Shown: positions 1 to 64,000 of the stretch, piece after piece
Layout: each line of letters begins with the position of its first letter
Numbering within the stretch: the stretch's first letter is position 1
DNA from: Tenericutes bacterium ADurb.Bin087
GTDB taxonomy: Bacteria; Bacillota_I; Bacilli_A; RFN20; CAG-826
Reading direction: 5' to 3'
Length of the DNA: 64,000 nt
NCBI GenBank assembly: GCA_002070905.1
Contig: MWEF01000002.1
Coordinates: 9,297-73,296, forward strand
Position numbers and translations under genes: made by a program
Notes under the pieces: model-generated
Seen by the model: the letters and a program-made list of their open reading frames with translations, nothing else
Databases searched by the model: none
What the model was told of the DNA's origin: nothing

Positions 1-863
1 GCGCCTTTTACTTCGTCCTTTAAGGTAAAAGTTAACCCACTTGCAAGCGACACTGCTTCCACTAGTTCGGGTAACAAAACTACATCACCTACACTACTTT
101 CATACACGCCATAAGTAAAGCCTGGGTGCACACTAATCGCTAAGTTCGCGGGAATGGTCCACGGTGTTGTCGTCCAAATCATAAACTTAGTGCCAGCACG
201 TACTTTCTCATTCCCTTTTGTGACAGTAAATAACACATAAATTGAATCACTAACGACATCTTTATATTCAATTTCGGCTTCCGCAAGTGCTGTTTCACTA
301 CTTGGTGACCATTGCACTGGTTTAAGCCCGCGATAAATTAAGCCTTTCAAAGCCATCTTTTTAAAGACACGGAGTTCATCAGCCTCGTAATCCTTTGTCA
401 ATGTTAAATAGGCATTATCAAAGTCGCCGACTAACCCTAACCGTTTAAGTTGGCCTTTTTGAATTTCGACTTGGTTTAAGGCATATTCTTTACATAACTT
501 GCGGAATTCACTAACAGGCATCGCTTTGCGATTGACCCCACTTTTTGTCACTTGGTTTTCAATCGGGAGCCCGTGCGTATCCCAACCAAAGATAAACGGT
601 GTATCATAGCCTTGCATATTTTTCATCCGGACCACAAAGTCTTTTAAGTTACGGTTAAGCATATGTCCGCTATGGATGTTGCCGTTGGCGTATGGTGGTC
701 CGTCATGCAAAATAAACGGTTTTGATGTTTCATTTTTACGCACCATTAATTTATATAAATCAATTGCGTCCCAGCGCGCTAAAATCGCGGGTTCTTTCCG
801 CGTTAAATTACCACGCATTTCAAACTGCGTTTTTGGCATCAGCAGTGTATCTTTAAGTTCCAT
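1..863 (-). CDS. ileS: isoleucyl-tRNA synthetase, N-terminal part (gene continues beyond the window start)
   Basis: Manual minus-strand translation from the ATG at 863..861 gives MELKDTLLMPKTQFEMRGNL...PYANGNIHSGHMLN (HIGH motif)...WTTTPWTIPANLAI, a typical IleRS N-terminus. An RBS GAAAGGAAG lies upstream. The + strand ORF 676..894 is antisense noise. Confidence 0.85.
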   Translation of the reverse strand, partial: MELKDTLLMPKTQFEMRGNLTRKEPAILARWDAIDLYKLMVRKNETSKPFILHDGPPYANGNIHSGHMLNRNLKDFVVRMKNMQGYDTPFIFGWDTHGLPIENQVTKSGVNRKAMPVSEFRKLCKEYALNQVEIQKGQLKRLGLVGDFDNAYLTLTKDYEADELRVFKKMALKGLIYRGLKPVQWSPSSETALAEAEIEYKDVVSDSIYVLFTVTKGNEKVRAGTKFMIWTTTPWTIPANLAISVHPGFTYGVYESSVGDVVLLPELVEAVSLASGLTFTLKDEVKG

Positions 864-1110
864 AATCATCTTCCTTTCAATAAAAAAAGTCTAGTCACAG
901 GACGAATCGCTCCGTGGTACCACCTGTGTTCTAGACTAGGCTAGCACTTTATTCCTTGTAACGTAAGGTGCACACGATTGCCCTTACTTTCGTTCTGGGC
1001 AACACTCAGAAGTGATAATGTGTGTAGCTTCTTCTTAGGGCTTTCACCATCCCCCAAGTCGCTATGTAAGGTTATACACACATCGTGTCTTCGTCTGATT
1101 TCGCTACTAT
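864..1110 (-). ncRNA. T-box riboswitch leader of ileS
   Basis: The minus strand contains ...AACACAGGTGGTACCACGGAGCG (T-box consensus AAnnnGGGTGGnACCGCGG). It is followed by the terminator hairpin GTCTAGAACACAGG...CCTGTGACTAGAC plus TTTTTTTATT, immediately upstream of the ileS RBS. A candidate -10 (TTGTATAAT) lies at about 1106-1114 inside the ftsZ 3' end. Confidence 0.65.
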
Positions 1111-1135
1111 TATACAAGAAAGTATAATAATTTCC

Positions 1136-2227
1136 TTAATTTTCTTCTGACTCGAGTTCTTTTAAAATATTCGGTAAGAAATTATCATCGTCTTCCTCTT
1201 CTTCGCGATAAGGCCGACTATCTTTGGTCACTGGTTTAATAATCGGGGTATGAACACTGGTAAAGTCATATTGCTCTTCAAAGTCACTCGCAATGACACT
1301 GACGATAATTGAGTCTTCAAGTAATTCATTTAATGCGACCCCAAATTTCACATCAAGATTTGAGCCGCTTGTTTCGACAATTTCATTAACTGTTTCTTGG
1401 GCTTCAAATAGTGACACATTCGTGCCACATGTCACGGCAATAATGGCTTTCCGCGCCCCTTGCAAACTCGCTTCTAGAAGCGGGCTATTAATGGCTGTCT
1501 GCGCCGCATCACGCGCTTTATTCTTGCCTTTCCCCATCCCAAAGCCGATCAGGGCGATGCCACTATTAAGTAAGGTGTTACGGACATCGGCAAAATCAAG
1601 ATTAATAACAGCGGGTACTAAGATTAAGTCGACGACTGTCTTCACGCTTTGCGCTAAGACTTTATCACTTTCCCCAAACGCTTGGGCGATTGGGAGATTA
1701 CCACCAGTAATCAGCAGCTTATCATTACTAACAACAATAATTGAATCAACGATTTCTTTTAAAGCATTAAGGCCTTCAACACTATTGGCGATCCGCTTTT
1801 TACCTTCAAAGGTAAAGGGTCGTGTTACAATCGCAATTGTTAACGCCCCAGCGGCTTTAGCGATTTCGGCAATGATTGGCGAAGCACCAGTCCCTGTGCC
1901 GCCGCCCATCCCCGCAGCAATAAAGACAAGGTCAGCACCTTCAACGATTTTTTCAATTTCCGGCCGACTAGCTTCGGCAGCTTTACGGCCCACACTTGGT
2001 TCGCCACCCGCGCCTAAGCCATGCGTAAATTCTTCACCAAGCACTAAGCGATTTTTCGCTTTACTAGTGGCGAGTGCTTGTTTATCGGTATTAGCGACCC
2101 AAAATGACACACTATCGATTTGATCATCGATCATGCGGTTTACGGCGTTATTACCAGCGCCACCAACTCCAATAACTACTATGCGCGCTACTGGTTCAAA
2201 ATTGTCTAAATCATTTGTTCCAATCAT
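1136..2227 (-). CDS. ftsZ: cell division GTPase FtsZ
   Basis: 363-aa ORF with the GGGTGTG tubulin signature (FIAAGMGGGTGTGASPIIAE) and an acidic C-terminal linker plus conserved C-terminal peptide. Confidence 0.95.
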   Translation of the reverse strand: MIGTNDLDNFEPVARIVVIGVGGAGNNAVNRMIDDQIDSVSFWVANTDKQALATSKAKNRLVLGEEFTHGLGAGGEPSVGRKAAEASRPEIEKIVEGADLVFIAAGMGGGTGTGASPIIAEIAKAAGALTIAIVTRPFTFEGKKRIANSVEGLNALKEIVDSIIVVSNDKLLITGGNLPIAQAFGESDKVLAQSVKTVVDLILVPAVINLDFADVRNTLLNSGIALIGFGMGKGKNKARDAAQTAINSPLLEASLQGARKAIIAVTCGTNVSLFEAQETVNEIVETSGSNLDVKFGVALNELLEDSIIVSVIASDFEEQYDFTSVHTPIIKPVTKDSRPYREEEEDDDNFLPNILKELESEEN

Positions 2228-2229
2228 AC

Positions 2230-3414
2230 TTAACTCCTTGTTAGTGTCCCAATACTTGCTTTCTCGTCTCCGATATCTTGGGCATACTTACTATATGCTT
2301 TGATTAGTCCTAAATTAACAGCATATGTTAAGTCGCGTGCGCCAATCGTATCAAGTTTAACGATGTATTTATCAGGGAATGAACGATCACTCCCAATTAT
2401 TTCTTCGTAGTTATAAATCGTGCTCCCGCCACCGACAAACAGCAGCGGATATTTATTTAAATTCGGCATATTTTGACTTTTGCCAACAATTTTAATTTCA
2501 CTTAAGACCTTTTGTAAGTGGCTTGTTAGGAACGCTTGACACGTCGTATAAATATCACTTAAGAACACTTTAATTTCTTCACCGCGTTCACCAATGCCAG
2601 TCGCAAGGGGGAAATTAACACTCACATTGCGATGATCAAGGCCAAAATCTTTTTTAAGCCGATCGGCTTCTTTTAATTCAAGTCCAAATTTTTGCGCTAA
2701 GAGATATGTTAAGTCATCACTACCTTCATTAATGATCCGTGAAAAATATAAGTTATGATTAGACACAAACGTAATTGAAGTTTGTTTGGCGCCAAAGTCC
2801 ACTAAGAAATATGTATTTGTGGCCGATGCTGGACTATTAAGTAATTCCGTTAATGCATATTTATCGGGATAAACTTTACGAACTTTTAATCCCGCTTTTT
2901 GCACCGTTTCAATATAGGAATTATAAATCCAAATTGGTAATACATGTAAGAAAGCTTCAACTGTCAGTGTATTACTTACTTCCCCTAATGGGAGTAAACG
3001 ATACACTTGTTCGCTTTCCGTCTTAAATACTTGCGGTAAAATCGCCACAATTACTTTATTTGGGTCAACACGATTCTTGCGGAAAAGGGCCATAATATTC
3101 TTAATATCAATCCGGTCAATCTTACTTGAAAGCGTGTTTGTCGTTTGTGTGCCTCTAAATACTTCAAAGTCAATCGTCGGTAATGCTAAAACGACTTCAC
3201 TAATCGCTTCGCCTAAAGTATCACGCACATCAGCGGTTAACACTTTAATCGCATTAATTACTTGATCAGGGGCAATAATTTCGCCGGCGCTGACAGCTTG
3301 TGAAAGCGCTACTTTATTTGCGTAAAGTACATATGGGCTGCCTTCAAGTTCATAGCCGACAACGAGTTTAACGGCACTGGCACTAATTTCTAACGTACTA
3401 ATTTTAATATCCAT
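2230..3414 (-). CDS. ftsA: cell division protein FtsA (actin-like ATPase)
   Basis: 394-aa ORF immediately upstream of ftsZ, 2-nt spacing. N-terminus ISTLEISASAVKLVVGY is typical of FtsA/actin-fold ATPases. Confidence 0.85.
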   Translation of the reverse strand: MDIKISTLEISASAVKLVVGYELEGSPYVLYANKVALSQAVSAGEIIAPDQVINAIKVLTADVRDTLGEAISEVVLALPTIDFEVFRGTQTTNTLSSKIDRIDIKNIMALFRKNRVDPNKVIVAILPQVFKTESEQVYRLLPLGEVSNTLTVEAFLHVLPIWIYNSYIETVQKAGLKVRKVYPDKYALTELLNSPASATNTYFLVDFGAKQTSITFVSNHNLYFSRIINEGSDDLTYLLAQKFGLELKEADRLKKDFGLDHRNVSVNFPLATGIGERGEEIKVFLSDIYTTCQAFLTSHLQKVLSEIKIVGKSQNMPNLNKYPLLFVGGGSTIYNYEEIIGSDRSFPDKYIVKLDTIGARDLTYAVNLGLIKAYSKYAQDIGDEKASIGTLTRS

Positions 3415-3504
3415 ACTTCTCCAATAATGTAATTATTTTACAATAATTAATGAATAATAACAATTGCAACTCATAATTATTTCAATAATTATCACAAATT
3501 TACG

Positions 3505-3552
3505 AAAAAAGCCTTAGTGAGAGAGGAAAAGGGGAAGAAATCACTAAGGCTT
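3505..3552 (-). terminator. rho-independent terminator after the mraZ-rsmH-small ORF unit
   Basis: Minus strand reads GCCTTAGTGA-(20 nt loop)-TCACTAAGGC followed by UUUUUU (plus-strand A-run 3505-3510). The 10-bp perfect stem lies at 3511-3520 and 3541-3550. Confidence 0.6.
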
Positions 3553-3569
3553 TAAAGAAAGGAAAAACA

Positions 3570-3788
3570 CTAATTTGTTACATCTTCGACGCTCACAGGA
3601 GTTTCAACATTAGCCGCTTCTTCAGCTTGAGCGCGACGCGCTTGGGCTTCGTTGATGGCTTTAGCCACATATGGATAAGGAATGGTTAAAGCCGCTGCTC
3701 CGCCAGCAATAAGTAAGATGCCGATAAGAAAGGCACGAAAGCGATAGTATCCGACCTTTTTGTTCGTTTTATAGAGTTTGTCACGCAT
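3570..3788 (-). CDS. small single-pass membrane protein in the FtsL position between rsmH and ftsA
   Basis: The likely start MRDKLYK is internal to the 85-aa track ORF and overlaps the rsmH stop. A single TM helix (FLIGILLIAGGAAALTI) is followed by a short Ala/Gln-rich tail. The FtsL call rests on position only. Confidence 0.4.
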   Translation of the reverse strand: MRDKLYKTNKKVGYYRFRAFLIGILLIAGGAAALTIPYPYVAKAINEAQARRAQAEEAANVETPVSVEDVTN

Positions 3789-4731
3789 ACTTAGTCCTCC
3801 TTTTTTCGATAATACGCAGTTTCGCACTACTAGCGCGTGGATTGAGTTCTATTTCATCATCACTTGCGACGATGACCTTCCGATTGACAAGGGTGAAGGG
3901 TGCGACTTTATTTTTATCCGGTAACGAATAAGGGTGCCGAGCTTCATCACTTAATGATGCCAATCGTTTAAACGTATTTTTGACTAAGCGGTCTTCGAGA
4001 CTATGGAAGCTAATGACCGCGAGTCTGCCACCTTCATTAAGGAAGTGTGGCGCTCTTGCTAATACTTCACTTAACACTCCTAATTCATTGTTGACTTCAA
4101 TGCGAAGTGCTTGGAAGATCGTTTTAGCGGGGTGGCCTTTCTTACGCAATTCTTTGCTTGGTAAGGCTCTTTTTATAATTTCGACTAACTCGAGCGTTGT
4201 TGCAATTGGTTTTGCTTTGCGGGCGTCTATTATTTCGCGAGCAATGCGGGCACTATAGCGGCTTTCAGCGTAATTGTAGAATATTTCTTTAAGGCGCGCT
4301 TCAGTGTAGGTATTAACGATAATCGCCGCTGTTAAGTTATTGTTCGTGCGGTCCATCCGCATATCAAGTGGACCATCATAACGGTAACTGAAGCCACGTT
4401 CACTGACATCAAATTGCGGACTACTAACACCTAAGTCGAGCAAGATAATGTCCGCGCCCTTAACTCCTAAGGCATTAAGAGCGAGATCAAAGTCTTTGAA
4501 GTTTTGATGGAACAGTGTGAAGTTTTGGAATGTTTTACTTAGCACTTCCCGCGACTCTTTAATCGCTGTTTCATCTTGGTCAAATCCGTAGAGATAACCT
4601 TTGCGTGCTTTAAGGAGCAAGGCACTACTATGACCAGCGCGCCCTAAGGTAAGATCGACAATTACACTATCATCCTGAACATTTAAGCCATTTATTACTT
4701 CGCTAAGTAAGACGGGATAATGTGTACTCAT
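3781..4731 (-). CDS. rsmH: 16S rRNA (cytosine1402-N4)-methyltransferase RsmH (MraW)
   Basis: 316 aa, MSTHYPVLLSEV...DLTLGRAGHS...LAVISFHSLEDRLVK, a typical MraW. It overlaps the mraZ stop by 1 nt. Confidence 0.9.
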   Translation of the reverse strand: MSTHYPVLLSEVINGLNVQDDSVIVDLTLGRAGHSSALLLKARKGYLYGFDQDETAIKESREVLSKTFQNFTLFHQNFKDFDLALNALGVKGADIILLDLGVSSPQFDVSERGFSYRYDGPLDMRMDRTNNNLTAAIIVNTYTEARLKEIFYNYAESRYSARIAREIIDARKAKPIATTLELVEIIKRALPSKELRKKGHPAKTIFQALRIEVNNELGVLSEVLARAPHFLNEGGRLAVISFHSLEDRLVKNTFKRLASLSDEARHPYSLPDKNKVAPFTLVNRKVIVASDDEIELNPRASSAKLRIIEKRRTKYA

Positions 4732-5168
4732 TAGTCTTTTACCTGTAACTTGGCGGCGAGGTCTTCTAAGTTATCACGCGCACTTGCTTCATAACTTAAG
4801 TAGCGGTCTTCATCCCAAATTTCGAGATGATCACCAACCCCAATCACAATTACTTTCGGCCCGATATCGTATTTCTTTTGAATCCGGACCGGAATTGTGA
4901 TGCGCCCTGCGGCATCAACTTCTAACTCTTCAATACTAGCGTATATTATGCGGACATACGCTCGTGCTTCAGCGTTTTTGAAGTTTTGCGTTTCAAGGAA
5001 AGAAAGTTCGCGGTAATATGCTTCTTCAGGATAGACACTAATCGCTCCTTCAAAGCCTTGGAGGATATAAAGTGTCTTTAGATCTTTGAGTGTTTCACGA
5101 AAACGTGCAGGTACGACAAGGCGTCCCTTTGCGTCTAAGCTGTGATAATAAGTCCCAAAAAACTTCAT
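4731..5168 (-). CDS. mraZ: transcriptional regulator MraZ
   Basis: MKFFGTYYHSLDAKGRLVVPARFR is a typical MraZ N-terminus. The start was chosen at MKFF with RBS GGGAG; the track ORF extends 13 codons further upstream. Confidence 0.85.
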   Translation of the reverse strand: MKFFGTYYHSLDAKGRLVVPARFRETLKDLKTLYILQGFEGAISVYPEEAYYRELSFLETQNFKNAEARAYVRIIYASIEELEVDAAGRITIPVRIQKKYDIGPKVIVIGVGDHLEIWDEDRYLSYEASARDNLEDLAAKLQVKD

Positions 5169-5297
5169 CTCCCACTTTCTCCCACTTTCTTTGACTACAT
5201 TATACATAAACGTGTTGCGGTTGTAAACAAAAAAAACGCAAAAAAAGAAAAAAGAAGAGTCACCCCTTCTTTTATGCTCATTCTATGAGAATATTAA

Positions 5298-5804
5298 TTA
5301 GTCATCTAAATCTAACTTATCAAAGAGATCACCAAATTCATCATCAAGTGTTTGATGTTTTGACTCATATTCCTCTTCAGTTAGGATTTCATAACCCTCA
5401 CCACTTTTGGGTAAATGAGCGCCTGGTTTAATCACTTTAAGCGGAATATAACTTAAGACAATCGCATATAAATATGGATCAAGAAAAATTTCTGGTCCTG
5501 GTTCATAAAAGCAATCATCACTTTCGGCTTCAATATTTGGATTAACAAAGTTAAAGGTTAGTTCATCATCAATCTCAATCTCATAATCAAAGTGTTCTAA
5601 AGTATATGCACATTCTAAAACAAGCGTTGCTTTCCCTTGAACATGCACCTCAACGACATCGGTAAATGTATCAAATTCAACAGTAACCATAAATGGTTTA
5701 ATCGCCTTTAATGAATAATTAGCGTGTAAATCAACAGCGCTTAAATCGACAACACTACTTACTGTTTGATGGAGTTTAATCCCGTCTGCTATTTTTATTT
5801 TCAT
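5298..5804 (-). CDS. DUF177 (YceD/YlbN-like) family protein
   Basis: 168-aa acidic protein with DUF177-like topology (…ATLVLECAYTLEHFDYEIEID…IFLDPYLYAIVLSYIPLKV…), recalled from memory of B. subtilis YlbN. It lacks the C-terminal Cys cluster. The stop overlaps the pheT start. Confidence 0.5.
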   Translation of the reverse strand: MKIKIADGIKLHQTVSSVVDLSAVDLHANYSLKAIKPFMVTVEFDTFTDVVEVHVQGKATLVLECAYTLEHFDYEIEIDDELTFNFVNPNIEAESDDCFYEPGPEIFLDPYLYAIVLSYIPLKVIKPGAHLPKSGEGYEILTEEEYESKHQTLDDEFGDLFDKLDLDD

Positions 5805-8185
5805 ATACCACGTACCACTACTTGTAATTTTTTCATTAATTCATCAACGACTTTATTCATCACGTCTTTAATTTCTTCTTCGACTAATGTCTTATTCGTA
5901 TCGCTTAATGTCAGGCTAAGCGCGACTGACTTTTTCCCTGGTTCATCTTTTAGCTTTGTGTAAACATCAAACACACTGACGTCACTTACTAACTTGCCAC
6001 CAGCTTTACGAATGACATTGATAATGTCTTTTACCGGTACATCTTCGTCAATAATGAGCGCGAGATCACGCTTAACAAACGGGAAGCGCGCAGGTGCATT
6101 AACTTTCGTTAAACTTGTCTTTAAGTTGAGCAAGGCACTTAAATTAATTTCACCAACAACAGCCTCACTACCTAAGAGTGCTTTTTCTTTTGCTAAAGGA
6201 TGGAGTTTACCAAATATCCCCACGACTTTACCTTGCACCTTTAAGAGCGCACTTTGTGCGGGATGAAATTCATCATTTTGGTGTGGATTTATCACAAATT
6301 CATAACGTGATTCATTAATGCCTAAATAATCTAAAATACTAACAACTACCCCTTTTGCATCATAAAAATCATACGTCCGCTTCCCTAATTCACCTTGGCT
6401 TAATTTGTTGCCATAAAAGGCAAACGCTAAATGTTCACCTTTATAATTCGTTGAAGTTATATTACTAATTTCAAAGATTGCAAAATCAGTTTGTTGCCGA
6501 CTAGCGTTATAAGTAAGCGTTTCAATAACACTTGGTAAGAGGTTAAGCCTTAACTCTGCTCTCACTGGTGTCATTGGGTGCTGCAGTTTTAAAGGTTCAT
6601 CATTATTTAAATACGTAAATGTTTGATTTTTGTCAGCATCTGTCAGAGTATACGTTAAAACTTCGTAGAGCCCATTCTCGCGCAATAACTTGCGGATATC
6701 ATAACGTTTAGCTTGAATATCATCATAACTTCCAACACACGTAAATAACCCTGGAATTTCATTACCAACATGGTCAAAACCTTGTAAACGAATGATTTCT
6801 TCGGCTAAATCGGCAAGACTAAAGAAATCTTGACGATAAAGTGGGAGATTAACACTTTTATCCGCGTTAACCGTAATATTTAAACGATTTAAAGTACTAA
6901 GCATTACTTCTTCACTAAAGGTAGTGCCCAGTAATTTGTTAATTTTATCAGCGGCAAAATAAATTCGTGGTTGTGCGGGTATATTCTTTTCGACAGTCAC
7001 TGTATTACTAAATTTAGCGTTAGGCACTAAGTCAAAAATAAGCGAGAGCGCTAAATTCATTGCTTCTTCCGTATTATAGAGGTTGACCCCTTTACCAAAG
7101 CGTCCACTAGCTTCGCTTGGTAGATTATGGCGGACAACACTCATCCGAATATGCGCGGTATCAAAGGCGGCGACTTCAATGGCGATGCGCTTCGTCTTTT
7201 CACTAACCGCGCTACTGCGCGCACCATTAATCCCCCCTAAACATAATACCTTGTCAGCATCATGAATAATTTGATCACCAGGCACAATGTGATATTCTTT
7301 ATCATCAAGCGCGATAAAAGTTGTTGTAACATCACTACTTACCACAAAGTGTTCATCTTTAACTTTGTCTAAATCATACATATGTAATGGTCTACCCGTA
7401 ACGAGCATCACGTAGTTGCCAATATCTACGATATTATTCACTGGACGATGGCCATGTTTGCGTAAAAATGTCGCTAACCAATCGGGGGAAGGCGCAATCG
7501 TAATATTACGTACTTCCGTTAAGGCAAAGATAGGCACTAACGGAGTCTTAACTTCGAGTTTAAGCTTTGTGGTAAACGACGGTTTAACTTCAATTTCGGG
7601 AATATTGTAATGAAGGTCAAAAATTGCTCCAAGTTCACGCACAATGTTATAAAGCGCTAGCATATCACTACGATTAGCGAGCGGCCTTATATCAAAAATA
7701 GTATCGTCTAATCCTAAATAATTTAAGACATCAGTATTCCCCACAGGCGCGTCATTATTTAACACATGAATTCCTTCAATATCTGCTTGACTTTGTAATT
7801 CATGCGGGACACCTAGTTCACTTAGCGAACAAATCATTCCTTCGCTTTGATAGCCTTTAATCGTGACACTTTTAATGTCCCCGGCTGGCAATTTTGCCCC
7901 ATCAAGCGCAACGATCACTTTTTGGCCACTAGCGACGTTTGGGGCACCACAAATAATGTTGCGTTTTCCTAATTTACCAACATCAACTTGACAAAAAGAA
8001 AGATGATCACTACCTTCGACTTTTGTACTTTTAATCACATGACCAATCACTAAATTTGTCCCACTCGCGAGTTTGTAATAGTCTTCGGTTTCAATCCCAG
8101 CAAATGTAAGTCTCTTGGCGATTTCTTCATCGCTAATATTACGTAAATCAATATATCGTTCTAATGCATTTCGTGATACTTTCAT
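5801..8185 (-). CDS. pheT: phenylalanyl-tRNA synthetase beta subunit
   Basis: 794 aa, with an N-terminal tRNA-binding domain, B3/B4, B5 and a C-terminal FDX-ACB domain. It lies immediately downstream of pheS. Confidence 0.95.
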   Translation of the reverse strand: MKVSRNALERYIDLRNISDEEIAKRLTFAGIETEDYYKLASGTNLVIGHVIKSTKVEGSDHLSFCQVDVGKLGKRNIICGAPNVASGQKVIVALDGAKLPAGDIKSVTIKGYQSEGMICSLSELGVPHELQSQADIEGIHVLNNDAPVGNTDVLNYLGLDDTIFDIRPLANRSDMLALYNIVRELGAIFDLHYNIPEIEVKPSFTTKLKLEVKTPLVPIFALTEVRNITIAPSPDWLATFLRKHGHRPVNNIVDIGNYVMLVTGRPLHMYDLDKVKDEHFVVSSDVTTTFIALDDKEYHIVPGDQIIHDADKVLCLGGINGARSSAVSEKTKRIAIEVAAFDTAHIRMSVVRHNLPSEASGRFGKGVNLYNTEEAMNLALSLIFDLVPNAKFSNTVTVEKNIPAQPRIYFAADKINKLLGTTFSEEVMLSTLNRLNITVNADKSVNLPLYRQDFFSLADLAEEIIRLQGFDHVGNEIPGLFTCVGSYDDIQAKRYDIRKLLRENGLYEVLTYTLTDADKNQTFTYLNNDEPLKLQHPMTPVRAELRLNLLPSVIETLTYNASRQQTDFAIFEISNITSTNYKGEHLAFAFYGNKLSQGELGKRTYDFYDAKGVVVSILDYLGINESRYEFVINPHQNDEFHPAQSALLKVQGKVVGIFGKLHPLAKEKALLGSEAVVGEINLSALLNLKTSLTKVNAPARFPFVKRDLALIIDEDVPVKDIINVIRKAGGKLVSDVSVFDVYTKLKDEPGKKSVALSLTLSDTNKTLVEEEIKDVMNKVVDELMKKLQVVVRGI

Positions 8186-8194
8186 AATTACTCC

Positions 8195-9226
8195 CTACCT
8201 TTTTGGAAATTCTTTTAAGAACCGGATATCGTTTTGATAGAAACGGCGAATATCATCAATCCCGTAACGTAACATTGCCACGCGTTCAATCCCAACGCCA
8301 AAGGCAAACCCCGTAAACTTATCCGCGTCAAAGCCATTCATTGTTAATACATTGGGATTGACCATCCCCGCGCCTAAAATTTCAATCCAGCCGCTGCCTT
8401 TACAAGTCGGGCATCCCTTACCGTTGCACACGTGACAAGAAACATCAACTTCAACACTAGGTTCCGTGAACGGAAAATAACTTGAACGTAAACGAATTTC
8501 CCGTTTTGGACCAAACATTTTCTTCGCAAATAAATCAAGTGTGGCTTTTAAGTGGCTAAAGGAAATCCCTTCACCAATGACTAAGCCTTCAACTTGACCA
8601 AATTGATGGGAATGCGTATTATCGTCATCGTCTCTGCGGAACACTTTGCCGGGACTAATCATCTTGAGTGGTTCATTTTTCTTACTTTGCATCACTCGTG
8701 CTTGGACTGGCGAAGTATGCGTTCTAAGCAGTAACTTTTCATTAATGTAAAACGTGTCTTGCATATCACGCGCTGGGTGATTTTCGGGCATATTTAACAG
8801 CGTAAAATTAAACATATCTTCTTCAACTTCGTCCCCCTCCGCAATCATGTAACCCATTCCAATAAAAACATCACAAATTTCATCTTTCACTAAGTGAAAT
8901 GGGTGCTGTGGCGCAACTTCAAAGTTACGGCCAGGGAGCGTAAGATCAAGCTTCTCACTGGCAAGCCTTGCCCTTAACTCACTACTGCGTGTTTTTTCTA
9001 AAGCCACCCCTAAATTTTCTTCTAAAAATAGTTTTAGATTATTAACCGCTTGTCCATAATCTTTGCGCGTGCTTGGTTCTAATTCACGAATTTTACCCAT
9101 CAGCGCGGCAATTAAACCGCTTTTTGCAAAATATTCATTGCGGACATCATTTAATTCTTTCACACTTTGAGCATTATTAATCTTTACTAATGCATCTTGC
9201 TTTATGTTTTCAAACTTCTTATCCAT
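8195..9226 (-). CDS. pheS: phenylalanyl-tRNA synthetase alpha subunit
   Basis: Class II aaRS motifs (FRRDDDDNTHSHQFGQVEGLV, GAGMVNPNVL). The start is assigned at MDKKF, with RBS AAAGGAGAAACGCTT-ATG. Confidence 0.9.
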   Translation of the reverse strand: MDKKFENIKQDALVKINNAQSVKELNDVRNEYFAKSGLIAALMGKIRELEPSTRKDYGQAVNNLKLFLEENLGVALEKTRSSELRARLASEKLDLTLPGRNFEVAPQHPFHLVKDEICDVFIGMGYMIAEGDEVEEDMFNFTLLNMPENHPARDMQDTFYINEKLLLRTHTSPVQARVMQSKKNEPLKMISPGKVFRRDDDDNTHSHQFGQVEGLVIGEGISFSHLKATLDLFAKKMFGPKREIRLRSSYFPFTEPSVEVDVSCHVCNGKGCPTCKGSGWIEILGAGMVNPNVLTMNGFDADKFTGFAFGVGIERVAMLRYGIDDIRRFYQNDIRFLKEFPKR

Positions 9227-9445
9227 AAGCGTTTCTCCTTTTATAAAATAAAAAAGCGTTCCCATAGGAACGACTTTCGTCGTGGTACCATCCTAATTTG
9301 CCACTCTTAGTTTTAACTTTAACGCTAGTTAACGGGTCATCAACCGGCTCCAAGGTGAATTCATGTCGCTTCTTTGTCGGTGCTTCCACCATCCCACCGT
9401 CGCTAGCCAAAGATGATTAAGACATTACTACTTCTCTTCAACGCC
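9227..9445 (-). ncRNA. T-box riboswitch leader of pheST
   Basis: Minus strand has GGATGGTACCACGACG followed by the hairpin GCGTTCCCATAGGAACG..TTTTTTATTTT. An upstream -10 TATAAT (GATGTATAATATG) lies at about 9440-9452. The track ORF 9219..9410 sits inside this leader. Confidence 0.6.
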
Positions 9446-9510
9446 GAGCATATTATACATCAATATAATATAAATTGGTAAAATTATGACTATGGGACGA
9501 ATGGTTATAC

Positions 9511-10554
9511 TTACTTTTTATCTTTTTCAATCTTACTTTTAATTTCTCTTTTTTGCATTAATTTATCAAAATCATTTCGATAGTTTTTGTCTTGAATCAC
9601 TCGATATTTTTCAAATTCACTTTCGGCAAAACTTTTGGCCATTTCGGCCGAAACTTTTCCTTTGTCATTTAAAATATCCTCTTCATTAAATTCTAAAAAT
9701 TTATCGAGTCTTTTGGCCCAATCTTCCATAGTCATTGGTATTTTCCGATTAGCTTGTCTTTCAGCATAATCGAGATACATCGAAACTATTTGGTTTAAAC
9801 TTTCCATTTCTGTTTTGGACAAATAATTTTTAGCAATGATTACATCTGACTTAACAATTTTACCAACTGGTGCATTTTTCCAAGTTGTTAATCCCATATG
9901 TTCTTTTTTATGGTCAGCGCGATTAATAATTAATTCCGCAGCAGTGTGATTATGTGTTGCAAAATGTAATTTATTTTGAACTGCGGCAAAGAAATCTAAT
10001 GTTGTTTTTGCTGTCGGTGAATAATCAACTGCGGTTGAATATATATCAGTAATCTTTTGATAAAATAACCTTTCACTTGCTCGAATTTCTCTTATTTCTG
10101 CGAGTAAATGTTCAAAATACTTTTCATCAAATACCTGACCTTGCTCTAATCTTTTTTTGTCTAAAACATATCCTTTAATCGTGAAGTCTTTTAATACATT
10201 TGTCGCCCATTGTCTAAATTGAGTGGCTCTAATTGAATTTATCCGATAACCAACAGAAATTATGGCATCTAAATTATAAAATTTCATCTTGTATTTTTTG
10301 CCATCAGTGGCAGTTGCCGAGGATTCTTCGGTAACTGAATCTTCAATTAATTCCTGTGAAGCAAATATATTTTTCAGGTGATAACTAATATTATCGGTTG
10401 AACAATCAAATAATTCCGCCATTGCTTTTTGCGTTAGCCAAATATTTTCATCTTTTATTCTTACTTCAATTCCCGACTCACCAGTTTGCATCGTAAAGAC
10501 TATGAAGTCTATCGTACTATTTCGAATTTGAATCTTCTTTTTTTTATTTTTCAT
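9511..10554 (-). CDS. RhuM-family protein (Virulence_RhuM-like, putative DNA-binding)
   Basis: N-terminal region IWLTQKAMAELFDCSTDNISYHLKNIF...YNLDAIISVGYRINSIRATQFRQWATNVL matches the conserved RhuM core, recalled from memory. The start is chosen at MKNKKKK, with RBS GGTGAGG. Confidence 0.65.
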   Translation of the reverse strand: MKNKKKKIQIRNSTIDFIVFTMQTGESGIEVRIKDENIWLTQKAMAELFDCSTDNISYHLKNIFASQELIEDSVTEESSATATDGKKYKMKFYNLDAIISVGYRINSIRATQFRQWATNVLKDFTIKGYVLDKKRLEQGQVFDEKYFEHLLAEIREIRASERLFYQKITDIYSTAVDYSPTAKTTLDFFAAVQNKLHFATHNHTAAELIINRADHKKEHMGLTTWKNAPVGKIVKSDVIIAKNYLSKTEMESLNQIVSMYLDYAERQANRKIPMTMEDWAKRLDKFLEFNEEDILNDKGKVSAEMAKSFAESEFEKYRVIQDKNYRNDFDKLMQKREIKSKIEKDKK

Positions 10555-10948
10555 ACCACGCCTCACCTGATTGTATTATTTATCAATTACTTAATATTAC
10601 CATTTGCTATTAAAATAAAAAAGTAGGTGGTTATTAAATGGTTATTAAGTGGTTATTAATTTTTATCGCTTAAAAAAATTTAACTACCAATAATCCTTTT
10701 CAATCTTTTAATTATAATCATTCAATCAACGAATGTTCTTGATAGTTACTATTTTCCCAAATATTTAATATTAGAACATGTCTATTAAGATTCTAAGGTT
10801 GTAGTTTACCTAATTGTTTAAATTTACATTATTTTGTGCAGCGAATATTGGATAACATGCGGTGCAAATTATCTATTTCAATAAAAAACCGCAAAAATAT
10901 TAAATTTATAAAATTGATGTAACGAATATATTCAGTTATTCCTAGTTT

Positions 10949-11659
10949 TCAGTCTCTTTTACTTATTTCGTACATTAGTATTGCGCCCGCAATAGCGACA
11001 TTAAGTGAATCAATATGCTGCATCGGAATTTTTACTCTGCAATCGGCAATTTTTAAGACATCTTTACTGACACCACGTGCTTCGTTACCTAGGACAAGCA
11101 CTAATTTAGAAGCTTTCACTTCCTCAATCGTAATCGCTTCTCCTAAAGTAGTAACAACAACTTGATATCCTTCATTTTTAAGTATCGTTAATTCTTTTAA
11201 TGAAGATTTTTTAATCGGTAATAAGAAATGCGCACCCTGACCACTATTTAGGACTTTTTCGTTATATGGATTAACACTTCCTTCACTAAGTAATACACCA
11301 CCAAAATCAAACGCTAAAGCAGTGCGAAGAATCGTGCCTAAATTACCTGGATCATTAACTTCATCTAAATACAATAAATGTTTACTTTTATCTATTAATA
11401 ATTTTGGTTTTTTAATCAGCGCAAAAGCCCCATCAGTGGTAACTTTGTCACTTAATTTCTTGGCTATTTCAGGGGTAATAAGTGTCATAGGAACGTCATA
11501 ACTAAGTTTTTCAACACTAAAAATTTCAATAATTAAATTAGCGCTTACCGCCATTTCAATCAGGTGTTTACCTTCAATTAGAAGTTCATCTTTTGGTTTT
11601 GCTTTTAAGGCCACTAGTGCTTTAATCTTTGGATTTTGCTTACTCGTTAATATATCCAT
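10949..11659 (-). CDS. TrmH/SpoU-family RNA 2'-O-methyltransferase (YsgA-like, next to pheS as in Bacillus)
   Basis: SpoU motifs: NLGTILRTALAFDFGGVLL, LVLGNEARGVS, KIPMQHIDSLNVAIAGAILMYE. Confidence 0.8.
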   Translation of the reverse strand: MDILTSKQNPKIKALVALKAKPKDELLIEGKHLIEMAVSANLIIEIFSVEKLSYDVPMTLITPEIAKKLSDKVTTDGAFALIKKPKLLIDKSKHLLYLDEVNDPGNLGTILRTALAFDFGGVLLSEGSVNPYNEKVLNSGQGAHFLLPIKKSSLKELTILKNEGYQVVVTTLGEAITIEEVKASKLVLVLGNEARGVSKDVLKIADCRVKIPMQHIDSLNVAIAGAILMYEISKRD

Positions 11660-12305
11660 AATGATGCTCCTTTAACATTTGATCTAAAAGTTTATAATTT
11701 GGTTCATATTTTTCTAACATTGTATAAAATTTACGACCATGACCATTTACAAAATAATGCACTAATTCATGAACGATTAAGGCATCAATAATGCGCGGGT
11801 GATAATGAATTAATTTCGTGTTAAAGGTTAGACTCATAGTCCGTTTACTATTACTGCCCCATCTAGTTTTCATATTTCGAACACGGACATTGTACTTAAC
11901 ATTTATATTCATTATGTCACTATATCTATTTACTGCTTTTTCTAAATAATTTAATAATGTCTTTTTTGTTAATGAGTAGAAGTGTTCAAGACTATTTGGC
12001 ATTGCTTTTAATTTATACTTTTCTTTAATAGCAACTAAACTTAATTCTTCCCCAAATATATACGTTTTGTCCGTGAAAGGAATCGTTTTTGTTGTTTTTT
12101 GTAAACGAATTAGACTCTTATAATTTTTAATAAATACTTCTTCTAATTTTGAGATTCTAGTCCCATAGGGAAGTGAGACATTAAATGTATTTTCTTGCGT
12201 TTCACATGGTCGAAAAATAATCGTCTTCATTCTTTTATAGGTAAGACTTAAATTATAGTTAACGACACCATTTTTAGTATTAACACTGATAATATGAGTA
12301 AACAT
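11640..12305 (-). CDS. M48-family metallohydrolase (YgjP/DUF45-like)
   Basis: C-terminal HELVHYFVNGHGRKFYTMLEKYEPNY (HExxH plus the downstream FW/Y pattern of the YgjP family). Confidence 0.7.
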   Translation of the reverse strand: MFTHIISVNTKNGVVNYNLSLTYKRMKTIIFRPCETQENTFNVSLPYGTRISKLEEVFIKNYKSLIRLQKTTKTIPFTDKTYIFGEELSLVAIKEKYKLKAMPNSLEHFYSLTKKTLLNYLEKAVNRYSDIMNINVKYNVRVRNMKTRWGSNSKRTMSLTFNTKLIHYHPRIIDALIVHELVHYFVNGHGRKFYTMLEKYEPNYKLLDQMLKEHHYGYINE

Positions 12306-12371
12306 AAGTCTATTGTATCACGGGGTGGCAAATAATAGTTTTGAAGGGTAAATAATTAAAGCACTTCTTGT

Positions 12372-13382
12372 TTAAATGTTATTGGGGTAATAAATATTAG
12401 TAAGATCAATATAGTCAATAAATTCGGGAAATATTATGGTTGTTTCGTCATTAAATACGAAATTTGCTTCATTCTTGAATTTATAATGCCTTGTTGTTTT
12501 TTCGATTATCGTATGAGTTGTTTCATAATATGTAACTGTATAACTAATGTCATTAGTGACTCTACTAATAAGTCCTTCGTTATCAATTTCAATGGTCGTT
12601 GTATGTCGAATAAGATTTAAACCGTTTAGTGTTCGTTCAATATTTTCTGAATACCACGGATGAGTTTTATACCATTCAATTTCTTCACTAGTCATTTCAT
12701 CAATATTTTTACCAAAACTTGCCTGTAATAAAAAAGCTAGTTCTTCTTTTGACATTGTGTAAGTCACTACTAGTTTATCTTCAGTTTTTCGAGTTTTAAC
12801 ACTATTTACTATTGATAAAAAGCCAGGGTATTCCGCAATTCCGCGCGGAGTACGTTCTAATAATAATGATCCATAATAATTATTAAAGAAATATAAAACA
12901 TCTGTCGCGGGAAGTTTTCCCATTTTACATTTGAGTTTTTTATTTAACTCATTAGTTGAACCAGCATTTGTTGGTGGTGGTATTGATTCTTTCTTTGTGT
13001 AGAACCATTCATCCGTATAGTAATTGTCACGTGTGTAAAGCGGCTCAAAAACAGTTTCATCATCTTCACTAGGAACATAATAAATATAATTTACTGCCAT
13101 TTTAAGTTCATCTTTTGCTATATCGGTCGCACATGCTTTTACATCTAATGAAAAATTAACAAATTCACTTTCCGTCGTTTTATCGCGATTATAAACTACT
13201 TGTCCTCTTAATTCTTCACCTATATATGTAAAATTAACCGCATCAAAATTATGGAATTGTGACTTTTCTTTCGCCGCAAACACCGCGATATTGGCTTTTT
13301 GTTCGGATATTTTAACGTCTCTGTCGCAGCTAGTAATAACTAAAAAAATAAAAGATAAAGGCAACCATTTCTTGCATTTCAT
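12372..13382 (-). CDS. lipoprotein of unknown function
   Basis: The internal start MKCKKWLPLSFIFLVITSC gives a signal peptide with a lipobox (ITS-C). There is no recognisable domain, and the region is AT-rich. Confidence 0.55.
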   Translation of the reverse strand: MKCKKWLPLSFIFLVITSCDRDVKISEQKANIAVFAAKEKSQFHNFDAVNFTYIGEELRGQVVYNRDKTTESEFVNFSLDVKACATDIAKDELKMAVNYIYYVPSEDDETVFEPLYTRDNYYTDEWFYTKKESIPPPTNAGSTNELNKKLKCKMGKLPATDVLYFFNNYYGSLLLERTPRGIAEYPGFLSIVNSVKTRKTEDKLVVTYTMSKEELAFLLQASFGKNIDEMTSEEIEWYKTHPWYSENIERTLNGLNLIRHTTTIEIDNEGLISRVTNDISYTVTYYETTHTIIEKTTRHYKFKNEANFVFNDETTIIFPEFIDYIDLTNIYYPNNI

Positions 13383-13477
13383 AACTAACGCTCCATAATC
13401 TATTTTATCACTATTTATTTTAAAATAAAAAGTACCGGGTATTGACACTCGGTACTCTTACACTTTAAATTATTTAA

Positions 13478-14563
13478 CTATTCGTATTTAGTGGCTTTTA
13501 AGCGCTTGATTAAATCCCAATTAACACCTTTAATCACGGCTACTAATAAGTCAATCGCGGCATCAATGTCATCCGCGTGAACAAGCGAAACATGACTATG
13601 GAAATAGCGACATGGTAAGGAAAGCGTCATATTAACAACACCATCATGTACCTTATGAATTTCGCCACTATCAGTGCCGCCCGCAGTTAGCATATCATAT
13701 GTATATTTGACACCGATTTCTTTAGCGACACTTTCAACGTGATCAAAAAGACCGCGGTGACCAATCACACTGCCGTCCATAATACTAAGGGCGACACCGG
13801 CACCAAGCTTTGTGTCCATCGCGGGTGAACCAGGTAAATCATAACTCATCGTCACGTCAAGCGCAAAAGCTAAGTCTGGTTTTACCATATGCGCACTAGT
13901 GCGCGCGCCGCGTAGTCCAACTTCTTCTTGGACAGTACCCGCAAAACTAACATTCGCCGTATGTCCTTCTTTTTTAAGGCGCCGTAACACTTCAATCCCG
14001 ATTGCCACAGCGACACGGTCATCCCATGCTTTACCTAAAAGGGTTTTACCATCATTTAACACACGGAATGGTTGGAGTGGGGTCACTGTATCACCGACCT
14101 TAATTCCAAGTTTTTTGATATCTTCATCGCTACCAACGCCCATATCTAAATACATGTCTTTAATTTCCATCACTTTATTGCGTTGCTCAGCCGGCATCCC
14201 GTGAGGGGGTTGCGCACCTGTGACACCAATATATTCTTTGCCCTCGCGTGTTGTGACGACCCATTCATGCGCCGGAACAACGTGGCCCCACCAGCCACCG
14301 ACATTATGCAGGCGTAAGAAACCACCTTTTTCAATTTGTTTGACAAGGAAACCAACTTCATCCATATGACCCGCAATTAAGACACGTGGTGCGCCTTCTT
14401 GACCATGTAAATTAGCGACAATTGAGCCTAAATTATCATATTCAAAACTATCAGCGACACCTTTTAATTCGGTTTTAATTAAACGGGCGACGTCACGTTC
14501 GGCCCCGCTAATGCCTTTAACTTCACTTACTTTGCGTAGTAATTCTAAACGTTTTTTATCCAT
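13478..14563 (-). CDS. M42-family aminopeptidase (glutamyl aminopeptidase/FrvX/CelM-like)
   Basis: 361 aa; motifs IAGHMDEVGF, AWDDRVAVAI, TVQEEVGLRGA and C-terminal CRYFHSHVSLV are typical of M42. Confidence 0.85.
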   Translation of the reverse strand: MDKKRLELLRKVSEVKGISGAERDVARLIKTELKGVADSFEYDNLGSIVANLHGQEGAPRVLIAGHMDEVGFLVKQIEKGGFLRLHNVGGWWGHVVPAHEWVVTTREGKEYIGVTGAQPPHGMPAEQRNKVMEIKDMYLDMGVGSDEDIKKLGIKVGDTVTPLQPFRVLNDGKTLLGKAWDDRVAVAIGIEVLRRLKKEGHTANVSFAGTVQEEVGLRGARTSAHMVKPDLAFALDVTMSYDLPGSPAMDTKLGAGVALSIMDGSVIGHRGLFDHVESVAKEIGVKYTYDMLTAGGTDSGEIHKVHDGVVNMTLSLPCRYFHSHVSLVHADDIDAAIDLLVAVIKGVNWDLIKRLKATKYE

Positions 14564-14583
14564 AATTCCTCTTTCTATTACTA

Positions 14584-15084
14584 TTAGTAATTTTTCTGTT
14601 GTCGCTCATAGTTTACCACTAACTTAGCGTTATAGGCGTTAATTATGTCTTGCGGTGTAAACTCTAAAGCGCTACCAAGCCGCAAAAACGCTCTTAAGGC
14701 AGTGTTATAACATCTGTTACTTTCACGACGCATTAAGTCATTTATGCGTAAATAGACACGCTTAAAGGCCGCATTTAGTGCTTCTTTGGTTGCGGGTAAA
14801 GGTGCATACTTAACCTTTTCAACTGGGAAATTAAACACTAATGCGAGTGATAGGAAAAAATGTAAACCGTCTGCATATTCATCAAGTAGTACTTCACGAC
14901 TTTCACTTGGTTTTAGCGACCAATATTTAAAAGCCCGAGTCGCATTAGCGAGTTCACTAACTTCTACGAGCAGCGCTAAAAAGCGCTCTGTTTTCGTGCT
15001 TTGGTGCGTAACGTTATGACGCGCATTAATATCAGCGTCAAGTTCTTGTTGTTTCGCAAGGAGTGGCGCTAGATTAATTTCCAT
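14584..15084 (-). CDS. all-alpha NTP pyrophosphatase-like protein (MazG/dimeric dUTPase-like)
   Basis: The internal start MEINLAP gives about 167 aa. An ExxE...ExxD arrangement (LVEVSELANA ... LLDEYADGLHFF) fits the MazG-like fold. The call is tentative. The gene overlaps the glgP 3' end by 11 nt. Confidence 0.4.
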   Translation of the reverse strand: MEINLAPLLAKQQELDADINARHNVTHQSTKTERFLALLVEVSELANATRAFKYWSLKPSESREVLLDEYADGLHFFLSLALVFNFPVEKVKYAPLPATKEALNAAFKRVYLRINDLMRRESNRCYNTALRAFLRLGSALEFTPQDIINAYNAKLVVNYERQQKNY

Positions 15085-17488
15085 TTTTGACCTTCGCGAT
15101 ATGCCAGATTTCATCAATGTATTGGCGGATAGTGCGGTCACTGCTAAAGAAACCGCTCTTAGCGATATTGTAAAGTGCACTTTCAGCCCAACTTGATTTC
15201 TTGCGATAATAAGTGACAATTTCATCAGTGCGCTTAAAGTAAGCATGTAAGTCTTTTAAGATTAAGAATTCGTCCCCCTTATTCATTACTTCATCAAAGA
15301 TTGGTTTAAAGGTGTGCGGATTGCCTTGACTCCATGTGCCATCGATTAAGCTATCTAAAATACGACGTAATTCATGGTCATTGTGATAAACATCCCATGG
15401 GTTATACGAGCCTTCTTCTTTTAGTTTCTTCACCTCGGGTTCAGTTAAGCCAAAGATAAAGGAATGGGCGTCACCAACGCGTTCATGAATCTCGACATTA
15501 GCGCCATCTAACGTTCCTAAAGTTAAGGCCCCATTCATCATAAACTTCATATTCCCAGTTCCACTTGCTTCTTTACCAGCGGTACTAATTTGTTCACTAA
15601 TGTCAGTCGCGGGAATAATAATTTCGGCGGTCTTAACGCCATAGTTTTCAATAAAGACGACTTTCATAAATGGCGAAATTTCTGGATCATTATTAATGAC
15701 ATCAGCGACACCATTAATTAATTCAATGACTTTTTTCGCAAAGTAGTAGCTTGGTGCCGCTTTCGCGCCAAAAATAAAGGTGACAGGATGGATTCTAAAA
15801 TCAGCGTCACTCTTCATTCGGAAATAAAGCATCATAATGCGGAACACATTCATTAATTGCCGTTTATAAGCATGTAATCTTTTAATTTGTACATCAAAGA
15901 TCGAATCAACATTAATTTTAATCCCATTGGCCTTTTTAATATAGGCCGCGAGTTGTTCTTTCTTTTGGCGTTTAATTTGTAAAAATTTCCGTTGTACTTT
16001 TTTATCTTTCACAAACGGTAAAAGTTTTTCAAAGTTATCAGGGTTAGTAATATAAGAATCACCAATGAGACTCGTTAAATATTTACTAAGTTCGGGGTTA
16101 CTAGCAACAAACCAGCGCCGATGGGTAATCCCATTTGTTTTGTTTTGGAATTTTTCCGGATAAAGCGCGTAAAACTCTTTAAATGTTTGTGATTTTAAGA
16201 TTTCAGTATGAAGTGCCGCGACACCATTAACACTAAAACACGCATAAATCGCTAAATTCGTCATATGGATCATCCCATCGCGAATAATCGCCATATTTTG
16301 GCGGTCAGCTTCACTGACACCGCGATTAGCGAATTCACGTTGACTGCGACGATGAATTTCTTCAATAATCATATAATTACGTGGCACTAGGTGATGGACA
16401 TAACGAATCGGCCACCGTTCAAGTGCTTCGACCATGACGGTATGATTCGTGTAGGCAAAGGTTTTAGTGACAATGTCCCACGACTCATCCCACCCATATT
16501 CATAATCATCAAGTAAGATACGCATTAATTCAGGAATTGCTAAAATGGGGTGCGTATCATTAAGTTGGAACACGTAGTGTTCATGGAAATTACGTAATGT
16601 TTTTTGCCGTCTAAAATGGCCGCGAATCGCACTTTGGAGCCCCGCGCTCACTAAAAAATATTGTTGTCGTAAGCGGAGCATCTTCCCTTTTTCGGTGGAA
16701 TCATCAGGATATAACCCGTGATTAATTTCGCGCAATGTGCGTAAGTAATCATCAAAGGATTCATCACGTGGTAATTGTTCGTCACTAGGCTCGGCACTCC
16801 ATAACCGCAGCGTATTGGCGACATCATTACGGTAACCGACAACACTCATGTCATAGGGCACGGCTTTAACAATCGTGGGATTAACAGTGCGAATCCCAAA
16901 TTCACCATTGCGTTTTTGATAAGTTTCAGCGTGACCATAAAACTTCACGTTCACCGAGTGTTTTGGTTTTCGTACTTCCCACACGTTGCCGTTAACTAAC
17001 CATTGATCAGGCAATTCAACTTGTTTGCCATCAACAATCTTTTGACGGAAAAAGCCGTATTCATAACGAATACAGTTCCCATTACCAGCGTAACCTAAAC
17101 TCGCAATTGAGTCCATGAAACACGCGGCCAGACGGCCAAGACCACCATTGCCTAACCCCGCATCACTTTCTTGTTCTTCTAAATCGTGAAGGTTCATCCC
17201 GATTTGTTTTAAACCTTTGTTCACGACATCATAAATTCCTAAGTTGATGAGGTTATTTGTTAGTAAACGCCCAATTAAAAATTCCATGGAGAAATAGATT
17301 AATTGTTTCTTCCCTTTTTTATTAACATTATCACGACTTTTACGCCAATTGATGTTCGCATAATCTCTGACCATTGAACCTAAAATATCATAACGTTCCG
17401 TAATGTGGCTACCATCAAGGCCTACGCCATATTTTTCGGTTAAGCGCTTCTTAAATTCATGAATAAAACTTTTTGTTGTTGTAAACAT
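15074..17488 (-). CDS. glgP: glycogen/maltodextrin phosphorylase
   Basis: 804 aa; typical GT35 motifs (EASGTGNMKFMMNGALTLGTLDGANVEI), including the pyridoxal-phosphate lysine. Confidence 0.95.
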   Translation of the reverse strand: MFTTTKSFIHEFKKRLTEKYGVGLDGSHITERYDILGSMVRDYANINWRKSRDNVNKKGKKQLIYFSMEFLIGRLLTNNLINLGIYDVVNKGLKQIGMNLHDLEEQESDAGLGNGGLGRLAACFMDSIASLGYAGNGNCIRYEYGFFRQKIVDGKQVELPDQWLVNGNVWEVRKPKHSVNVKFYGHAETYQKRNGEFGIRTVNPTIVKAVPYDMSVVGYRNDVANTLRLWSAEPSDEQLPRDESFDDYLRTLREINHGLYPDDSTEKGKMLRLRQQYFLVSAGLQSAIRGHFRRQKTLRNFHEHYVFQLNDTHPILAIPELMRILLDDYEYGWDESWDIVTKTFAYTNHTVMVEALERWPIRYVHHLVPRNYMIIEEIHRRSQREFANRGVSEADRQNMAIIRDGMIHMTNLAIYACFSVNGVAALHTEILKSQTFKEFYALYPEKFQNKTNGITHRRWFVASNPELSKYLTSLIGDSYITNPDNFEKLLPFVKDKKVQRKFLQIKRQKKEQLAAYIKKANGIKINVDSIFDVQIKRLHAYKRQLMNVFRIMMLYFRMKSDADFRIHPVTFIFGAKAAPSYYFAKKVIELINGVADVINNDPEISPFMKVVFIENYGVKTAEIIIPATDISEQISTAGKEASGTGNMKFMMNGALTLGTLDGANVEIHERVGDAHSFIFGLTEPEVKKLKEEGSYNPWDVYHNDHELRRILDSLIDGTWSQGNPHTFKPIFDEVMNKGDEFLILKDLHAYFKRTDEIVTYYRKKSSWAESALYNIAKSGFFSSDRTIRQYIDEIWHIAKVKNGN

Positions 17489-17522
17489 AAATTATTCCTT
17501 TCTTTTATTAACTCACTAAATT

Positions 17523-19508
17523 TTATTTAGTGTCTTTTGTTGTTTTCGTCGTCTTCTTCGCTGCCTGCTTTTTAGGCGCCGCCTTTGTTGATGCCGCTTT
17601 TTTTGGAGCACTACTCTTCGCCTTACTTTGCGTGACTTTTGCTTCCGTTTTGGTCGCTGCTTTTGCTTTTTCGGGCAGATTTTTCTTTAAAATCATCGCG
17701 GCGAATGAGCCAAGCTTAAGTGTTAAGCGATAGGGCCGCATTTCTGGTCCTGGACCCCAAGTTGTCGTTACAGGTAAACCGTTATATTGGTTATAACCCC
17801 CGTAAACATCTTTATCACTATTAAAGATTTCCGTGTATGTCCCTTCTTCTTCAACACCGATGTCGTAATACTCGTAGTAGTTACCTGTCATATTAAAGAC
17901 AAAGATGAGTGTTTCTTCGCCATGTTTCCGTTGGAAAGCAAACACACTTTGGTCACGATTATCAACCATGAGCCATTTGAAATTACGCGGATCAAATTCA
18001 CCAATATACATCGCTTTTTCACTGCGATAAATGAGGTTTAAGTCACGGACTAAACGACTAACGGAATCGTGTTTTGGATATGACTTTAAGTTCCATGGTA
18101 AGCTCTTTTGTTCATTCCATTCATCGAAACTAGCTATTTCATTACCCATAAAGGTGAGTTTTTTACCAGGATGAGCAAATTGATACGTATATAAGTTGCG
18201 AGTTAAGGCAAATTTTTGGTCATAATTGCCAAACATCTTATTAATAATTGTGCCTTTGCCGTGCACTACTTCATCATGACTAAGCGGCAACATAAAGTTT
18301 TCACTAAAGAAATAATGCATCGAGAATGTAAATAAATTATGATCATATTTTTTATAAATTGGATCTTTACTATAGTACCGGAGCGTATCATTCATCCACC
18401 CCATATCCCATTTATAGTCAAACCCAAGTCCGCCCCATTCAACATCACGCGTTGTGCCATCAAATGCCGTAGAGTCTTCGGCAATCATCATTACGCCGGG
18501 GAAATGATGGTGAACTTTACCATTAAGGCGCTTTAAGAATTCAACACCGCCATGGTTTACACCACGCTCACTATTACCGTGCCAATACACAATATTACTA
18601 ACAGCGTCGATTCTAATACCATCAAAATGGAAATATTCTAAGAAATAAAAAATCGCACTAATTATGAAACTACGCACTGGATCTCGACCTAAATCAAATT
18701 GTGGAGAACCCCATTGACTAAAGGTGTGTTCCGAGTCTTGATATTCATACATTCTTGTGCCATCAAATTCAATTAAACCATAATGGTCAATCGCAAAGTG
18801 GACAGCCACAAAGTCAAGAATAACACCAAACCCAGCTTGATGCATCCGGTCGACAAATGACATCAGTTGCATTGGATTACCATAGCGACTATCAACACTA
18901 AAGAAACCGGTCGCCTGATAACCCCATGATCCGTCAAATGGATATTGGGTAATCGGCATAATTTCCACGTGTGTGAAACCATTGTCGCGCATATAAGGAA
19001 TTAAATAATCGGCAATTTCTTCATATGATAAAATGCGACCATTTTCTTTTCCTTTCCAACTTCCTAAATGGATTTCATAAATGCTCATCGGTTTATCATG
19101 GCCACGGCAGCGGGATTTCATCCATTTTTCGTCATGCCAAATAAATCCTTCATAATCAAATAACCGTGAAGCTGTTCCTGGTGCTTTTTCACTAAAGAAA
19201 GCATACGGGTCCGCCTTATCAACATAATAGCCATGGGCATTCCGGAAACGGAATTTATAATTCTGGTAATTTTCTAGGCCTTTAATTGTTACTTCCCAAA
19301 TACCGCGATAATCGATTTTCTCCATCTTGTGCGCAGAAGGATCCCAGTTATTAAAATCACCAATCACACTTACATCACTTGCCGCTGGAGCATAGAGACG
19401 AAATGTTACACTTTGTTCTTTTTTTCCTTGGGCGGGATTAAAGTGAGCGCCAAAGTATTTATGCGCACTCGTTGTAAACCCCATCAAGAATTCATCTATA
19501 AAACTCAT
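17523..19508 (-). CDS. glgB: 1,4-alpha-glucan branching enzyme with a C-terminal Lys/Ala-rich extension
   Basis: GH13 GlgB core (N-terminal CBM48 plus catalytic domain). The last ~48 aa are KAKAATKTEAKVTQSKAKSSAPKKAASTKAAPKKQAAKKTTKTTKDTK. Confidence 0.9.
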   Translation of the reverse strand: MSFIDEFLMGFTTSAHKYFGAHFNPAQGKKEQSVTFRLYAPAASDVSVIGDFNNWDPSAHKMEKIDYRGIWEVTIKGLENYQNYKFRFRNAHGYYVDKADPYAFFSEKAPGTASRLFDYEGFIWHDEKWMKSRCRGHDKPMSIYEIHLGSWKGKENGRILSYEEIADYLIPYMRDNGFTHVEIMPITQYPFDGSWGYQATGFFSVDSRYGNPMQLMSFVDRMHQAGFGVILDFVAVHFAIDHYGLIEFDGTRMYEYQDSEHTFSQWGSPQFDLGRDPVRSFIISAIFYFLEYFHFDGIRIDAVSNIVYWHGNSERGVNHGGVEFLKRLNGKVHHHFPGVMMIAEDSTAFDGTTRDVEWGGLGFDYKWDMGWMNDTLRYYSKDPIYKKYDHNLFTFSMHYFFSENFMLPLSHDEVVHGKGTIINKMFGNYDQKFALTRNLYTYQFAHPGKKLTFMGNEIASFDEWNEQKSLPWNLKSYPKHDSVSRLVRDLNLIYRSEKAMYIGEFDPRNFKWLMVDNRDQSVFAFQRKHGEETLIFVFNMTGNYYEYYDIGVEEEGTYTEIFNSDKDVYGGYNQYNGLPVTTTWGPGPEMRPYRLTLKLGSFAAMILKKNLPEKAKAATKTEAKVTQSKAKSSAPKKAASTKAAPKKQAAKKTTKTTKDTK

Positions 19509-19856
19509 AATAATCCTCCCTCGTTTTATTATTATAATAAAAAAGCACTAAGATTGGTAGTTAAACAACTAAAACATCGTATTTTTTGTAAAAAGTATGA
19601 ATATATGCAAAATTTACTCAACTATTTTTAATGTTTTCGCTAATTTTATGCATAATTTGAAACTTTACATAAAAGAAAAATACTATTTTTTAAGGATTTG
19701 TTTAGATAAAAACGGCATTAATTTAGGCAAAATAAGTTATCTATCGCACCCTTATTTATTATTAATAAAGCTTCGAAAACAATTTGTTCATTTTTTATTC
19801 TTAAAAAAGCAAGAGCGGTGCGCATTGTGTATAATATAAACAATGAGAGGTGAAAT

Positions 19857-21065
19857 ATGTCAGAATTAGTGTTAGCAATTAACTCCGGGAGTAGCTCCCT
19901 AAAATTCAAATTGTTTGAAGTTCCAAGTGAAAAAGTTATTACAAGCGGTCTTTTCGAAAGAATTACCCAAAAAGAAGGTGGCTTCCGGATTAAAACAGAA
20001 GCCGGTGAAGTTCGCCGTACTCTTGCCCTTCCAAATCATGAAGTTGCCGTTAACGTTTTAACAAAAGCACTTATTGAATTTAATATCGTGAAATCATTAG
20101 ACGAAATTAAGGCGATTGGCCACAGAGTTGTCCAAGGTGGTAAACATTATTTTGATAGCGTTGAATTTACTGATGAAGTTGCCGCTGTTGTGCGAAAATT
20201 AATCCCGTTTGCGCCACTCCATAATCCGGCGCACTTAACGGGATATGAAGCTTTTAAAAAGATTTTACCCAATGTTTTAAACGTTGCCGTCTTTGATACA
20301 GCGTATCATCAAACAATGGCACCTGAAGATTATTTATATCCGATTCCATATGAATATTATGAAAAGTATGATATTCGTCGTTATGGAGCGCATGGTACTT
20401 CCCATAAATTTATTGCCGAAGAAATTACCAAAATTAATAAAGGTAAACCATGTAATCTCATCGTCTGTCACTTAGGTAATGGCGCAAGTATTACTGCGGT
20501 GAAAGATGGTAAGTGTGTCGCTACTTCGATGGGGCTTACACCTCTTGGTGGGATCATGATGGGCACACGCACTGGTGACCTTGATCCGAGCGTCTTCTAC
20601 TTCGTTAGTCAATTAGACGGGAAAAGTGCCACTGAAGTTTATGATCTCTTTAATAAAAAGTCGGGTATGCTCGGCTTTAGCGGCATTTCAAGTGATGTGC
20701 GCGACGTGGAAAATGCCTTCTTACAAGGGAATGAACGTGCTGATTTAACATTTAAATTATATAGTCGCCGAGTCGCTGATTACATTGGCCAATATCACGT
20801 GCGATTAGGGGGCACTGATGCGATTGTCTTCACTGCTGGTATTGGTGAAAATGCTCCTATTTTACGTAAACAAATAATTGATCAAGTTAAAGATGCTTTA
20901 CAAATTGACTTTGATGAAGAACAAAATAGACTAACACGTGGTGGAATTTATGGTCTTTTAACAACAAAACAAAGTAAAGTTAAAGTCTATGTTATTCCCA
21001 CTGATGAAGAATTAATGATTGTTCGTGATTGTGTCCGCATTCTAAAAGCAAAAAGACAACAATAA
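19857..21065 (+). CDS. ackA: acetate kinase
   Basis: 402 aa; LAINSGSSSLKFKLF and HLGNGASI are typical AckA motifs. A TATAAT -10 (gtgtataat) lies about 20 nt upstream. Confidence 0.95.
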   Translation: MSELVLAINSGSSSLKFKLFEVPSEKVITSGLFERITQKEGGFRIKTEAGEVRRTLALPNHEVAVNVLTKALIEFNIVKSLDEIKAIGHRVVQGGKHYFDSVEFTDEVAAVVRKLIPFAPLHNPAHLTGYEAFKKILPNVLNVAVFDTAYHQTMAPEDYLYPIPYEYYEKYDIRRYGAHGTSHKFIAEEITKINKGKPCNLIVCHLGNGASITAVKDGKCVATSMGLTPLGGIMMGTRTGDLDPSVFYFVSQLDGKSATEVYDLFNKKSGMLGFSGISSDVRDVENAFLQGNERADLTFKLYSRRVADYIGQYHVRLGGTDAIVFTAGIGENAPILRKQIIDQVKDALQIDFDEEQNRLTRGGIYGLLTTKQSKVKVYVIPTDEELMIVRDCVRILKAKRQQ

Positions 21066-21075
21066 GGTGATTCTA

Positions 21076-22068
21076 ATGCGCTGTTATTCACAAGAAATCC
21101 TCGATAAAATTAAAGAGTATAAAAAGCCGACTAAAAAGATTTTCGCCCTAGTTGAGAAGTATGAAAAAGTCGCTATTTTTGCTCATTTTTCGCCCGATTT
21201 CGATGCTTTTGGTTCACAATTTGGACTAGGCGTTTACTTAAAAAATCATTACCCAAATAAAAATATTAAAATTATTGGTCAAAGTTTAACGCTTTTAAAC
21301 GGGGAACTCTATCCATATATGGATGAAGTAAGTGATTCTTGGTTTGAAGATCCTTTTGTGGCGATTATTGTTGATACCGCGACATTAGAACGCGTTAGTG
21401 ATAATCGGTATACAAAAGCCAAAGCCTTAATTAAGATTGACCATCACCCGAATGTGGAACCATATGGGGATATTTGTTTTGTCGATGTTACTAGTGTTGC
21501 CGTTACTGAAATGATTGCGGTAATGCTTTTAGCCGATGGCCGCACAATTTCGCGAGACATCGCAACCTACTTATTTAGCGGGATTGTTGGTGACTCAGGG
21601 CGCTTTAAATATGCATCCACTACTTCTTTAACATTTGGTATTGCGGAAGTATTAACTAGTTTAGGCGTTGATCTAAGCTATGTTTATACTCGTTTATATG
21701 TTCAAGACCTTGATGACTTACGTTGTATTGGTTATATTCTGAATAATTTTAAAATTACAAAAAACGGTTTTGCTTATTATGTTATTGATGACAAAACATT
21801 AAAAAAACTCAATATTACCGCCGACCGTGCTAAAGAAAATGTCAATATATTTTCGGATATTCGCGGGATTAAAATATGGGCCTCAATTACCGAACGTGTC
21901 GACACGAATGAATGGCGCGTTTCAATCCGCAGCGCCGAAAAACCGATTAATGAATTCGCCCAAAAATGGCGCGGTGGCGGCCATGTCCAGGCTAGTGGCG
22001 CTTCACTTGTAAACCGTGAAGAAATTGATATTTTCGTTCAAGAAATGGATGACTATATAGGCTCATAA
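21076..22068 (+). CDS. nrnA: DHH-family phosphoesterase (NrnA-like bifunctional oligoribonuclease/pAp phosphatase)
   Basis: DHH motifs (FAHFSPDFDAFGS, IDHHPN) and the DHHA1 GGGH motif (WRGGGHVQASG). The start is chosen at the ATG with RBS AAGGTGA 5 nt upstream; the track starts at a GTG 9 nt earlier. Confidence 0.8.
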   Translation: MRCYSQEILDKIKEYKKPTKKIFALVEKYEKVAIFAHFSPDFDAFGSQFGLGVYLKNHYPNKNIKIIGQSLTLLNGELYPYMDEVSDSWFEDPFVAIIVDTATLERVSDNRYTKAKALIKIDHHPNVEPYGDICFVDVTSVAVTEMIAVMLLADGRTISRDIATYLFSGIVGDSGRFKYASTTSLTFGIAEVLTSLGVDLSYVYTRLYVQDLDDLRCIGYILNNFKITKNGFAYYVIDDKTLKKLNITADRAKENVNIFSDIRGIKIWASITERVDTNEWRVSIRSAEKPINEFAQKWRGGGHVQASGASLVNREEIDIFVQEMDDYIGS

Positions 22069-22113
22069 GCCTATTACGCATTCCTAACCATTTGAGTATG
22101 TTAAAATAATGAT

Positions 22114-25101
22114 ATGTCCTTTATCCCTTTGAATGTTTTTACCAATTACGCGCTCCTTCAAAGTGCTCTAACTTTGGATGACTATTTAAAAGAACTCAAA
22201 AAACGCAAAATAAAAGCCGCGGGTGTTAGTGATCCTGATACCCTTTTTAGTTACCCGCACTTCGCCACGAAAAGTAAAATATATGGCGTAAAAGCACTAT
22301 ATGGTGTACGCTTAAATTTTGACGATTCATCACTAGTTATTTATCCCGTAAATGAAGATGGTTATCGCGCACTTTTAACACTGATTGAACGTAAAAATCA
22401 GCGTGCACTCACACTCAAAGATTTAAAAGAAAATGCCACTAATTTAATTGTTATTGTTCCTACTTCTAACATTAATAAGCTAAACATTGAACACGCAAAT
22501 ATGCAGAAATATTTTTATGATATTGCATTAGCAACAAATACTTTATACATAGGTTTGGAACGTGAAAACACTGAATTAACTAGCTTTTTGCGCGAGTTTA
22601 GTGCTAAATTCAATTACGAACTCGTTGCATTCCCGCTTATTAAATATGTAAAAAGCGAAGACCATAAAACACTCTTAATGATAGAAGCGATACGGGATGG
22701 CAAAACGTTTTCAATCTATGATATTTCTAGTGGTCCTGATTATATTTCTAGTGATGATGAATTAAGCACTTATTACACTGAACGTGAATTAAAAAACACC
22801 CACAAAATTAGTGACCAAATATCCTTTAATTTAAGCGCTAAGCACGACCTAAATTTCCCGCTGCCTGGGATCTTTAATGCTGATCAAAAAATCGATGAAT
22901 TAACGACTAATGCCTTAAAAGAAAAGGGATTAACAAATGATAAAAGATATCGCGACCGTCTTGCGCATGAATTAAAAATCATTCGCCGCTTAGGCTATGT
23001 TAACTACTTCTTAATTGTGAGTGATTATGTAAATTTTGCGAAAAGAGAAGGCATTTTAGTCGGCTATGGTAGGGGTAGTGCACCAGGTTCATTAGTGAGC
23101 TATCTTTTAGGTATTACCCACGCTGATCCGATTGAGCATAACTTACTTTTCGAACGCTTTTTAAATCCAGAACGCGTGTCTCTACCAGATATTGATATTG
23201 ACTTTATGGATATTCGGCGTGGTGAAATTATTGACTATATTAAAGCAACATATGGGGAAGATAAAGTCGCCCATATTGTCACTTTTCAAACTAATGCGGC
23301 CAAAGCTTCATTACGAGATACAGGGAATATCTTTAATATTGATTCAAAGTTTATTAATCGCTTAAGCACTAGTTTAGGCACCACTAACTACTCCTTCCGT
23401 GATGCTTATCGTAATGTTAAAGCATTCCGTGACCTTGTTGATCGCGATACATATAACTTAGAAATTATCAAAAATGCCACAAAGCTTGAAGGGTTCCCGC
23501 GGCAAAGCGGACTCCACGCTGCGGGGATTATAATTGATGGTGAACCACTTGCGCACAGCTTACCAACCTTCATCAATAATGGCTTGCGCGTCACACAATA
23601 TGAAATGGGATTTTTAGAGGAACATGGTTTTTTAAAGGTCGATATCTTAGGCCTGTCAAACCTTACTTTTGTCCATAACATCATTACTTTAGTGCGAGAG
23701 AATCACGGTGTTAATCTTGATTTTTACAATTTAAAATTTGATGATCCGCGGATTTATAATGTGATTCGTCAAGGTCATACACTCGGCTTATTCCAACTTG
23801 AAAGCGGCGGGATGCGCAAAGCAATTGCCACCATTAAACCGAGTAATTTTAATGATATTAGTGCCCTCCTTGCGCTCTATCGTCCTGGACCAATGCAATA
23901 CATTGCTGAATACGCGATGCGTAAAGAAGGAAAAGCCGAAATTTCATATTTAAATGATGATTTAATTGATATTTTACAACCAACTTACGGCATTATGATT
24001 TATCAAGAACAAATTATGCAAATTGCGGCAACGATGGCGGGCTTTAGTCTTGGGCAAGCGGATATTTTACGGCGGGCAATTGGTCGTAAAGATGAAAAAA
24101 TAATTTTAGAGCAAAAAGATTCATTCTTTACTGGTGCTAAAAAACGCGGCTATTCCAGAGAAGATACTGAAAAAGTGTTCAATGATATTTTACGTTTTGC
24201 TGATTACGGTTTTAACAAATCGCACTCTGTCGTCTATGCGATGCTAACGACTGCGTTAGCGTATCTTAAAACATATTATCCGTATGAATTTTATCACGAA
24301 TTATTGCGTAGTTTAGTTAGTGATAATGTGAAATTTGCGCTTGCGCGTCAAGAATTAAAAGCCCTTAACATCACGATTAGTCGTCCTTGTGTCTTAAAGT
24401 CTACAACGGAGTTTATTAGAATTGATGACACCATTAACTTTCCACTTAGTGCAATCGTTGGGCTTAACCGTGAATCCGCTAATACGATAGTGCGCTTACG
24501 GGAACAAAAGATGTTTGCTAATGTGCAGGACTTCTTCTTCCGCGCCTATAAAGCGGGCGTCACTGGGGACGAATTTATGGCCCTGATTGAAGCAGGGGCC
24601 CTTGATACATTCAACACTAATCGGGCGTACTTAAAGGCAATGTTTAGTGCCTACTTACCAACTTTAGATATTGGTTTGTTTGATGATGAAAAAGCGCTTC
24701 ACGCTATTATCGTTGACGATGTTAAAGAAAGTGCTGATCGGCTTGAACTTGAAGTTAAACGCTTACGCTTCCCGCTCTCCGCAAATCCGCTTGATAACAT
24801 TAAACTTAAAGATGCTAAACGTGTTAGTCATATTTTAAAAGCAAAAGTCGGTTTAGTAAAAATGTATGGTGTCTTAAATTCATTACGGATTATAAAAACG
24901 AAAAAAGGTGATGAGATGGCTTTTGCCACCATTAGTGATTATGAAACAGAAATTACTGCTGTGTTCTTTACTCGTGAATTTAGTGCCTATCGCGAATTGT
25001 TATCACTTAATCACATCTATATTTTTAGTGGCCGTTTAGAGGAACGCGATGGTGACAAACAAATAGTAATTTCTAGTTTAGAAAGGTATGAAAATGAGTA
25101 A
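22114..25101 (+). CDS. dnaE: DNA polymerase III alpha subunit (DnaE-type) with a degenerate PHP domain
   Basis: 995 aa; polymerase core GRGSAPGSLVSYLLGITHADPIEHNLLFERFLNPERVSLPDIDIDF (catalytic DID present). The N-terminal PHP region lacks the HxH and other metal ligands (MSFIPLNVFTNYALLQSAL). Confidence 0.9.
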   Translation: MSFIPLNVFTNYALLQSALTLDDYLKELKKRKIKAAGVSDPDTLFSYPHFATKSKIYGVKALYGVRLNFDDSSLVIYPVNEDGYRALLTLIERKNQRALTLKDLKENATNLIVIVPTSNINKLNIEHANMQKYFYDIALATNTLYIGLERENTELTSFLREFSAKFNYELVAFPLIKYVKSEDHKTLLMIEAIRDGKTFSIYDISSGPDYISSDDELSTYYTERELKNTHKISDQISFNLSAKHDLNFPLPGIFNADQKIDELTTNALKEKGLTNDKRYRDRLAHELKIIRRLGYVNYFLIVSDYVNFAKREGILVGYGRGSAPGSLVSYLLGITHADPIEHNLLFERFLNPERVSLPDIDIDFMDIRRGEIIDYIKATYGEDKVAHIVTFQTNAAKASLRDTGNIFNIDSKFINRLSTSLGTTNYSFRDAYRNVKAFRDLVDRDTYNLEIIKNATKLEGFPRQSGLHAAGIIIDGEPLAHSLPTFINNGLRVTQYEMGFLEEHGFLKVDILGLSNLTFVHNIITLVRENHGVNLDFYNLKFDDPRIYNVIRQGHTLGLFQLESGGMRKAIATIKPSNFNDISALLALYRPGPMQYIAEYAMRKEGKAEISYLNDDLIDILQPTYGIMIYQEQIMQIAATMAGFSLGQADILRRAIGRKDEKIILEQKDSFFTGAKKRGYSREDTEKVFNDILRFADYGFNKSHSVVYAMLTTALAYLKTYYPYEFYHELLRSLVSDNVKFALARQELKALNITISRPCVLKSTTEFIRIDDTINFPLSAIVGLNRESANTIVRLREQKMFANVQDFFFRAYKAGVTGDEFMALIEAGALDTFNTNRAYLKAMFSAYLPTLDIGLFDDEKALHAIIVDDVKESADRLELEVKRLRFPLSANPLDNIKLKDAKRVSHILKAKVGLVKMYGVLNSLRIIKTKKGDEMAFATISDYETEITAVFFTREFSAYRELLSLNHIYIFSGRLEERDGDKQIVISSLERYENE

Positions 25102-27649
25102 ACGATTAATTATAATTGATGGTAATTCCCTCTTATTTCGCGCTTATTACGCAACAGCCTATCAAGGCACAGATAAAATTATGCGCACAAGCACTGGTGT
25201 ACCGACAAATGCAATTTTTGCCTTTGCCAATATGATGGTGCGGATTATTAATGATTTAAAGGCCGATGATCATCTCTTTGTTGCCTTTGACACTGGTGAA
25301 AAGACATTTCGTCATGAAGAATACGATGATTATAAAGCTAATCGCCAAGCTGTTCCAGAAGAATTAATTACCCAATTCCCGATTGCGCGTGAATTTCTTG
25401 ATGCCCTTTCCATCCGCCACGATGAGGTGGTAGGTTACGAAGCTGATGACTTAGCGGGTAGCTTAGCTAAAGCCGCAAGTAAAGAAGGATATAAAGTCGA
25501 ATTATACACAAGTGATCAAGATTATTTACAGTTAATTGATGAGGATATCAGTGTGCAACTTATTCGCCGTGGCTTAAGTGATGTCCGCTTTTTAGATCCA
25601 AAAACGCTTTTTGATGAATTTGGCTACCATGCTTACCAAGTCCCTGACTTTAAAGGCCTAACTGGCGATACAAGCGATAATTTAAAAGGGGTGCCAGGTG
25701 TCGGGAAAGTGACTGCAACAAAGCTACTTGCCGAATATGACACTTTAGAAAAAATCATTGCCGAAGCAGACAATATTAAAGGAAAACTTGGTGAAAATAT
25801 TCGTGAATTTAAAGATGTTGCGATTCAGTCAAAACACCTAGCAACGATTCTCACTGATTTACCGCTCCCGTGTCCGCTTAGTGATTTCCGCTACACTGGA
25901 TTTGATAATAAGGAAGTCCATGCTTTTGCGCAAAAATATGAAATGCGGCAATTTTTAAATAACTTAAAATACACTCATAGTGATAGCGGCGAAGAAATTA
26001 AAGCGCTTAAAATCAATAGTTTTAAAGAAATTACTGAAAAAGAATTTAAGCATTTATCTTTTTACGTAACTGCTAGTGAAGATGATTATTATCGAGCGAC
26101 ACCACAGCTTATTTATTTCACGCTTAATAAATTAGTGTACTGTGTCACTTTTGCAGATTTATTAAATGATCCGCAATTGGTGGCGTTATTTAAAAATGAA
26201 TCATTACTTAAATATACTTATGACTATAAACGCAGCGCCATTATGCTTAGTAACCACGGCCTTGACTTACAAGGTGCTTTTAATGATGCACTTGTCTTAA
26301 CTTATGTTTTTGATACAAATGTGGCACCAAACATTAGTGCCTTTTTATTGACTTATGGTGTTAATGCCGCGAGTGACGAAGCGGAAACTTACGCGATTTT
26401 AGTCGCGAAACTTCCTGCCATATACAGTGAAGGCTTACGTAAACTAAAAAGAGAAAATTTACTTCAAGTTTATGAGGAAATTGAAAAACCGCTCACTAAT
26501 GTCTTAATTAAAATGGAAAAAGCGGGGTTTAATGTTGATAAAGACGTCTTAGTCGCGCTTGGTGAAGAATATAAAGTCATTCTTGAAAACTTAACACGCA
26601 CAATTTATAGTCTCGGGGGTCATGAATTTAATATTAATTCACCAAAACAACTTGCGGTCGTGCTTTTTGATGAATTAGGGCTCAAGGCCAATCGTAAACG
26701 CTCAACTTCTGCTGATGTCCTTAGTGACCTTAAAACTAAACATCCAATTATTCCAGCACTGCTTGAATATCGCAAATATCAAAAAATTATTTCGACATAT
26801 ATTGATGGGTTTATTCCGCATATTCATGAAGACGCTAAAGTACATACAACCTTTAATCAAGCGCTGACGACGACAGGGCGCCTAAGTAGTAATAATCCTA
26901 ATTTACAAAATATTAGTATCAGACATGAAGAAGGCCGTGAGATCCGTAAAGCCTTTAATGCGGGTGATAAGGATGTTTTAGCGATTGACTACAGTCAAAT
27001 TGAATTGCGTCTCCTTGCCGCCATCGCTAATGTCCCGCGTCTTATTGATATATTTAATAGTGAACGCGATATTCACGCAGAAACGGCAGCTGCTTTATTC
27101 CCGCTTGAAGACTTAAGTTACGCGCGCCGCAAAGCAAAGGCTGTAAACTTTGGGATTGTCTACGGCATCAGTGACTTTGGCTTAAGTGAACAATTAGAAA
27201 CAACCGTGCGTGATGCCCGTGATATTATTCAAGCTTTCTTTACAACTTATCCTGAAGTTTGGACTTATCGCCAACAAATTATCAATGCCTTAATTAATGA
27301 TGGTTATGTTACAACATTAACGGGACGAAAGCGCTATATCCCGCAAATTAATGATCCGAATTATCAAACACGCGAATTTGCTAAACGCGCAGCGATGAAT
27401 GCCCCACTCCAAGGTAGTGCTGCGGATTTAATAAAAATCGCTATGATCAAAGTTGATGAATTTTTAACGAACAATAAATGTGAGACTAAACTTATCTTAC
27501 AAGTTCATGACGAACTTATTTTTGCACTTGATGAAAATGAGCATCACATTGTGGATGAATTAGTGAAAATTATGGAAAATGTCCTTGATTTACCTATAAA
27601 ATTAAAGGTGGAAGTTAAAACCGGTAAAACATGGTTTGAAGCGAGTTAA
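25094..27649 (+). CDS. polA: DNA polymerase I
   Basis: 851 aa from the second ATG, which has better RBS spacing. It has a 5'-nuclease N-terminus and family A polymerase motifs (RRKAKAVNFGIVYG, LQVHDELIF). Confidence 0.9.
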   Translation: MSKRLIIIDGNSLLFRAYYATAYQGTDKIMRTSTGVPTNAIFAFANMMVRIINDLKADDHLFVAFDTGEKTFRHEEYDDYKANRQAVPEELITQFPIAREFLDALSIRHDEVVGYEADDLAGSLAKAASKEGYKVELYTSDQDYLQLIDEDISVQLIRRGLSDVRFLDPKTLFDEFGYHAYQVPDFKGLTGDTSDNLKGVPGVGKVTATKLLAEYDTLEKIIAEADNIKGKLGENIREFKDVAIQSKHLATILTDLPLPCPLSDFRYTGFDNKEVHAFAQKYEMRQFLNNLKYTHSDSGEEIKALKINSFKEITEKEFKHLSFYVTASEDDYYRATPQLIYFTLNKLVYCVTFADLLNDPQLVALFKNESLLKYTYDYKRSAIMLSNHGLDLQGAFNDALVLTYVFDTNVAPNISAFLLTYGVNAASDEAETYAILVAKLPAIYSEGLRKLKRENLLQVYEEIEKPLTNVLIKMEKAGFNVDKDVLVALGEEYKVILENLTRTIYSLGGHEFNINSPKQLAVVLFDELGLKANRKRSTSADVLSDLKTKHPIIPALLEYRKYQKIISTYIDGFIPHIHEDAKVHTTFNQALTTTGRLSSNNPNLQNISIRHEEGREIRKAFNAGDKDVLAIDYSQIELRLLAAIANVPRLIDIFNSERDIHAETAAALFPLEDLSYARRKAKAVNFGIVYGISDFGLSEQLETTVRDARDIIQAFFTTYPEVWTYRQQIINALINDGYVTTLTGRKRYIPQINDPNYQTREFAKRAAMNAPLQGSAADLIKIAMIKVDEFLTNNKCETKLILQVHDELIFALDENEHHIVDELVKIMENVLDLPIKLKVEVKTGKTWFEAS

Positions 27650-27654
27650 TAATT

Positions 27655-29028
27655 ATGCCAGAACTACCAGAAGTTGAAACAGTTAGAAAAATATTAAACA
27701 CCATTGTTCCTGGTGCGACAATTATTGATGTTATTGTCCATAAGAAAAATATCATTGTCGGGAACGCAAAAGTGTTTCGCAAAACATTAATTGGGCAAAC
27801 ATTTAATGAAGTTAAACGGGTTGGGAAATACTTAATCTTTACCTTTAATAGTGATTTAGTGATGTTAAGTCACTTACGGATGGAAGGAAAGTATATTGAA
27901 GTATTACAGGGTGAAGACGATTCGCGTTACGCCCGCGTTATTTTCGTGTTAGATGATGGGAGGCGCTTATGTTACGATGACTCGCGCCAATTTGGCACAC
28001 TTGAATTATCGACGACTGATAAATATCGCCACACCAAAGCACTGCAAAATGTTGGTCCTGAACCTTTTGATATTAATCCCCTTGACTACTTCAATAAAAT
28101 TAAAGGACGGCAAACCCCAATTAAACAAACATTACTTGACCAAAAACTAATGAGCGGACTCGGCAATATTTATGTTGATGAGGTGCTCTATCTTAGTAAA
28201 ATTCATCCAGAAACACCGACGAATATGTTAGGACTTATGGGAATTAAAACATTAATTGCCCAAAGTGTTAAAGTGCTAGAAAAAGCGATTATTGCGGGGG
28301 GTACAACAGTCCGCACATATAGTCCTGCGCAAGGAGTTCATGGTAACTTCCAGCAACAACTAAATGCCTATGGTAAGGCGTATCAACGTTGTCCGCTCTG
28401 TAATTTTCGTTTCAAAAAAATCTTTGTTGGTGGCCGCGGCACAACATATTGTCCGTCATGTCAAAGAAATCCCGCACGGGCGCTGACGATAGCGATAACT
28501 GGTCAAAAAGCAAGTGGTAAAACAGTAATTTCTAATTATTTACGCAGTCAAGGTGAAGTTGTTATTGACACTGATAATTTAGCAAAAACACTCTACAAGG
28601 ACATTGAAACAACTCGCGAACTTGAAGATATTTTAGGTGTTAAGCTTCATGATAATGAAAGTTTTAAGATTCATTTATTACGCGAATATCTTGCCGAAAA
28701 TGCGCATGACATTAAAAAAGTAAATGATTTTATCCATCCACTTGTCAAAAAGGAAATGGAACATATGATCAAAACAAGTAAAGTCGACAAAATCTACTTT
28801 GAAGTTCCGCTGCTTTTCTCCCACAAAGTATATGAACTATTTGACTTTATGATTGGGGTGGAAGTAAGTGTTGAAACTCAAGCGACAAACTTAAAAAAAC
28901 GTGGAGATACATTATTAATTAACGCTGATGCTGCATATATGAAAAACCGTCATCGGCTCGATTTAATTATCGTTAATGACGGCACAGTTGATCAGTTAAT
29001 TGAAAAATTTAAGGCGTTTAAAGTGTAG
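27655..29028 (+). CDS. mutM: fused formamidopyrimidine-DNA glycosylase (Fpg/MutM) and dephospho-CoA kinase (CoaE)
   Basis: N-terminal MPELPEVETVR (catalytic Pro2/Glu3) and a zinc finger CPLCNFRF...CPSCQRN at about aa 245-272. This is followed in-frame by a P-loop kinase, IAITGQKASGKTVISNYL, and about 185 aa typical of CoaE. Confidence 0.8.
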   Translation: MPELPEVETVRKILNTIVPGATIIDVIVHKKNIIVGNAKVFRKTLIGQTFNEVKRVGKYLIFTFNSDLVMLSHLRMEGKYIEVLQGEDDSRYARVIFVLDDGRRLCYDDSRQFGTLELSTTDKYRHTKALQNVGPEPFDINPLDYFNKIKGRQTPIKQTLLDQKLMSGLGNIYVDEVLYLSKIHPETPTNMLGLMGIKTLIAQSVKVLEKAIIAGGTTVRTYSPAQGVHGNFQQQLNAYGKAYQRCPLCNFRFKKIFVGGRGTTYCPSCQRNPARALTIAITGQKASGKTVISNYLRSQGEVVIDTDNLAKTLYKDIETTRELEDILGVKLHDNESFKIHLLREYLAENAHDIKKVNDFIHPLVKKEMEHMIKTSKVDKIYFEVPLLFSHKVYELFDFMIGVEVSVETQATNLKKRGDTLLINADAAYMKNRHRLDLIIVNDGTVDQLIEKFKAFKV

Positions 29029-29896
29029 TGCCTTGTAAATATATTTCGTCTTTGATATTACTACGGATGAGATCGACAATTTGTTGACCGCGCACACTAC
29101 GGCCAAGATAGAGACTTCGTAAATCATTAATGCTGACGCCCGCTAAAATAATTGTGGGCTTTTTTTGTCTAATGCGCGCGGATAATAATGGGAAAATAAT
29201 TGATTCAATGACAAGCTTATTAATTTCTTCATTTCCAAAGCCATCAAGTACTAATACATCTAAATCAATATAATGTTGTAAATAAGTATCAACTGACTCT
29301 TTCTTTTCAAAATAGTCGGCAATCGAACTACGGACAAAAGCGGGGAAATCAAGGACACCAGCGGTTTTACTTTTATCATCATTTAGCATATGAGTCACAA
29401 ACGGAATGGCGGTCTTTAGTTTGCCAATGCCAGTCATCCCATACGCATATATTAAATATGTTTCACCCTTTAAAACGTTCATAAGTTCACGCATATAAAG
29501 CGCAAACGATTGACGTTTGGGGATATCACTAATTTTTAAATCAAGGTAGTTTTCGGGAAAATCACGCACGAGAAAACGCATCACTAATTGTTGACTTTCA
29601 AGAAAAACAGGGCACATATGCCGTTCAACAAAAACACTTGCGCCGTTAATCGTGATTGTTACTGCATGATGCTTTTCTTCATTGATACAATGGCCTGCTT
29701 TTTGACACTCCGCCACACTTAAATAACTTTCAAAATAATCATATAATAAGCCAACATTATTTTCGATTGTCGCGGATGTGGCCCCAAGTTCTGCTAAATG
29801 ACGCATAAAAGCCTTATGCGCAGTCATTTCGACATACATTTCGTGGCGGGCATTTTTTACATCAGTTGTATCAATATCAAAATCTACTTTTTTCAT
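29018..29896 (-). CDS. dnaI: primosomal helicase loader DnaI (DnaC-like AAA+)
   Basis: 292 aa with a Walker A-like YGMTGIGKL and LVLDGFGNE. It lies downstream of the dnaB-like gene, as in Bacillus. Confidence 0.7.
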   Translation of the reverse strand: MKKVDFDIDTTDVKNARHEMYVEMTAHKAFMRHLAELGATSATIENNVGLLYDYFESYLSVAECQKAGHCINEEKHHAVTITINGASVFVERHMCPVFLESQQLVMRFLVRDFPENYLDLKISDIPKRQSFALYMRELMNVLKGETYLIYAYGMTGIGKLKTAIPFVTHMLNDDKSKTAGVLDFPAFVRSSIADYFEKKESVDTYLQHYIDLDVLVLDGFGNEEINKLVIESIIFPLLSARIRQKKPTIILAGVSINDLRSLYLGRSVRGQQIVDLIRSNIKDEIYLQGTTL

Positions 29897-31143
29897 TTTA
29901 TCTTCTTTAGTTCATCCCAAATTGGATCATTAAGATCATTTGTGTCTTTCGTGGGTTGTTCTTCTTTTCTACCTTCATTTAATAGCGGCTCTTTTTGTTT
30001 GGGGCGGCCACGTTTTGCCGTAGGCCGCTCAAGCGTATCGAGTGCATCAAGTGCGGTTGTCACCTTATTGCGCGCTAATAAACTAGCGTTTTTCTCAATT
30101 AAGGCTCTAATTAGTTCATTATTATTATGATAAAGTGTATAAAACACAAGAGCATTAATGACGGGCGCTAGTAAATTATAATCATGCATAAGTGTATTTA
30201 AAATATTATGATCCGCGGGGGCAATTTTCGTTCCTTCATTTAAGTAGAGTAAAAATTCAACGGGTGTCATTGTTTCCATAAGATTAATCCGTTTAATTTT
30301 TTGACTCTCACCCGCGAGTTGTTGGACTGGGCGACGGAGTGGCTTACTTAAGACAGGATACTTCACTAATTCTTGTAAATGTTTATGCATTGCATCAAAA
30401 TCTACTCTACTGCCAAGTGCTTTGTAAGCATCATAAAAGTCGCCAACACGTTCTGCTGTGGCCGCTTCTGTTAAGTTATACAATGTCGCAATTTGTTCAG
30501 CCTTTTTTAATTCATCTGCACTTAATGCCGATGGCAAGATTTTGCGTTCTCTCGTTAAAATATTTAAAAATAGTGCGCGGTCAAATTCAATCTTAATATT
30601 ACCAACAACATTTTCCAGCTGCTGTCCGTTATATAGTTCGTTTCCATTAATATCAAAGATTCGATCCGCATAAATTTCGGCAAAACTAGCGGTTACTTCT
30701 TCTTTATCTAATGTTTCACGATCAAGACTAAAAAGTGTCAATAAGTCTTGCGTATGCCGCGGTCCAAGAATATCATTTAGTAAATTCATAAAGATTGGAT
30801 CGTGACTAAAGGCTGCGGGGTCTTTCGGTGCATATAGTTCAAGAACATATTCACTAAATTCATGATGTTCAACATAAAATGAACGTAAAAGGCCAAGCCC
30901 TTCTAACTTACTTAACGCAATACTAATTTGGTCAAAAGTGAAGCCAAAGTGCTCATGAATTAATGTAAAAGAAAGTGGATCACCTTTACGAAAATCACGC
31001 ATCGTGTATAAATAGCGATATAAAGATGTCCCCGCAAATCCTAAAATTGGTTGATATAAAATGTCTAAAACTTCGAGATGCAATGGTGTTACGTAACCTC
31101 GAACTTTAATCGTATAAAAATCATTACTTTTGATTAATCGCAT
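29893..31143 (-). CDS. dnaB: replication initiation/membrane attachment protein (Firmicute DnaB/DnaD-like)
   Basis: 416 aa. The call rests on conserved dnaB-dnaI synteny and a DnaD-like domain composition. Sequence support is weak. Confidence 0.55.
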   Translation of the reverse strand: MRLIKSNDFYTIKVRGYVTPLHLEVLDILYQPILGFAGTSLYRYLYTMRDFRKGDPLSFTLIHEHFGFTFDQISIALSKLEGLGLLRSFYVEHHEFSEYVLELYAPKDPAAFSHDPIFMNLLNDILGPRHTQDLLTLFSLDRETLDKEEVTASFAEIYADRIFDINGNELYNGQQLENVVGNIKIEFDRALFLNILTRERKILPSALSADELKKAEQIATLYNLTEAATAERVGDFYDAYKALGSRVDFDAMHKHLQELVKYPVLSKPLRRPVQQLAGESQKIKRINLMETMTPVEFLLYLNEGTKIAPADHNILNTLMHDYNLLAPVINALVFYTLYHNNNELIRALIEKNASLLARNKVTTALDALDTLERPTAKRGRPKQKEPLLNEGRKEEQPTKDTNDLNDPIWDELKKIK

Positions 31144-31379
31144 ACGAAATCATTATAGCATAATGTCCGCTGCTAAGCCGTAGTAAATATGTTAGTACCA
31201 TAATTTTCTTTCACTAATAACAATCAAAGATAAATCCGTTATTAGTTCCAAATTGCTAGCTTTTATCGGTTTTTATAAATTGAAAATGAGAAATTCGCAT
31301 TTTCTTTAATATTGACTATTATAAATTAGTCAAATGGTTTTATATCGTGCTAAAATAAACAATATATGGAGGAATCTCT

Positions 31380-32342
31380 ATGGCGGTTAAAGTAGCAGTA
31401 TTAACATCAGGTGGTGATGCTCTAGGAATGAATGCCGCAATTCGGGCAGTAATTCGGAGTGGTCTTGCTTATGGCTTTCAAATGTTTGCTATTTTTGAAG
31501 GGTTCCGCGGTATTTTTGAAAACAAAATCGTCAGCGCGGACAGAACTTTCGTTAGTGAGATTATTATGCGTGGTGGTACGATTTTAAAAACAGCACGTTT
31601 TCCTGAATTTCATGACAATGATGTCGTCAGTAAAGCTGCTGATAATTTACGATTTTACGGAATTACGCACTTAATCGTCATTGGTGGTGATGGCTCATAT
31701 CGTGGTGCCTTTGCCTTAAGTAAGCACGGCATTAAAATTATTGGCATTCCCGCCACAATTGATAATGATGTGATGGGTACCGAGCAAACGATTGGTTTTG
31801 ACACTGCCTTAAATACCATTACGGAGGCTGTTGACAAATTACGTGATACTTCAAGCAGTCATCACCGCTGCTCGATTATTGAAGTTATGGGGAACCGCTG
31901 TGGTGACTTAGCGCTTTATAGCGGCACCGCTTGTGGGGTTGATTTAATTATTTCACCAGAATACAGACCATCGGAAGAAGAAATTATTGAAACACTTAAA
32001 AACATTAACCTTAATCGTGCACGGCACGCACTCGTAATTGTGAGTGAAAAGCAATATGAAAATTTAGATGATTTACGGAAACGCATCGTCACCGAAACTG
32101 GTTTTGATGCCAAAATCGAAGTATTAGGCAGATTGCAACGTGGCGGTTCACCAAGTGCAAGTGACCGTGTCTTAGCGGGCCGACTTGGTGTTTACGCTGT
32201 TGATTTAATCGCTAATGGTATCGATAATGTGTGCGTTGGGGTGATTAATGGGCGATTAAGCCATCAACCAATTGCCGAAGTGACAAAAACGACAAACCCA
32301 AACTTAGATGAATTACTAAATGTAATCGATAAGCTCAAATAG
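31380..32342 (+). CDS. pfkA: ATP-dependent 6-phosphofructokinase
   Basis: 320 aa; motifs LTSGGDALGMNAAIRAV, GGDGSY and the MGR/catalytic Asp (PATIDNDV). Confidence 0.95.
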   Translation: MAVKVAVLTSGGDALGMNAAIRAVIRSGLAYGFQMFAIFEGFRGIFENKIVSADRTFVSEIIMRGGTILKTARFPEFHDNDVVSKAADNLRFYGITHLIVIGGDGSYRGAFALSKHGIKIIGIPATIDNDVMGTEQTIGFDTALNTITEAVDKLRDTSSSHHRCSIIEVMGNRCGDLALYSGTACGVDLIISPEYRPSEEEIIETLKNINLNRARHALVIVSEKQYENLDDLRKRIVTETGFDAKIEVLGRLQRGGSPSASDRVLAGRLGVYAVDLIANGIDNVCVGVINGRLSHQPIAEVTKTTNPNLDELLNVIDKLK

Positions 32343-32358
32343 AAAGGACACCCCTTAT

Positions 32359-33804
32359 ATGTTAAACATTTCCAAGAAAACAAAAATTGTCGCCACGATT
32401 GGCCCTGCTAGTAACACCCTTGAAAAAGTCCGTGAATTAATTGATGCTGGCATGAACGTCATGCGTATCAACTTCTCACACGGTACTTATGAAACACACA
32501 AAATTATTATTGATATTTCTAAGCAACTAATAAAAGAACATATTTACATTCCAACGATGCTTGACACTGCTGGACCCGAAATCCGTTGTCACTTCTTTGA
32601 AAATGGTAAGGTTGAAATCATTAAAGACTCAATCGTGACCATCCATATGAAGGAAATCCTCGGGACAGCGACTGAATTTAGTGTCAATTATCCGAAATTG
32701 GTTGATGATATCCATGTCGGCGATATGATTAAGATTGATGATGGTAAACTTCGGCTTGACGTTATTGAAATTTGCAAACAAAAAAGAGTAATTAAAGTTA
32801 AAGCATTTAACACCCACGTTATTTCTAACCGCAAAGGTGTTAATATTCCTGGCGAACGCATGACTTTACCAGCATTAAGTGACCGCGACCGCAAAGATAT
32901 TAAATTTGGGGTCGAAAACGGGATTGACTTAATCGCCGCTAGTTTTACTAGACGCGCTGAAGACGTAATCCAACTAAAAGAGTACTTAAAGGAACTAGGA
33001 GCGCCAGATATTCCAATTATCGCCAAAATTGAAAATAAACAAGGTGTCGATAATATTAATGAAATTTTGGAGGTGGCTGATGGCATCATGGTCGCCCGTG
33101 GTGATATGGGCGTCGATATCCCACCTGAAGAAGTTCCCGTCATGCAAAGTGACATTATTTTAGAATGTCGCAAAATTGGCAAACCAGTGATTGTCGCCAC
33201 ACAAATGCTTGACTCAATGCAAAGTAATCCACTTCCCACACGCGCAGAGGTTAGTGACGTCGCCACGGCGATTAAAGAAGGCGCGGATGCAGTAATGCTT
33301 AGTGCGGAAACAGCAAGCGGACAATATCCTGTTGAAAGTGCCGCCATGCAACAACGGATTGCGATTACAATGGAACAATTTTTACCATACACGCAACTAG
33401 CAAACTTCGGTTATAACTATTCAAAGAAAAAGCGCAGTGATGCGATTGCCACAAGTGTGGCGTCAACCGCAAACTTAATTGATGCGAAAGCCATTGTCTG
33501 TTTTAGTGAAACAGGTAAAAGTGCAATTCGCATTTCAAAATCACGTCCAAAATGTCCAATTGTGATGGTGACAAGTGATCCCGCGGCTGGAATGAGGGTC
33601 GCCCCTTATTTTGGTATTTTTAGTATTGTAGTTAAAACGCTACCGCAATTAATTGAAGATATGGAAGCTTTTGCACTTATCAAAATGCGGCAACTCGGCT
33701 TAAAACCAAATGATAATGTTATCATTACTGGTGGTACGCCGACGGGAACTGGTTCGACAAACTTTTTACGGATTGTTGCTGTTAATGAATTAGGAGATAT
33801 TTAA
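32359..33804 (+). CDS. pyk: pyruvate kinase
   Basis: 481 aa; motifs KIVATIGPAS, MVARGDMGVDIP and TQMLDSM. Confidence 0.95.
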   Translation: MLNISKKTKIVATIGPASNTLEKVRELIDAGMNVMRINFSHGTYETHKIIIDISKQLIKEHIYIPTMLDTAGPEIRCHFFENGKVEIIKDSIVTIHMKEILGTATEFSVNYPKLVDDIHVGDMIKIDDGKLRLDVIEICKQKRVIKVKAFNTHVISNRKGVNIPGERMTLPALSDRDRKDIKFGVENGIDLIAASFTRRAEDVIQLKEYLKELGAPDIPIIAKIENKQGVDNINEILEVADGIMVARGDMGVDIPPEEVPVMQSDIILECRKIGKPVIVATQMLDSMQSNPLPTRAEVSDVATAIKEGADAVMLSAETASGQYPVESAAMQQRIAITMEQFLPYTQLANFGYNYSKKKRSDAIATSVASTANLIDAKAIVCFSETGKSAIRISKSRPKCPIVMVTSDPAAGMRVAPYFGIFSIVVKTLPQLIEDMEAFALIKMRQLGLKPNDNVIITGGTPTGTGSTNFLRIVAVNELGDI

Positions 33805-34646
33805 TGTATATTATTGCGCTTGACATCGGCGGAACGAATATTCGGGCAGCGATTGCTGATGATAGTGGCAAATTACTTGAAGTCGTAAAAGAAAAAACTT
33901 TACGACATGATAAAGAAATTTTTATCACGCAAGTTAAGGGGATTATTACGCAATTAGACTTAAGTAAATATGATCCTATTGCGATTTCAATTGGTGTCCC
34001 TGGCCGTGTCCGCCAAAACGGCTATATTGACGAATTACCAAATATTGGGATTAATAATATCGACTTAGTCGGCGCGCTTACAAAGACATTTAAACTACCA
34101 GTATCAGTGCGGAATGACGCCGAAATGGCCGCTTTTGCCGAAGCCGCACTTGGAGTTGGTAAAAACCTAAACAGCACTTATTTTGTCACAATTAGCACTG
34201 GAATTGGTGGCTGTTTAATTGTTGATCGTGTTATTAAAAATCCAAGTCCTGAAATTGGTCACACCCTAGTGCCGTATCGCGGTAAATTTTATGAACTTGA
34301 AAAAATTGCTTCTGGCGACGGTGTTATTAATCTTGCGGCGCTCAATAAAATATATTACTCAAATGCCCAAGCCTTCTTTAAAGATGTAACTTATAACGTC
34401 CCTTATGCTTTAAAAATCTTTAATGAATGGTTAGACTTAATTACTGACTTCTTCACCTTTGTGCATGAAGCTTTTACCCCTGATGTGATTGCGGTTACGG
34501 GCGGGGTTTTAAAATCCAAAAAACTATTTTGGGACAAATTATTAGAACGGGTGCCAAACGCTAAGATTGAGATTGCTCATTTTAGTGAAGATGCTGGTCT
34601 AGTTGGCGCGGCAAGTTACGGCTTTAAACTATTCGCCGCAAAGTAA
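33804..34646 (+). CDS. ROK-family glucokinase
   Basis: 280 aa; N-terminal ALDIGGTNIRAA (ROK/sugar kinase fold). The start overlaps the pyk stop. Confidence 0.75.
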   Translation: MYIIALDIGGTNIRAAIADDSGKLLEVVKEKTLRHDKEIFITQVKGIITQLDLSKYDPIAISIGVPGRVRQNGYIDELPNIGINNIDLVGALTKTFKLPVSVRNDAEMAAFAEAALGVGKNLNSTYFVTISTGIGGCLIVDRVIKNPSPEIGHTLVPYRGKFYELEKIASGDGVINLAALNKIYYSNAQAFFKDVTYNVPYALKIFNEWLDLITDFFTFVHEAFTPDVIAVTGGVLKSKKLFWDKLLERVPNAKIEIAHFSEDAGLVGAASYGFKLFAAK

Positions 34647-34689
34647 TTACTACTTGCCTGTAAAGGCAATTACGTGTAAAATTAATTTT

Positions 34690-34905
34690 GGCAACGACAA
34701 AGACAAGAGGTTAATTGCACTACTTACAGAGACCTAGTGGCTGGTGCAAACTAGGAGTAATACTTAACCTTACCACTTTCGAGCCTATTGACGAAGAGTC
34801 AATCGTTAGTCGCGTTATGACTATGAGAGTGCATGGCAACATGAATTAAGGTGGTACCGCGCAAAAATAGCGTCCTTAAAGGGGCGTTTTTTATTTAAAA
34901 AAGGA
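34690..34905 (+). ncRNA. T-box riboswitch leader of thrS
   Basis: AATTAAGGTGGTACCGCGC lies at about 34847-34865, followed by a GC hairpin and TTTTTTATTT. An upstream candidate promoter is TTGCCT..TAAAAT. Confidence 0.55.
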
Positions 34906-34914
34906 GGGGTTAGT

Positions 34915-36810
34915 ATGGAACTCAAATATAAAAATCAAATCGTTAAAGTAAATGAAGGAACGACTGGTTTTGATTTACTCAAAATCCTAAATGTTGAAGG
35001 GAAAGGTAATGTTTTAGTCTATAAACTAAATGGAGAGCTTTTTGATCTAGCGACATCACTACCAAATGGCGGTGACTTCAGTTTTGTGACAAAGGATGAT
35101 GCGGAAGCTTTTGCACTGCTAAACCATGATGCAGCACACCTCATGGCCCAAGCCATTTTAAGTATGTATCCAAAAGCTAAATTTGGGATTGGTCCCGATA
35201 TTAGTGAAGGCTTTTACTATGATATTGATTTTGGCGATGCAATCATTAATGATAGCGACTTAGCAGTTATTGAAGCACGCATGCTTGAACTCTCGAAAGC
35301 TGATTTTCGCGTGATGCGCCAAGTTGTCACTAAAGAAAAAGCACTAGAAATATTTGCAAATAATGAGTATAAAATCGAACTAATTAAAGAAATTAATGAA
35401 CGCATTACCATCTATTCGCAAGGTGACTTTGTTGATTTGTGCTATGGTCCGCATTTACCGAGTACACGTTATGTCCAACACTTTAAACTCTTAAGTTTAG
35501 CGGGTGCCTACTGGCGCGGTGATTCAAGTCGTAAACAATTAACACGTATTTATGGTGTTGCTTTCTTTAGTAAAGAGGCGCTTGATAAACATCTTGCTAA
35601 TCTTGAAGAAGCCAAAAAACGTGATCACCGTAAATTAGGACGCGAACTTGGGCTCTTTATGCTTAGTGAATATGGGCCAGGCTTCCCCTTTTGGCTCCCT
35701 AAGGGCATGAGGCTTTACCATGAACTTGAACACTGGTGGATTAAAAAACAACGCGAAGCGGGTTATGAATTTGTTAAAACACCACAAATTCTTAGTCGTG
35801 AGTTATGGGAAACAAGCGGTCACTGGCTCAATTACCGCGAAAATATGTATACGACACTCATTGATGACCGCGACTTTGCGATTAAACCAATGAATTGTCC
35901 TGGTTCGATTCTTATTTACAATAATGGTTTACATTCGTATAAAGATTTACCAATCCGCATGGCGGAACACGGTCACGTTCATCGTCATGAACCAAGTGGT
36001 TCACTAAATGGATTATTTAGAGTGCGGAGCTTCACGCAAGATGATGCCCACATCTACTGCCGTAAAGATCAATTACAAGGTGAAATTAAGCGACTGTTAA
36101 AACTATATGACGAAGTTTATAAAACATTTGATCTTAGTTACCATATTGAATTATCCACAAGACCCGAAAAGAAATTCATCGGCGATATTAAAACATGGAA
36201 CTTAAGTGAAAAAGCGCTCGCCAAAGCGTGTAAAGCAAGCGGGATTCCGTTTAAGATTAATGAAGGGGACGGTGCATTTTATGGGCCAAAACTTGATTTT
36301 AAGTTACGTGACAGCTTAGGGAGAATTTGGCAATGTGGTACGATTCAATTAGACATGAATTTACCCGAACGCTTCGATATTTCCTATATTGACGCTAATA
36401 ACCAAAAAGTACGGCCAATTATGCTCCACCGCGCTGTCTTTGGCTCAATTGAACGCTTTATTGGCATTTTAATTGAACATTACGCTGGGGCTTTCCCGCT
36501 TTGGCTAGCGCCGACACAAATTGCAATCTTACCTGTAAATAACGATGCACATTTAAAACACGCTAATAGTGTCGTGCGTAAACTTGAAAAAGAGGGGTTT
36601 AGGGTTGAACTTGACGCTAGTAATGAAAAACTTGGTTATCGGTTACGCACGAGCCAAGTAAATAAGATTCCTTACACTCTCGTTATTGGTGATAAAGAAC
36701 AAAATGATAACTTAGTTACTTATCGCAAATTTGGGGCCAAAGACCAAATTACTGTTCCCTATCGTGAATTTATCGCGCTAATTAAACGTGAAATTCGTGA
36801 CAAAGCATAA
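34915..36810 (+). CDS. thrS: threonyl-tRNA synthetase
   Basis: 631 aa with TGS, editing and class II catalytic domains (FRVRSFTQDDAHIYC) plus an anticodon-binding domain. Confidence 0.95.
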   Translation: MELKYKNQIVKVNEGTTGFDLLKILNVEGKGNVLVYKLNGELFDLATSLPNGGDFSFVTKDDAEAFALLNHDAAHLMAQAILSMYPKAKFGIGPDISEGFYYDIDFGDAIINDSDLAVIEARMLELSKADFRVMRQVVTKEKALEIFANNEYKIELIKEINERITIYSQGDFVDLCYGPHLPSTRYVQHFKLLSLAGAYWRGDSSRKQLTRIYGVAFFSKEALDKHLANLEEAKKRDHRKLGRELGLFMLSEYGPGFPFWLPKGMRLYHELEHWWIKKQREAGYEFVKTPQILSRELWETSGHWLNYRENMYTTLIDDRDFAIKPMNCPGSILIYNNGLHSYKDLPIRMAEHGHVHRHEPSGSLNGLFRVRSFTQDDAHIYCRKDQLQGEIKRLLKLYDEVYKTFDLSYHIELSTRPEKKFIGDIKTWNLSEKALAKACKASGIPFKINEGDGAFYGPKLDFKLRDSLGRIWQCGTIQLDMNLPERFDISYIDANNQKVRPIMLHRAVFGSIERFIGILIEHYAGAFPLWLAPTQIAILPVNNDAHLKHANSVVRKLEKEGFRVELDASNEKLGYRLRTSQVNKIPYTLVIGDKEQNDNLVTYRKFGAKDQITVPYREFIALIKREIRDKA

Positions 36811-36868
36811 GTCATTACAAACTTCTACTTCCATGCGATAATATGTGTGGAAAAAGGAGGAAAATGAT

Positions 36869-37480
36869 ATGGCTTTTACATTAAAACCACTTCCATATGC
36901 TTATGATGCACTTGAACCTTACATTGATGCACTAACAATGGAAATTCATCACACAAAACACCACGGAGCATACGTTAATAACTTAAATGCCGCGTTAGCG
37001 AAAGAATCAGGTTTTGAAAATTGGACTTTAGAAAAAATATTAACAAACTTAGAAAAATTACCCGAAAGTATTCGCACGGCCGTGCGCAATAATGGTGGTG
37101 GTGTTTTTAACCACGACCTCTTCTGGACTTTGCTTAAAGTCAATAATGGCAAGGGTCCTGAAGGCAAACTTAAAACAGCGTTAGTTGAAACTTTTGGTAG
37201 TGTTGAAGCATTTAAAGATGCCTTTGCCGCTGCGGCTAAAACCCGCTTTGGTTCCGGCTGGGCGTGGCTTATTGTCACTAAAGATAAAAAACTTAAAGTA
37301 TTAAGCACCGCAAATCAAGACACACCACTACTTGAAGGTCGTCCGATCTTAGCGCTTGACGTGTGGGAACATGCTTATTACCTTAAATATCAAAACCGTC
37401 GCCCCGAATACGTTGATGCATTCTTTAACGTTGTAAATTGGGATGAAGTCGCGCGTTTATACCAAAATGCGTTAAATTAA
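36869..37480 (+). CDS. sodA: Mn/Fe superoxide dismutase
   Basis: [32 protein letters not shown]...DVWEHAYYL. The start is assigned at MAFTL, with RBS AAAGGAGGA. Confidence 0.9.
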
Positions 37481-37489
37481 CAATTAAAG

Positions 37490-37652
37490 TTGACAGATTA
37501 TCATATTAGTGATATCTTTATAAGGTCTAAAAGTGGAAAGTAGAAGCGCCCGCTTCTCACCAGATTTACGAGGTAAATTGGTTGATGCTACGATTATATC
37601 GTCTTATTGCGGGTGTCTACTGACGCCCGCTTTTATTAACTACAAGGAGGAA
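37490..37652 (+). promoter_or_regulatory. infC-rpmI-rplT promoter and L20-type transcription attenuator leader
   Basis: TTGACA (37490-37495), a 17-bp spacer and TATCTT. The leader has an upstream CGCCCGC element (37547-37553) that can pair alternatively with the left arm of the downstream terminator hairpin GCGGGTG..CGCCCGC (37609-37630, followed by TTTTATT). Confidence 0.5.
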
Positions 37653-38204
37653 ATGCTTATTTACAACCAAAACCGAGAACGGCCCGAACGCAATACTGAT
37701 TTAGTCAATGAAAACATTCGTTTTCCCGAAGTCTTAGTCATTGGCCCAAATGGCGAACAACTAGGCGTCATGAAAACACGCGCCGCAATTGAACTTGCAG
37801 CAAATCAATATGAACTAGATTTATACTGTGTTAACCCGAATGGCAAACCACCCGTTTGCAAAATGCTCAATTATTCTAAATACCGCTTTGAACAACAAAA
37901 GCGCGCTAAAGAACAAAAACGGAAACAAAAGATTGTCGAATTAAAAGAAATCAGAATGTCACCCGTAATTGATGTGCACGATCAAGAAACAAAAGGGCGA
38001 ATGGCTCGTCGTTTCTTAGAAGATGGTAATAAAGTTAAGGTGACAATCCGCTATCGTGGACGCCAAATGGCGCACATTGAAGTTGGTGAAAAAATATTAG
38101 AAGGCTTTGTTGCATCATTAGAGGAATTTGCTGTCGTTGAAAGAAAGCCATTACTCGAAGGTCGTAACCTAAGTGTTATCTTAGCGAGTAAAATTAAGAA
38201 ATAG
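37653..38204 (+). CDS. infC: translation initiation factor IF-3
   Basis: Conserved IF-3 core (...IRFPEVLVIGPNGEQLGVM...ELDLYCVNPNGKPPVCKMLNYSKYRFE...). The in-frame ATG at 37653 is only 2 nt after RBS AAGGAGG. The ATT at 37659 has 8-nt spacing and is the likely AUU start. The track ORF begins at 37533, inside the leader. Confidence 0.85.
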   Translation: MLIYNQNRERPERNTDLVNENIRFPEVLVIGPNGEQLGVMKTRAAIELAANQYELDLYCVNPNGKPPVCKMLNYSKYRFEQQKRAKEQKRKQKIVELKEIRMSPVIDVHDQETKGRMARRFLEDGNKVKVTIRYRGRQMAHIEVGEKILEGFVASLEEFAVVERKPLLEGRNLSVILASKIKK

Positions 38205-38215
38205 GAGGAAGTTTC

Positions 38216-38410
38216 ATGCCAAAAATGAAAAGTAAAAGTGCTTTAACCAAGCGCGTTAAAGTTACTAAATCAGGCAAATTAATGCGTAAAGCAGCGTATA
38301 CATCGCATTTAGCCCCCCGCAAAACAACAAAACAAAAACGACAATTACGGAAAGTGCGTTTAGTGCATAAGAGTGACGCTAAACGTATTAAGTATTTAAT
38401 TCAAAACTAG
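38216..38410 (+). CDS. rpmI: 50S ribosomal protein L35
   Basis: 64 aa, MPKMKSKSALTKRVKVTKSGKLMRK, a typical L35. Confidence 0.95.
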   Translation: MPKMKSKSALTKRVKVTKSGKLMRKAAYTSHLAPRKTTKQKRQLRKVRLVHKSDAKRIKYLIQN

Positions 38411-38422
38411 GAGGAAGTAATA

Positions 38423-38782
38423 ATGGCAAGAGTAAAAAGTTCACCGGTCACACGTGCCCGTCGTAAAAAAGTTTTAAAACAAGCCAAAGGTTACTTTGGT
38501 TCCAAAAGCTTACTCTTTAAAACTGCTAAAGAGCAAGTCATGCACTCCTTACGTTATGCTTATATCGATCGTCGTCGGATTAAACGTGATTATCGTAAAT
38601 TATGGATTAAACGGATTAACGCCGGCTGCAGAATGTGTGAAATTAGTTATAGCCAATTCATGCACGGCTTAAAATTAGCGAATGTTGATATCAATCGTAA
38701 AATGTTAAGTGAATTAGCAATTAATGATTTTGAAACATTTAAAGGTTTAACCGAAACAGCGAAAAAAGCACTCGCAAAATAA
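38423..38782 (+). CDS. rplT: 50S ribosomal protein L20
   Basis: 119 aa, [26 protein letters not shown], a typical L20. Confidence 0.95.
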
Positions 38783-38804
38783 AGTAAATATTTCTTTCTT
38801 AACA

Positions 38805-38840
38805 AAACTGGGAGTAGATTTATGTTTACTCCCTTTTTTA
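38805..38840. terminator. bidirectional rho-independent terminator (rplT and convergent PHP-gene operon)
   Basis: GGGAGTAgatttatgttTACTCCC is followed by TTTTTTA on the + strand. An A/T-rich run on the other side serves the minus-strand operon. Confidence 0.6.
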
Positions 38841-38908
38841 ATTTCTCCACTTTTAATAATTATTTTAAGGACAAACAGTAATTGAAATTTTTAATTAAAT
38901 CTTCTTAT

Positions 38909-41041
38909 TTAGTACTTCATGATAGGCCGTAAGCGTTTATTAGGTTCATCAATTTCAAATTCGCGAGTAAAATTTTTACCTATTTTCATTTTTTCAAAGG
39001 TGAAACCACGATTATTCATATCTAACATCATCTCGTAAAGTTTTAAATATAACATATCAGCTGTGTATTTAATCGATGGTTTTAGTTTTAAGTCATCAAT
39101 TCTTTTCTTTAATTGCTCTTTACTTAATAATAACGGTTCTTCTTTAGCTAACCCTAAACTTGTATAAAAAATCATATTAAAGTAATCAACATAAAACGCT
39201 AAAGGATGATAAAGTTTAAAGAAGGCAAATAGTAAACTGATTCTCTGATGTTCACTTCGTTCAGCGTCTTTGTAACTTTCTTTAAGGTGCGGTATACCAA
39301 GATTCGTTACTTCATCAGCACCTGAAACTATATCCATTAGTCTTTGTTCATTAATATCAATGTTATTAATGTTGACACCTGTAATTTGCATTAAATTACG
39401 TAATTTATATAAATAAATATCCGCAATTATATTAAATTCATACAGTGATTTTCGTAAATCATTATGATCAAAGTGCGTCATTTTCCATACATACTTATCA
39501 TTATTAAGATAATATTGCAGTGGAGTAAATTCATGCCACTTACGACCTTCAGGCAAGATAAAGATAGAAGATATATGCGGCATAGTTATCCTTTTAGTTT
39601 GCGCAGTGTAAAGCGCAATTTTTCTCACTTCTTCATCACTAACTGTTTTGACGTCTATTTCCTTCCACCCTAAAGTCTTTTTCGTCATATTAATTGCGGT
39701 GCTAATAGGAAAGGGTGTTATTTTCCCGCCTTTAACAACATTATCTTCGCCAAAATTTTCACGAAGATATTGAAGCGCTTTAAGGTGACCTTCTTCTTCA
39801 ACTTTTAAATAAAAGGCAGAGTCATCCGCATTATATGGAATAAAACCATTCACTGGACATAAAGGGTTAACGTTACTAATTCCTAAAAGATAGGCAAGAA
39901 AAGAACTTCCGTTTTTCTTATATCCGATAAATAAATAGCCATATTTCTTCATTAACTTCGCTATTTGATAATATATTAGTAAAACTGATGAATAACCTTT
40001 ATTTATCACATCATCTAATTCTTCCTTCATCCGTTTTTTTACTTCTCTTGGAAGTAAATCACCATATTTCTCTCGTGCTTTATTAAAACAGATTTCACTT
40101 AAAGTTTTATTAGCATTTTTAATTATTGGATAAGATGTTAATAAAGCATACGGCATAATTTGCGAAATCATATCGTTAATAAGGTTAGTATTTTTAATAA
40201 CTATTTCGTTAGCGAGTTCCTCCTCTAAAAACGAAAAACTTGCAAGCATTTCCTTTGTACTTCTAAAATGTTGATCTGGATTTTCAAAATATTCTAATTC
40301 GTTCCGTTCTTTTGGAGTTAAGGGATGGCGTCTTGTATAGGGAATTTGCGAATCAATTAAGACATCGCGACTTATTTTATGAACTTTATCAAGGTAATGA
40401 ACATCGCCTGTAGCAACTACTAGTTTTCCTAATCTTTTAGCACTATTAATAATTCTAACGATAGTGTCCTTTATAGATTTTTCATTATATTTTTCTATAT
40501 ACATATTTATTAAGTGCGAGTAGTTACTAGGTGGTTGAATTTCTAAATAATCATAAAATGAGCATATTTTTTCAAACACTTCTTCATCTTTAATCTGACT
40601 AGCGTAATCAAAGACTTCACCATTAAAACACGCTGAACCAATTAAAAGATTAGTGCGATATTTATTAATAACACTTTTCGGTAGTATCGCTTCTCCGTCA
40701 TGTAAATGCTTAGTGTTCGCTAGTGTTAATAATTCATAAAGTTCATTAATTCCTTGTTTATTCTTCGCTAATGCGATAGTGTGATAAATGGGTTCAAACT
40801 TTTTGTTGAATTTAGCGGAGAAAGTATCATCCCACATTAATAATTCAACTCCATAAATAATTTTAATGTCGTATTTTTGACCTGCTTCGTGCGCTGAATA
40901 AAATGACTGTACACAATTATGGTCAGTTATAGCAATGGCAATGTGTTCCATTTCTTTAGCTCTCTTACAATATTCGTCAATTGTTGTTACACCGTCTTGC
41001 TCTGACATATTTGTGTGTAAATGTAATTCTATTCTTTCCAT
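38909..41041 (-). CDS. PHP-domain protein fused to a catalytically degenerate PolC-like polymerase core (pseudo-polymerase; candidate nuclease effector)
   Basis: The N-terminal PHP motifs are intact (HLHTNMS, DG, ITDHN, GVE, CFNGE, VVATGDVHYL). Downstream, clear similarity to the PolC palm/fingers, recalled from memory of B. subtilis PolC (NGSSFLAYLLGISNVNPL, KRITMPHISSIFILPEG, THFDHNDL, FFKLYHPLAFYVDYF, NRGFTFEKM). The PDIDLNF catalytic aspartates and the KAHAAAY motif are replaced. Confidence 0.6.
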   Translation of the reverse strand: MERIELHLHTNMSEQDGVTTIDEYCKRAKEMEHIAIAITDHNCVQSFYSAHEAGQKYDIKIIYGVELLMWDDTFSAKFNKKFEPIYHTIALAKNKQGINELYELLTLANTKHLHDGEAILPKSVINKYRTNLLIGSACFNGEVFDYASQIKDEEVFEKICSFYDYLEIQPPSNYSHLINMYIEKYNEKSIKDTIVRIINSAKRLGKLVVATGDVHYLDKVHKISRDVLIDSQIPYTRRHPLTPKERNELEYFENPDQHFRSTKEMLASFSFLEEELANEIVIKNTNLINDMISQIMPYALLTSYPIIKNANKTLSEICFNKAREKYGDLLPREVKKRMKEELDDVINKGYSSVLLIYYQIAKLMKKYGYLFIGYKKNGSSFLAYLLGISNVNPLCPVNGFIPYNADDSAFYLKVEEEGHLKALQYLRENFGEDNVVKGGKITPFPISTAINMTKKTLGWKEIDVKTVSDEEVRKIALYTAQTKRITMPHISSIFILPEGRKWHEFTPLQYYLNNDKYVWKMTHFDHNDLRKSLYEFNIIADIYLYKLRNLMQITGVNINNIDINEQRLMDIVSGADEVTNLGIPHLKESYKDAERSEHQRISLLFAFFKLYHPLAFYVDYFNMIFYTSLGLAKEEPLLLSKEQLKKRIDDLKLKPSIKYTADMLYLKLYEMMLDMNNRGFTFEKMKIGKNFTREFEIDEPNKRLRPIMKY

Positions 41042-41095
41042 ATCTAAATTTCCTCTCTCTTTAAATTAATATTGTTTAAATGATTTAATTTATAA

Positions 41096-41551
41096 TTAAC
41101 GGTTTTCATTATTATTCCTACCTAAAATTTTTGCTAATAAAGAAAACACGAGTACTCCTAAACCGATGAATCCGCTGATTTGTAGTGCAGAATTAGGGTC
41201 AAAATAAGTGCCGGCGGGTTCCTCAATTTTCCAGCACGGATAAGAATCGTAGGTTGGTGGTACTACATCTAGCACGTATTCTCCAGTAACTATATGTACG
41301 TAACCGTTCCGAAATTTAACCCAAGGGTCTCTACCTCTTAATAATTCACAATCAATATCATCGCTTTCAAGCCGATAAAGCAGGTGTCTAGCGTGGCTCA
41401 AGCAATAATACATAGCAGTATTAAAATCTGAAAAAGTAATGCCTATAGCATCTTCTAATCTTTGAAATTCACTTTCACCACTATGAGCTTCTTCAAATTC
41501 TTCACGAATAAAACAAGGGCGCCCGTCATAACTAAAACCAGTGAAGCCCAT
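41096..41551 (-). CDS. small tail-anchored membrane protein of unknown function
   Basis: About 151 aa from the ATG with RBS AGGAGA; the track ORF starts one codon earlier at GTG (41552-41554). It has a soluble Cys/aromatic-rich N-terminal domain and a single C-terminal TM helix (ISGFIGLGVLVFSLLAKILG). Confidence 0.5.
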   Translation of the reverse strand: MGFTGFSYDGRPCFIREEFEEAHSGESEFQRLEDAIGITFSDFNTAMYYCLSHARHLLYRLESDDIDCELLRGRDPWVKFRNGYVHIVTGEYVLDVVPPTYDSYPCWKIEEPAGTYFDPNSALQISGFIGLGVLVFSLLAKILGRNNNENR

Positions 41552-41654
41552 CACGCGTAATCTCCTAATAAAAATGCCATTTATGAATCCTCCTATTTGT
41601 TACAATTTAGTTATAACATGTTAATTAGGACATAAAACGACATTAATGATTAAT

Positions 41655-42353
41655 TTATTTTTTATTACAATTAAAAATACAAATATTGACTTTTTCTTCT
41701 AACTTTGTTCCTTTTATGCGCGTTAATTTGAATAGTTTATTCATTTCATCTATCCATTCATCATGTGAAAGTGATTTATAGTCTTCAGTATTAAATTCGT
41801 ATCCATTTTCAAAAAGTAAATACACTAATTTGGCTTTATAACCTTTTTTTAGTAAAAAATCTAAAGCAATTATGCGATTCGCTAATTGATAACCTGCACC
41901 AGTCCAGTTACTTACTGACCGATTAATTTCGTATTCTTTTTGAACGGTTGTAATAACTTTAGTATTGTTTGCTATTGTATCAGGATCTTTCCAATCCGCT
42001 CCTGCTCCTTTTAATTCTCCAAGATGCGCTTTTGCTTCTACTAAAATGATGGTGCCGTCTTTCGAAATTCCAACCGCATCCCAATTTATCCCTCCTTTTC
42101 CGCAAGCCCAGTAAGTAGTCCATTCTTTATTAATCCCTGGGATAAATTCAAAATTTAGTATTTCTTTATCTTCTGGCCCATTAAAAGTAAAATCAAGCCA
42201 ATTAATTTCACTATCAACTTTAGCGGATTCAGCACTCGCCTCATTTAATTCATTACGATGCCAGCCAAGCATTCTTAGTAATTGATACTTTGATCCATAA
42301 CCAAACGCTAATTTATCACAAATATTTTTTTGCATTTCATTTATAACCTCCAC
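41655..42353 (-). CDS. hypothetical protein with a PD-(D/E)xK nuclease-like motif
   Basis: 232 aa; WDAVGISKDGTIILVEAKAH fits the D-x(n)-E-x-K restriction-endonuclease-fold signature. It has no other recognisable domain and is AT-rich. Confidence 0.45.
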   Translation of the reverse strand: MEVINEMQKNICDKLAFGYGSKYQLLRMLGWHRNELNEASAESAKVDSEINWLDFTFNGPEDKEILNFEFIPGINKEWTTYWACGKGGINWDAVGISKDGTIILVEAKAHLGELKGAGADWKDPDTIANNTKVITTVQKEYEINRSVSNWTGAGYQLANRIIALDFLLKKGYKAKLVYLLFENGYEFNTEDYKSLSHDEWIDEMNKLFKLTRIKGTKLEEKVNICIFNCNKK

Positions 42354-42394
42354 TACTTAAATAATTTATAAGAAACTCGAGATATAGAAGGTAA

Positions 42395-43111
42395 TCATTT
42401 TATATCTTTTTTAAAAATAAAAACTTTAATATCCCAATCCTTGATTAACTGATTAACATTAGGGTGCTCTTCTTTATTACGAAAATGTTCCGCTGCTGTT
42501 GAATCTTCGGGGATTAAAATCACTTTTCTAATCCTCGTGCAGGGGTTAATCTCCAATTTCTTAATATGTAAATCTTTTAATAGTTGTTTCTTCTTCTGGA
42601 TTAGTGACTCGTAATATGTTTGGATTTGGAGCGCACACTTAAGAAGGGTTTCAACGCTTTTATATTCCCCATCCTTTTTTACGCCTTTAACCTCAATTAA
42701 GTATAGTTCATCCTTCTTTTCGTCATACGATAATAAATCAACATCCACTCCAGTATTAGGAGAGATATTTAACTCACATTCAAACGGTTTTCCTAAATTA
42801 TCTGGTGACTCTTCAAACAAATCTTCCCCAAAAGAGTTATCATCATACCATCTGCGACATAATGCACGCTCAGTGCCTGGTTCCGCTTTACTTTTTCTCT
42901 TACGCATTTTAAATTCTTCCCTCACTTCGGTATAAGGGACAATATCATCTTTATGTTCCAAAATATATTCTGCAATAACTTCAGTATAAAATTCAGTTCC
43001 CTTTTTCGTCTTACCTGTATAGTTATTGAAATCCTTGGTATAAAACCCAACTTTAGGTAAAGCATTTTTAACCATTTCAATAATTTCTTCTTTACTATAT
43101 TTTTTAGGCAT
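42395..43111 (-). CDS. hypothetical protein with a PD-(D/E)xK nuclease-like motif
   Basis: 238 aa; VDVDLLSYDEKKDELYLIEVKGVK has the D...E-x-K pattern. Its ATG overlaps the regulator stop (TAATG), which indicates translational coupling. Confidence 0.4.
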   Translation of the reverse strand: MPKKYSKEEIIEMVKNALPKVGFYTKDFNNYTGKTKKGTEFYTEVIAEYILEHKDDIVPYTEVREEFKMRKRKSKAEPGTERALCRRWYDDNSFGEDLFEESPDNLGKPFECELNISPNTGVDVDLLSYDEKKDELYLIEVKGVKKDGEYKSVETLLKCALQIQTYYESLIQKKKQLLKDLHIKKLEINPCTRIRKVILIPEDSTAAEHFRNKEEHPNVNQLIKDWDIKVFIFKKDIK

Positions 43112-44001
43112 TAGCTATTCCCCCTCTTTATACTTATTATTTGGTTATTCAAGTATTTTAAGTATCGTTCTATAAAATCTTTATCTAAAAATGTGTACTT
43201 CTTTGTGCTAATTCTAAAAAGTGGATAGTATAATTCGTTTTCACTACTACTAGTGACGGTGTAAGTTAACTCTTCTTCATCTTTAGTACCTTTACCCTCA
43301 AAATATTTATCGAAAGTTAATAATGTTTCTTGGTCGTTACATTTAACACGTAATGTTGTTTCTTTTCCGTCTTTAATTCCATACATCGATGACTTTTTTA
43401 GAATTGTCTGTTCGATATTATCTTTTGGCATGAAAGCTTCTAATTGTTTAATATCACGCATAAACCGCACATCATATTTACGTAATTCATCATTATATGT
43501 GCCAAATAAGTAATAAGTGTGATTTGTAAGCACAATTTTATAGGGCGCAACTTTTAATGGGTTATCAAAATCACGATACATGAAACTTATTACTTTTTGG
43601 ACTTTGATAGCCTTTATAATTTGTTCTAAATTATCTAACACATCATTATCGATGTAATTATCTCCAACAATTGAATCCGTAATAACATAATTTGGTAATT
43701 CAGACAGAACTTTTTCAATACGTTCATTACTTCGCATCGCAATAGACATAGCAAGTACGATATTTTCGGGCATCGCAAAGCCTTTATCTAAAGGTGTCCG
43801 TAATCTGTAACCACCATAACGCCCTAATTTAGTCTCAATATCGAGTTCTATGATTGTATTTAAGTCTTCTAGATAACGACGAGCTTGACGATCACTCACT
43901 TCAAGATAATTTGCAATTTCTTTGATAGTGACCCACTTCGTGCGATTATGTAGTTGATTTAGGTACAAGAGCACTTTTAGTTCCTGACTAATTTTTGACA
44001 T
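43111..44001 (-). CDS. HTH + WYL-domain transcriptional regulator (BrxR/CapW-like)
   Basis: An N-terminal DeoR-type HTH (VTIKEIANYLEVSDRQARRYLEDL) is followed by GRYGGYRLR. The WYL domain shows ISFMYRDFDNPLKVAPYKIVLTNHTYYLFGTYNDELRKYDVRFMRDI. A C-terminal extension may be WCX-like. It is the first gene of the 5-gene operon. Confidence 0.7.
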   Translation of the reverse strand: MSKISQELKVLLYLNQLHNRTKWVTIKEIANYLEVSDRQARRYLEDLNTIIELDIETKLGRYGGYRLRTPLDKGFAMPENIVLAMSIAMRSNERIEKVLSELPNYVITDSIVGDNYIDNDVLDNLEQIIKAIKVQKVISFMYRDFDNPLKVAPYKIVLTNHTYYLFGTYNDELRKYDVRFMRDIKQLEAFMPKDNIEQTILKKSSMYGIKDGKETTLRVKCNDQETLLTFDKYFEGKGTKDEEELTYTVTSSSENELYYPLFRISTKKYTFLDKDFIERYLKYLNNQIISIKRGNS

Positions 44002-44063
44002 ATAAATCCTCCATAGCTTTAGGATAACAAACTATATAGGACATATAAAGGCATATTAAAAAA

Positions 44064-45245
44064 TTAAAATAATTCATCCTCACTATTATTTAGAGAAATA
44101 TCAACTTTTTTCGTATCACTAATTGCTTCACTAATAAGTGATTCGTAATCAAACTTGCTTTCAAAACGGAGTGCATCTTCTAATTTTGGGCTAGTGACAG
44201 AATTTGTAACAGGGAAAATCGTACAACAATCTTCATAAGGTAAAATGGAAATGGGATACGTTTGAATGCCCTTTGCAATCTTAATAATTTCATTTTTATC
44301 AACTGTCGCTAGTGGGCGAATAATTGGATAATTTGTTACTTCATTAATCACCACAAGTGATTCAAGTGTTTGACTAGAAACTTGGCCAAGTGAATCACCA
44401 GTGACAAGTACTTTATAGCCATGGCGCTTAGCAATAATGGTGCTGATGCGCAGCATCATGCGGCGCATTAAAGTAATCGCATACCCGCCTGTCGAGTGTT
44501 CATAAATCGCTAATTGGAGGTTAGTGAAAGGCACAACATAAAGCCTAATACACGGTTGATAGTTATTAAGTTTAGCAACAATGTTTTCAATTTTCTTTAA
44601 CACTTCTTCACTTGTATAAGGAGGAGCAGCAAAGTGGATAGCCGCAATTTTAATCCCGCGCCTAATCATTAAATAGGCGGCGACTGGCGAATCAATCCCG
44701 CCACTAAGGAGCACTAAGCCTTTTCCCGCGGCGCCAAGCGGATAACCGCCTAAACCATCATAACGTTTACCAACAACTAAAATTCGATTTGTATCAATCT
44801 CTAGTCGTAGTGGCAATTCGGGATCATGGACATCCACTTTAATCTCGGCATTTTTCAGAATGTGACTAGCAATACTACGGTTAACTTCATCACTGCGTAA
44901 CGGAAATAATTTATCCTTTCGTTTAGTAATTACTTTAAACGTTTTTGGTTTAAGTTCAAGCACAAGGCTAAGCACAAATTGTTTAACCTTTTCTAAATCT
45001 AACGGGAATTCAACAACTTCACTAATGGCATGGATTCCGCTGACATTTTGCAGCCGTTTTATAATTTCTTGCAAATTATTTTCTTGAATATTTTTTATAT
45101 AAATATGGTCATGTCTTGTTTCAATATGGACTTTAAAAGGCGCGCTAACTTCTTTAATGTTTTGCGTTAGTTGCCGGATAAAATCTCGTCTATTTTTGCC
45201 TTTAGTGTATAGTTCACCAAAGTGAATCATTACCATTTTACTCAC
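44064..45245 (-). CDS. thiI: tRNA 4-thiouridine(8) synthase ThiI
   Basis: 393 aa with a THUMP domain and a PP-loop (LLSGGIDSPVAAYLM). Confidence 0.9.
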   Translation of the reverse strand: MSKMVMIHFGELYTKGKNRRDFIRQLTQNIKEVSAPFKVHIETRHDHIYIKNIQENNLQEIIKRLQNVSGIHAISEVVEFPLDLEKVKQFVLSLVLELKPKTFKVITKRKDKLFPLRSDEVNRSIASHILKNAEIKVDVHDPELPLRLEIDTNRILVVGKRYDGLGGYPLGAAGKGLVLLSGGIDSPVAAYLMIRRGIKIAAIHFAAPPYTSEEVLKKIENIVAKLNNYQPCIRLYVVPFTNLQLAIYEHSTGGYAITLMRRMMLRISTIIAKRHGYKVLVTGDSLGQVSSQTLESLVVINEVTNYPIIRPLATVDKNEIIKIAKGIQTYPISILPYEDCCTIFPVTNSVTSPKLEDALRFESKFDYESLISEAISDTKKVDISLNNSEDELF

Positions 45246-46371
45246 GGCTATACTCCTTAATAATTTCGATTAATGCCTTACAGAATATGTCAACTTCTTC
45301 AAGGGTATTTTCCATTCCAAAACTGACACGGATTGAATTACTAGCGCGCTCTTCATCATGAGATATGGCATACACTGATTGACTCATAGTATGTAACTTA
45401 GCGCTACAGGAACTTGTCGTACCAACATAAATCCCCCGATTTTCTAAAGCATTAAGGACAATTGATGCCTTAATCGTCTTAAGTGAAAAATTAAAGATGT
45501 ATGGATTACTTTGTCCGAGAGAATTAATAACAAATAAATCTTTATATTGAGCAATAAAATTGTGAAGTTTAAGTTTTAAAGGATAAACATGATTAAAGTG
45601 GTTATCTATATTCCCTTTAGCGATTCGCACTGTTTTTGCTAACACAATATTAGCGGGCGCATTATGCGTTCCAGGTCGAATCCCTTCTTCTTGTCCCCCG
45701 CCATACACTAGTGGTTTTGGCTGTAAATTATTGCGGAGAATCAAAGCACCACTCCCTTTTAAACCACCGATTTTATGAGCGGAAAATGAATAAGCATCCG
45801 CAGCGTTAGGATGATATTCAAGTTTCCCCATCGCTTGCGTGACATCGCTATGGAAAATAACTTTAGGATATGGTTTTAAGTAGTCCCTAATTTTCCCCAA
45901 ATCAATAACATCACCTACTTCATTATTAACAACCATCACCGATACGAGTATAGTTTTATCATTTAGTAACGATTTAAAAACATCAAAATCAAAACCACCT
46001 TGGAAGCGAATCGGTACCTTGTGAATGATGGCCCCACGCTCTTGTTGTAAATACGCACAAGCTTCCCGGACGCTAGGGTGTTCGTAATCACTAATGATTA
46101 TTTCATTGCCTCTATTTTTATATGTTTCATATAAACCAATAATGGCAATATTATTAGCTTCTGTTGCCCCGCTAGTGAAAATAACTTTACCATCACGAAA
46201 TTTAAGCATTCTTAAAAGTTCTTCGCGTGCTTTATCTTGTAATCTTGCTACTTCACGGGCAAAAGTATGCATTCCACTAGGATTTGCATAATATTTATCA
46301 AGAATCTCATTATATGTTCTTAAAACTTCTGGATGAATTTTTGTTGTACTAGCGTTATCAAAATAAATCAT
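45238..46371 (-). CDS. cysteine desulfurase (class V aminotransferase, NifS/IscS/NifZ-like)
   Basis: 377 aa; FSAHKIGGLKGSGAL contains the PLP lysine, and FTSGATEANN is present. It is paired with thiI, as in Bacillus nifZ-thiI. Confidence 0.85.
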   Translation of the reverse strand: MIYFDNASTTKIHPEVLRTYNEILDKYYANPSGMHTFAREVARLQDKAREELLRMLKFRDGKVIFTSGATEANNIAIIGLYETYKNRGNEIIISDYEHPSVREACAYLQQERGAIIHKVPIRFQGGFDFDVFKSLLNDKTILVSVMVVNNEVGDVIDLGKIRDYLKPYPKVIFHSDVTQAMGKLEYHPNAADAYSFSAHKIGGLKGSGALILRNNLQPKPLVYGGGQEEGIRPGTHNAPANIVLAKTVRIAKGNIDNHFNHVYPLKLKLHNFIAQYKDLFVINSLGQSNPYIFNFSLKTIKASIVLNALENRGIYVGTTSSCSAKLHTMSQSVYAISHDEERASNSIRVSFGMENTLEEVDIFCKALIEIIKEYSRE

Positions 46372-48092
46372 TGTTTACGGTTTTGGTATTTCTTTAATTG
46401 TTCAATTGAATTTTCGTATGTATGTTTAAATAAGCCGTTAAAGAATCGTTGTTCTTCATCACGTAATTTAGCGTGTAATTCACTAAATTGTGGACGGAAT
46501 GCATTTAAGCTCACGATGACTTCTTCCGCTGAATGTGCGTATTTAACATCTGTGGTAATTACATCTTCAAGCCGTGTCGCTAATGCACGTAATTCATTTG
46601 TTAATACTTCAACTTGACTCACATCAATTGGTCGTTCACGAATAATCGTGCTAATATCACTAATCATTGCATAGCCACTATCAAAGTCTTGTTCAAAGTT
46701 TTGAACATACGACGGAACATTAAGTTTGCGTAATGTTACTTCTAATTCCTTAAAGCGTAAAAATAATACTTTACAAATCGCAAACCCATCTTCAACAATA
46801 ACGCGGAGTGATTCAATATATGTTTGAAATTCACGGACGAGTACTTCAACTTTCTTACTTTCACTTTGTAGTTGCATTACTTTCTCGACTAACACACTAT
46901 AAGGTTGCTTTGTCGCACTATGTAAGAACGCATCTAAACTGCGTTTAACCATCATCATCGTGTTAACATTCGTATTTGCTTCTTCAAGTTTCTTTTCATA
47001 TTCGGGGTTAATTAAATAATATTCCTTAACTTGTGGCATTCTATTTACTAGCCTAATATAACGTTGTTCTAATTCATTAACATGTAAATATGTTTTATCG
47101 TATTCAGCGGTAAATTCACGTTGTTTGTCAATTTCAACATTGAAACTATTCACTAATTCATCAATTGTATCGGCAATCTGATTTAATGTTTGTTCGACAT
47201 TACGTGTATCAAAGCGAATGAGTTGATCTTTAATGACTTCAAGCTGTTCATTAAAGTTTTCAATTTCAGCACTGACGCGTAAATGATGCAGCGGGACGTT
47301 ATAGGCCGTTGCTTCTTCATAACTTTTCTTAAGCGTCGCAATTTTTTCGGGAATTAAGACTGTTGCTTTGACAACTAACAACGGTAAGATTTGTAGAATG
47401 CGCTCTAGTTGATCATTAAACGTGCGAATTTTTTCTAAATAACTGCGGGCTTCATCGTAATAAGCACCATTTAGTGCATTATCATATTCTTTAAAGAGTA
47501 ACTCAATTTGGCTAAAAATCCGTTCAAAACTTGGTACACAAATTTCGAGTTCATCTTTGTGATCCCGATAAACATTTTTAATAATACGTAATTTCTCTTT
47601 ATCGTAGACACTCTCTTCACGAATTTCGGATTCGGGTTTAATCATATTTGTTAGATCTTTACTTAACGCTGTTACTTTACGTTCATAATCTAAAATAATC
47701 GGGCGATGTTCGTTGAACGCTTTTTTAAATTCTTTGTTCCCCGCGGCAAGCGCTTCATTTAAGATTTGAATTGATCGGCTCGCTTTACGGTCATCGACAT
47801 TCCGTAACTGTTCAAACCGCGCAAAAAATTCTTCATAAGCAGGGCGCATTAATAAATTAATATCACTGATTGCTTCAATGCGTTTAATATATTGAATATT
47901 TTCTCCAAGTAGTAGACTGCGAACGTATGAATATTTAATCGACAATGATTTTAAGACTTTACGGTTTTTCGTGCCTTGAAAGGCAAATTTACTTAAAATA
48001 AAGATTAAAACGGCGACAACAAGAATAATACTTGCCGCAATAAAGATAATATCAAGTGTATTTAATAATGTTACTACTTCCATAAGTCGCAC
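46368..48092 (-). CDS. ezrA: septation ring formation regulator EzrA
   Basis: 574 aa with an N-terminal TM anchor (IIFIAASIILVVAVLIFIL) followed by a long coiled coil. Size and architecture match EzrA. Confidence 0.7.
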   Translation of the reverse strand: MRLMEVVTLLNTLDIIFIAASIILVVAVLIFILSKFAFQGTKNRKVLKSLSIKYSYVRSLLLGENIQYIKRIEAISDINLLMRPAYEEFFARFEQLRNVDDRKASRSIQILNEALAAGNKEFKKAFNEHRPIILDYERKVTALSKDLTNMIKPESEIREESVYDKEKLRIIKNVYRDHKDELEICVPSFERIFSQIELLFKEYDNALNGAYYDEARSYLEKIRTFNDQLERILQILPLLVVKATVLIPEKIATLKKSYEEATAYNVPLHHLRVSAEIENFNEQLEVIKDQLIRFDTRNVEQTLNQIADTIDELVNSFNVEIDKQREFTAEYDKTYLHVNELEQRYIRLVNRMPQVKEYYLINPEYEKKLEEANTNVNTMMMVKRSLDAFLHSATKQPYSVLVEKVMQLQSESKKVEVLVREFQTYIESLRVIVEDGFAICKVLFLRFKELEVTLRKLNVPSYVQNFEQDFDSGYAMISDISTIIRERPIDVSQVEVLTNELRALATRLEDVITTDVKYAHSAEEVIVSLNAFRPQFSELHAKLRDEEQRFFNGLFKHTYENSIEQLKKYQNRKQ

Positions 48093-48100
48093 CTCACTTA

Positions 48101-48115
48101 TTGTATATTATACAA
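48101..48115. promoter_or_regulatory. perfect 15-bp palindrome (7-1-7) TTGTATATTATACAA in the ezrA/feoAB divergent intergenic region
   Basis: Read directly from the sequence. It has the 7-1-7 architecture of Fur-family boxes. It lies 9 bp upstream of the ezrA start and about 136 bp upstream of feoA. Confidence 0.4.
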
Positions 48116-48250
48116 TGTTTGAAAATGTTTTCATACGTTAACATATGTAAATTATGTTAAATGCTTGAAAATATACCCTTATTAATGTATATTTTGAGTG
48201 TGATTATACTATGTATAACCACTAGAAGGGATTATTCTCGCGTGAGTGAT

Positions 48251-48484
48251 ATGCAAACATTAGATATGCTTAAAATTGGGCAACGTGCTCGTGTTTTACG
48301 CATTAATGATGATAACCCCGCTTTAAAGCAACGGCTTTTAGATATGGGGATTACGACAGGTGTCATTGTGCGCATTGATAAAATTTCGCCACTTGGTGAC
48401 CCCTTCTGTTTGGAATTACGCAATTATCGCTTACTCGTGCGCCGCGCTGATGTAAGTGCGGTCGAAATTGAGGTCCTGCCATGA
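48251..48484 (+). CDS. feoA: ferrous iron transport protein FeoA
   Basis: The internal start MQTLDMLKIGQRARVLRIND gives about 77 aa, a FeoA SH3-like domain. The track ORF's extra 30 N-terminal codons are hydrophobic read-through. Confidence 0.75.
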   Translation: MQTLDMLKIGQRARVLRINDDNPALKQRLLDMGITTGVIVRIDKISPLGDPFCLELRNYRLLVRRADVSAVEIEVLP

Positions 48485-50451
48485 AAATAGCATTAATCGG
48501 CAATCAAAATAGTGGTAAAACTTCACTCTTTAACTTATTAACTGGCAATAATCAAAAAGTTGGGAATTGGCCAGGTGTTACCCTTGAACGCAAAACAGGT
48601 ATTTTACGCACTTCTACTGCGGAAGTTATTGATCTCCCAGGCATTTATAGTCTTTCACCATATAGTAATGAAGAAAATATTGTCCGGCGCTTTTTGCTTG
48701 AGGAAAAAGTTGACTTAATCATTAATATCATCGATAGTACGGCACTAGAAAGAAGCCTCTACCTAACAACCCAACTTTATAGTTTTAATATCCCGATGAT
48801 TATTGCACTAAATATGACAGACTTAGCATTTGAGCAGGGGTTACGAATCGATGTTGAACGCTTAAGCACAATGCTTAATGTCCCGATTATTCCTATCTCG
48901 TGCTTAAAACGAACGGGTATCAAAGAGTTAATTATGTTAATTACGAAAGATACACCGACTATCACTAATTTTCCGAGTCTATACTCACAGCCACTGCAAG
49001 AGACGATTAGGAAAGTCGCCGAACTTTTACCGATTGACGCTAAAGAATTTTTGGCGATTAAACTTTTAGAAGCTGATGTCGAATTAAGTACTAAAGTTGA
49101 TCTTGATGTTAATGAATCAATCAGTCAATTAAAAGCACATTACAAACTCGGAGTAAGTGAAATTTTAGCGAATGAACGCTATAATTTTATTGAAAAAATC
49201 CGTGATGAAGCAGTGTCGAGTCGCGAAAAACCAAAACTATTAACCGATAAAATTGATCGTATTTTACTCAATAAATATTTAGCAATTCCAATCTTCGTTT
49301 TAATTATGCTCCTTGTTTATTTTTTAGCAGCGGGGCCCGTTGGGATGTTCCTTTCATCGCTAGTTGAGCGGGGTTTTGCCGCGTTAAATGATGCATTGGC
49401 GAATTTTCTAGTTAATGTTGGTGCTTCACCATGGGCCGTTAGTTTAGTCGTTGATGGCATTTTAACTGGTGTCACTTCGATTCTTAGTTTTGTTCCGCAA
49501 CTACTGATTTTATTCTTTATGACGGATATTTTAGAAGCAAGCGGCTATATGTCACGGATTGCCTTCTTCTTTGATCGCATCTTCCGCAAAGTTGGACTTT
49601 CTGGTAAGGCACTTATCCCCTTTATTATTGGCACGGGTTGTAGTGTCCCCGCCATTATGGCAAGTCGCGTAATTGAAGATGAACGGGAGCGAAAGTTAAC
49701 CGTATTGCTTACACCCTTTATTCCATGTGGCGCAAAATTACCGATTATTACCCTTTTTGCTGCCTACTTCTTCCCTGACACAACGGGGTTAGTTAGTGCT
49801 TCATTATATTTCTTGGCCATTATCATTATTTTATTAACTGCATTTGTGTTAAAACGCGTTTTTTATAAACAAAAATACTCGCCATTTATTCAAGAATTAC
49901 CGACTTATAAAGCACCTAATATGCGCTATGTATTACGTGACACTGGGCATAAAACATGGTCTTTTATTACAAATGCTGGCTCCGTTATTTTATTTGCGTC
50001 CGTGATCCTTTGGTTCTTACTTAGTTTTAACTGGAAATTACAATATGGAGTCGCTGTTGATAAGAGTATTTTAAGTGATGTTGGACGGCTCTTCTCTTTT
50101 ATCTTCTATCCATTTTTAGGCACAAATAGTTGGGCGGCAGCCGTCAGTATTATTCAAGGCTTAGTCGCCAAAGAACAAGTTGTGTCTTCACTTTCAATTA
50201 TCGCTAAACTTAGTGGCGGCGATTCAATTTTCAATAGCCCGCTTTTTGCCTTTTTCACCCCTGCTTCTGCTTATGCCTTTATGGCCTTTAACTTATTTAG
50301 TGCTCCGTGTTTTGGCGCAATTGGGGCGATGTATCAAGAATTTGGCAATCGGCGCACGATGATTAAGGCTTTACTGCTCCAAACGATTGCTGCACTGCTT
50401 ATTGCGACTTTAATCTTCCAATTAGGAACGCTTGTGGAGGGTCTTTTATGA
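48481..50451 (+). CDS. feoB: ferrous iron transporter FeoB
   Basis: 656 aa; N-terminal G domain (IALIGNQNSGKTSLFN) plus a polytopic membrane domain. It ends in TGA. Confidence 0.9.
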   Translation: MKIALIGNQNSGKTSLFNLLTGNNQKVGNWPGVTLERKTGILRTSTAEVIDLPGIYSLSPYSNEENIVRRFLLEEKVDLIINIIDSTALERSLYLTTQLYSFNIPMIIALNMTDLAFEQGLRIDVERLSTMLNVPIIPISCLKRTGIKELIMLITKDTPTITNFPSLYSQPLQETIRKVAELLPIDAKEFLAIKLLEADVELSTKVDLDVNESISQLKAHYKLGVSEILANERYNFIEKIRDEAVSSREKPKLLTDKIDRILLNKYLAIPIFVLIMLLVYFLAAGPVGMFLSSLVERGFAALNDALANFLVNVGASPWAVSLVVDGILTGVTSILSFVPQLLILFFMTDILEASGYMSRIAFFFDRIFRKVGLSGKALIPFIIGTGCSVPAIMASRVIEDERERKLTVLLTPFIPCGAKLPIITLFAAYFFPDTTGLVSASLYFLAIIIILLTAFVLKRVFYKQKYSPFIQELPTYKAPNMRYVLRDTGHKTWSFITNAGSVILFASVILWFLLSFNWKLQYGVAVDKSILSDVGRLFSFIFYPFLGTNSWAAAVSIIQGLVAKEQVVSSLSIIAKLSGGDSIFNSPLFAFFTPASAYAFMAFNLFSAPCFGAIGAMYQEFGNRRTMIKALLLQTIAALLIATLIFQLGTLVEGLL

Positions 50452-50612
50452 GTGTCGCCGATATTATCATTATTATCGTTGTTGTTTTACTATTAGGCGG
50501 TATATTCTTCTATTTACTGCGCCGCAATAAAAAGTCATGTCATACGTGTAGTTACGCTAAAAGTTGTCAGGCTTATTGTCCCGTAATTAAAGAAACGGAT
50601 GAGAAAAAATAG
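50448..50612 (+). CDS. FeoB-associated Cys-rich small membrane protein (54 aa; below the ORF-track size cutoff)
   Basis: Manual translation gives MSVADIIIIIVVVLLLGGIFFYLLRRNKKSCHTCSYAKSCQAYCPVIKETDEKK: one TM helix plus a CxxC..C..C cluster. The ATG overlaps the feoB TGA (ATGA). A weak hairpin ACTCCTTttcaAAGGAGT follows. Confidence 0.6.
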   Translation: MSVADIIIIIVVVLLLGGIFFYLLRRNKKSCHTCSYAKSCQAYCPVIKETDEKK

Positions 50613-50649
50613 CGTCCACTCCTTTTCAAGGAGTTTAATATGTTTTACG

Positions 50650-50843
50650 TTGACATAAATCATAATTTAAGTTATTATAACAAAGCATGTAAGCAGCATG
50701 TAAACACCGTTTGTCTAATGATGATTAAGGAATACTCATCGTAGTAACCAAAGCTATACGGCGAACCGAATAAAATCATCATCCAGAAACGAGGGGTTTG
50801 CACCTTTTGTTTGCCTGCAAGTAAAGAAAAGGAGGAAAAACAC
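50650..50843 (+). promoter_or_regulatory. rpsD promoter and structured 5' leader (candidate S4 autoregulatory site)
   Basis: TTGACA (50650-50655), a 17-bp spacer and TATTAT (50673-50678). A roughly 165-nt leader contains repeated GCATGTAA elements before RBS AAAGGAGGA. Confidence 0.5.
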
Positions 50844-51452
50844 ATGAGAGATACTGGTTCAGTTTGGAAAAAGTCTCGGCGGCTAAGTTATTCAATTTTA
50901 GAGACTGGCGAAGAATTAAGAAAACGTCCGTATGGTCCTGGTCAACACGGCAACAACCGTCGTCGTAAAGTCAGCGAATACGGTAAACAATTAATGGAAA
51001 AACAAAAATTACGCCTTACATATGGTGTAAATGAACGCCAATTTAAACGACTTTTCCTATTAGCAAAAAAGAATAAAGATGTCGTCACTGGTTTAGCGTT
51101 TATTCAAATTCTCGAATCACGCCTTGATAACTTAGTGTTCCGTCTTGGACTTGCCAATACACGTAGTCAAGCTCGTCAACTCGTCAGCCACGGCCACATT
51201 GAAGTCGATGGTCAAAAAGTTGATATCCCAAGCTTCTTAGTCCCCGTTGGCAGTACCATCAGCGTGCGCGAAAATAGTCAAGATCTTAAACTCTTCAAGT
51301 TCAACCTTGATAAAGTTGGGCGGACCGTCCCATTTGTGACACTTAATGCTGAAAAATTTAGTGGTCGCTTCGACAGGTTACCAGAACGCACTGAAGTTGC
51401 CCAAGACATCCAAGAAAACTTAATCATTGAATTCTATAACCGTTCAATGTAA
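50844..51452 (+). CDS. rpsD: 30S ribosomal protein S4
   Basis: The start MRDTGSVWKKSRRLSYSIL is internal to the track ORF, with a good RBS. C-terminal S4 RNA-binding domain. Confidence 0.9.
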   Translation: MRDTGSVWKKSRRLSYSILETGEELRKRPYGPGQHGNNRRRKVSEYGKQLMEKQKLRLTYGVNERQFKRLFLLAKKNKDVVTGLAFIQILESRLDNLVFRLGLANTRSQARQLVSHGHIEVDGQKVDIPSFLVPVGSTISVRENSQDLKLFKFNLDKVGRTVPFVTLNAEKFSGRFDRLPERTEVAQDIQENLIIEFYNRSM

Positions 51453-51469
51453 TTGGGAAGTAACAAATT

Positions 51470-51498
51470 AAAAACTCCGCATAACAGCGGAGTTTTTC
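51470..51498. terminator. bidirectional terminator between convergent rpsD and tyrS
   Basis: AAAAACTCCGC-ataaca-GCGGAGTTTTT: a perfect 6-bp GC-rich stem flanked by A- and T-runs. Confidence 0.65.
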
Positions 51499-51516
51499 TT
51501 CATCTTTTTACTATAA

Positions 51517-52767
51517 TTATTTAACTTCCGCAACGAAGTAATTTTTCTTTCCGCGACGTATAATTAAGTACTTATTATGTAATAAATAATCATTCGTCAA
51601 AATTAAATCGGGATCAGTTAACCGTTCACCATTAACACTGATACTGTTGCCACGAATAAATTCACGTGCTTCACGTTTGCTCGTCGCCGCTTTAATGGCA
51701 ATTAGGACATCTTCTAATTTTAAAAGTGGCGCTACTTCGACAAGTGTTTGGCTAAATAAATCGATAATATCTTCAGCGCTTAACTCTTTAACATCACCAC
51801 TAAAAAGGGCGGCACTCATTTCACGGGCGTGGTCTAAGGCTTCCTTGCTATGGACAAGCGCCACAATTTCTTCAGCGAGTCTAGTTTGCGCAAGTCGGCG
51901 ATGCGGTGCATCATAATGTTCTTTCATAATCGCTTCAATTTCCGCCTTTGCTAAAAATGTGAACACCTTTAAATACTTATCCGCATCAGCGTCACTTACA
52001 TTATAAAAATATTGATATAGCTTATATGCACTAAATTTCTTGGGGTCAAGGAAAAGGGCGCCTTCAACACTTTTACCAAACTTATTCCCTTCAGCGTCCG
52101 TTAATAAATGCGCTGTCATAACTTCAACTTTAGTGTCTGCCCCTTTTACTTTACGGATAAGGTCAAGTCCGCTGATTAAGTTGCCCCATTGGTCACTGCC
52201 ACCAATTTGCATCGTACAGCCGTAATGCTCATAGAGATGCAAAAAGTCCACCGCTTGTAAAAGCATATAACTAAATTCGGCATAACTTATCCCCGTTTCA
52301 AGGCGACGCGCCACGGTGTCTTTCGCTAACATATAGTTAATCGTAAAATACTTTCCGTAATCACGTAAAAATTCTAAAACATTTAGCTTACCGTGCCAAT
52401 CATAGTTATTGACAATTTCTCCCTTACGCGGGTCACTTAAATCAAGATATTTCGCTAATTGACTACGAATTTGTTCTGTATTATGCGCTAAAGCATGTTT
52501 ATCAAGTAAATTGCGCTCAGCACTTTTACCACTAGGATCACCAATCATTCCGGTTGCACCACCGACCACAGCAATAATTTTATGACCCGCTTTTTGTAAC
52601 CGCATTAGTGTCATAATCATCACAAAATTACCCATATGCATACTCGCGGCACTTGGGTCAAATCCACAATAAATCGTCTGCGGGGTTTTGAGCATTTCTT
52701 TTATATTTTCTTCGTTCGAATAATCTTTAATCAAGCCGCGATACTGTAATTCATCAAATAAATTCAT
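51517..52767 (-). CDS. tyrS: tyrosyl-tRNA synthetase
   Basis: 416 aa; the HIGH region appears as HMGN, a KFGKS (KMSKS) motif is present, and there is a C-terminal S4-like domain. There is no upstream leader; the gene starts 11 nt after the LacI-family gene stop. Confidence 0.85.
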   Translation of the reverse strand: MNLFDELQYRGLIKDYSNEENIKEMLKTPQTIYCGFDPSAASMHMGNFVMIMTLMRLQKAGHKIIAVVGGATGMIGDPSGKSAERNLLDKHALAHNTEQIRSQLAKYLDLSDPRKGEIVNNYDWHGKLNVLEFLRDYGKYFTINYMLAKDTVARRLETGISYAEFSYMLLQAVDFLHLYEHYGCTMQIGGSDQWGNLISGLDLIRKVKGADTKVEVMTAHLLTDAEGNKFGKSVEGALFLDPKKFSAYKLYQYFYNVSDADADKYLKVFTFLAKAEIEAIMKEHYDAPHRRLAQTRLAEEIVALVHSKEALDHAREMSAALFSGDVKELSAEDIIDLFSQTLVEVAPLLKLEDVLIAIKAATSKREAREFIRGNSISVNGERLTDPDLILTNDYLLHNKYLIIRRGKKNYFVAEVK

Positions 52768-52778
52768 AATTAACCTTT

Positions 52779-53783
52779 CTAGCGTGTTGTGTCGAGTTTA
52801 ATGTATTCGGCGACAACTTTTTGCCGCGGTAAGTGTGTCTTACCTTCTAATATTTCAATAAGCATTTCGAGTGCCTTATTGCCGACTTCTTCCATATCAA
52901 GAATCATACTTGATAATTTGGGCCGCCCTTGTTCCGCATAACGTGTGCCAATTAGACTAATAACTTGAACGTCTTCAGGAATACGCAAGCCACTTTCCGT
53001 CGCCGCATTAGTAATCGCGCGACCTAGTGAATCGCGATACGCCACAAAGAAACCTTGGCGTGTTGTTTTAAATAGTTCTTTAAAGTATTTATAATGGCCA
53101 TGATAACCATCTTTAACCGTATGTACTATATAATTGCGTCCTTCCTCGTGATGGGTTGTAATAAAACTTCGTTTGAGTCGTTCTAGAAGGCGCCCATTAT
53201 TAGGGAGCTCCACAAAATGCATTAAGACATCACTTGTGCGCAGGTGATGGCGAATTATTTCTTCGCGTAATGTATTTTCATAACCAAATGTGATACAGGC
53301 AACTTTTTCGTCTTCATCAAGCCGGTTATTGACAACGACGACTGGTACTTGATAATTCGTAATTTTAGTAACTTCCTCTTCTTCAAATAAATCATCAAAA
53401 ATAATCGCGCCATCAACGTGTGACGTAATTAATTTATCCATTGCTTCAAGGGCATCTTCTTTCTTTGAACCAGTGACAAATAAAGTAATTAAATATCCTA
53501 AACTATTAGCGCGCATGACAATGCCATGAAGCATATTCGAAATAAAAACGTAATTAGCGCTCGGGATAATTAAACCAATATTCGTTGTTTTACTAGTGGC
53601 TAGTGCTTGCGCTAACGCACTTGGACGATAACCAAGACGTGTAATCGCATTTTGGACTTTAGCGCGTGTCGCGGGTGTGACATTCGGATGATTATTAATA
53701 ACGCGTGACACAGTCGCTAAACTAACGCCTGCTGCGGCGGCTACTTCGTAGATTGTTACTCGATCTTTAAATGTATCACTCAT
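52779..53783 (-). CDS. LacI-family transcriptional regulator (CcpA-like)
   Basis: 334 aa, the same length as B. subtilis CcpA. N-terminal HTH VTIYEVAAAAGVSLATVSRVINNHPNVTPATRAKV and a periplasmic-binding-protein-like core. Confidence 0.7.
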   Translation of the reverse strand: MSDTFKDRVTIYEVAAAAGVSLATVSRVINNHPNVTPATRAKVQNAITRLGYRPSALAQALATSKTTNIGLIIPSANYVFISNMLHGIVMRANSLGYLITLFVTGSKKEDALEAMDKLITSHVDGAIIFDDLFEEEEVTKITNYQVPVVVVNNRLDEDEKVACITFGYENTLREEIIRHHLRTSDVLMHFVELPNNGRLLERLKRSFITTHHEEGRNYIVHTVKDGYHGHYKYFKELFKTTRQGFFVAYRDSLGRAITNAATESGLRIPEDVQVISLIGTRYAEQGRPKLSSMILDMEEVGNKALEMLIEILEGKTHLPRQKVVAEYIKLDTTR

Positions 53784-53852
53784 ATTTAAAAGCCTTCTTT
53801 CATAACAATTTTACTTGAAAATATTTTCATTGTCAATTTAGAGCGTAAGGGC

Positions 53853-54953
53853 TTACACGCGCGGTTTTAAAGTGACTTTTTCGAGTTTATCACTGAAGTA
53901 TTCCTGGCGACCAACTTTAGCTTCTGGTTTACCGTTTACAGCAACGACATCACCCGTAAAGCCAACCTCTTTAGCGTTCACAATATGGGAGCCAACACCG
54001 TAGAGATTAACAGGCGCATTCTTTGACTTAAAATATCTAATCTTTTCTGGATTAAAGCCTGAACTTACAACAATATTTACATAATGAAAGCCTTCTTTAT
54101 CAAGGGCATCACGGACCGCAAACACGAGTTCAGGACTAACACCTTTTAAGTTTTGATCATTTAACCCAGCACGGACAAAATATTCATCAAGTAAAGCTTT
54201 TGAATTATCTAGGCGAACAGAACCAAGTTTTGGGCCAAAATGGCGCGCCACCTCTAAAGCTTGCGTCACAGTGTCATTGTGATAATCAACAAGTGCACTA
54301 ATTTTTTCATTGGGAAATGTTTGATGATAAATTTCACAGGCCTTAATTAAATCACCATTTGTCATCGCAATTAACGCATGCGGCATCGTACCCATGCCTT
54401 TAATCCCAACCCACGCGCCTTGGGCATCGGTTGAAAACTTTTTAATGCCCGCAATATAACTAGCGTACCCATCACCCGCCTGTGTTAAATAATCATCTTG
54501 GCGATCGGCCATACTAAATACTTCGGTCGGATAAGCAGCGCGCAACACCTCATAGCTATTGGTGGCCGCATTTGTGCGTCTTGTTAAAATGCCATCAATA
54601 AGACTTTCAAGAAAGCCAAAATCTTTATAGAGTCCGGTAATTTTAAGCACTGGTTCATTCGCATTTACAATATCCCCGTCGTAACACGCTTCAATTTTTA
54701 ATTGTTCGGGCTTTTTCGCAAATTCTTGCAGGAGCGCAATCGCTTCATCAACGCCACACACCATCACATCATCACGGCGTTGAAAAAATTGCATCGTTAC
54801 AACTGTGTCCGCTAAATGATGTTCAGCAATTTTCATTGTCTTGACAAAATAATTTGCGGTATAAAAATGCTCACGAATTGCTTTAGGAAACTTAAATGTT
54901 TTATTTGTTAAGCGAAACTTTCGATCTTTATTTTTCTTTTCAATTTCGGTCAT
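53853..54953 (-). CDS. nicotinate phosphoribosyltransferase-family protein (short type)
   Basis: 366 aa; GSVRLDNS and C-terminal SSGFNPEKI resemble NAPRTase-family motifs. The call is tentative. Confidence 0.45.
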   Translation of the reverse strand: MTEIEKKNKDRKFRLTNKTFKFPKAIREHFYTANYFVKTMKIAEHHLADTVVTMQFFQRRDDVMVCGVDEAIALLQEFAKKPEQLKIEACYDGDIVNANEPVLKITGLYKDFGFLESLIDGILTRRTNAATNSYEVLRAAYPTEVFSMADRQDDYLTQAGDGYASYIAGIKKFSTDAQGAWVGIKGMGTMPHALIAMTNGDLIKACEIYHQTFPNEKISALVDYHNDTVTQALEVARHFGPKLGSVRLDNSKALLDEYFVRAGLNDQNLKGVSPELVFAVRDALDKEGFHYVNIVVSSGFNPEKIRYFKSKNAPVNLYGVGSHIVNAKEVGFTGDVVAVNGKPEAKVGRQEYFSDKLEKVTLKPRV

Positions 54954-54957
54954 GTTA

Positions 54958-56028
54958 CTATCTCCTTGCTGCTTTAAATTTATTAATCTTATCGCGATTT
55001 AATGTCTTTAACATGCGAATTAATACTTTTTTAGCATTTTTTATATCACTCGTATCGACAATACTTGCCGCGGTATGAATCGAGCGCGCACAGATACAAT
55101 GTGTTAATGTTAAAACACCTGCGGCATGTAAGTGAATCGCCCCTGCATCGGTCCCACCTGGACTATGGAAATATTGATACGGAACTTTAACTGCCTCCGC
55201 ACTTTTTTCTTGGAAAGTTAATAATTCAGGAAAAGCAATCATTGAGCGATCAAGATAACGAATCAAGATTCCATCACCGAGTTGGCCTTGTTCACTACTA
55301 CTAATATTGTCGCGCGCGGGCGAGCAATCTAACACAATCGCGAGGTCAGGGTTAATGACATTACTGATTGTTGTCGCACCACGTAACCCAACTTCTTCTT
55401 GCACGGTCGCACCAATATAGAGATCATATGGTAAATCGATATTAGCGAAATGGCGAGCCATCTCTAAAGCCATAAACACCCCATACCGATTATCAAATGC
55501 TTTCGCTAAAAGTCTTTTGCCATCGTTTAACACCGTAAAAGGACCATCAGCCACAATCATTTGGCCAACACGGACACCGCGCTTTGCGGCATCTTCTTTG
55601 CTGATAAAACCAAAATCAAAATCTAAAGTGTCAAGCGTCGGATTACCTTCACCACCATAATGTGGGGCAGTTGCCCCGACACTACCAATTAATTTAGTGC
55701 CATCATCCAGTGTTAAACGTACGCGACTTGCTAAGAGTGTATTAGCGTTAACTCCGCCGCGCGCGTCAACCCGAATAAAACCTTTTTCATTCACTTCTCG
55801 GACGGTAAAGCCGACTTCATCTAAATGCCCACCCACCATAATACGAGGAGCATTTTGTGCCACGCTTTTTTTAACACCGAAGACGGAACCAAGATTATCG
55901 GAAACAATCGTAAAACCATACTTTTCTAATTCCGCTTTAACAAATCGCGCAAGCTCATGTTCATAGCCTGGAATCGCATCAATCTGTGTGACTTTTTCTA
56001 ATAATTTTAATTCGCGTTTTGTTAACAT
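54958..56028 (-). CDS. M42-family aminopeptidase (second paralog)
   Basis: 356 aa; VGGHLDEVGF, AFDNRYGVFMAL, TVQEEVGLRGA and CICARSIHTAAS parallel the 13478..14563 paralog. Confidence 0.85.
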   Translation of the reverse strand: MLTKRELKLLEKVTQIDAIPGYEHELARFVKAELEKYGFTIVSDNLGSVFGVKKSVAQNAPRIMVGGHLDEVGFTVREVNEKGFIRVDARGGVNANTLLASRVRLTLDDGTKLIGSVGATAPHYGGEGNPTLDTLDFDFGFISKEDAAKRGVRVGQMIVADGPFTVLNDGKRLLAKAFDNRYGVFMALEMARHFANIDLPYDLYIGATVQEEVGLRGATTISNVINPDLAIVLDCSPARDNISSSEQGQLGDGILIRYLDRSMIAFPELLTFQEKSAEAVKVPYQYFHSPGGTDAGAIHLHAAGVLTLTHCICARSIHTAASIVDTSDIKNAKKVLIRMLKTLNRDKINKFKAARR

Positions 56029-56036
56029 ATTACTAC

Positions 56037-56657
56037 CTATTTCTTTCCAACAATCATTTTAATTTTAACACCTTTAGCGATGAACTTATTTTCATATTCC
56101 GTTTTCGTATCAAAAGCATAATCACCTTGATAGTCTTGATTAAATGTGAGCTCGGTAAATGGCAAACTATTTAATATTAAAAATGAATAGTTCGCAAAGT
56201 CATCATTATCGGTTTTAAAGATTAGTGTGCCCCCTTTTTTTAAGCGTTTATAATACTCATTCGCGAAGAGTGGAGACGTTAGTCGCCGTTTTTCATGGCG
56301 TTTTTTGGGCCACGGATCACTGTGATTCAAAATAATATAATCGAATAAATTTTCCTTTAACTCGGGCAATAAATATTTAACATCGCCCGTTATAATTAAA
56401 ACGTTTGTAAGGTTCGCAGTGGCTAACTTTTGGGCCGCAATACTTAGTACGCTCGCATTTAATTCAATGCCGATAAAAAAATAATCGGGATAAGACTGCG
56501 CCATCATTAAAAGATAGTCACCTTTCCCAACACCAATTTCAAGCACTAACGGACTTTTAATATGGGCAATTTGCGTTATCGTAAAATCATCAACATGAGC
56601 ATGAAAAGGAAGATTAGCGAGGTATTCAGTTGCCCCTTTTTTAAACTTTACCCTCAT
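56037..56657 (-). CDS. trmB: tRNA (guanine46-N7)-methyltransferase
   Basis: 206 aa; LEIGVGKGDYLLMMAQSYPDYFFIGIE and NHSDPWPKKRH are typical of TrmB. Confidence 0.8.
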   Translation of the reverse strand: MRVKFKKGATEYLANLPFHAHVDDFTITQIAHIKSPLVLEIGVGKGDYLLMMAQSYPDYFFIGIELNASVLSIAAQKLATANLTNVLIITGDVKYLLPELKENLFDYIILNHSDPWPKKRHEKRRLTSPLFANEYYKRLKKGGTLIFKTDNDDFANYSFLILNSLPFTELTFNQDYQGDYAFDTKTEYENKFIAKGVKIKMIVGKK

Positions 56658-58596
56658 ACTTCTTTCCTAAATAGTGAATTGCTCGGGCATAAATCGCCAT
56701 TTGCATATAAAAATCATCTAAATAGATATGTTCATTGGGTGAATGGATGTCCCCACTGCGACCAGCAAAAGCACTACCAAAGGCAACAGTATTTGGACAT
56801 TCTTTCGCATAAGTTCCGCCACCAATAGCTTTGGGCTTACTTTGGGTATCAAGCGTTTCATCACGATAGGCTTTTAATAGTGTTTGAATAAATTCACTTT
56901 TTGGATCAAATAATAAATGTTTACTACTCCGCCCAATTTCAATGTCAACATCTAATGTTTTCGCGACTTTGTTTAAATGAGTCGGCACATCAACATCTTC
57001 AGGATAACGGAAATTAACGACGAAGCTTAATTGGCCTTTGGCGTAATTTAATATCCCAATATTATATGTAGTCGCCCCTAATAGTGGTGTTGATAAATAG
57101 GCATCCATTGTTTTACCATTTGGATTTTCAAATTTATTCGCTAAATGTGTTAAGAAATCAATTTCATAAAAAACGCCTAGATGCTTAAACGCTAAGACAC
57201 CTGCATTAACACCAAGTTCAGGTAAACTACCATGAGCACTTTTACCAAAAAGCGTAACTATCATGTATTTTCGCAGCATTTCTACACTATTTTTAACTTT
57301 ATTCTCATTTAGATAATTAATAAAAGCTTCATCTTTTAAGAGTTTAATTTTGACTTTGTCGATGACGCTATTGGCGGCTTCACCACCAGTTATTGTTTCC
57401 ACTGGTCCTAAATCAATCGTTTTTGAGGCGGTAAAGTTTGTAATACCTTTTTCACCGTAAATCAGCGGGAATTCGGCATCAGGCGTAAAACCGTGAACAG
57501 GAGCAGGTGCTTTATATTCATTAAAATAATAATGCATACAACTACTTCCACGTTCTTCATCACCACCAATGACAAGCCGGACACTATAATTAATTAATAA
57601 ATCATTTTCACTGAGGGCCTTAATCGCGTAATAAGCAGCCACAAGTGGTCCTTTATCATCACTTGTACCACGGCCATATAATTTTCCCTCACGAATATCA
57701 GCGGCAAAAGGTGGAGTCACCCATTCCCCAGTTGCGGGTACAACATCAGCGTGCGCGAAAACGGCAAGATTTTTCTTATATCTTTCGCCGACAAAAATTT
57801 CAAGAACGCGGCCATCAATAAGTTTCGTTTCAAAACCATCTTTTTCTGCTAACTTTTTCATGTAAACAAGGGCATCATGCACACCTTTACCATAAGGCTT
57901 TGTCGCGGAAACAGTTTGCGGGTCATAGACCGAATTAATATTCACAAACTCTTTTAATGTATGGAGTGCTTCCGCAAAATAAACGCTTGTGATTGTTTCA
58001 TAGATTGATACTTTTTTAGTGGTAAAGCGATATTTGAAGTTTTCAAACGGAATATATAATATGTTATATAAAATCGGGACAATAACAGTTGCCACCGCTG
58101 CTTCTAAAAGCACAAGCGGGGCTAAAATCGGAAAGATGAATTCATAGAAAGCATCAATATAGCGTGTATAAATAGCGAGTAATACGAATGTTGAATGGAT
58201 AAGCATCATAATCGCGGAGTACGGAAAAATAATTAAACGCTTTGTTTTATAACTATTCTTTTCATTAAATAAAATCGCGGAAAAAAGGGCAAGAATGATA
58301 CCAAACGCGACACGGGGCACAATGCTAATTAACGGATCGACGAAAAGCGCATCGCCAGCTGTGCCACGCATAATGGCAATTAAAAATGAAGACACACCAA
58401 ACACAACGCCGTATAGTAATCCGCGTCGTGCTCCTAAAAGGGCGGCCCCTAAAATAACAGGAATCGGTAAAATTGTTGCCGAAATAGTTCCAATTTGAAT
58501 AAAGCCAAGATAAGGCACTAGACTTAATACTAAAATAATGGCTATAAATAGACCATCAATCGCAATATCACTTACTAATTTCTTATTTTTCATCAC
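56641..58596 (-). CDS. fusion protein: N-terminal polytopic membrane domain (ECF S-component-like) + C-terminal M20-family dipeptidase (PepV/Sapep-like)
   Basis: The first ~190 aa are highly hydrophobic with multiple TM helices. The remaining ~460 aa carry M20 motifs (HADVVPATGEWVTPPF, GRGTSDDKGPLVAA, GGDEERGS). There is no in-frame stop between the two parts. Confidence 0.65.
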   Translation of the reverse strand: MMKNKKLVSDIAIDGLFIAIILVLSLVPYLGFIQIGTISATILPIPVILGAALLGARRGLLYGVVFGVSSFLIAIMRGTAGDALFVDPLISIVPRVAFGIILALFSAILFNEKNSYKTKRLIIFPYSAIMMLIHSTFVLLAIYTRYIDAFYEFIFPILAPLVLLEAAVATVIVPILYNILYIPFENFKYRFTTKKVSIYETITSVYFAEALHTLKEFVNINSVYDPQTVSATKPYGKGVHDALVYMKKLAEKDGFETKLIDGRVLEIFVGERYKKNLAVFAHADVVPATGEWVTPPFAADIREGKLYGRGTSDDKGPLVAAYYAIKALSENDLLINYSVRLVIGGDEERGSSCMHYYFNEYKAPAPVHGFTPDAEFPLIYGEKGITNFTASKTIDLGPVETITGGEAANSVIDKVKIKLLKDEAFINYLNENKVKNSVEMLRKYMIVTLFGKSAHGSLPELGVNAGVLAFKHLGVFYEIDFLTHLANKFENPNGKTMDAYLSTPLLGATTYNIGILNYAKGQLSFVVNFRYPEDVDVPTHLNKVAKTLDVDIEIGRSSKHLLFDPKSEFIQTLLKAYRDETLDTQSKPKAIGGGTYAKECPNTVAFGSAFAGRSGDIHSPNEHIYLDDFYMQMAIYARAIHYLGKKYEGKV

Positions 58597-59368
58597 TCTT
58601 TACCAAAATATCATAGAGACCGTAATGCACAAGAAACGGCACATACTTAATCGTTAAGGGCACCACTTCTTTAATATGGGTCGCATTACCACCCGTCAAT
58701 AAAACTTTTGGATTACCTCCTACTTCATTTTTGATTAATTCAATAAACCCATTCATTTCACTTAATAAGCCATACAATAGTCCGCTATTGAGCGCATCGA
58801 TTGTATTTCTACCGAGTACTTTTGCTGGTAAAGTAATTGGTACATCAAACAGTTGCGCAGCATTATTAACAAGCCCTTTAAGTGAAACCTCAACACCTGG
58901 ACTAATCGCAACCCCGTGAAAAACGTGTTTATCATCGACATAAAAATATTTATTCGCCGTTCCTAAATCAATCACGATAAAAGGACCTTCACCAAATTTA
59001 TATGCTCCAACAGCACACGCAATAATATCAGTACCAACCGTTTCAGGTCGCTCTACATCAAGCGTGACACTTGTTTTATGATTTGGAAAAATTAACTGTG
59101 GTTCAACACCTAGTTCTGCTTTAATCACATACGCCATCGGATAATTTAATTTAGGGACAACACTCGAAATAATCGCTTTTTCATAGTGCTGCACATCCTT
59201 AAAATGGTCTTTAAAAGCAGCAATGATCGGACGAACTACCGCAAAATTATCTGGCGCATTGTCATGGAGTTCTTTTGGTGTATTTGTCGCATATACATCA
59301 ACAATTTTGTCATCCGCGAAAAGTGCAATACTTATTACACTATTTCCAATATCGACTGTTAATTGCAT
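58583..59368 (-). CDS. coaX: type III pantothenate kinase
   Basis: 261 aa; N-terminal LTVDIGNSVISIAL and the GTANK motif-containing region (VIDLGTANKY). Confidence 0.85.
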   Translation of the reverse strand: MQLTVDIGNSVISIALFADDKIVDVYATNTPKELHDNAPDNFAVVRPIIAAFKDHFKDVQHYEKAIISSVVPKLNYPMAYVIKAELGVEPQLIFPNHKTSVTLDVERPETVGTDIIACAVGAYKFGEGPFIVIDLGTANKYFYVDDKHVFHGVAISPGVEVSLKGLVNNAAQLFDVPITLPAKVLGRNTIDALNSGLLYGLLSEMNGFIELIKNEVGGNPKVLLTGGNATHIKEVVPLTIKYVPFLVHYGLYDILVKSDEK

Positions 59369-59422
59369 ACACTCTCCTTTAAATTACATTAGTCGGACCA
59401 ATATAATATTTTAATACAAATA

Positions 59423-61822
59423 TTATGAAACAACAATATTAACGATTTTGTTTGGAACAACGATGACACGGCGAATCGTTAGTCCCAAAGTAAAACGTTG
59501 CACATTCTCATTAGCGAGCGCCATTTTTTCGAGTTCTTCTTTACTTTCATTAAGCTTAGCTTTAATTGTTGCGCGTAATTTGCCATTTACTTGGACGGCA
59601 ATTTCGACTTCATTTACAACTAATTTCCCTTCATCATAAGTTGGCCACGCTTCATAAGTTATCGTAGCTACATTCGCAAAGGCGGAATAGAGTTCTTCCC
59701 CTAGATGCGGCGCAATTGGATAGAGCAACTTAATTAAACCCACAAAATACGGGATGTACACTTCTTTAACTTTATACATTTCATTAACCAAAATCATCAT
59801 CTGTGCAATCGCTGTGTTAAAAGCCAGTTTTTCATAGTCTTCCGTAACTTTCTTAACTGTAAAGTGATATATATAATCAAGCTCACCATTATTCCTATTC
59901 ACAAGTTTGCCAGGGAAATCTTCACTATTGATGCGCGCCACGCGATTTAAGAACCGGAGTGCCCCTTCAAGTCCAGTGTTGGACCATGGTAAACTTGCTT
60001 CAAGTGGCCCCATAAACATTTCATAAAGCCGTAATGCATCAACACTATATTCAGCAATAATATCATCAGGATTAACGACATTACCGCGTGATTTCGACAT
60101 TTTTTCGCCGTTTTCCCCTAAAATCATCCCTTGATGGAAAAGTTTGGTGAATGGTTCTTTTGTATTTACAACTCCTCTGTCATATAAAAACTTATGCCAA
60201 AACCGCGCATAAAGTAAGTGTAGGACGGCGTGTTCGGCTCCACCGATGTAGAGATCAACCGGTAGCCAGTGGTTGATGAGCAGTGGATCCGCAATCATTT
60301 TGTCATTATGCGGATCTAAATAGCGAATATAATACCAACACGAACCCGCCCACTGTGGCATGGTGTTTGTTTCACGTTTAATGTTCTCGCCCTTATATGT
60401 TGCGTTGACCCAATCAGTCGCAAGCGCAAGTGGCGACTCTCCAGTACCGCTTGGTTTATATTCCTTAAGTGGCGGTAATGTCAGTGGTAAATCACTTAAA
60501 GGTACGGGGATAAAGGTATTATCTTCTTTAATCATAATTGGAATTGGTTCACCCCAGTAGCGTTGACGCGAGAATAACCAGTCGCGTAATTTATAATTTG
60601 TCGTGACTCTTCCTATTCCCTTTTTAGTTAAATATTCATTTAGTACCTTTTTACTGTCAGCTATATTTAAGCCGTTAATAAGCGGACTATTAATATGCGG
60701 CGCATCATCAACGAATGCTGTTTCACTAATATCACCAGCTAGAACTTGAATCATTGGTAAATTATGGCGTTTCGCAAATTCATAATCACGTTCATCATGG
60801 GCAGGAACAGCCATCACCGCCCCTTCACCATATGAGCCTAAGACGTAATCAGCAACGTATAAAGGAATCGCCTTATCATTCAGTGGATTAAGGGCATTAA
60901 CACCTAAATACACCCCTGTTTTATCTTTATTTAATTCAGTTCGTTCTAAATCACTTTTGTGACTTGCTTTATCAATATACTGTTTAACAGCTTGCTTTTG
61001 TGTGGGGCTCACAACTTTTAACACTAGCGGATGTTCGGGCGCTAAACAAGCATAAGTCGCTCCATAAAGCGTATCAACCCGCGTCGTAAAAACATCAAAT
61101 GTATGTTTCGTGCCGGCGACTTTAAAAGTAATCGTTGTGCCTTCACTCTTACCAATCCAATTTTTTTGCATGTCTAGTGTTGAGGCTGGCCAATCTAAGT
61201 CTACTAAATCAGTTAAAAGCCGCTCAGCATATGCCGTTATTTTTAATAACCATTGACGCATTGGCTTTCGGATGACGGGAAAACCGCCAACTTCACTTTT
61301 ACCGTCAATCACTTCTTCATTTGCTAATACTGTGCCAAGTTCAGGACAAAAATTAACAGGAATATTATCGACATACGCTAAATCACTGTTAAAAAGTTCT
61401 GTAAAAATCCATTGCGTCCATTTATAGTATTTAGGATCACTTGTCGATAATTCTTTAGTGTAGTCATAACTAAATCCAAGCGATTTTAATTGGCGCCGAA
61501 ATTTGACGATATTTTCATTTGTAAAAATCGCGGGATGATTATTTGTACGAATCGCATATTGTTCAGCAGGTAACCCAAACGCATCAAACCCGATTGGATG
61601 AAGCACATTATAACCTTGCATCCGTTTAAAACGCGCGACAATATCCGTTGCGGTATAACCTTCAACGTGCCCAACATGGAGCCCATCACCCGAAGGATAT
61701 GGAAACATATCTAAAACATAATACTTCGGTTTACTAAAGTCATACATATCGGTGTAGAAAGTGTTATTGTCTTCCCAATACTTTTGCCACTTTTTTTCTG
61801 CGGCACGAAAATCATATGCCAT
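59423..61822 (-). CDS. leuS: leucyl-tRNA synthetase
   Basis: 799 aa; HVGHVEGY (HIGH) and KMSKSRGN (KMSKS), with the CP1 editing domain. Confidence 0.95.
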
Positions 61823-61985
61823 ACGCTTCCCTCCAAAAATAAAAGGTGTTACCTAAGGGCGAAAATTCCGCGGTACCACCTTAATTTATAACTTCATTTC
61901 CTATTAATGCTAGGGCACAGCGAGATAACGAAGGTGAGACATAACTTCAAAAAGTTATTTATTCTTCACTCGCGATAAAATTATA
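61823..61985 (-). ncRNA. T-box riboswitch leader of leuS
   Basis: Minus strand has a GCGAGTGAAGAA stem I with AGTGA/GAA, AAATTAAGGTGGTACCGCGG, and the terminator AAGGTGGTACC...GGTAACACCTT plus TTTATTTTT. An extended -10 GTGCTATAAT lies at about 61975-61984. Confidence 0.6.
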
Positions 61986-61990
61986 GCACA

Positions 61991-63427
61991 TTAATGCTCA
62001 ACAATGCTTTTATAAAGTGCTAGATAATTTTTACCAGATTCAGACCAGTCATTATTTTTATGCATGGCGTTCTTCCGCATTTGTTTAAAAACTTTTTGAT
62101 TCTTGTATTGTTCAAGCGCATAATTTGTTGTTAGTTTCATCCAATATTCATCATAATTATCAAAGATGAAACCATCAGCAACATCCGCGTTAGTGCCATC
62201 ATACCCAATAACCGTATCTTTAAGGCCACCTGTTGTGCGTACAATTGGTAAAGTACCATAGCGTTGGGCAATCATTTGGCCAATGCCACAAGGTTCAAAA
62301 AGACTTGGCATAAAGAAGAAATCACTTGCCGCATACACGCGATGAGCAAGCGGATTATTATAGCCAATGTAAATCGCCATCTTCTCTGGATAGCGGGCGC
62401 GCAGTTCTTCTAAAGCTTGTTCATAGCCATGTTCACCACTGCCAACAACGATCACATTCCCACCTTTTTCTAATACTTCAATAATTGCGGGAATAACTAA
62501 ATCAATGCCTTTTTGCCAGGTTAATCGCGTCACCATTGAAAATAGCGGTGTGTTTTCATCACCTTTAATGCCTAGTTCTTCAAAGAGTTTAATTTTATTT
62601 TTCGCTTTAATTCCTGGGCGCGATTTTCCATATCTAAACGGGATATGTTTATCGGTCTGTGGATTAAATTCATCATAATCAATCCCGTTAAGAATCCCGC
62701 TAAAATCGTCACGCCGTAACTTCAAGATACCATCTAACCCTTTTGAACCTTCAGGTGTTAAAAGTTCTAATGCATGCGTGGGACTAACCGTGTTAATCTT
62801 ATCGGCAAACACAATCGCCGCTTTAAGGGCATTAACTTTATCGCGATAGCGTAACGTACCATCATCAAAATATTCCTTGCGAATATCATAAAAATCGGGG
62901 AGTAAATCAGGATGGAATTCACCTTGGAACGCTGGATTATGGATTGTCACCACAAATTTCATTTTACTAAAGAATTTAGTGCGCCCATTTTGAATTTTAA
63001 TCAGCGCTGGTACCATCCCACCATGATAATCATGGACATGGACGATATCAGGTTTAATTTTAAGTGTTTGCATCATATTGCGGACGGCAACACTAAAGAA
63101 CGCAAAGCGTTCAGTATCATCGTCATAACCATAAAATCCTTCACGGCCAAAGTAATATTCGTTTTCTAATAAATAAAACGTAATACCATCAATAAAAGTT
63201 TTATAAACTTTAGCGTTTTGGAAGCGCCACCCAAGTGGGACTTGGACATTAGCGACAAAGCGAATTTCTTGTTCGGGGCTCCGCTTAATGTTCGCGTAAA
63301 AAGGGATGACGACACTTACTTCTTCACCAAGGACCGCCAGTTCTTTACTTAATGCATACACAACATCGGCTAAGCCGCCAGTTTTCGCAAGTGGACTACT
63401 TTCACTTGCAATCATCATTATTTTCAT
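61991..63427 (-). CDS. glgA: glycogen synthase (ADP-glucose type)
   Basis: 478 aa; N-terminal KIMMIASESSPLAKTGGLADVV (KTGGL motif) and a GT5 C-terminal domain. Confidence 0.9.
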   Translation of the reverse strand: MKIMMIASESSPLAKTGGLADVVYALSKELAVLGEEVSVVIPFYANIKRSPEQEIRFVANVQVPLGWRFQNAKVYKTFIDGITFYLLENEYYFGREGFYGYDDDTERFAFFSVAVRNMMQTLKIKPDIVHVHDYHGGMVPALIKIQNGRTKFFSKMKFVVTIHNPAFQGEFHPDLLPDFYDIRKEYFDDGTLRYRDKVNALKAAIVFADKINTVSPTHALELLTPEGSKGLDGILKLRRDDFSGILNGIDYDEFNPQTDKHIPFRYGKSRPGIKAKNKIKLFEELGIKGDENTPLFSMVTRLTWQKGIDLVIPAIIEVLEKGGNVIVVGSGEHGYEQALEELRARYPEKMAIYIGYNNPLAHRVYAASDFFFMPSLFEPCGIGQMIAQRYGTLPIVRTTGGLKDTVIGYDGTNADVADGFIFDNYDEYWMKLTTNYALEQYKNQKVFKQMRKNAMHKNNDWSESGKNYLALYKSIVEH

Positions 63428-64000
63428 TACACTCGATCTCCTTTTCTAACATATACTATATCTTCAGGGCTACCTTCTAATTCAGCAGCCACTGCTACTT
63501 CCGCTTTTTTATCAATAATTGCGTAACTTATGACCTTATTTCGCCGTACAATTGAAGAAGTGAAAATAATCGCGTTTTCGACGACCGCCCCTTCTTCAAC
63601 TTTCACATTACGGGAAATAATCGCATTTTTAATTGTTCCTGAAATTAATGAACCATTTGCGATAAAGGCATTATTCACACTCGCGGTCGCTTCATACTTC
63701 GCTGGTGGTGTATCATGCGTGACAGTATAAATCGGCCAATTGTGAAGGAAGAGTTGCCGGCGAATTTGATAGTTTAGTAACTCAAAACTATAATCATAGT
63801 AGTGTTGATAACTATCGATACAGCGCAGATAACCAACATATTCATAAGTATCAACGCGGATATCTTTTAAAGCATGATAAGCTACGATATCACTTAGTGA
63901 ATAAAATGAGCTAATGTTTTGTGCATCCTCAATTAAAAATTTAAATGTATCACGATTGAAAATATAAATTTCAAGCCCAATGTTCCGTTCATCTTTTTCG
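63427..64000 (-). CDS. glucose-1-phosphate adenylyltransferase family protein, C-terminal part (GlgD or GlgC; 5' end outside the window)
   Basis: Manual minus-strand translation stays open from 63678 to the window edge. It reads ...HNWPIYTVTHDTPPAKYEATASVNNAFIANGSLISG..., i.e. the LbH C-terminal region of GlgC/GlgD. The track ORF 63427..63678 is only its tail, from an internal GTG. Confidence 0.7.
   Translation of the reverse strand, partial: EKDERNIGLEIYIFNRDTFKFLIEDAQNISSFYSLSDIVAYHALKDIRVDTYEYVGYLRCIDSYQHYYDYSFELLNYQIRRQLFLHNWPIYTVTHDTPPAKYEATASVNNAFIANGSLISGTIKNAIISRNVKVEEGAVVENAIIFTSSIVRRNKVISYAIIDKKAEVAVAAELEGSPEDIVYVRKGDRV

What the first reader, a model, noticed from the sequence alone, without database searches (positions are those of the whole stretch)
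38909..41041. PHP domain fused to a catalytically dead PolC-type polymerase core (pseudo-polymerase)
The 710-aa protein starts with a complete PHP phosphoesterase motif set (HLH, DG, TDH, GVE, CxxGE, ATGDVHY). It then aligns convincingly, from memory, with the Gram-positive PolC palm/fingers. The matches are NGSSFLAYLLGISNVNPL ~ GSSFVATMTEITEVNPL, KRITMPHISS..P ~ KRTTGQHPGG..P, THFDH ~ THFDFH, FFKLYHPLAFYVDYF ~ YFKVHHPLLYYASYF, and NRGFTFEKM ~ ERGFSFKNI.

The positions of the PolC catalytic aspartates (PDIDLNF) and the dNTP-binding KAHAAAY are replaced. The PolC exonuclease, OB and C-terminal HhH/clamp regions are absent.

In the same window the genuine dnaE (22114..25101) shows the opposite pattern. 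It has an intact polymerase DID and a degenerate PHP domain with no His ligands.

A polymerase scaffold repurposed to carry an active PHP nuclease, encoded inside a regulator-led accessory operon, is unusual. It could be a DNA-binding or primer-terminus-recognising effector.
Basis: partly seen in the sequence, partly recalled or inferred. Interest (0 to 1): 0.8.

Follow-up and report, generated by a model that had tools for sequence, protein, structure and literature searches.

The report
Polymerase-dead PolC relative in WYL operon
A gene descended from the main DNA-copying enzyme of Gram-positive bacteria has lost every residue needed to copy DNA but keeps an intact metal-binding side domain, is still under selection, and ends a regulator-controlled accessory operon that looks like an undescribed anti-phage or DNA-conflict system.

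Summary
ORF 38909..41041(-) encodes a 710-aa protein that is clearly PolC-derived: NCBIfam PolC 436 bits, PDB 3F2B E=8e-99, AF2 model TM 0.83-0.87 to PolC.

- **Kept:** all nine PHP metal ligands (H7 H9 D16 H41 E66 H87 C138 D213 H215).
- **Lost:** all three catalytic aspartates (gap, Y411, N537), HPGG (now HISS), FPKAH (now YKDAE), the Zn finger, about 110 aa of fingers, and the Exo, OB and HhH/clamp regions.
- **Not a pseudogene:** three alleles about 7% apart are all 710 aa, with dN/dS about 0.2 (PHP 0.16).

It is the last gene of a five-gene unit: WYL regulator, p238, p232, p152, 710. The unit has two promoters that share the motif TTTATGTCCTA. The same regulator (60-72% identical) and motif lead variable operons in Erysipelotrichaceae and Bacillales MAGs and one prophage. 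There the PolC-derived gene may be a complete mini-PolC with an intact active site, a PHP-less fragment, a dead palm fusion, or absent.

The "active PHP nuclease effector" reading is plausible but unproven. Geobacillus PolC has a near-identical site and no detectable exonuclease. I rate it a new variant of a known kind, inside a candidate undescribed conflict system.

The parts
38909..41041 (-). 710-aa PolC-derived, polymerase-dead, PHP-containing protein (whole ORF with stop)
   Evidence: dN/dS 0.19-0.22
40172..41041 (-). PHP domain (aa 1-290) with all nine metal ligands: H7 H9 D16 H41 E66 H87 C138 D213 H215. The DEDD exonuclease insertion of PolC is absent.
   Evidence: Pfam PHP 1.9e-25; alignments A1/A2; residues read out; dN/dS 0.16
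39854..40171 (-). N-terminal helical part of the palm (aa 291-396), up to GSSFLAYLLGISNVNPL; well conserved with PolC
   Evidence: dN/dS 0.10-0.18
39287..39853 (-). Dead palm core plus thumb (aa 397-585). Zn finger deleted; catalytic Asp columns are a gap, Y411 and N537; HPGG replaced by HISS.
   Evidence: low pLDDT at the deletion joint 397-399; dN/dS 0.33-0.54
38909..39286 (-). Fingers remnant and C-terminal helical/beta region (aa 586-710). About 105-115 aa of fingers missing; FPKAH replaced by YKDAE; the protein ends before the PolC HhH/clamp-binding region.
   Evidence: pI 9.3
41096..41554 (-). p152: small protein with invariant C14/H87/C107 and a C-terminal hydrophobic helix. First gene of the P2 unit, directly upstream of the 710-aa gene. 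The real start is probably the ATG at 41551.
41611..41645 (-). P2 promoter/operator: GTC-N3-TTTATGTCCTA (41626-41636) followed by the extended -10-like TGTTATAA (41611-41618)
   Evidence: repeat D1, sequence, motif searches
41655..42353 (-). p232: protein of a widespread uncharacterised family, with a D..EAK motif seen by eye (possible PD-(D/E)xK)
   Evidence: weak DUF7829 hit, E=0.006; 214 homologues; found in a WYL operon in L033 and as solitary copies elsewhere
42395..43111 (-). p238: fast-evolving protein (74% identity between lineages, dN/dS about 0.5) with a D..EVK motif seen by eye; start overlaps the WYL gene stop
   Evidence: weak NOV_C hit, E=0.018; 32% homologue in the same position in L015
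43111..44001 (-). 296-aa HTH-WYL regulator with a conserved C-terminal domain (BrxR/CapW-like architecture)
   Evidence: Pfam WYL 1.5e-7 and HTH_11 5e-7; PADLOC WYL 2e-15; 60-72% identical regulators lead all sister operons
44022..44055 (-). P1 promoter/operator: GCC-N3-TATATGTCCTA (44037-44047) followed by TGTTATCC (44022-44029); RBS GGAGG at 44008-44012
38810..38833 (+). G+C-rich hairpin between the convergent rplT and 710-aa genes (terminator-like)

Best explanation
**Shown**
- The gene encodes a C-family (PolC-lineage) polymerase homologue that cannot polymerise. All three catalytic Asp, the Zn finger and the dNTP-binding part of the fingers are gone.
- It keeps the PolC fold: PHP, palm remnant, thumb and part of the fingers. 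It also keeps a complete trinuclear-metal PHP ligand set.
- It is maintained by purifying selection.
- It is the last gene of a two-promoter unit. P1 drives the WYL regulator, p238 and p232. P2 drives p152 and the 710-aa gene.
- Both promoters carry the same TTTATGTCCTA box at the -35 position, in front of an extended -10.
- The regulator and box define a family of modular accessory operons. These sit next to R-M genes, IS elements and integrases, and in one case in a prophage locus just after the holin gene.

**Inferred**
- The unit is an inducible DNA-conflict (most likely anti-phage) system.
- The WYL regulator responds to ssDNA or DNA damage, as CapW, BrxR and PafBC do, and switches on P1 and P2.
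- The 710-aa protein uses its basic palm/thumb/finger remnants to dock on primer-template or replication intermediates.
- Its PHP site trims or dephosphorylates 3' ends, by 3'-5' exonuclease or 3'-phosphoesterase activity.
- It works together with the membrane-anchored p152 and the nuclease-like p238 and p232.
For: **Identity and dead active site:**

**PHP site:** the sequence matches HHDHEHCDH, the criterion for an 'active' PHP (PMC12926913).

**Selection:** three alleles about 7% apart at the amino-acid level are all 710 aa, in the same five-gene unit. dN/dS is 0.19-0.22 overall, lowest in PHP (0.16) and the adjacent palm (0.10-0.18).

**Basic C-terminal two thirds:** pI 8.9 and 9.3.

**Shared operator:** present at P1 and P2 in the window and in 12 sister loci.

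**Sister operons and their neighbours:**
- Eco57I-type methyltransferase, DUF5655, ParB-methylase (L001).
- Type I R-M (L007).
- IS110 and XRE genes (L006).
- Schlafen/AlbA_2, Fic and AAA_14/DUF4143 genes.
- An integrase (L024).
- REase-ARP/PDDEXK_13 inside the operon itself (L026).
- Prophage tail genes and holin immediately upstream (L028).

**Composition:** the operon has G+C 0.31-0.33 against 0.37-0.40 in the flanks.

**Precedents:** WYL repressors of this architecture sense ssDNA and control defence systems (PMC11662680, PMC9122601). PolX relatives without polymerase activity keep PHP exonuclease activity (PMC12926913).
Against: - No enzymatic or phage-challenge data exist.
- Geobacillus PolC has a near-identical PHP site with bound metals but no detectable exonuclease (PMC3666897). 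Ligand conservation therefore does not prove activity.
- PolC-lineage proteins in general keep these ligands (at least 90% of A2), so their retention here is not special.
- One allele has D213N, and the closest active-site-intact relative P0003 has H215Y.
- In sister operons the PHP domain is missing, or the whole PolC-derived gene is missing.
- No PADLOC model matches any of the four non-regulator genes.
- The regulator has no detectable sequence similarity to solved BrxR or CapW structures.
- In this species group the unit sits between core genes (thiI and rplT) in all three lineages seen. I have no strain that lacks it.
Confidence: 0.45

Rival explanations
1. Non-catalytic scaffold, sensor or decoy. 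The PHP metal site is structural, as it appears to be in Geobacillus PolC. The protein would act as a DNA-binding or protein-binding subunit. It could recruit p152 or the nuclease-like proteins to replication intermediates. It could also mimic host PolC so that phage factors aimed at the replisome bind it and trigger the system.
For: - Gka PolC PHP binds metals without detectable exonuclease (PMC3666897).
- The PolC-derived module varies across sister operons: full mini-PolC, PHP-less 496-aa form, dead palm fragment fused to the p188 domain, N-terminal-extension+HHH_6 protein, or none. This kind of variation is typical of a recognition or adaptor part.
- The D213N allele and H215Y in P0003 are tolerated.
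- Dead-polymerase accessory subunits have a precedent in ImuB (PMC12926913).
Against: - The strongest purifying selection lies on the PHP region (0.16), against 0.33-0.54 on the dead palm.
- All nine ligands are kept even though the protein has diverged about 60% from its nearest relatives.
- No interaction data exist.
Confidence: 0.3
2. A DNA-damage-inducible repair cassette rather than an anti-phage system. The WYL protein would act like PafBC or DriD as an ssDNA-responsive activator at a box that replaces the -35 element. The PHP protein would clean blocked 3' ends, as the PHP domain of bacterial PolX does.
For: - The box sits at the -35 position before an extended -10, with no -35 hexamer. 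This fits activator-type promoters as well as repression.
- PolX PHP has 3'-5' exonuclease and AP-endonuclease activities (PMC12926913).
- The unit is fixed between core genes in all three lineages seen.
Against: - Gene content turns over very fast and in modules. Sister operons lie next to R-M, IS and prophage genes. G+C is low. The distribution is patchy: only 7 loci among 185,579 species representatives. All of this fits conflict systems better than repair.
- p238 evolves fast, with dN/dS about 0.5.
Confidence: 0.17
3. A decaying relic of a mini-PolC gene with no function of its own.
For: It has two large internal deletions and has lost every catalytic residue, compared with relatives that keep them.
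Against: - The 710-codon frame is intact in three lineages with 47-51 amino-acid differences and no indels.
- dN/dS is 0.2 in every pairwise comparison.
- The AF2 model is confident and compact.
- The P2 promoter box and the partner gene p152 are conserved.
Confidence: 0.03
4. A working DNA polymerase with a non-canonical active site.
For: The overall PolC fold is kept.
Against: All three metal-binding Asp columns, HPGG, KAH, the Zn finger and about 110 aa of the fingers are lost.
Confidence: 0.01

Closest known systems
[quoted passage not shown] Geobacillus kaustophilus PolC, PDB 3F2B/3F2C; Enterococcus PolC 9QPC)
   Same: Same fold and clear homology (E=8e-99; TMq 0.83-0.87). Same PHP ligand pattern and the same order of PHP, palm, thumb and fingers.
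   Different: No N-terminal domains, OB, DEDD exonuclease insertion, Zn finger, catalytic Asp triad, HPGG/KAH motifs, central fingers or HhH/clamp-binding C-terminus. 710 aa instead of about 1,440. Scores half the NCBIfam cut-off.
Uncharacterised mini-PolC proteins P0002-P0005 (741-896 aa) in sister WYL operons (L001-L008)
   Same: Nearest relatives (39-42% identity). Same last-gene position behind the same regulator (71% identical) and the same operator box. They also lack Exo, OB and HhH.
   Different: They keep the Zn finger, PDIDLNV, HPGG, K(M/I)DILG and FPK(A/G)H, so they look polymerase-competent. P0002 and P0003 carry an extra N-terminal extension of about 50 aa. Their partner genes (p306, p188, p85) differ from the window's p238, p232 and p152.
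Non-canonical bacterial PolX / PolX-like proteins that lack polymerase activity but keep PHP 3'-5' exonuclease (cited in PMC12926913)
   Same: Same logic: a polymerase-family protein in which the polymerase is lost and the PHP domain retained.
   Different: A different polymerase family (X, not C). No evidence here of exonuclease activity. Different genomic context.
ImuB (catalytically dead Y-family polymerase of the ImuA-ImuB-DnaE2 cassette)
   Same: A dead polymerase homologue kept under selection in a damage-inducible accessory operon.
   Different: An unrelated fold. ImuB has no enzymatic domain. It is LexA-regulated and works with an active polymerase encoded alongside it, which the window operon lacks.
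BrxR/CapW-controlled defence systems (BREX, CBASS and others)
   Same: An HTH-WYL regulator of about 295 aa encoded first in the operon. An autoregulated promoter box. Co-location with defence and mobile genes.
   Different: No detectable sequence similarity to solved BrxR or CapW. The regulated genes match no known defence family. There are two boxed promoters within one unit.
Ppl (Gao et al. 2020; PHP-containing single-gene defence system)
   Same: Contains a PHP domain and is defence-associated.
   Different: No PADLOC model matches. The window protein has no ATPase part. The best NCBIfam PHP-ATPase relative (TrlF) matches only residues 3-124 at E=1e-7.

Membership tests
[quoted passage not shown] | Homology in sequence and fold to PolC | tested here: met
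   436 and 400 bits; 3f2b E=8e-99; Foldseek TMq 0.83-0.87
[quoted passage not shown] | Whole-protein score at or above the curated equivalog cut-off | tested here: not met
   436 against 873; 400 against 1043
[quoted passage not shown] | Three catalytic aspartates (PDIDLNF and KLDILGH) | tested here: not met
   The columns hold a gap, Y411 and N537
[quoted passage not shown] | Fingers with the dNTP-binding motifs (HGT.., RDD, VRKGKG, FPKAH) and the palm Zn finger | tested here: not met
   About 105-115 aa and about 45 aa deleted; YKDAE replaces FPKAH
[quoted passage not shown] | DEDD exonuclease inserted in PHP, OB fold, C-terminal HhH/clamp-binding region | tested here: not met
   No PF00929, PF01336 or PF14579 hit. 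PolC residues 416-619 of P0163 have no counterpart.
PHP metal-dependent phosphoesterase domain (PF02811) | Pfam score above the gathering threshold | tested here: met
   90.5 bits against 26.4
PHP metal-dependent phosphoesterase domain (PF02811) | Nine metal ligands H-H-D-H-E-H-C/H-D/N-H | tested here: met
   H7 H9 D16 H41 E66 H87 C138 D213 H215; criterion from PMC12926913 and PMC3666897
PHP metal-dependent phosphoesterase domain (PF02811) | Metal binding and hydrolytic activity | not testable with these tools
   Needs purified protein. Gka PolC shows that the ligands alone do not guarantee exonuclease activity.
Ppl and other catalogued defence systems (PADLOC-DB 2.0) | Match to a system HMM | tested here: not met
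   No hit for the 710-aa protein, p152, p232 or p238. Only the WYL regulator matches.
BrxR/CapW-type wHTH-WYL-WCX regulators (for the operon's regulator) | N-terminal HTH plus WYL domain, about 295 aa, first gene of the unit | tested here: met
   HTH_11 5e-7, WYL 1.5e-7, 296 aa; PADLOC WYL 2e-15
BrxR/CapW-type wHTH-WYL-WCX regulators (for the operon's regulator) | Sequence relationship to characterised BrxR or CapW; WCX fold of the C-terminal domain | tested here: inconclusive
   No PDB hit other than AtxA-type HTH, with the single sequence or the profile.
BrxR/CapW-type wHTH-WYL-WCX regulators (for the operon's regulator) | Binds a box in its own promoter and responds to ssDNA | not testable with these tools
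   A conserved box at P1 and P2 is seen, but binding was not tested.

The most novel reading that the evidence does not exclude
The WYL/TTTATGTCCTA operons are a previously undescribed family of inducible anti-phage systems. In them, pieces of the host replicative polymerase PolC have been recruited again and again as the targeting, sensing or decoy module. The forms range from a complete mini-PolC to the polymerase-dead PHP form in this window. If so, the window protein would be the first C-family 'pseudo-polymerase' with an immune role.
Probability: 0.3. Interest if true: 0.85.

Novelty: new variant of a known kind. Interest (0 to 1): 0.66.

Why it matters
Dead polymerase homologues are known in the Y family (ImuB) and the X family (PolX-like PHP exonucleases). 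Two searches of the paper library found no report linking a PHP domain with WYL and defence, or a PolC-like protein with a defence system. The two C-family survey papers I searched by keyword mention inactive homologues only for the Y and X families.

This protein shows that the PolC scaffold can outlive its polymerase function under selection. Its relatives form a natural series: intact mini-PolC, PHP-less form, palm fragment, and dead PHP form. All are wired to one regulator and one operator. That series is a ready-made experimental system for two questions: what the PHP domain of PolC-lineage proteins does, and whether replisome-derived parts are used in phage defence.

The conserved box with its 296-aa WYL protein is also a compact, testable regulatory switch from Gram-positive bacteria. 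BrxR-family regulators have been found only rarely in that group.

Tried and rejected
- **Genome scan with the 710-aa protein.** A scan of one genome per species found nothing. A scan with the regulator alignment found seven sister loci instead.
- **Exhaustive HMMER search of 1.84 billion representatives.** It returned only ordinary PolCs at 39% identity or less in all but two partial matches, and no further dead family.
- **PADLOC and PHROGs.** They gave no family for p152, p232, p238, p306, p188 or p85.
- **PDB sequence searches.** Searches with p152, p232, p238 and the regulator (single sequences and the A3 profile) gave nothing useful.
- **Profile-profile comparison of the nuclease-like genes.** It linked only p306 with p284 (98.8%). 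p238 and p232 stay unlinked, so their PD-(D/E)xK assignment rests on motifs seen by eye plus weak Pfam hits.
- **Literature searches.** 'PHP domain + WYL + defense' and 'PolC-like + defense system' returned no paper.
- **Pseudogene reading.** Considered and rejected on dN/dS and intact frames.
- **Ppl membership.** Rejected, since no HMM matches.
- **A second, genuine polC in the window.** tblastn finds none.
- **Viral-contig scan with p152.** It found nothing.
Full report
**1.

ORF 38909..41041(-) encodes 710 aa. Pfam finds a full PHP domain (90.5 bits) and only the first 162 of 260 positions of DNA_pol3_alpha. It finds no exonuclease, OB, finger or HHH_6 domain. NCBIfam ranks the two PolC equivalog models first (436 and 400 bits), but at less than half their cut-offs.

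Against PDB sequences the best match is Geobacillus kaustophilus PolC (3f2b, E=8e-99). It aligns in three blocks that skip chain residues 502-566 and 723-857.

An AF2 model built on 72 homologues is confident (pLDDT 89.5, pTM 0.87). Only the first deletion joint, residues 397-399, falls below pLDDT 50. The model superposes on PolC structures with TMq 0.83-0.87.

**2. Catalytic columns**

These come from alignments A1 (10 sequences) and A2 (72 sequences) and a direct read-out.

- The nine PHP ligands are H7, H9, D16, H41, E66, H87, C138, D213 and H215. This is the HHDHEHCDH pattern used to call a PHP domain 'active' (PMC12926913).
- In the polymerase part, the first catalytic Asp column is a gap, the second is Y411 and the third is N537.
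- HPGG is HISS, and FPKAH is YKDAE.
- A Zn-finger module of about 45 aa and about 105-115 aa of the fingers are missing.

The remark on the neighbouring dnaE (22114..25101) is also correct. It has LPDIDIDF but no HxH, DH or E ligands in its PHP region. tblastn finds no other PolC-like gene in the window.

**3. Origin and population**

The exact protein is OQC11362.1, from the MAG 'Tenericutes bacterium ADurb.Bin087'. Other records label it Bacilli or Bacillota.

Its 90% cluster holds 26 sequences. Among the full-length members there are three allele groups that differ at 47-51 of 710 residues, with no indels. All three groups sit in the same five-gene unit between thiI and rplT.

Pairwise dN/dS values:

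| Gene or region | dN/dS |
|---|---|
| 710-aa gene, whole | 0.19-0.22 |
| PHP (aa 1-290) | 0.16 |
| aa 291-396 | 0.10-0.18 |
| dead palm (aa 397-585) | 0.33-0.54 |
| C-terminus (aa 586-710) | 0.27-0.41 |
| flanking housekeeping genes, where dS is above 0.1 | 0.045-0.18 |

The gene is therefore a functional protein, not a relic.

**4. Relatives**

Only four other protein clusters are closer to it than ordinary PolCs: P0002-P0005 (741-896 aa, 39-42% identity). They also lack Exo, OB and HhH. But they keep the Zn finger, PDIDLNV, HPGG, K(M/I)DILG and FPK(A/G)H.

An exhaustive HMMER pass over 1.84 billion representatives added no other dead form.

**5. The operon and its regulator**

The unit is the WYL regulator (43111..44001), p238, p232, p152 and the 710-aa gene. 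Its G+C is 0.31-0.33, against 0.37-0.40 around it.

A 31-nt repeat led to a shared box. TTTATGTCCTA lies 6-7 nt upstream of an extended -10-like TGnTAT. One copy is upstream of the regulator gene (P1, 44022-44055). The other is upstream of p152 (P2, 41611-41645).

The same box occupies the same two positions in L001. Variants occur in L007 and in L015-L021. The regulator is 71% identical between the window and L001. Its HTH and C-terminal domains are almost invariant, and the WYL domain is the variable part.

**6. A modular family**

I used the regulator alignment, p152 and p232 as probes and mapped the genes by BLAST and Pfam.

| Loci | Gene order |
|---|---|
| L001-L005 | WYL, p306, p188, p85, 893-aa mini-PolC |
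| L007 | p306, 463-aa fusion (PolC palm fragment + p188 domain), 65 aa, 98 aa, 741-aa mini-PolC |
| L015-L017, L028 | WYL, nuclease-like, p188, p85, 496-aa protein (N-terminal extension, palm remnant, fingers, no PHP) |
| L019, L020 | WYL, nuclease-like, p152 homologue (68-69% identical), 467-aa palm-fragment/p188 fusion, p85, small protein with the N-terminal extension (plus HHH_6 in L020) |
| L022, L024 | WYL, nuclease-like, p152 homologue, 465/453-aa fusion |
| L026 | WYL, REase-ARP/PDDEXK_13 protein, 92 aa, p152 homologue only |
| L033 | WYL, p232 homologue, p188 C-domain, p85, with no PolC-derived gene |

The constants are the regulator, its box and a nuclease-like first module. In all but one locus (L026) the second unit also contains the p188 domain, p85 or both, both absent from the window. 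The PolC-derived gene is a variable terminal module. The window version is the only one found that combines a complete PHP site with a dead polymerase.

**7. Context of the family**

- Neighbours include an Eco57I-type methyltransferase, DUF5655 and ParB-methylase (L001), and type I R-M (L007).
- They also include XRE genes and IS110 (L006), an integrase (L024), and IS605-type OrfB (L026).
- Further neighbours are Schlafen/AlbA_2, Fic and AAA_14/DUF4143 genes.
- In the IMG/VR contig L028 the operon follows tail genes and a holin directly. My own knowledge is that this is a usual place for prophage accessory 'moron' genes.
- None of the non-regulator genes matches PADLOC.
- Two literature searches found no description.

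**8. Mechanism**

What is shown:
- The protein's identity, its dead polymerase site and its intact PHP ligands.
- Purifying selection on the gene.
- The two boxed promoters and the modular family.

What is inferred:
- The WYL protein has the HTH-WYL-C-terminal-domain layout and size of BrxR and CapW. Those are repressors released by ssDNA (PMC9122601, PMC11662680).
- The box sits at the -35 position. From my own knowledge of PafBC-type promoters, this would also suit an activator. Either way, induction by ssDNA or DNA damage is the likely signal.
- The 710-aa protein keeps the thumb and basic palm and finger remnants (pI about 9). The most economical reading is that it docks on replication intermediates and uses the PHP site on 3' ends.

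Caveat: Geobacillus PolC has the same site (Asn at position 8, with Zn/Mn/Mn bound) and no detectable exonuclease (PMC3666897). The allele P0125 carries the same D213N. PHP is also dispensable in sister operons. A non-catalytic scaffold, sensor or decoy role is therefore a serious rival. A DNA-repair role is a weaker one.

**9. Accessory proteins**

- **p152:** 42 homologue clusters at 53-89% identity; invariant C14, H87 and C107; a C-terminal hydrophobic helix. Its AF2 model (pLDDT 85) has no PDB fold match.
- **p232:** belongs to a family of at least 214 proteins, found in several phyla and also as solitary genes.
- **p238:** evolves fast, with dN/dS about 0.5. It has one 32%-identical homologue in the same position in L015.
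- The PD-(D/E)xK nature of p232 and p238 rests on motifs seen by eye and on weak Pfam hits. Profile comparison did not confirm it.

**10. Verdict**

The protein fails the membership tests for a working PolC and is not Ppl. It is best described as a new, polymerase-dead variant of the PolC lineage, inside a candidate and so far uncatalogued WYL-controlled conflict system. Its function remains inferential.

Noticed in passing
window 41611-41645 and 44022-44055; L001 3222 and 5114; L015-L021: A conserved box, (G/T)CC-N3-TTTATGTCCTA-N6/7-TGnTAT, occurs at two promoters per operon (three in L015) in every sister locus except L033. It is presumably the WYL regulator's binding site. It replaces a -35 hexamer.
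   Followed up: yes
L007 458-1849; L019 12169-13572; L020 5676-7079; L022 6408-7805; L024 10448-11809: Proteins of 453-467 aa fuse an N-terminal PolC palm fragment to the p188 domain. The fragment matches DNA_pol3_alpha at E=8e-9, and the catalytic strand reads GPRFDISV by eye. The p188 domain carries the motifs GPFFYI, YGNYPRGRV and D(A/S)HYTH. The p188 domain has no Pfam, PADLOC or PHROG match.
   Followed up: partly
L015 13527-15017; L016 12712-14202; L017 8025-9512; L028 8057-9547: 496-aa PolC-derived proteins keep the N-terminal extension of about 50 aa, a palm remnant and the fingers (PF17657, E=2e-6). They have no PHP domain at all, which is the opposite reduction to the window protein.
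   Followed up: partly
L028 (IMGVR_UViG_3300049640_001019) 310-9547: A sister operon lies directly downstream of prophage tail genes and a holin, so at least some members of the family travel on phages.
   Followed up: partly
L020 7296-7940; L019 13789-14256: Small proteins carry the same N-terminal extension as the mini-PolCs. In L020 it is joined to a PolC-type HHH_6 domain (E=4.5e-8). This is yet another PolC piece encoded as a separate gene.
   Followed up: no
window 34915-46371 versus L009 and L012: Synonymous divergence is strongly mosaic. thrS and sodA have dS of about 1.1 between the window and both other lineages. thiI and iscS have dS of 0.7-0.8 against L009 only. The five-gene unit has dS of only 0.13-0.41 against L009. 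This suggests recombination or recent exchange of the island between diverged backgrounds.
   Followed up: no
It is a short DnaE, which by my reading resembles the DnaE3 type described for Tenericutes and Bacilli.
   Followed up: partly
window 34685-34880 and 37532-37644: There is a T-box leader before thrS and an L20 leader before infC (Rfam). The mechanically listed infC ORF (37533..38204) therefore starts too early. Related loci annotate 183 aa.
   Followed up: no
window 10001-12000: This is the lowest G+C of the window (0.30), over two minus-strand ORFs of 236 and 221 aa and part of a 351-aa ORF. It may be another acquired segment.
   Followed up: no
L029-L032: Homologues of p232 (35-52% identical) occur as solitary genes in unrelated neighbourhoods in Ruminococcaceae and Bacteroidales. 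The family is therefore not confined to WYL operons.
   Followed up: partly

Follow-up and report, generated by a model that had tools for sequence, protein, structure and literature searches.

Between thiI and rplT, the window (the whole stretch of 64,000 nucleotides that was analysed) carries a horizontally acquired cassette of five genes, ~5 kb long and low in GC, which encodes, in this order, a wHTH-WYL regulator, a 238-aa predicted nuclease, a 226-aa predicted nuclease, a 151-aa putative anchor protein and a 710-aa PolC derivative. Its role is probably defence against foreign DNA or the handling of damaged DNA, and we consider it best explained as a WYL-controlled, DNA-targeting defence cassette whose net effect would be the restriction of invading DNA, a reading to which we assign a probability of roughly 0.45; the label 'defense operon', used in a preliminary description of this DNA, is plausible. 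The fold assignments and the architecture of the cassette are well supported, more so than its biological role. The first unit consists of the regulator and two unrelated predicted nucleases, and the second of the 151-aa protein and the PolC derivative. The cassette is apparently mobile and previously undescribed; it is absent from PADLOC, Pfam and NCBIfam descriptions and from the literature searched, in which queries for a WYL and PolC/PHP system and for 'REase-ARP' gave nothing relevant.

Selection and genomic setting

All three small ORFs that had been described earlier lie on the minus strand, at matching coordinates. With L001, a syntenic relative that is 73-91% identical, as the reference, dN/dS amounts to 0.12 for the regulator, 0.55 and 0.33 for the two predicted nucleases (238 aa and 226 aa, respectively), 0.12 for the 151-aa protein and 0.23 for the PolC derivative, the comparison gene thiI giving 0.10. 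Because all five genes fall between 0.12 and 0.55, we rejected the possibility that they are decaying pseudogenes; the three small ORFs are functional genes under purifying selection. The GC content of the cassette is 0.29-0.34 versus 0.35-0.41 in its flanks.

Among the cassette proteins, PADLOC recognized the regulator alone, and the four downstream proteins matched none of its models. Scans of the three small proteins against Pfam, NCBIfam, PHROGs and PADLOC produced no match at threshold, and sequence and profile searches of the PDB with the three families retrieved nothing. Neither the 151-aa nor the 238-aa protein has relatives in IMG/VR or PLSDB, and a phage or plasmid origin was set aside on these grounds. 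The five cassette genes include neither a methyltransferase nor any other gene for self-protection, nor is there a methyltransferase domain in the immediate flanks; an endonuclease adjoined by its cognate methyltransferase, by which a type II restriction-modification system is recognized, is thus absent at the cassette.

Two families of predicted nucleases

The two larger of the three small proteins had attracted attention through a D-x(10-15)-E-x-K signature. Taken as a bare motif, this signature is at chance level: 36% of the window's long ORFs contain it, as do 45-78% of the sequences obtained by shuffling these two proteins. It becomes meaningful because its acidic and lysine residues are conserved across the families, and both AlphaFold models place these conserved residues on consecutive strands. 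A restriction endonuclease-like core is predicted in both proteins, and the top Foldseek matches of both are restriction or repair nucleases, those of the 238-aa protein being weak.

The 238-aa protein (prot3; 42395..43111, minus strand), to which the previously noted peptide VDLLSYD...LYLIEVKG does belong, starts in overlap with the stop codon of the regulator gene. It has only 5 close homologues, and an exhaustive profile search extended the family to 385 relatives; domain fusions in the distant ones were uninformative. Across 76 sequences, E81 is invariant and D125, E140, K142 and Y166 are conserved in at least 90%; the predicted catalytic codons are those of D125 (42737-42739), E140 (42692-42694) and K142 (42686-42688), all on the minus strand. 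The AlphaFold model (pLDDT 94.5, pTM 0.92) shows an alpha-beta-beta-beta-alpha-beta core, with elements in the order H81-91, E108-115, E123-130, E135-141, H156-171 and E193-201. Its Foldseek matches, although weak (E 0.08-0.5), are all nucleases (Nt.BspD6I, XisH, Avs3 and HincII), and NOV_C matches over the motif with E = 0.018 (15.5 bits; cut-off 22.1). The family also carries an (E/Q)xxxY helix, as do RecB/Cas4-type enzymes.

For the 226-aa protein (prot2; 41655..42335, minus strand), the peptide WDAVGISKDGTIILVEAKAH and the ORF limits reported before (41655-42353) were recovered, but the start has to be moved, the likeliest one being the ATG at 42335, as in homologues, rather than the GTG at 42353. 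None of its 214 homologues bears a Pfam domain. In an alignment of 73 sequences, E58, D86, K102, Y149 and R154 are invariant and E100 is present in at least 90%, and the predicted catalytic codons on the minus strand are D86 (42078-42080), E100 (42036-42038) and K102 (42030-42032). The model (pLDDT 89.2) again has the alpha-beta-beta-beta-alpha-beta core, and its best Foldseek match is BstEII (E = 1.5e-4, probability 1.00), followed by ACE1/Cas4, NucS, Avs3 and Card1.

Members of the two families yield sub-threshold Pfam matches to NOV_C, SduA_C, YhcG_C, NERD, PDDEXK_1/9 and NucS_C, all of them PD-(D/E)xK nuclease families; no named Pfam family of this kind is reached at its cut-off, the best being NOV_C with 15.5 bits and DUF7829 with 16.5 (cut-off 28.6), and NCBIfam contains no match to either protein. 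The earlier statement that the two proteins lack mutual similarity is correct at the sequence level, and a profile-profile comparison (hhalign) aligns the D...ExK core alone, with E = 0.013. Since the catalytic core is the sole part that aligns, a diverged duplication was discarded, in agreement with the initial view that the pair is not a simple duplication. Conservation and modelling thus point to two new, mutually unrelated PD-(D/E)xK families of predicted nucleases. They share the core fold with BstEII, NucS/EndoMS, the Cas4-like ACE1, Shedu SduA, NOV_C/DUF3883 and REase-ARP, their E...D...(E)xK residues likewise lie on helix alpha-1 and strands beta-2 and beta-3, and, like such enzymes, they are single-domain proteins of ~230 aa. 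Unlike the known families, they score below every Pfam gathering threshold, their TM-scores to solved structures do not exceed 0.34, and they lack Cas4-type Fe-S cysteines, a partner methyltransferase and a partner helicase.

The WYL regulator and the conserved boxes

The first gene of the cassette (43111..44001, minus strand) encodes a wHTH-WYL transcription regulator of 296 aa, with Pfam matches to WYL (1.5e-7) and HTH_11 (5.4e-7) and a PADLOC WYL match at 2.1e-15. Homologues (phmmer E ≤1e-23) are present in every related locus whose contig is long enough, the copies being 53-65% identical to that of L031. As in a BrxR/CapW-type WYL locus, the regulator adjoins the downstream genes in the same orientation.

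A motif search revealed a conserved box, P1 (GCCtttATATGTCCTA; 44037..44052, minus strand), located 36 bp 5′ of the regulator ATG and followed by an extended -10-like element, TTGTTATCCT (44030-44021, minus strand); in 10 other loci the same box lies ~45 bp 5′ of the gene for the WYL regulator. A second box, P2 (GTCgttTTATGTCCTA; 41626..41641, minus strand), is an exact 12-mer match within the 103-bp gap upstream of the 151-aa gene, and the extended -10-like TGTTATAAC that follows (41618-41610, minus strand) makes it a candidate internal co-regulated promoter. The box also precedes prot1 (the 151-aa gene), or a small gene in front of it, in 12 other loci, and it stands before the 151-aa gene in 10 of the locus types that were compared. 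The consensus of 21 sites reads GCCnnTTTATGTCCTA, then TGnTAT. In front of the regulator gene as well as the anchor gene, the box takes the -35 position, with the extended -10 downstream. In activator-type WYL promoters (those of PafBC and DriD), the motif likewise replaces the -35 element before an extended -10.

The same box before the regulator and the anchor gene suggests two putative co-regulated promoters, and the comparison across relatives backs the original proposal of an internal promoter before the 151-aa gene. At 0 or 1 mismatch, no box other than P1 and P2 occurs in the 64 kb, and the regulon would therefore be local. A standard sigma-70 scan found promoter-like sites no more frequently than in shuffles, and missed the conserved boxes because these have no canonical -35 element. 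Rfam gave no credible match within the 103-bp gap, and the presence of a leader RNA or riboswitch there was discounted.

A predicted tail-anchored protein

The 151-aa protein (prot1; 41096..41551, minus strand) combines an orphan Cys/His-rich soluble domain of ~120 aa with a C-terminal hydrophobic helix (41123-41179, minus strand; residues 126-144 from the GTG start at 41554, or 125-143 from the ATG), and has 42 homologues, each at least 54% identical, and no Pfam, NCBIfam, PHROG, PADLOC or PDB match. Mean column identity over the soluble domain is 69%, with C14, H87 and C107 invariant and H12, H24 and H54 nearly so. The soluble domain and single C-terminal helix originally recognized in this ORF are borne out by the family: the best 19-residue Kyte-Doolittle mean is 2.19 (0.54 for the next-best segment), a hydrophobic helix is kept in 22 of 22 members (1.43-2.44) and there is no second segment. 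A short basic tail usually follows, its commonest form being GG[KR][KR]. With a single hydrophobic helix within ~30 residues of the C-terminus, prot1 is predicted to be tail-anchored.

Genes of this family overlap, stop to start, with polymerase-like genes in L014, L017, L018, L029 and L025. As the relatives' genes are translationally coupled in this way to PolIII-alpha-derived genes, prot1 would fit an anchor or adaptor better than a membrane-disrupting effector.

As to the gap upstream, the AGGAGA (41566-41561) and the 9-codon mini-ORF noted before are both present, but its length is 103 bp rather than 100. The mini-ORF (MAFLLGDYA*; 41551..41580, minus strand), which has an AGGAGG 8 nt 5′ of it and a TGA that overlaps the prot1 ATG, recurs in L001 and L020. 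Because L017, L018 and L007 encode MAFLLGRGFTGF / MAFLLKRGFTGF in frame at the N-terminus of prot1, the mini-ORF is a relic of the ancestral N-terminus severed by a small indel, and this frameshift was preferred over a regulatory leader.

The PolC derivative

The last gene (38909..41041, minus strand) encodes a 710-aa protein with Pfam matches to PHP (1.9e-25) and DNA_pol3_alpha (1.2e-16). It matches the NCBIfam PolC model at 2.8e-130 in 4 separate stretches (436 bits versus a cut-off of 873), and Geobacillus PolC (3f2b) at 8e-99, the alignment ending at about residue 962 of 1041. All PHP metal ligands are present; relative to 3f2b, the Zn-finger/DxD segment is missing and the third Asp is replaced by Asn, and no DnaQ exonuclease domain was detected. 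The DnaQ and OB domains, the C-terminal HhH/tau-binding region and an NCBIfam score above the cut-off, which together characterize a replicative PolC, are thus not combined in this protein, which keeps an intact PHP phosphoesterase site and has lost its polymerase site.

In L030, L021 and L004, the PolC-like proteins retain the Zn finger, the DxD and the third Asp and lack the DnaQ exonuclease; several relatives may therefore possess what resembles an exonuclease-less, possibly error-prone polymerase, which hints at a repair or tolerance role. In relatives, the PolC-like protein is accompanied by a degenerate PolIII-alpha palm paralogue ('X'), which has been lost from the cassette of the window. 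Variants have thus lost one site or the other, PHP or polymerase, and this reciprocal pattern serves as a natural experiment to show which of the two activities is required.

Related loci and mobility

Related loci fall into 17 types, from Erysipelotrichaceae-like Bacilli, in which the regulator is constant and the slot that follows varies in its PD-(D/E)xK family: it holds the 238-aa family, REase-ARP/PDDEXK_13 (1.7e-18), a ~300-aa 'PPHMDA...FFECKC' family, the 226-aa family or other proteins. In L018, one more nuclease is encoded between box and regulator. Proteins derived from PolIII-alpha follow the anchor protein in relatives, L027 having an anchor gene with no polymerase-like gene downstream, and the order regulator, nuclease(s), anchor and polymerase-like protein is kept across at least 6 insertion sites. 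Among contigs reaching far enough, no anchor protein occurs without the regulator. The 226-aa family is found alone in L009-L011 and with only a WYL regulator in L012, where BnzB (1e-89) and PDC-M09A (1e-65) lie directly upstream; its distant relatives in viral contigs adjoin ParB-type/N6_N4 DNA methylases or a WYL-WCX regulator. Neighbours elsewhere include an integrase with Rep_trans and an AlwI restriction enzyme, IS605 and KilA-N, and some locus variants contain HAD_SAK_2 phosphatases. The distribution is narrow, with 3 of 185,579 species genomes positive.

Possible roles of the cassette

If the cassette restricts invading DNA, the WYL regulator would bind both boxes, and ssDNA arising from phage or plasmid replication or from DNA damage would bind the WYL domain and switch both units on, a mode of control demonstrated for CapW, DriD and PafBC. 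Both nucleases would then cleave DNA, the PolC remnant would bind the resulting 3′ ends or primer-template junctions while its PHP domain trims them, and the anchor protein would tether the module to the membrane by its C-terminal helix, with its Cys/His domain making contact.

Defence is favoured by the mobile context, the slot with interchangeable nuclease families, the WYL regulator and the defence and mobile-element neighbours. Against it stand the PADLOC match of the regulator only, the lack of a self-protection gene, the fact that WYL regulators also run damage regulons, the relatives' polymerase-competent-looking PolC-like proteins, HAD_SAK_2, which fits end repair, the weak Foldseek result for the 238-aa protein (best E = 0.08) and the narrow distribution. 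WYL regulators govern defence systems and sense ssDNA according to PMC9122601, PMC9122588 and PMC11662680, and the cassette resembles the BrxR/CapW loci as presented there in that a ~295-aa HTH and WYL regulator heads it, stands beside nuclease genes in variable, mobile contexts and has operator-like boxes only locally. Unlike those loci, its downstream genes match no known defence system, its box is asymmetric and occurs twice per locus, before two units, and Pfam WCX, part of the wHTH-WYL-WCX arrangement, was undetected in the regulator of the window.

More tentatively, the cassette could represent a previously undescribed, ssDNA-triggered, WYL-controlled two-promoter system of Erysipelotrichaceae-like Bacilli, built around domesticated PolC fragments and interchangeable PD-(D/E)xK nucleases. 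Its parts would be an exonuclease-less PolC paralogue (either polymerase-active with a dead PHP domain or polymerase-dead with an intact one), a degenerate palm paralogue that carries a new C-terminal domain and the dedicated tail-anchored Cys/His protein. Such a system would be either a new anti-phage or anti-plasmid mechanism, recognizing at the membrane the ends of DNA that is being replicated, or the Firmicute version of a mutasome. In a defence role, it would be the first system known from our searches to recruit a PolC-derived protein, and in a repair role it would show how Firmicutes without ImuABC might build an inducible polymerase module. Three 'hypothetical' families (two new PD-(D/E)xK nuclease families and one membrane anchor) also gain a testable assignment, and the cassette, with its five genes, one regulator, two operator-like boxes and a nuclease slot whose content is exchanged in nature, makes for a compact experimental system.

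The main rival to restriction, which we regard as somewhat unlikely, is a damage-inducible repair or tolerance module, which in Firmicutes would correspond to the PafBC/DriD regulons and to the ImuA-ImuB-DnaE2 mutasome. Here, the WYL protein would be an ssDNA-triggered activator, the nucleases would incise or process lesions, PHP and HAD enzymes would clean 3′ ends, the exonuclease-less PolC paralogue would fill gaps or bypass lesions (or, in the window, bind and trim only), and the anchor protein and palm paralogue 'X' would be accessory factors. The -35 replacement described above, which resembles PafBC/DriD activator promoters, speaks for this rival, as do the HAD_SAK_2 genes of some variants and the residues kept in L030, L021 and L004. 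PafBC, DriD and SiwR are WYL regulators of DNA-damage responses (PMC11804915, PMC10853764 and PMC10693628). The cassette shares with these systems a WYL regulator that stands before genes of DNA metabolism, one of them for a paralogue of C-family polymerases, and a motif in the -35 place; in contrast to those systems, the regulon of the cassette is local rather than global, its nuclease content varies, the polymerase of the window appears dead and the host lineage is Erysipelotrichaceae-like Bacilli. Paralogue 'X' likewise recalls the inactive ImuB beside DnaE2, and the putatively inducible genes recall the mutasome, both as depicted in PMC12926913. Unlike the mutasome, however, the cassette has a PolC-type polymerase instead of DnaE2, the relatives' dead paralogue is of the C family rather than the Y family, and no RecA-like ImuA or inactive Y-family ImuB domain occurs in the window cassette or the relatives scanned. 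The 710-aa protein of the window lacks the residues of a competent C-family polymerase without proofreading; L030, L021 and L004 keep them. In the window copy, the polymerase site is gone, as is the X protein, but purifying selection acts on it, which weighs against repair, as do a slot of unrelated nuclease families, which is unusual in repair pathways, the patchy, mobile distribution with low GC and defence or mobile-element neighbours, the lack of any RecA/ImuA-like or Y-family gene in the cassette and the apparently purely local regulon.

It is improbable that a small island merely brings together genes that act independently, with solitary restriction-type or toxin endonucleases, each acting by itself under a WYL repressor, next to an unrelated module of anchor and PolC remnant. 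The occurrence of the 226-aa family alone, with the regulator only or beside methylases, the two promoter-like boxes that split the cassette into two units and the unaccompanied anchor gene of L027 are compatible with such an arrangement, but wherever a locus type is long enough for a judgement, both units are preceded by one regulator family and one box, the gene order has persisted across 53-65% regulator identity and at least 6 insertion sites, and the anchor protein is always found with the regulator where contigs reach far enough.

The earlier suggestion of an abortive-infection role for the 151-aa protein as a membrane-disrupting effector, which, once induced or activated, would oligomerize through its helix, depolarize the membrane and kill the infected cell, is unsupported and highly unlikely: the single C-terminal helix is conserved in all relatives, is rich in small residues (SGxIGLxA) that could allow helix-helix packing and is encoded in a putatively WYL-controlled unit, but its sequence is poorly conserved, whereas conservation within the cassette is highest in the soluble domain (dN/dS 0.12 for the gene), relatives show translational coupling of the gene to polymerase-like ones and no similarity to PADLOC or Pfam effectors was found. 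Kiwa consists of the membrane protein KwaA and the DNA-binding effector KwaB. Although there is no sequence or domain similarity, and the cassette has one C-terminal helix instead of a polytopic sensor and a polymerase-derived partner, the two are alike in pairing a small membrane-bound component with a cytoplasmic DNA-binding component.

Gene organization and coding constraint

The five genes of the cassette belong to a single gene run on the reverse strand, which comprises ezrA (46368-48092), a cysteine desulfurase gene (45238-46371), thiI (44064-45245), the gene for the 296-aa HTH+WYL regulator (43111-44001), the genes for the 238-aa (42395-43111), 226-aa (41655-42335) and 151-aa (41096-41551) proteins and, after these three, that for a 710-aa PHP/PolIII-alpha protein (38909-41041). 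On the opposite side, rplT and infC are convergent with this run. The rplT and PolC-like genes, which converge, are separated by a GC-rich hairpin with a T-run after it (38810-38833), likely the terminator for rplT.

Against L001, a syntenic relative whose proteins are 73-93% identical, the dN/dS ratios were 0.12 for the WYL regulator, 0.55 for the 238-aa protein, the fastest-evolving of the cassette, 0.33 for the 226-aa protein, 0.12 for the 151-aa protein and 0.23 for the PolC-like protein, with thiI (0.10) serving as a comparison. From this range (0.12-0.55) we infer that all five are expressed, constrained genes. The peptides quoted in the preliminary description for the two motif-bearing ORFs, as well as the hydrophobic C-terminal tail of the third and its ATG start at 41551, were all recovered. 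The middle ORF is likewise real, and only its start needs revision: it had been placed at GTG 42353, and most likely corresponds to ATG 42335, because this is where the homologues begin.

Two new families of predicted PD-(D/E)xK nucleases

The D-x(10-15)-E-x-K signature that first drew attention to the two proteins is, taken by itself, at chance level, occurring in 17 of the 47 long ORFs of the window and in 45% and 78% of the shuffled versions of the two sequences; the fold assignments nevertheless hold, being carried by residue conservation, structural models and Foldseek. For the 238-aa protein, which has only five close homologues, an exhaustive profile search retrieved 385 relatives that are equally long. 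Across 76 aligned sequences of this family, E81 is invariant and D125, E140, K142, E154 and Y166 are present in at least 90% of members, as is a Glu at position 162, where the window protein has Gln. Its AlphaFold model (pLDDT 94.5, pTM 0.92) consists, in order, of a helix (81-91), three strands (108-115, 123-130 and 135-141), a helix (156-171) and a strand (193-201), a predicted restriction-endonuclease core with the conserved residues at the canonical places; the absence of such a core had been named beforehand as grounds for rejecting the assignment. Foldseek returned no close solved or viral structure for this protein, its best matches (Nt.BspD6I, XisH, Avs3 and HincII) being weak (E = 0.08-0.5). 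The sub-threshold Pfam matches of family members, most frequently NOV_C (12 members), followed by DUF234, HSDR_N_2, YhcG_C, SduA_C, NERD, PDDEXK_1/9 and NucS_C, fall in families of PD-(D/E)xK nucleases.

None of the 214 homologues of the 226-aa protein carries a Pfam domain. In this family, E58, D86, K102, Y149 and R154 are invariant and E100 nearly so, and the AlphaFold model (pLDDT 89.2) has BstEII as its best Foldseek match (E = 1.5e-4, probability 1.00), with ACE1/Cas4, NucS/EndoMS, Avs3, SfsA and Card1 among the further top matches. BLAST finds no similarity between the 238- and 226-aa proteins and hhalign aligns the D...ExK core alone (E = 0.013), which bears out the earlier view that they are not a duplication. 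They are new families of a known superfamily.

A conserved locus plan with a variable nuclease slot

Contigs encoding a homologue of at least one of the three proteins were gathered and re-annotated with profiles built for this analysis. The 17 locus types that emerged all encode the same WYL regulator, which is highly conserved (53-65% identical to the copy in locus L031), and they follow a common plan, in which the regulator is succeeded by one or two nuclease-like genes, the tail-anchored protein and PolIII-alpha-derived proteins. What occupies the slot after the regulator varies from locus to locus: the 238-aa family (window, L004, L006, L007, L031), REase-ARP/PDDEXK_13 (L019, L027, L029; 1.7e-18), an approximately 300-aa family with the motif PPHMDA...FFECKC (L014, L018, L021, L025; also the second gene of L004, L006, L007 and L031), the 226-aa family (window, L012) or singletons with a D...ExK of their own (L017, L030). 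In L018, an extra 271-aa nuclease-like gene of the SSSRFC...EFKCHE family (2529-3344) separates the WYL gene from the promoter box, and thus nuclease genes enter or leave on both sides of the regulator. Some variants also carry a HAD_SAK_2 (PF18143) phosphatase (6.8e-25) between the slot and the anchor gene (L004 9839-10345, L006 8091-8612, L030 6137-6658), which hints at nucleic-acid end processing. The window version, with no X protein (see below), no member of the 300-aa family and one 710-aa PolC derivative, is the shortest.

A duplicated promoter box and a relic N-terminus

A non-coding box common to the relatives upstream of the anchor gene recurs some 45 bp before the regulator gene, so that each locus has it twice; in the window, the two copies are at 44052-44037 (before the WYL gene) and 41641-41626 (before the anchor gene), both on the reverse strand, and the 64 kb hold no further match with zero or one mismatch. 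The consensus over 21 sites in L001-L030 is aAaannGCCntTTTATGTCCTAnTTnntaTGnTATn. The box, GCCnnTTTATGTCCTA, is 16 bp long and asymmetric and occupies the position of a -35 element, a TGnTAT extended -10 following 7 nt later; a consensus promoter scan detected neither copy. It is probably the target of the WYL regulator. Since the same box precedes both genes, the cassette would form two units under one local regulator, and the suspected internal promoter gains support.

Within the gap before the anchor gene, to which no Rfam family fits, the strongest Shine-Dalgarno sequence belongs to a 9-codon mini-ORF, MAFLLGDYA* (41551-41580, reverse strand). Its peptide corresponds to MAFLLG(R)GFTGF, with which the anchor relatives begin in frame (MAFLLGRGFTGF), and it is therefore the ancestral anchor N-terminus, a relic cut off by a small indel. 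Its stop overlaps the present anchor start (TGATG), and the retention of this arrangement in L001 and L020 suggests termination-reinitiation coupling.

The anchor protein and the PolC derivatives

The 42 homologues of the anchor protein share 54% identity or more with it and come exclusively from Erysipelotrichaceae-like MAGs; the library and PDB searches returned no match. Its soluble domain is highly conserved (69% mean column identity): C14, H87 and C107 are invariant, H12, H24 and H54 vary hardly at all, and these residues may form a metal-binding or catalytic site. By hydropathy the protein is tail-anchored: in each relative, a single hydrophobic segment lies at the very C-terminus (Kyte-Doolittle 19-residue mean 1.43-2.44, against at most 1.15 elsewhere), and a basic tail of a few residues generally comes after it, GG[KR][KR] being the commonest form. 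In L031 (5837-6019), the protein is only 60 aa long: DSYPCW and the hydrophobic helix are all that it retains, and its gene still overlaps the X gene start. This version either represents a minimal form that still functions or is a remnant.

In most relatives, the anchor gene is followed, usually with a stop/start overlap, by family X (320-468 aa; L014 6408-7805, L017 8441-9844, L029 3453-4859), which is absent from the window. X combines an N-terminal degenerate PolIII-alpha palm with an unrecognized domain at the C-terminus (GDYGNYPRGR...HYTHD, about 110 aa); in L012 (7750-8100), this domain stands alone as a 116-aa gene. Downstream of X, variants encode a PHP+PolIII-alpha protein, split versions thereof, or a fingers/HhH protein. 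The window derivative aligns to Geobacillus PolC (3f2b; 8e-99) without the exonuclease domain and a 63-residue Zn-finger/DxD segment; its third catalytic Asp is replaced by Asn, while all nine PHP metal ligands are present. The copies in L030 (8455-10740), L021 (6619-8603) and L004 (11417-13232) are the reverse, keeping the Zn finger, VPDIDxxFS and KFDxLG and lacking three PHP ligands. Judged by these motifs, PHP and polymerase inactivation is reciprocal. The window copy, being under purifying selection, most likely binds DNA and acts as a PHP phosphoesterase or exonuclease rather than as a polymerase.

Possible function, mobility and distribution

We tentatively favour a role in defence, at a probability of roughly 0.45, because of the nuclease turnover, mobility, low GC and defence or mobile-element neighbours. 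The GC content of the cassette (38500-44000) is 29-34%, as opposed to 35-41% for the housekeeping genes on either side, consistent with horizontal acquisition. Its chromosomal site changes from host to host, and among its neighbours are integrase, Rep_trans and AlwI; IS605; and KilA-N. In L012 (3524-6026), a homologue of Bunzi BnzB (1.2e-89) and the candidate defence protein PDC-M09A (1.2e-65) lie directly upstream of a WYL-plus-226-aa variant. In such a defence system, the WYL regulator would bind both boxes and, by analogy with CapW, DriD and PafBC, respond to ssDNA; the two nucleases would cut DNA, the PolC remnant would bind and trim DNA ends, and the anchor protein would tether the PolC-remnant module.

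A damage-inducible repair or mutasome-like module is a serious rival, if a less probable one, given that WYL regulators also run damage regulons and that relatives retain an exonuclease-less active PolC paralogue beside a dead one. That the genes are merely independent neighbours is improbable and fits the evidence worse, as does, for the anchor protein alone, the still more doubtful idea that it forms pores.

WYL-controlled nuclease loci are of an already known kind. In PADLOC, Pfam, NCBIfam and the searchable literature, we found neither such a locus that also encodes proteins derived from PolC together with its own dedicated tail-anchored protein nor a description of the duplicated box or of the reciprocal inactivation, and there is a sizeable chance that the cassette is a new system. 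Public records name its proteins 'hypothetical', 'PHP domain-containing' or 'WYL domain-containing'. The cassette is rare, the anchor gene being present in 3 of 185,579 species genomes. Neither IMG/VR nor PLSDB contains the cassette proteins, apart from distantly related (27-31% identical) versions of the 226-aa protein on IMG/VR viral contigs (L033 4613-6678, L034 4597-6645, L036 5785-8302). These viral relatives adjoin ParB_N-N6_N4 DNA methylases or a WYL-WCX regulator; the one in L036 directly follows an HD-domain protein and lies two genes upstream of the WYL-WCX regulator.
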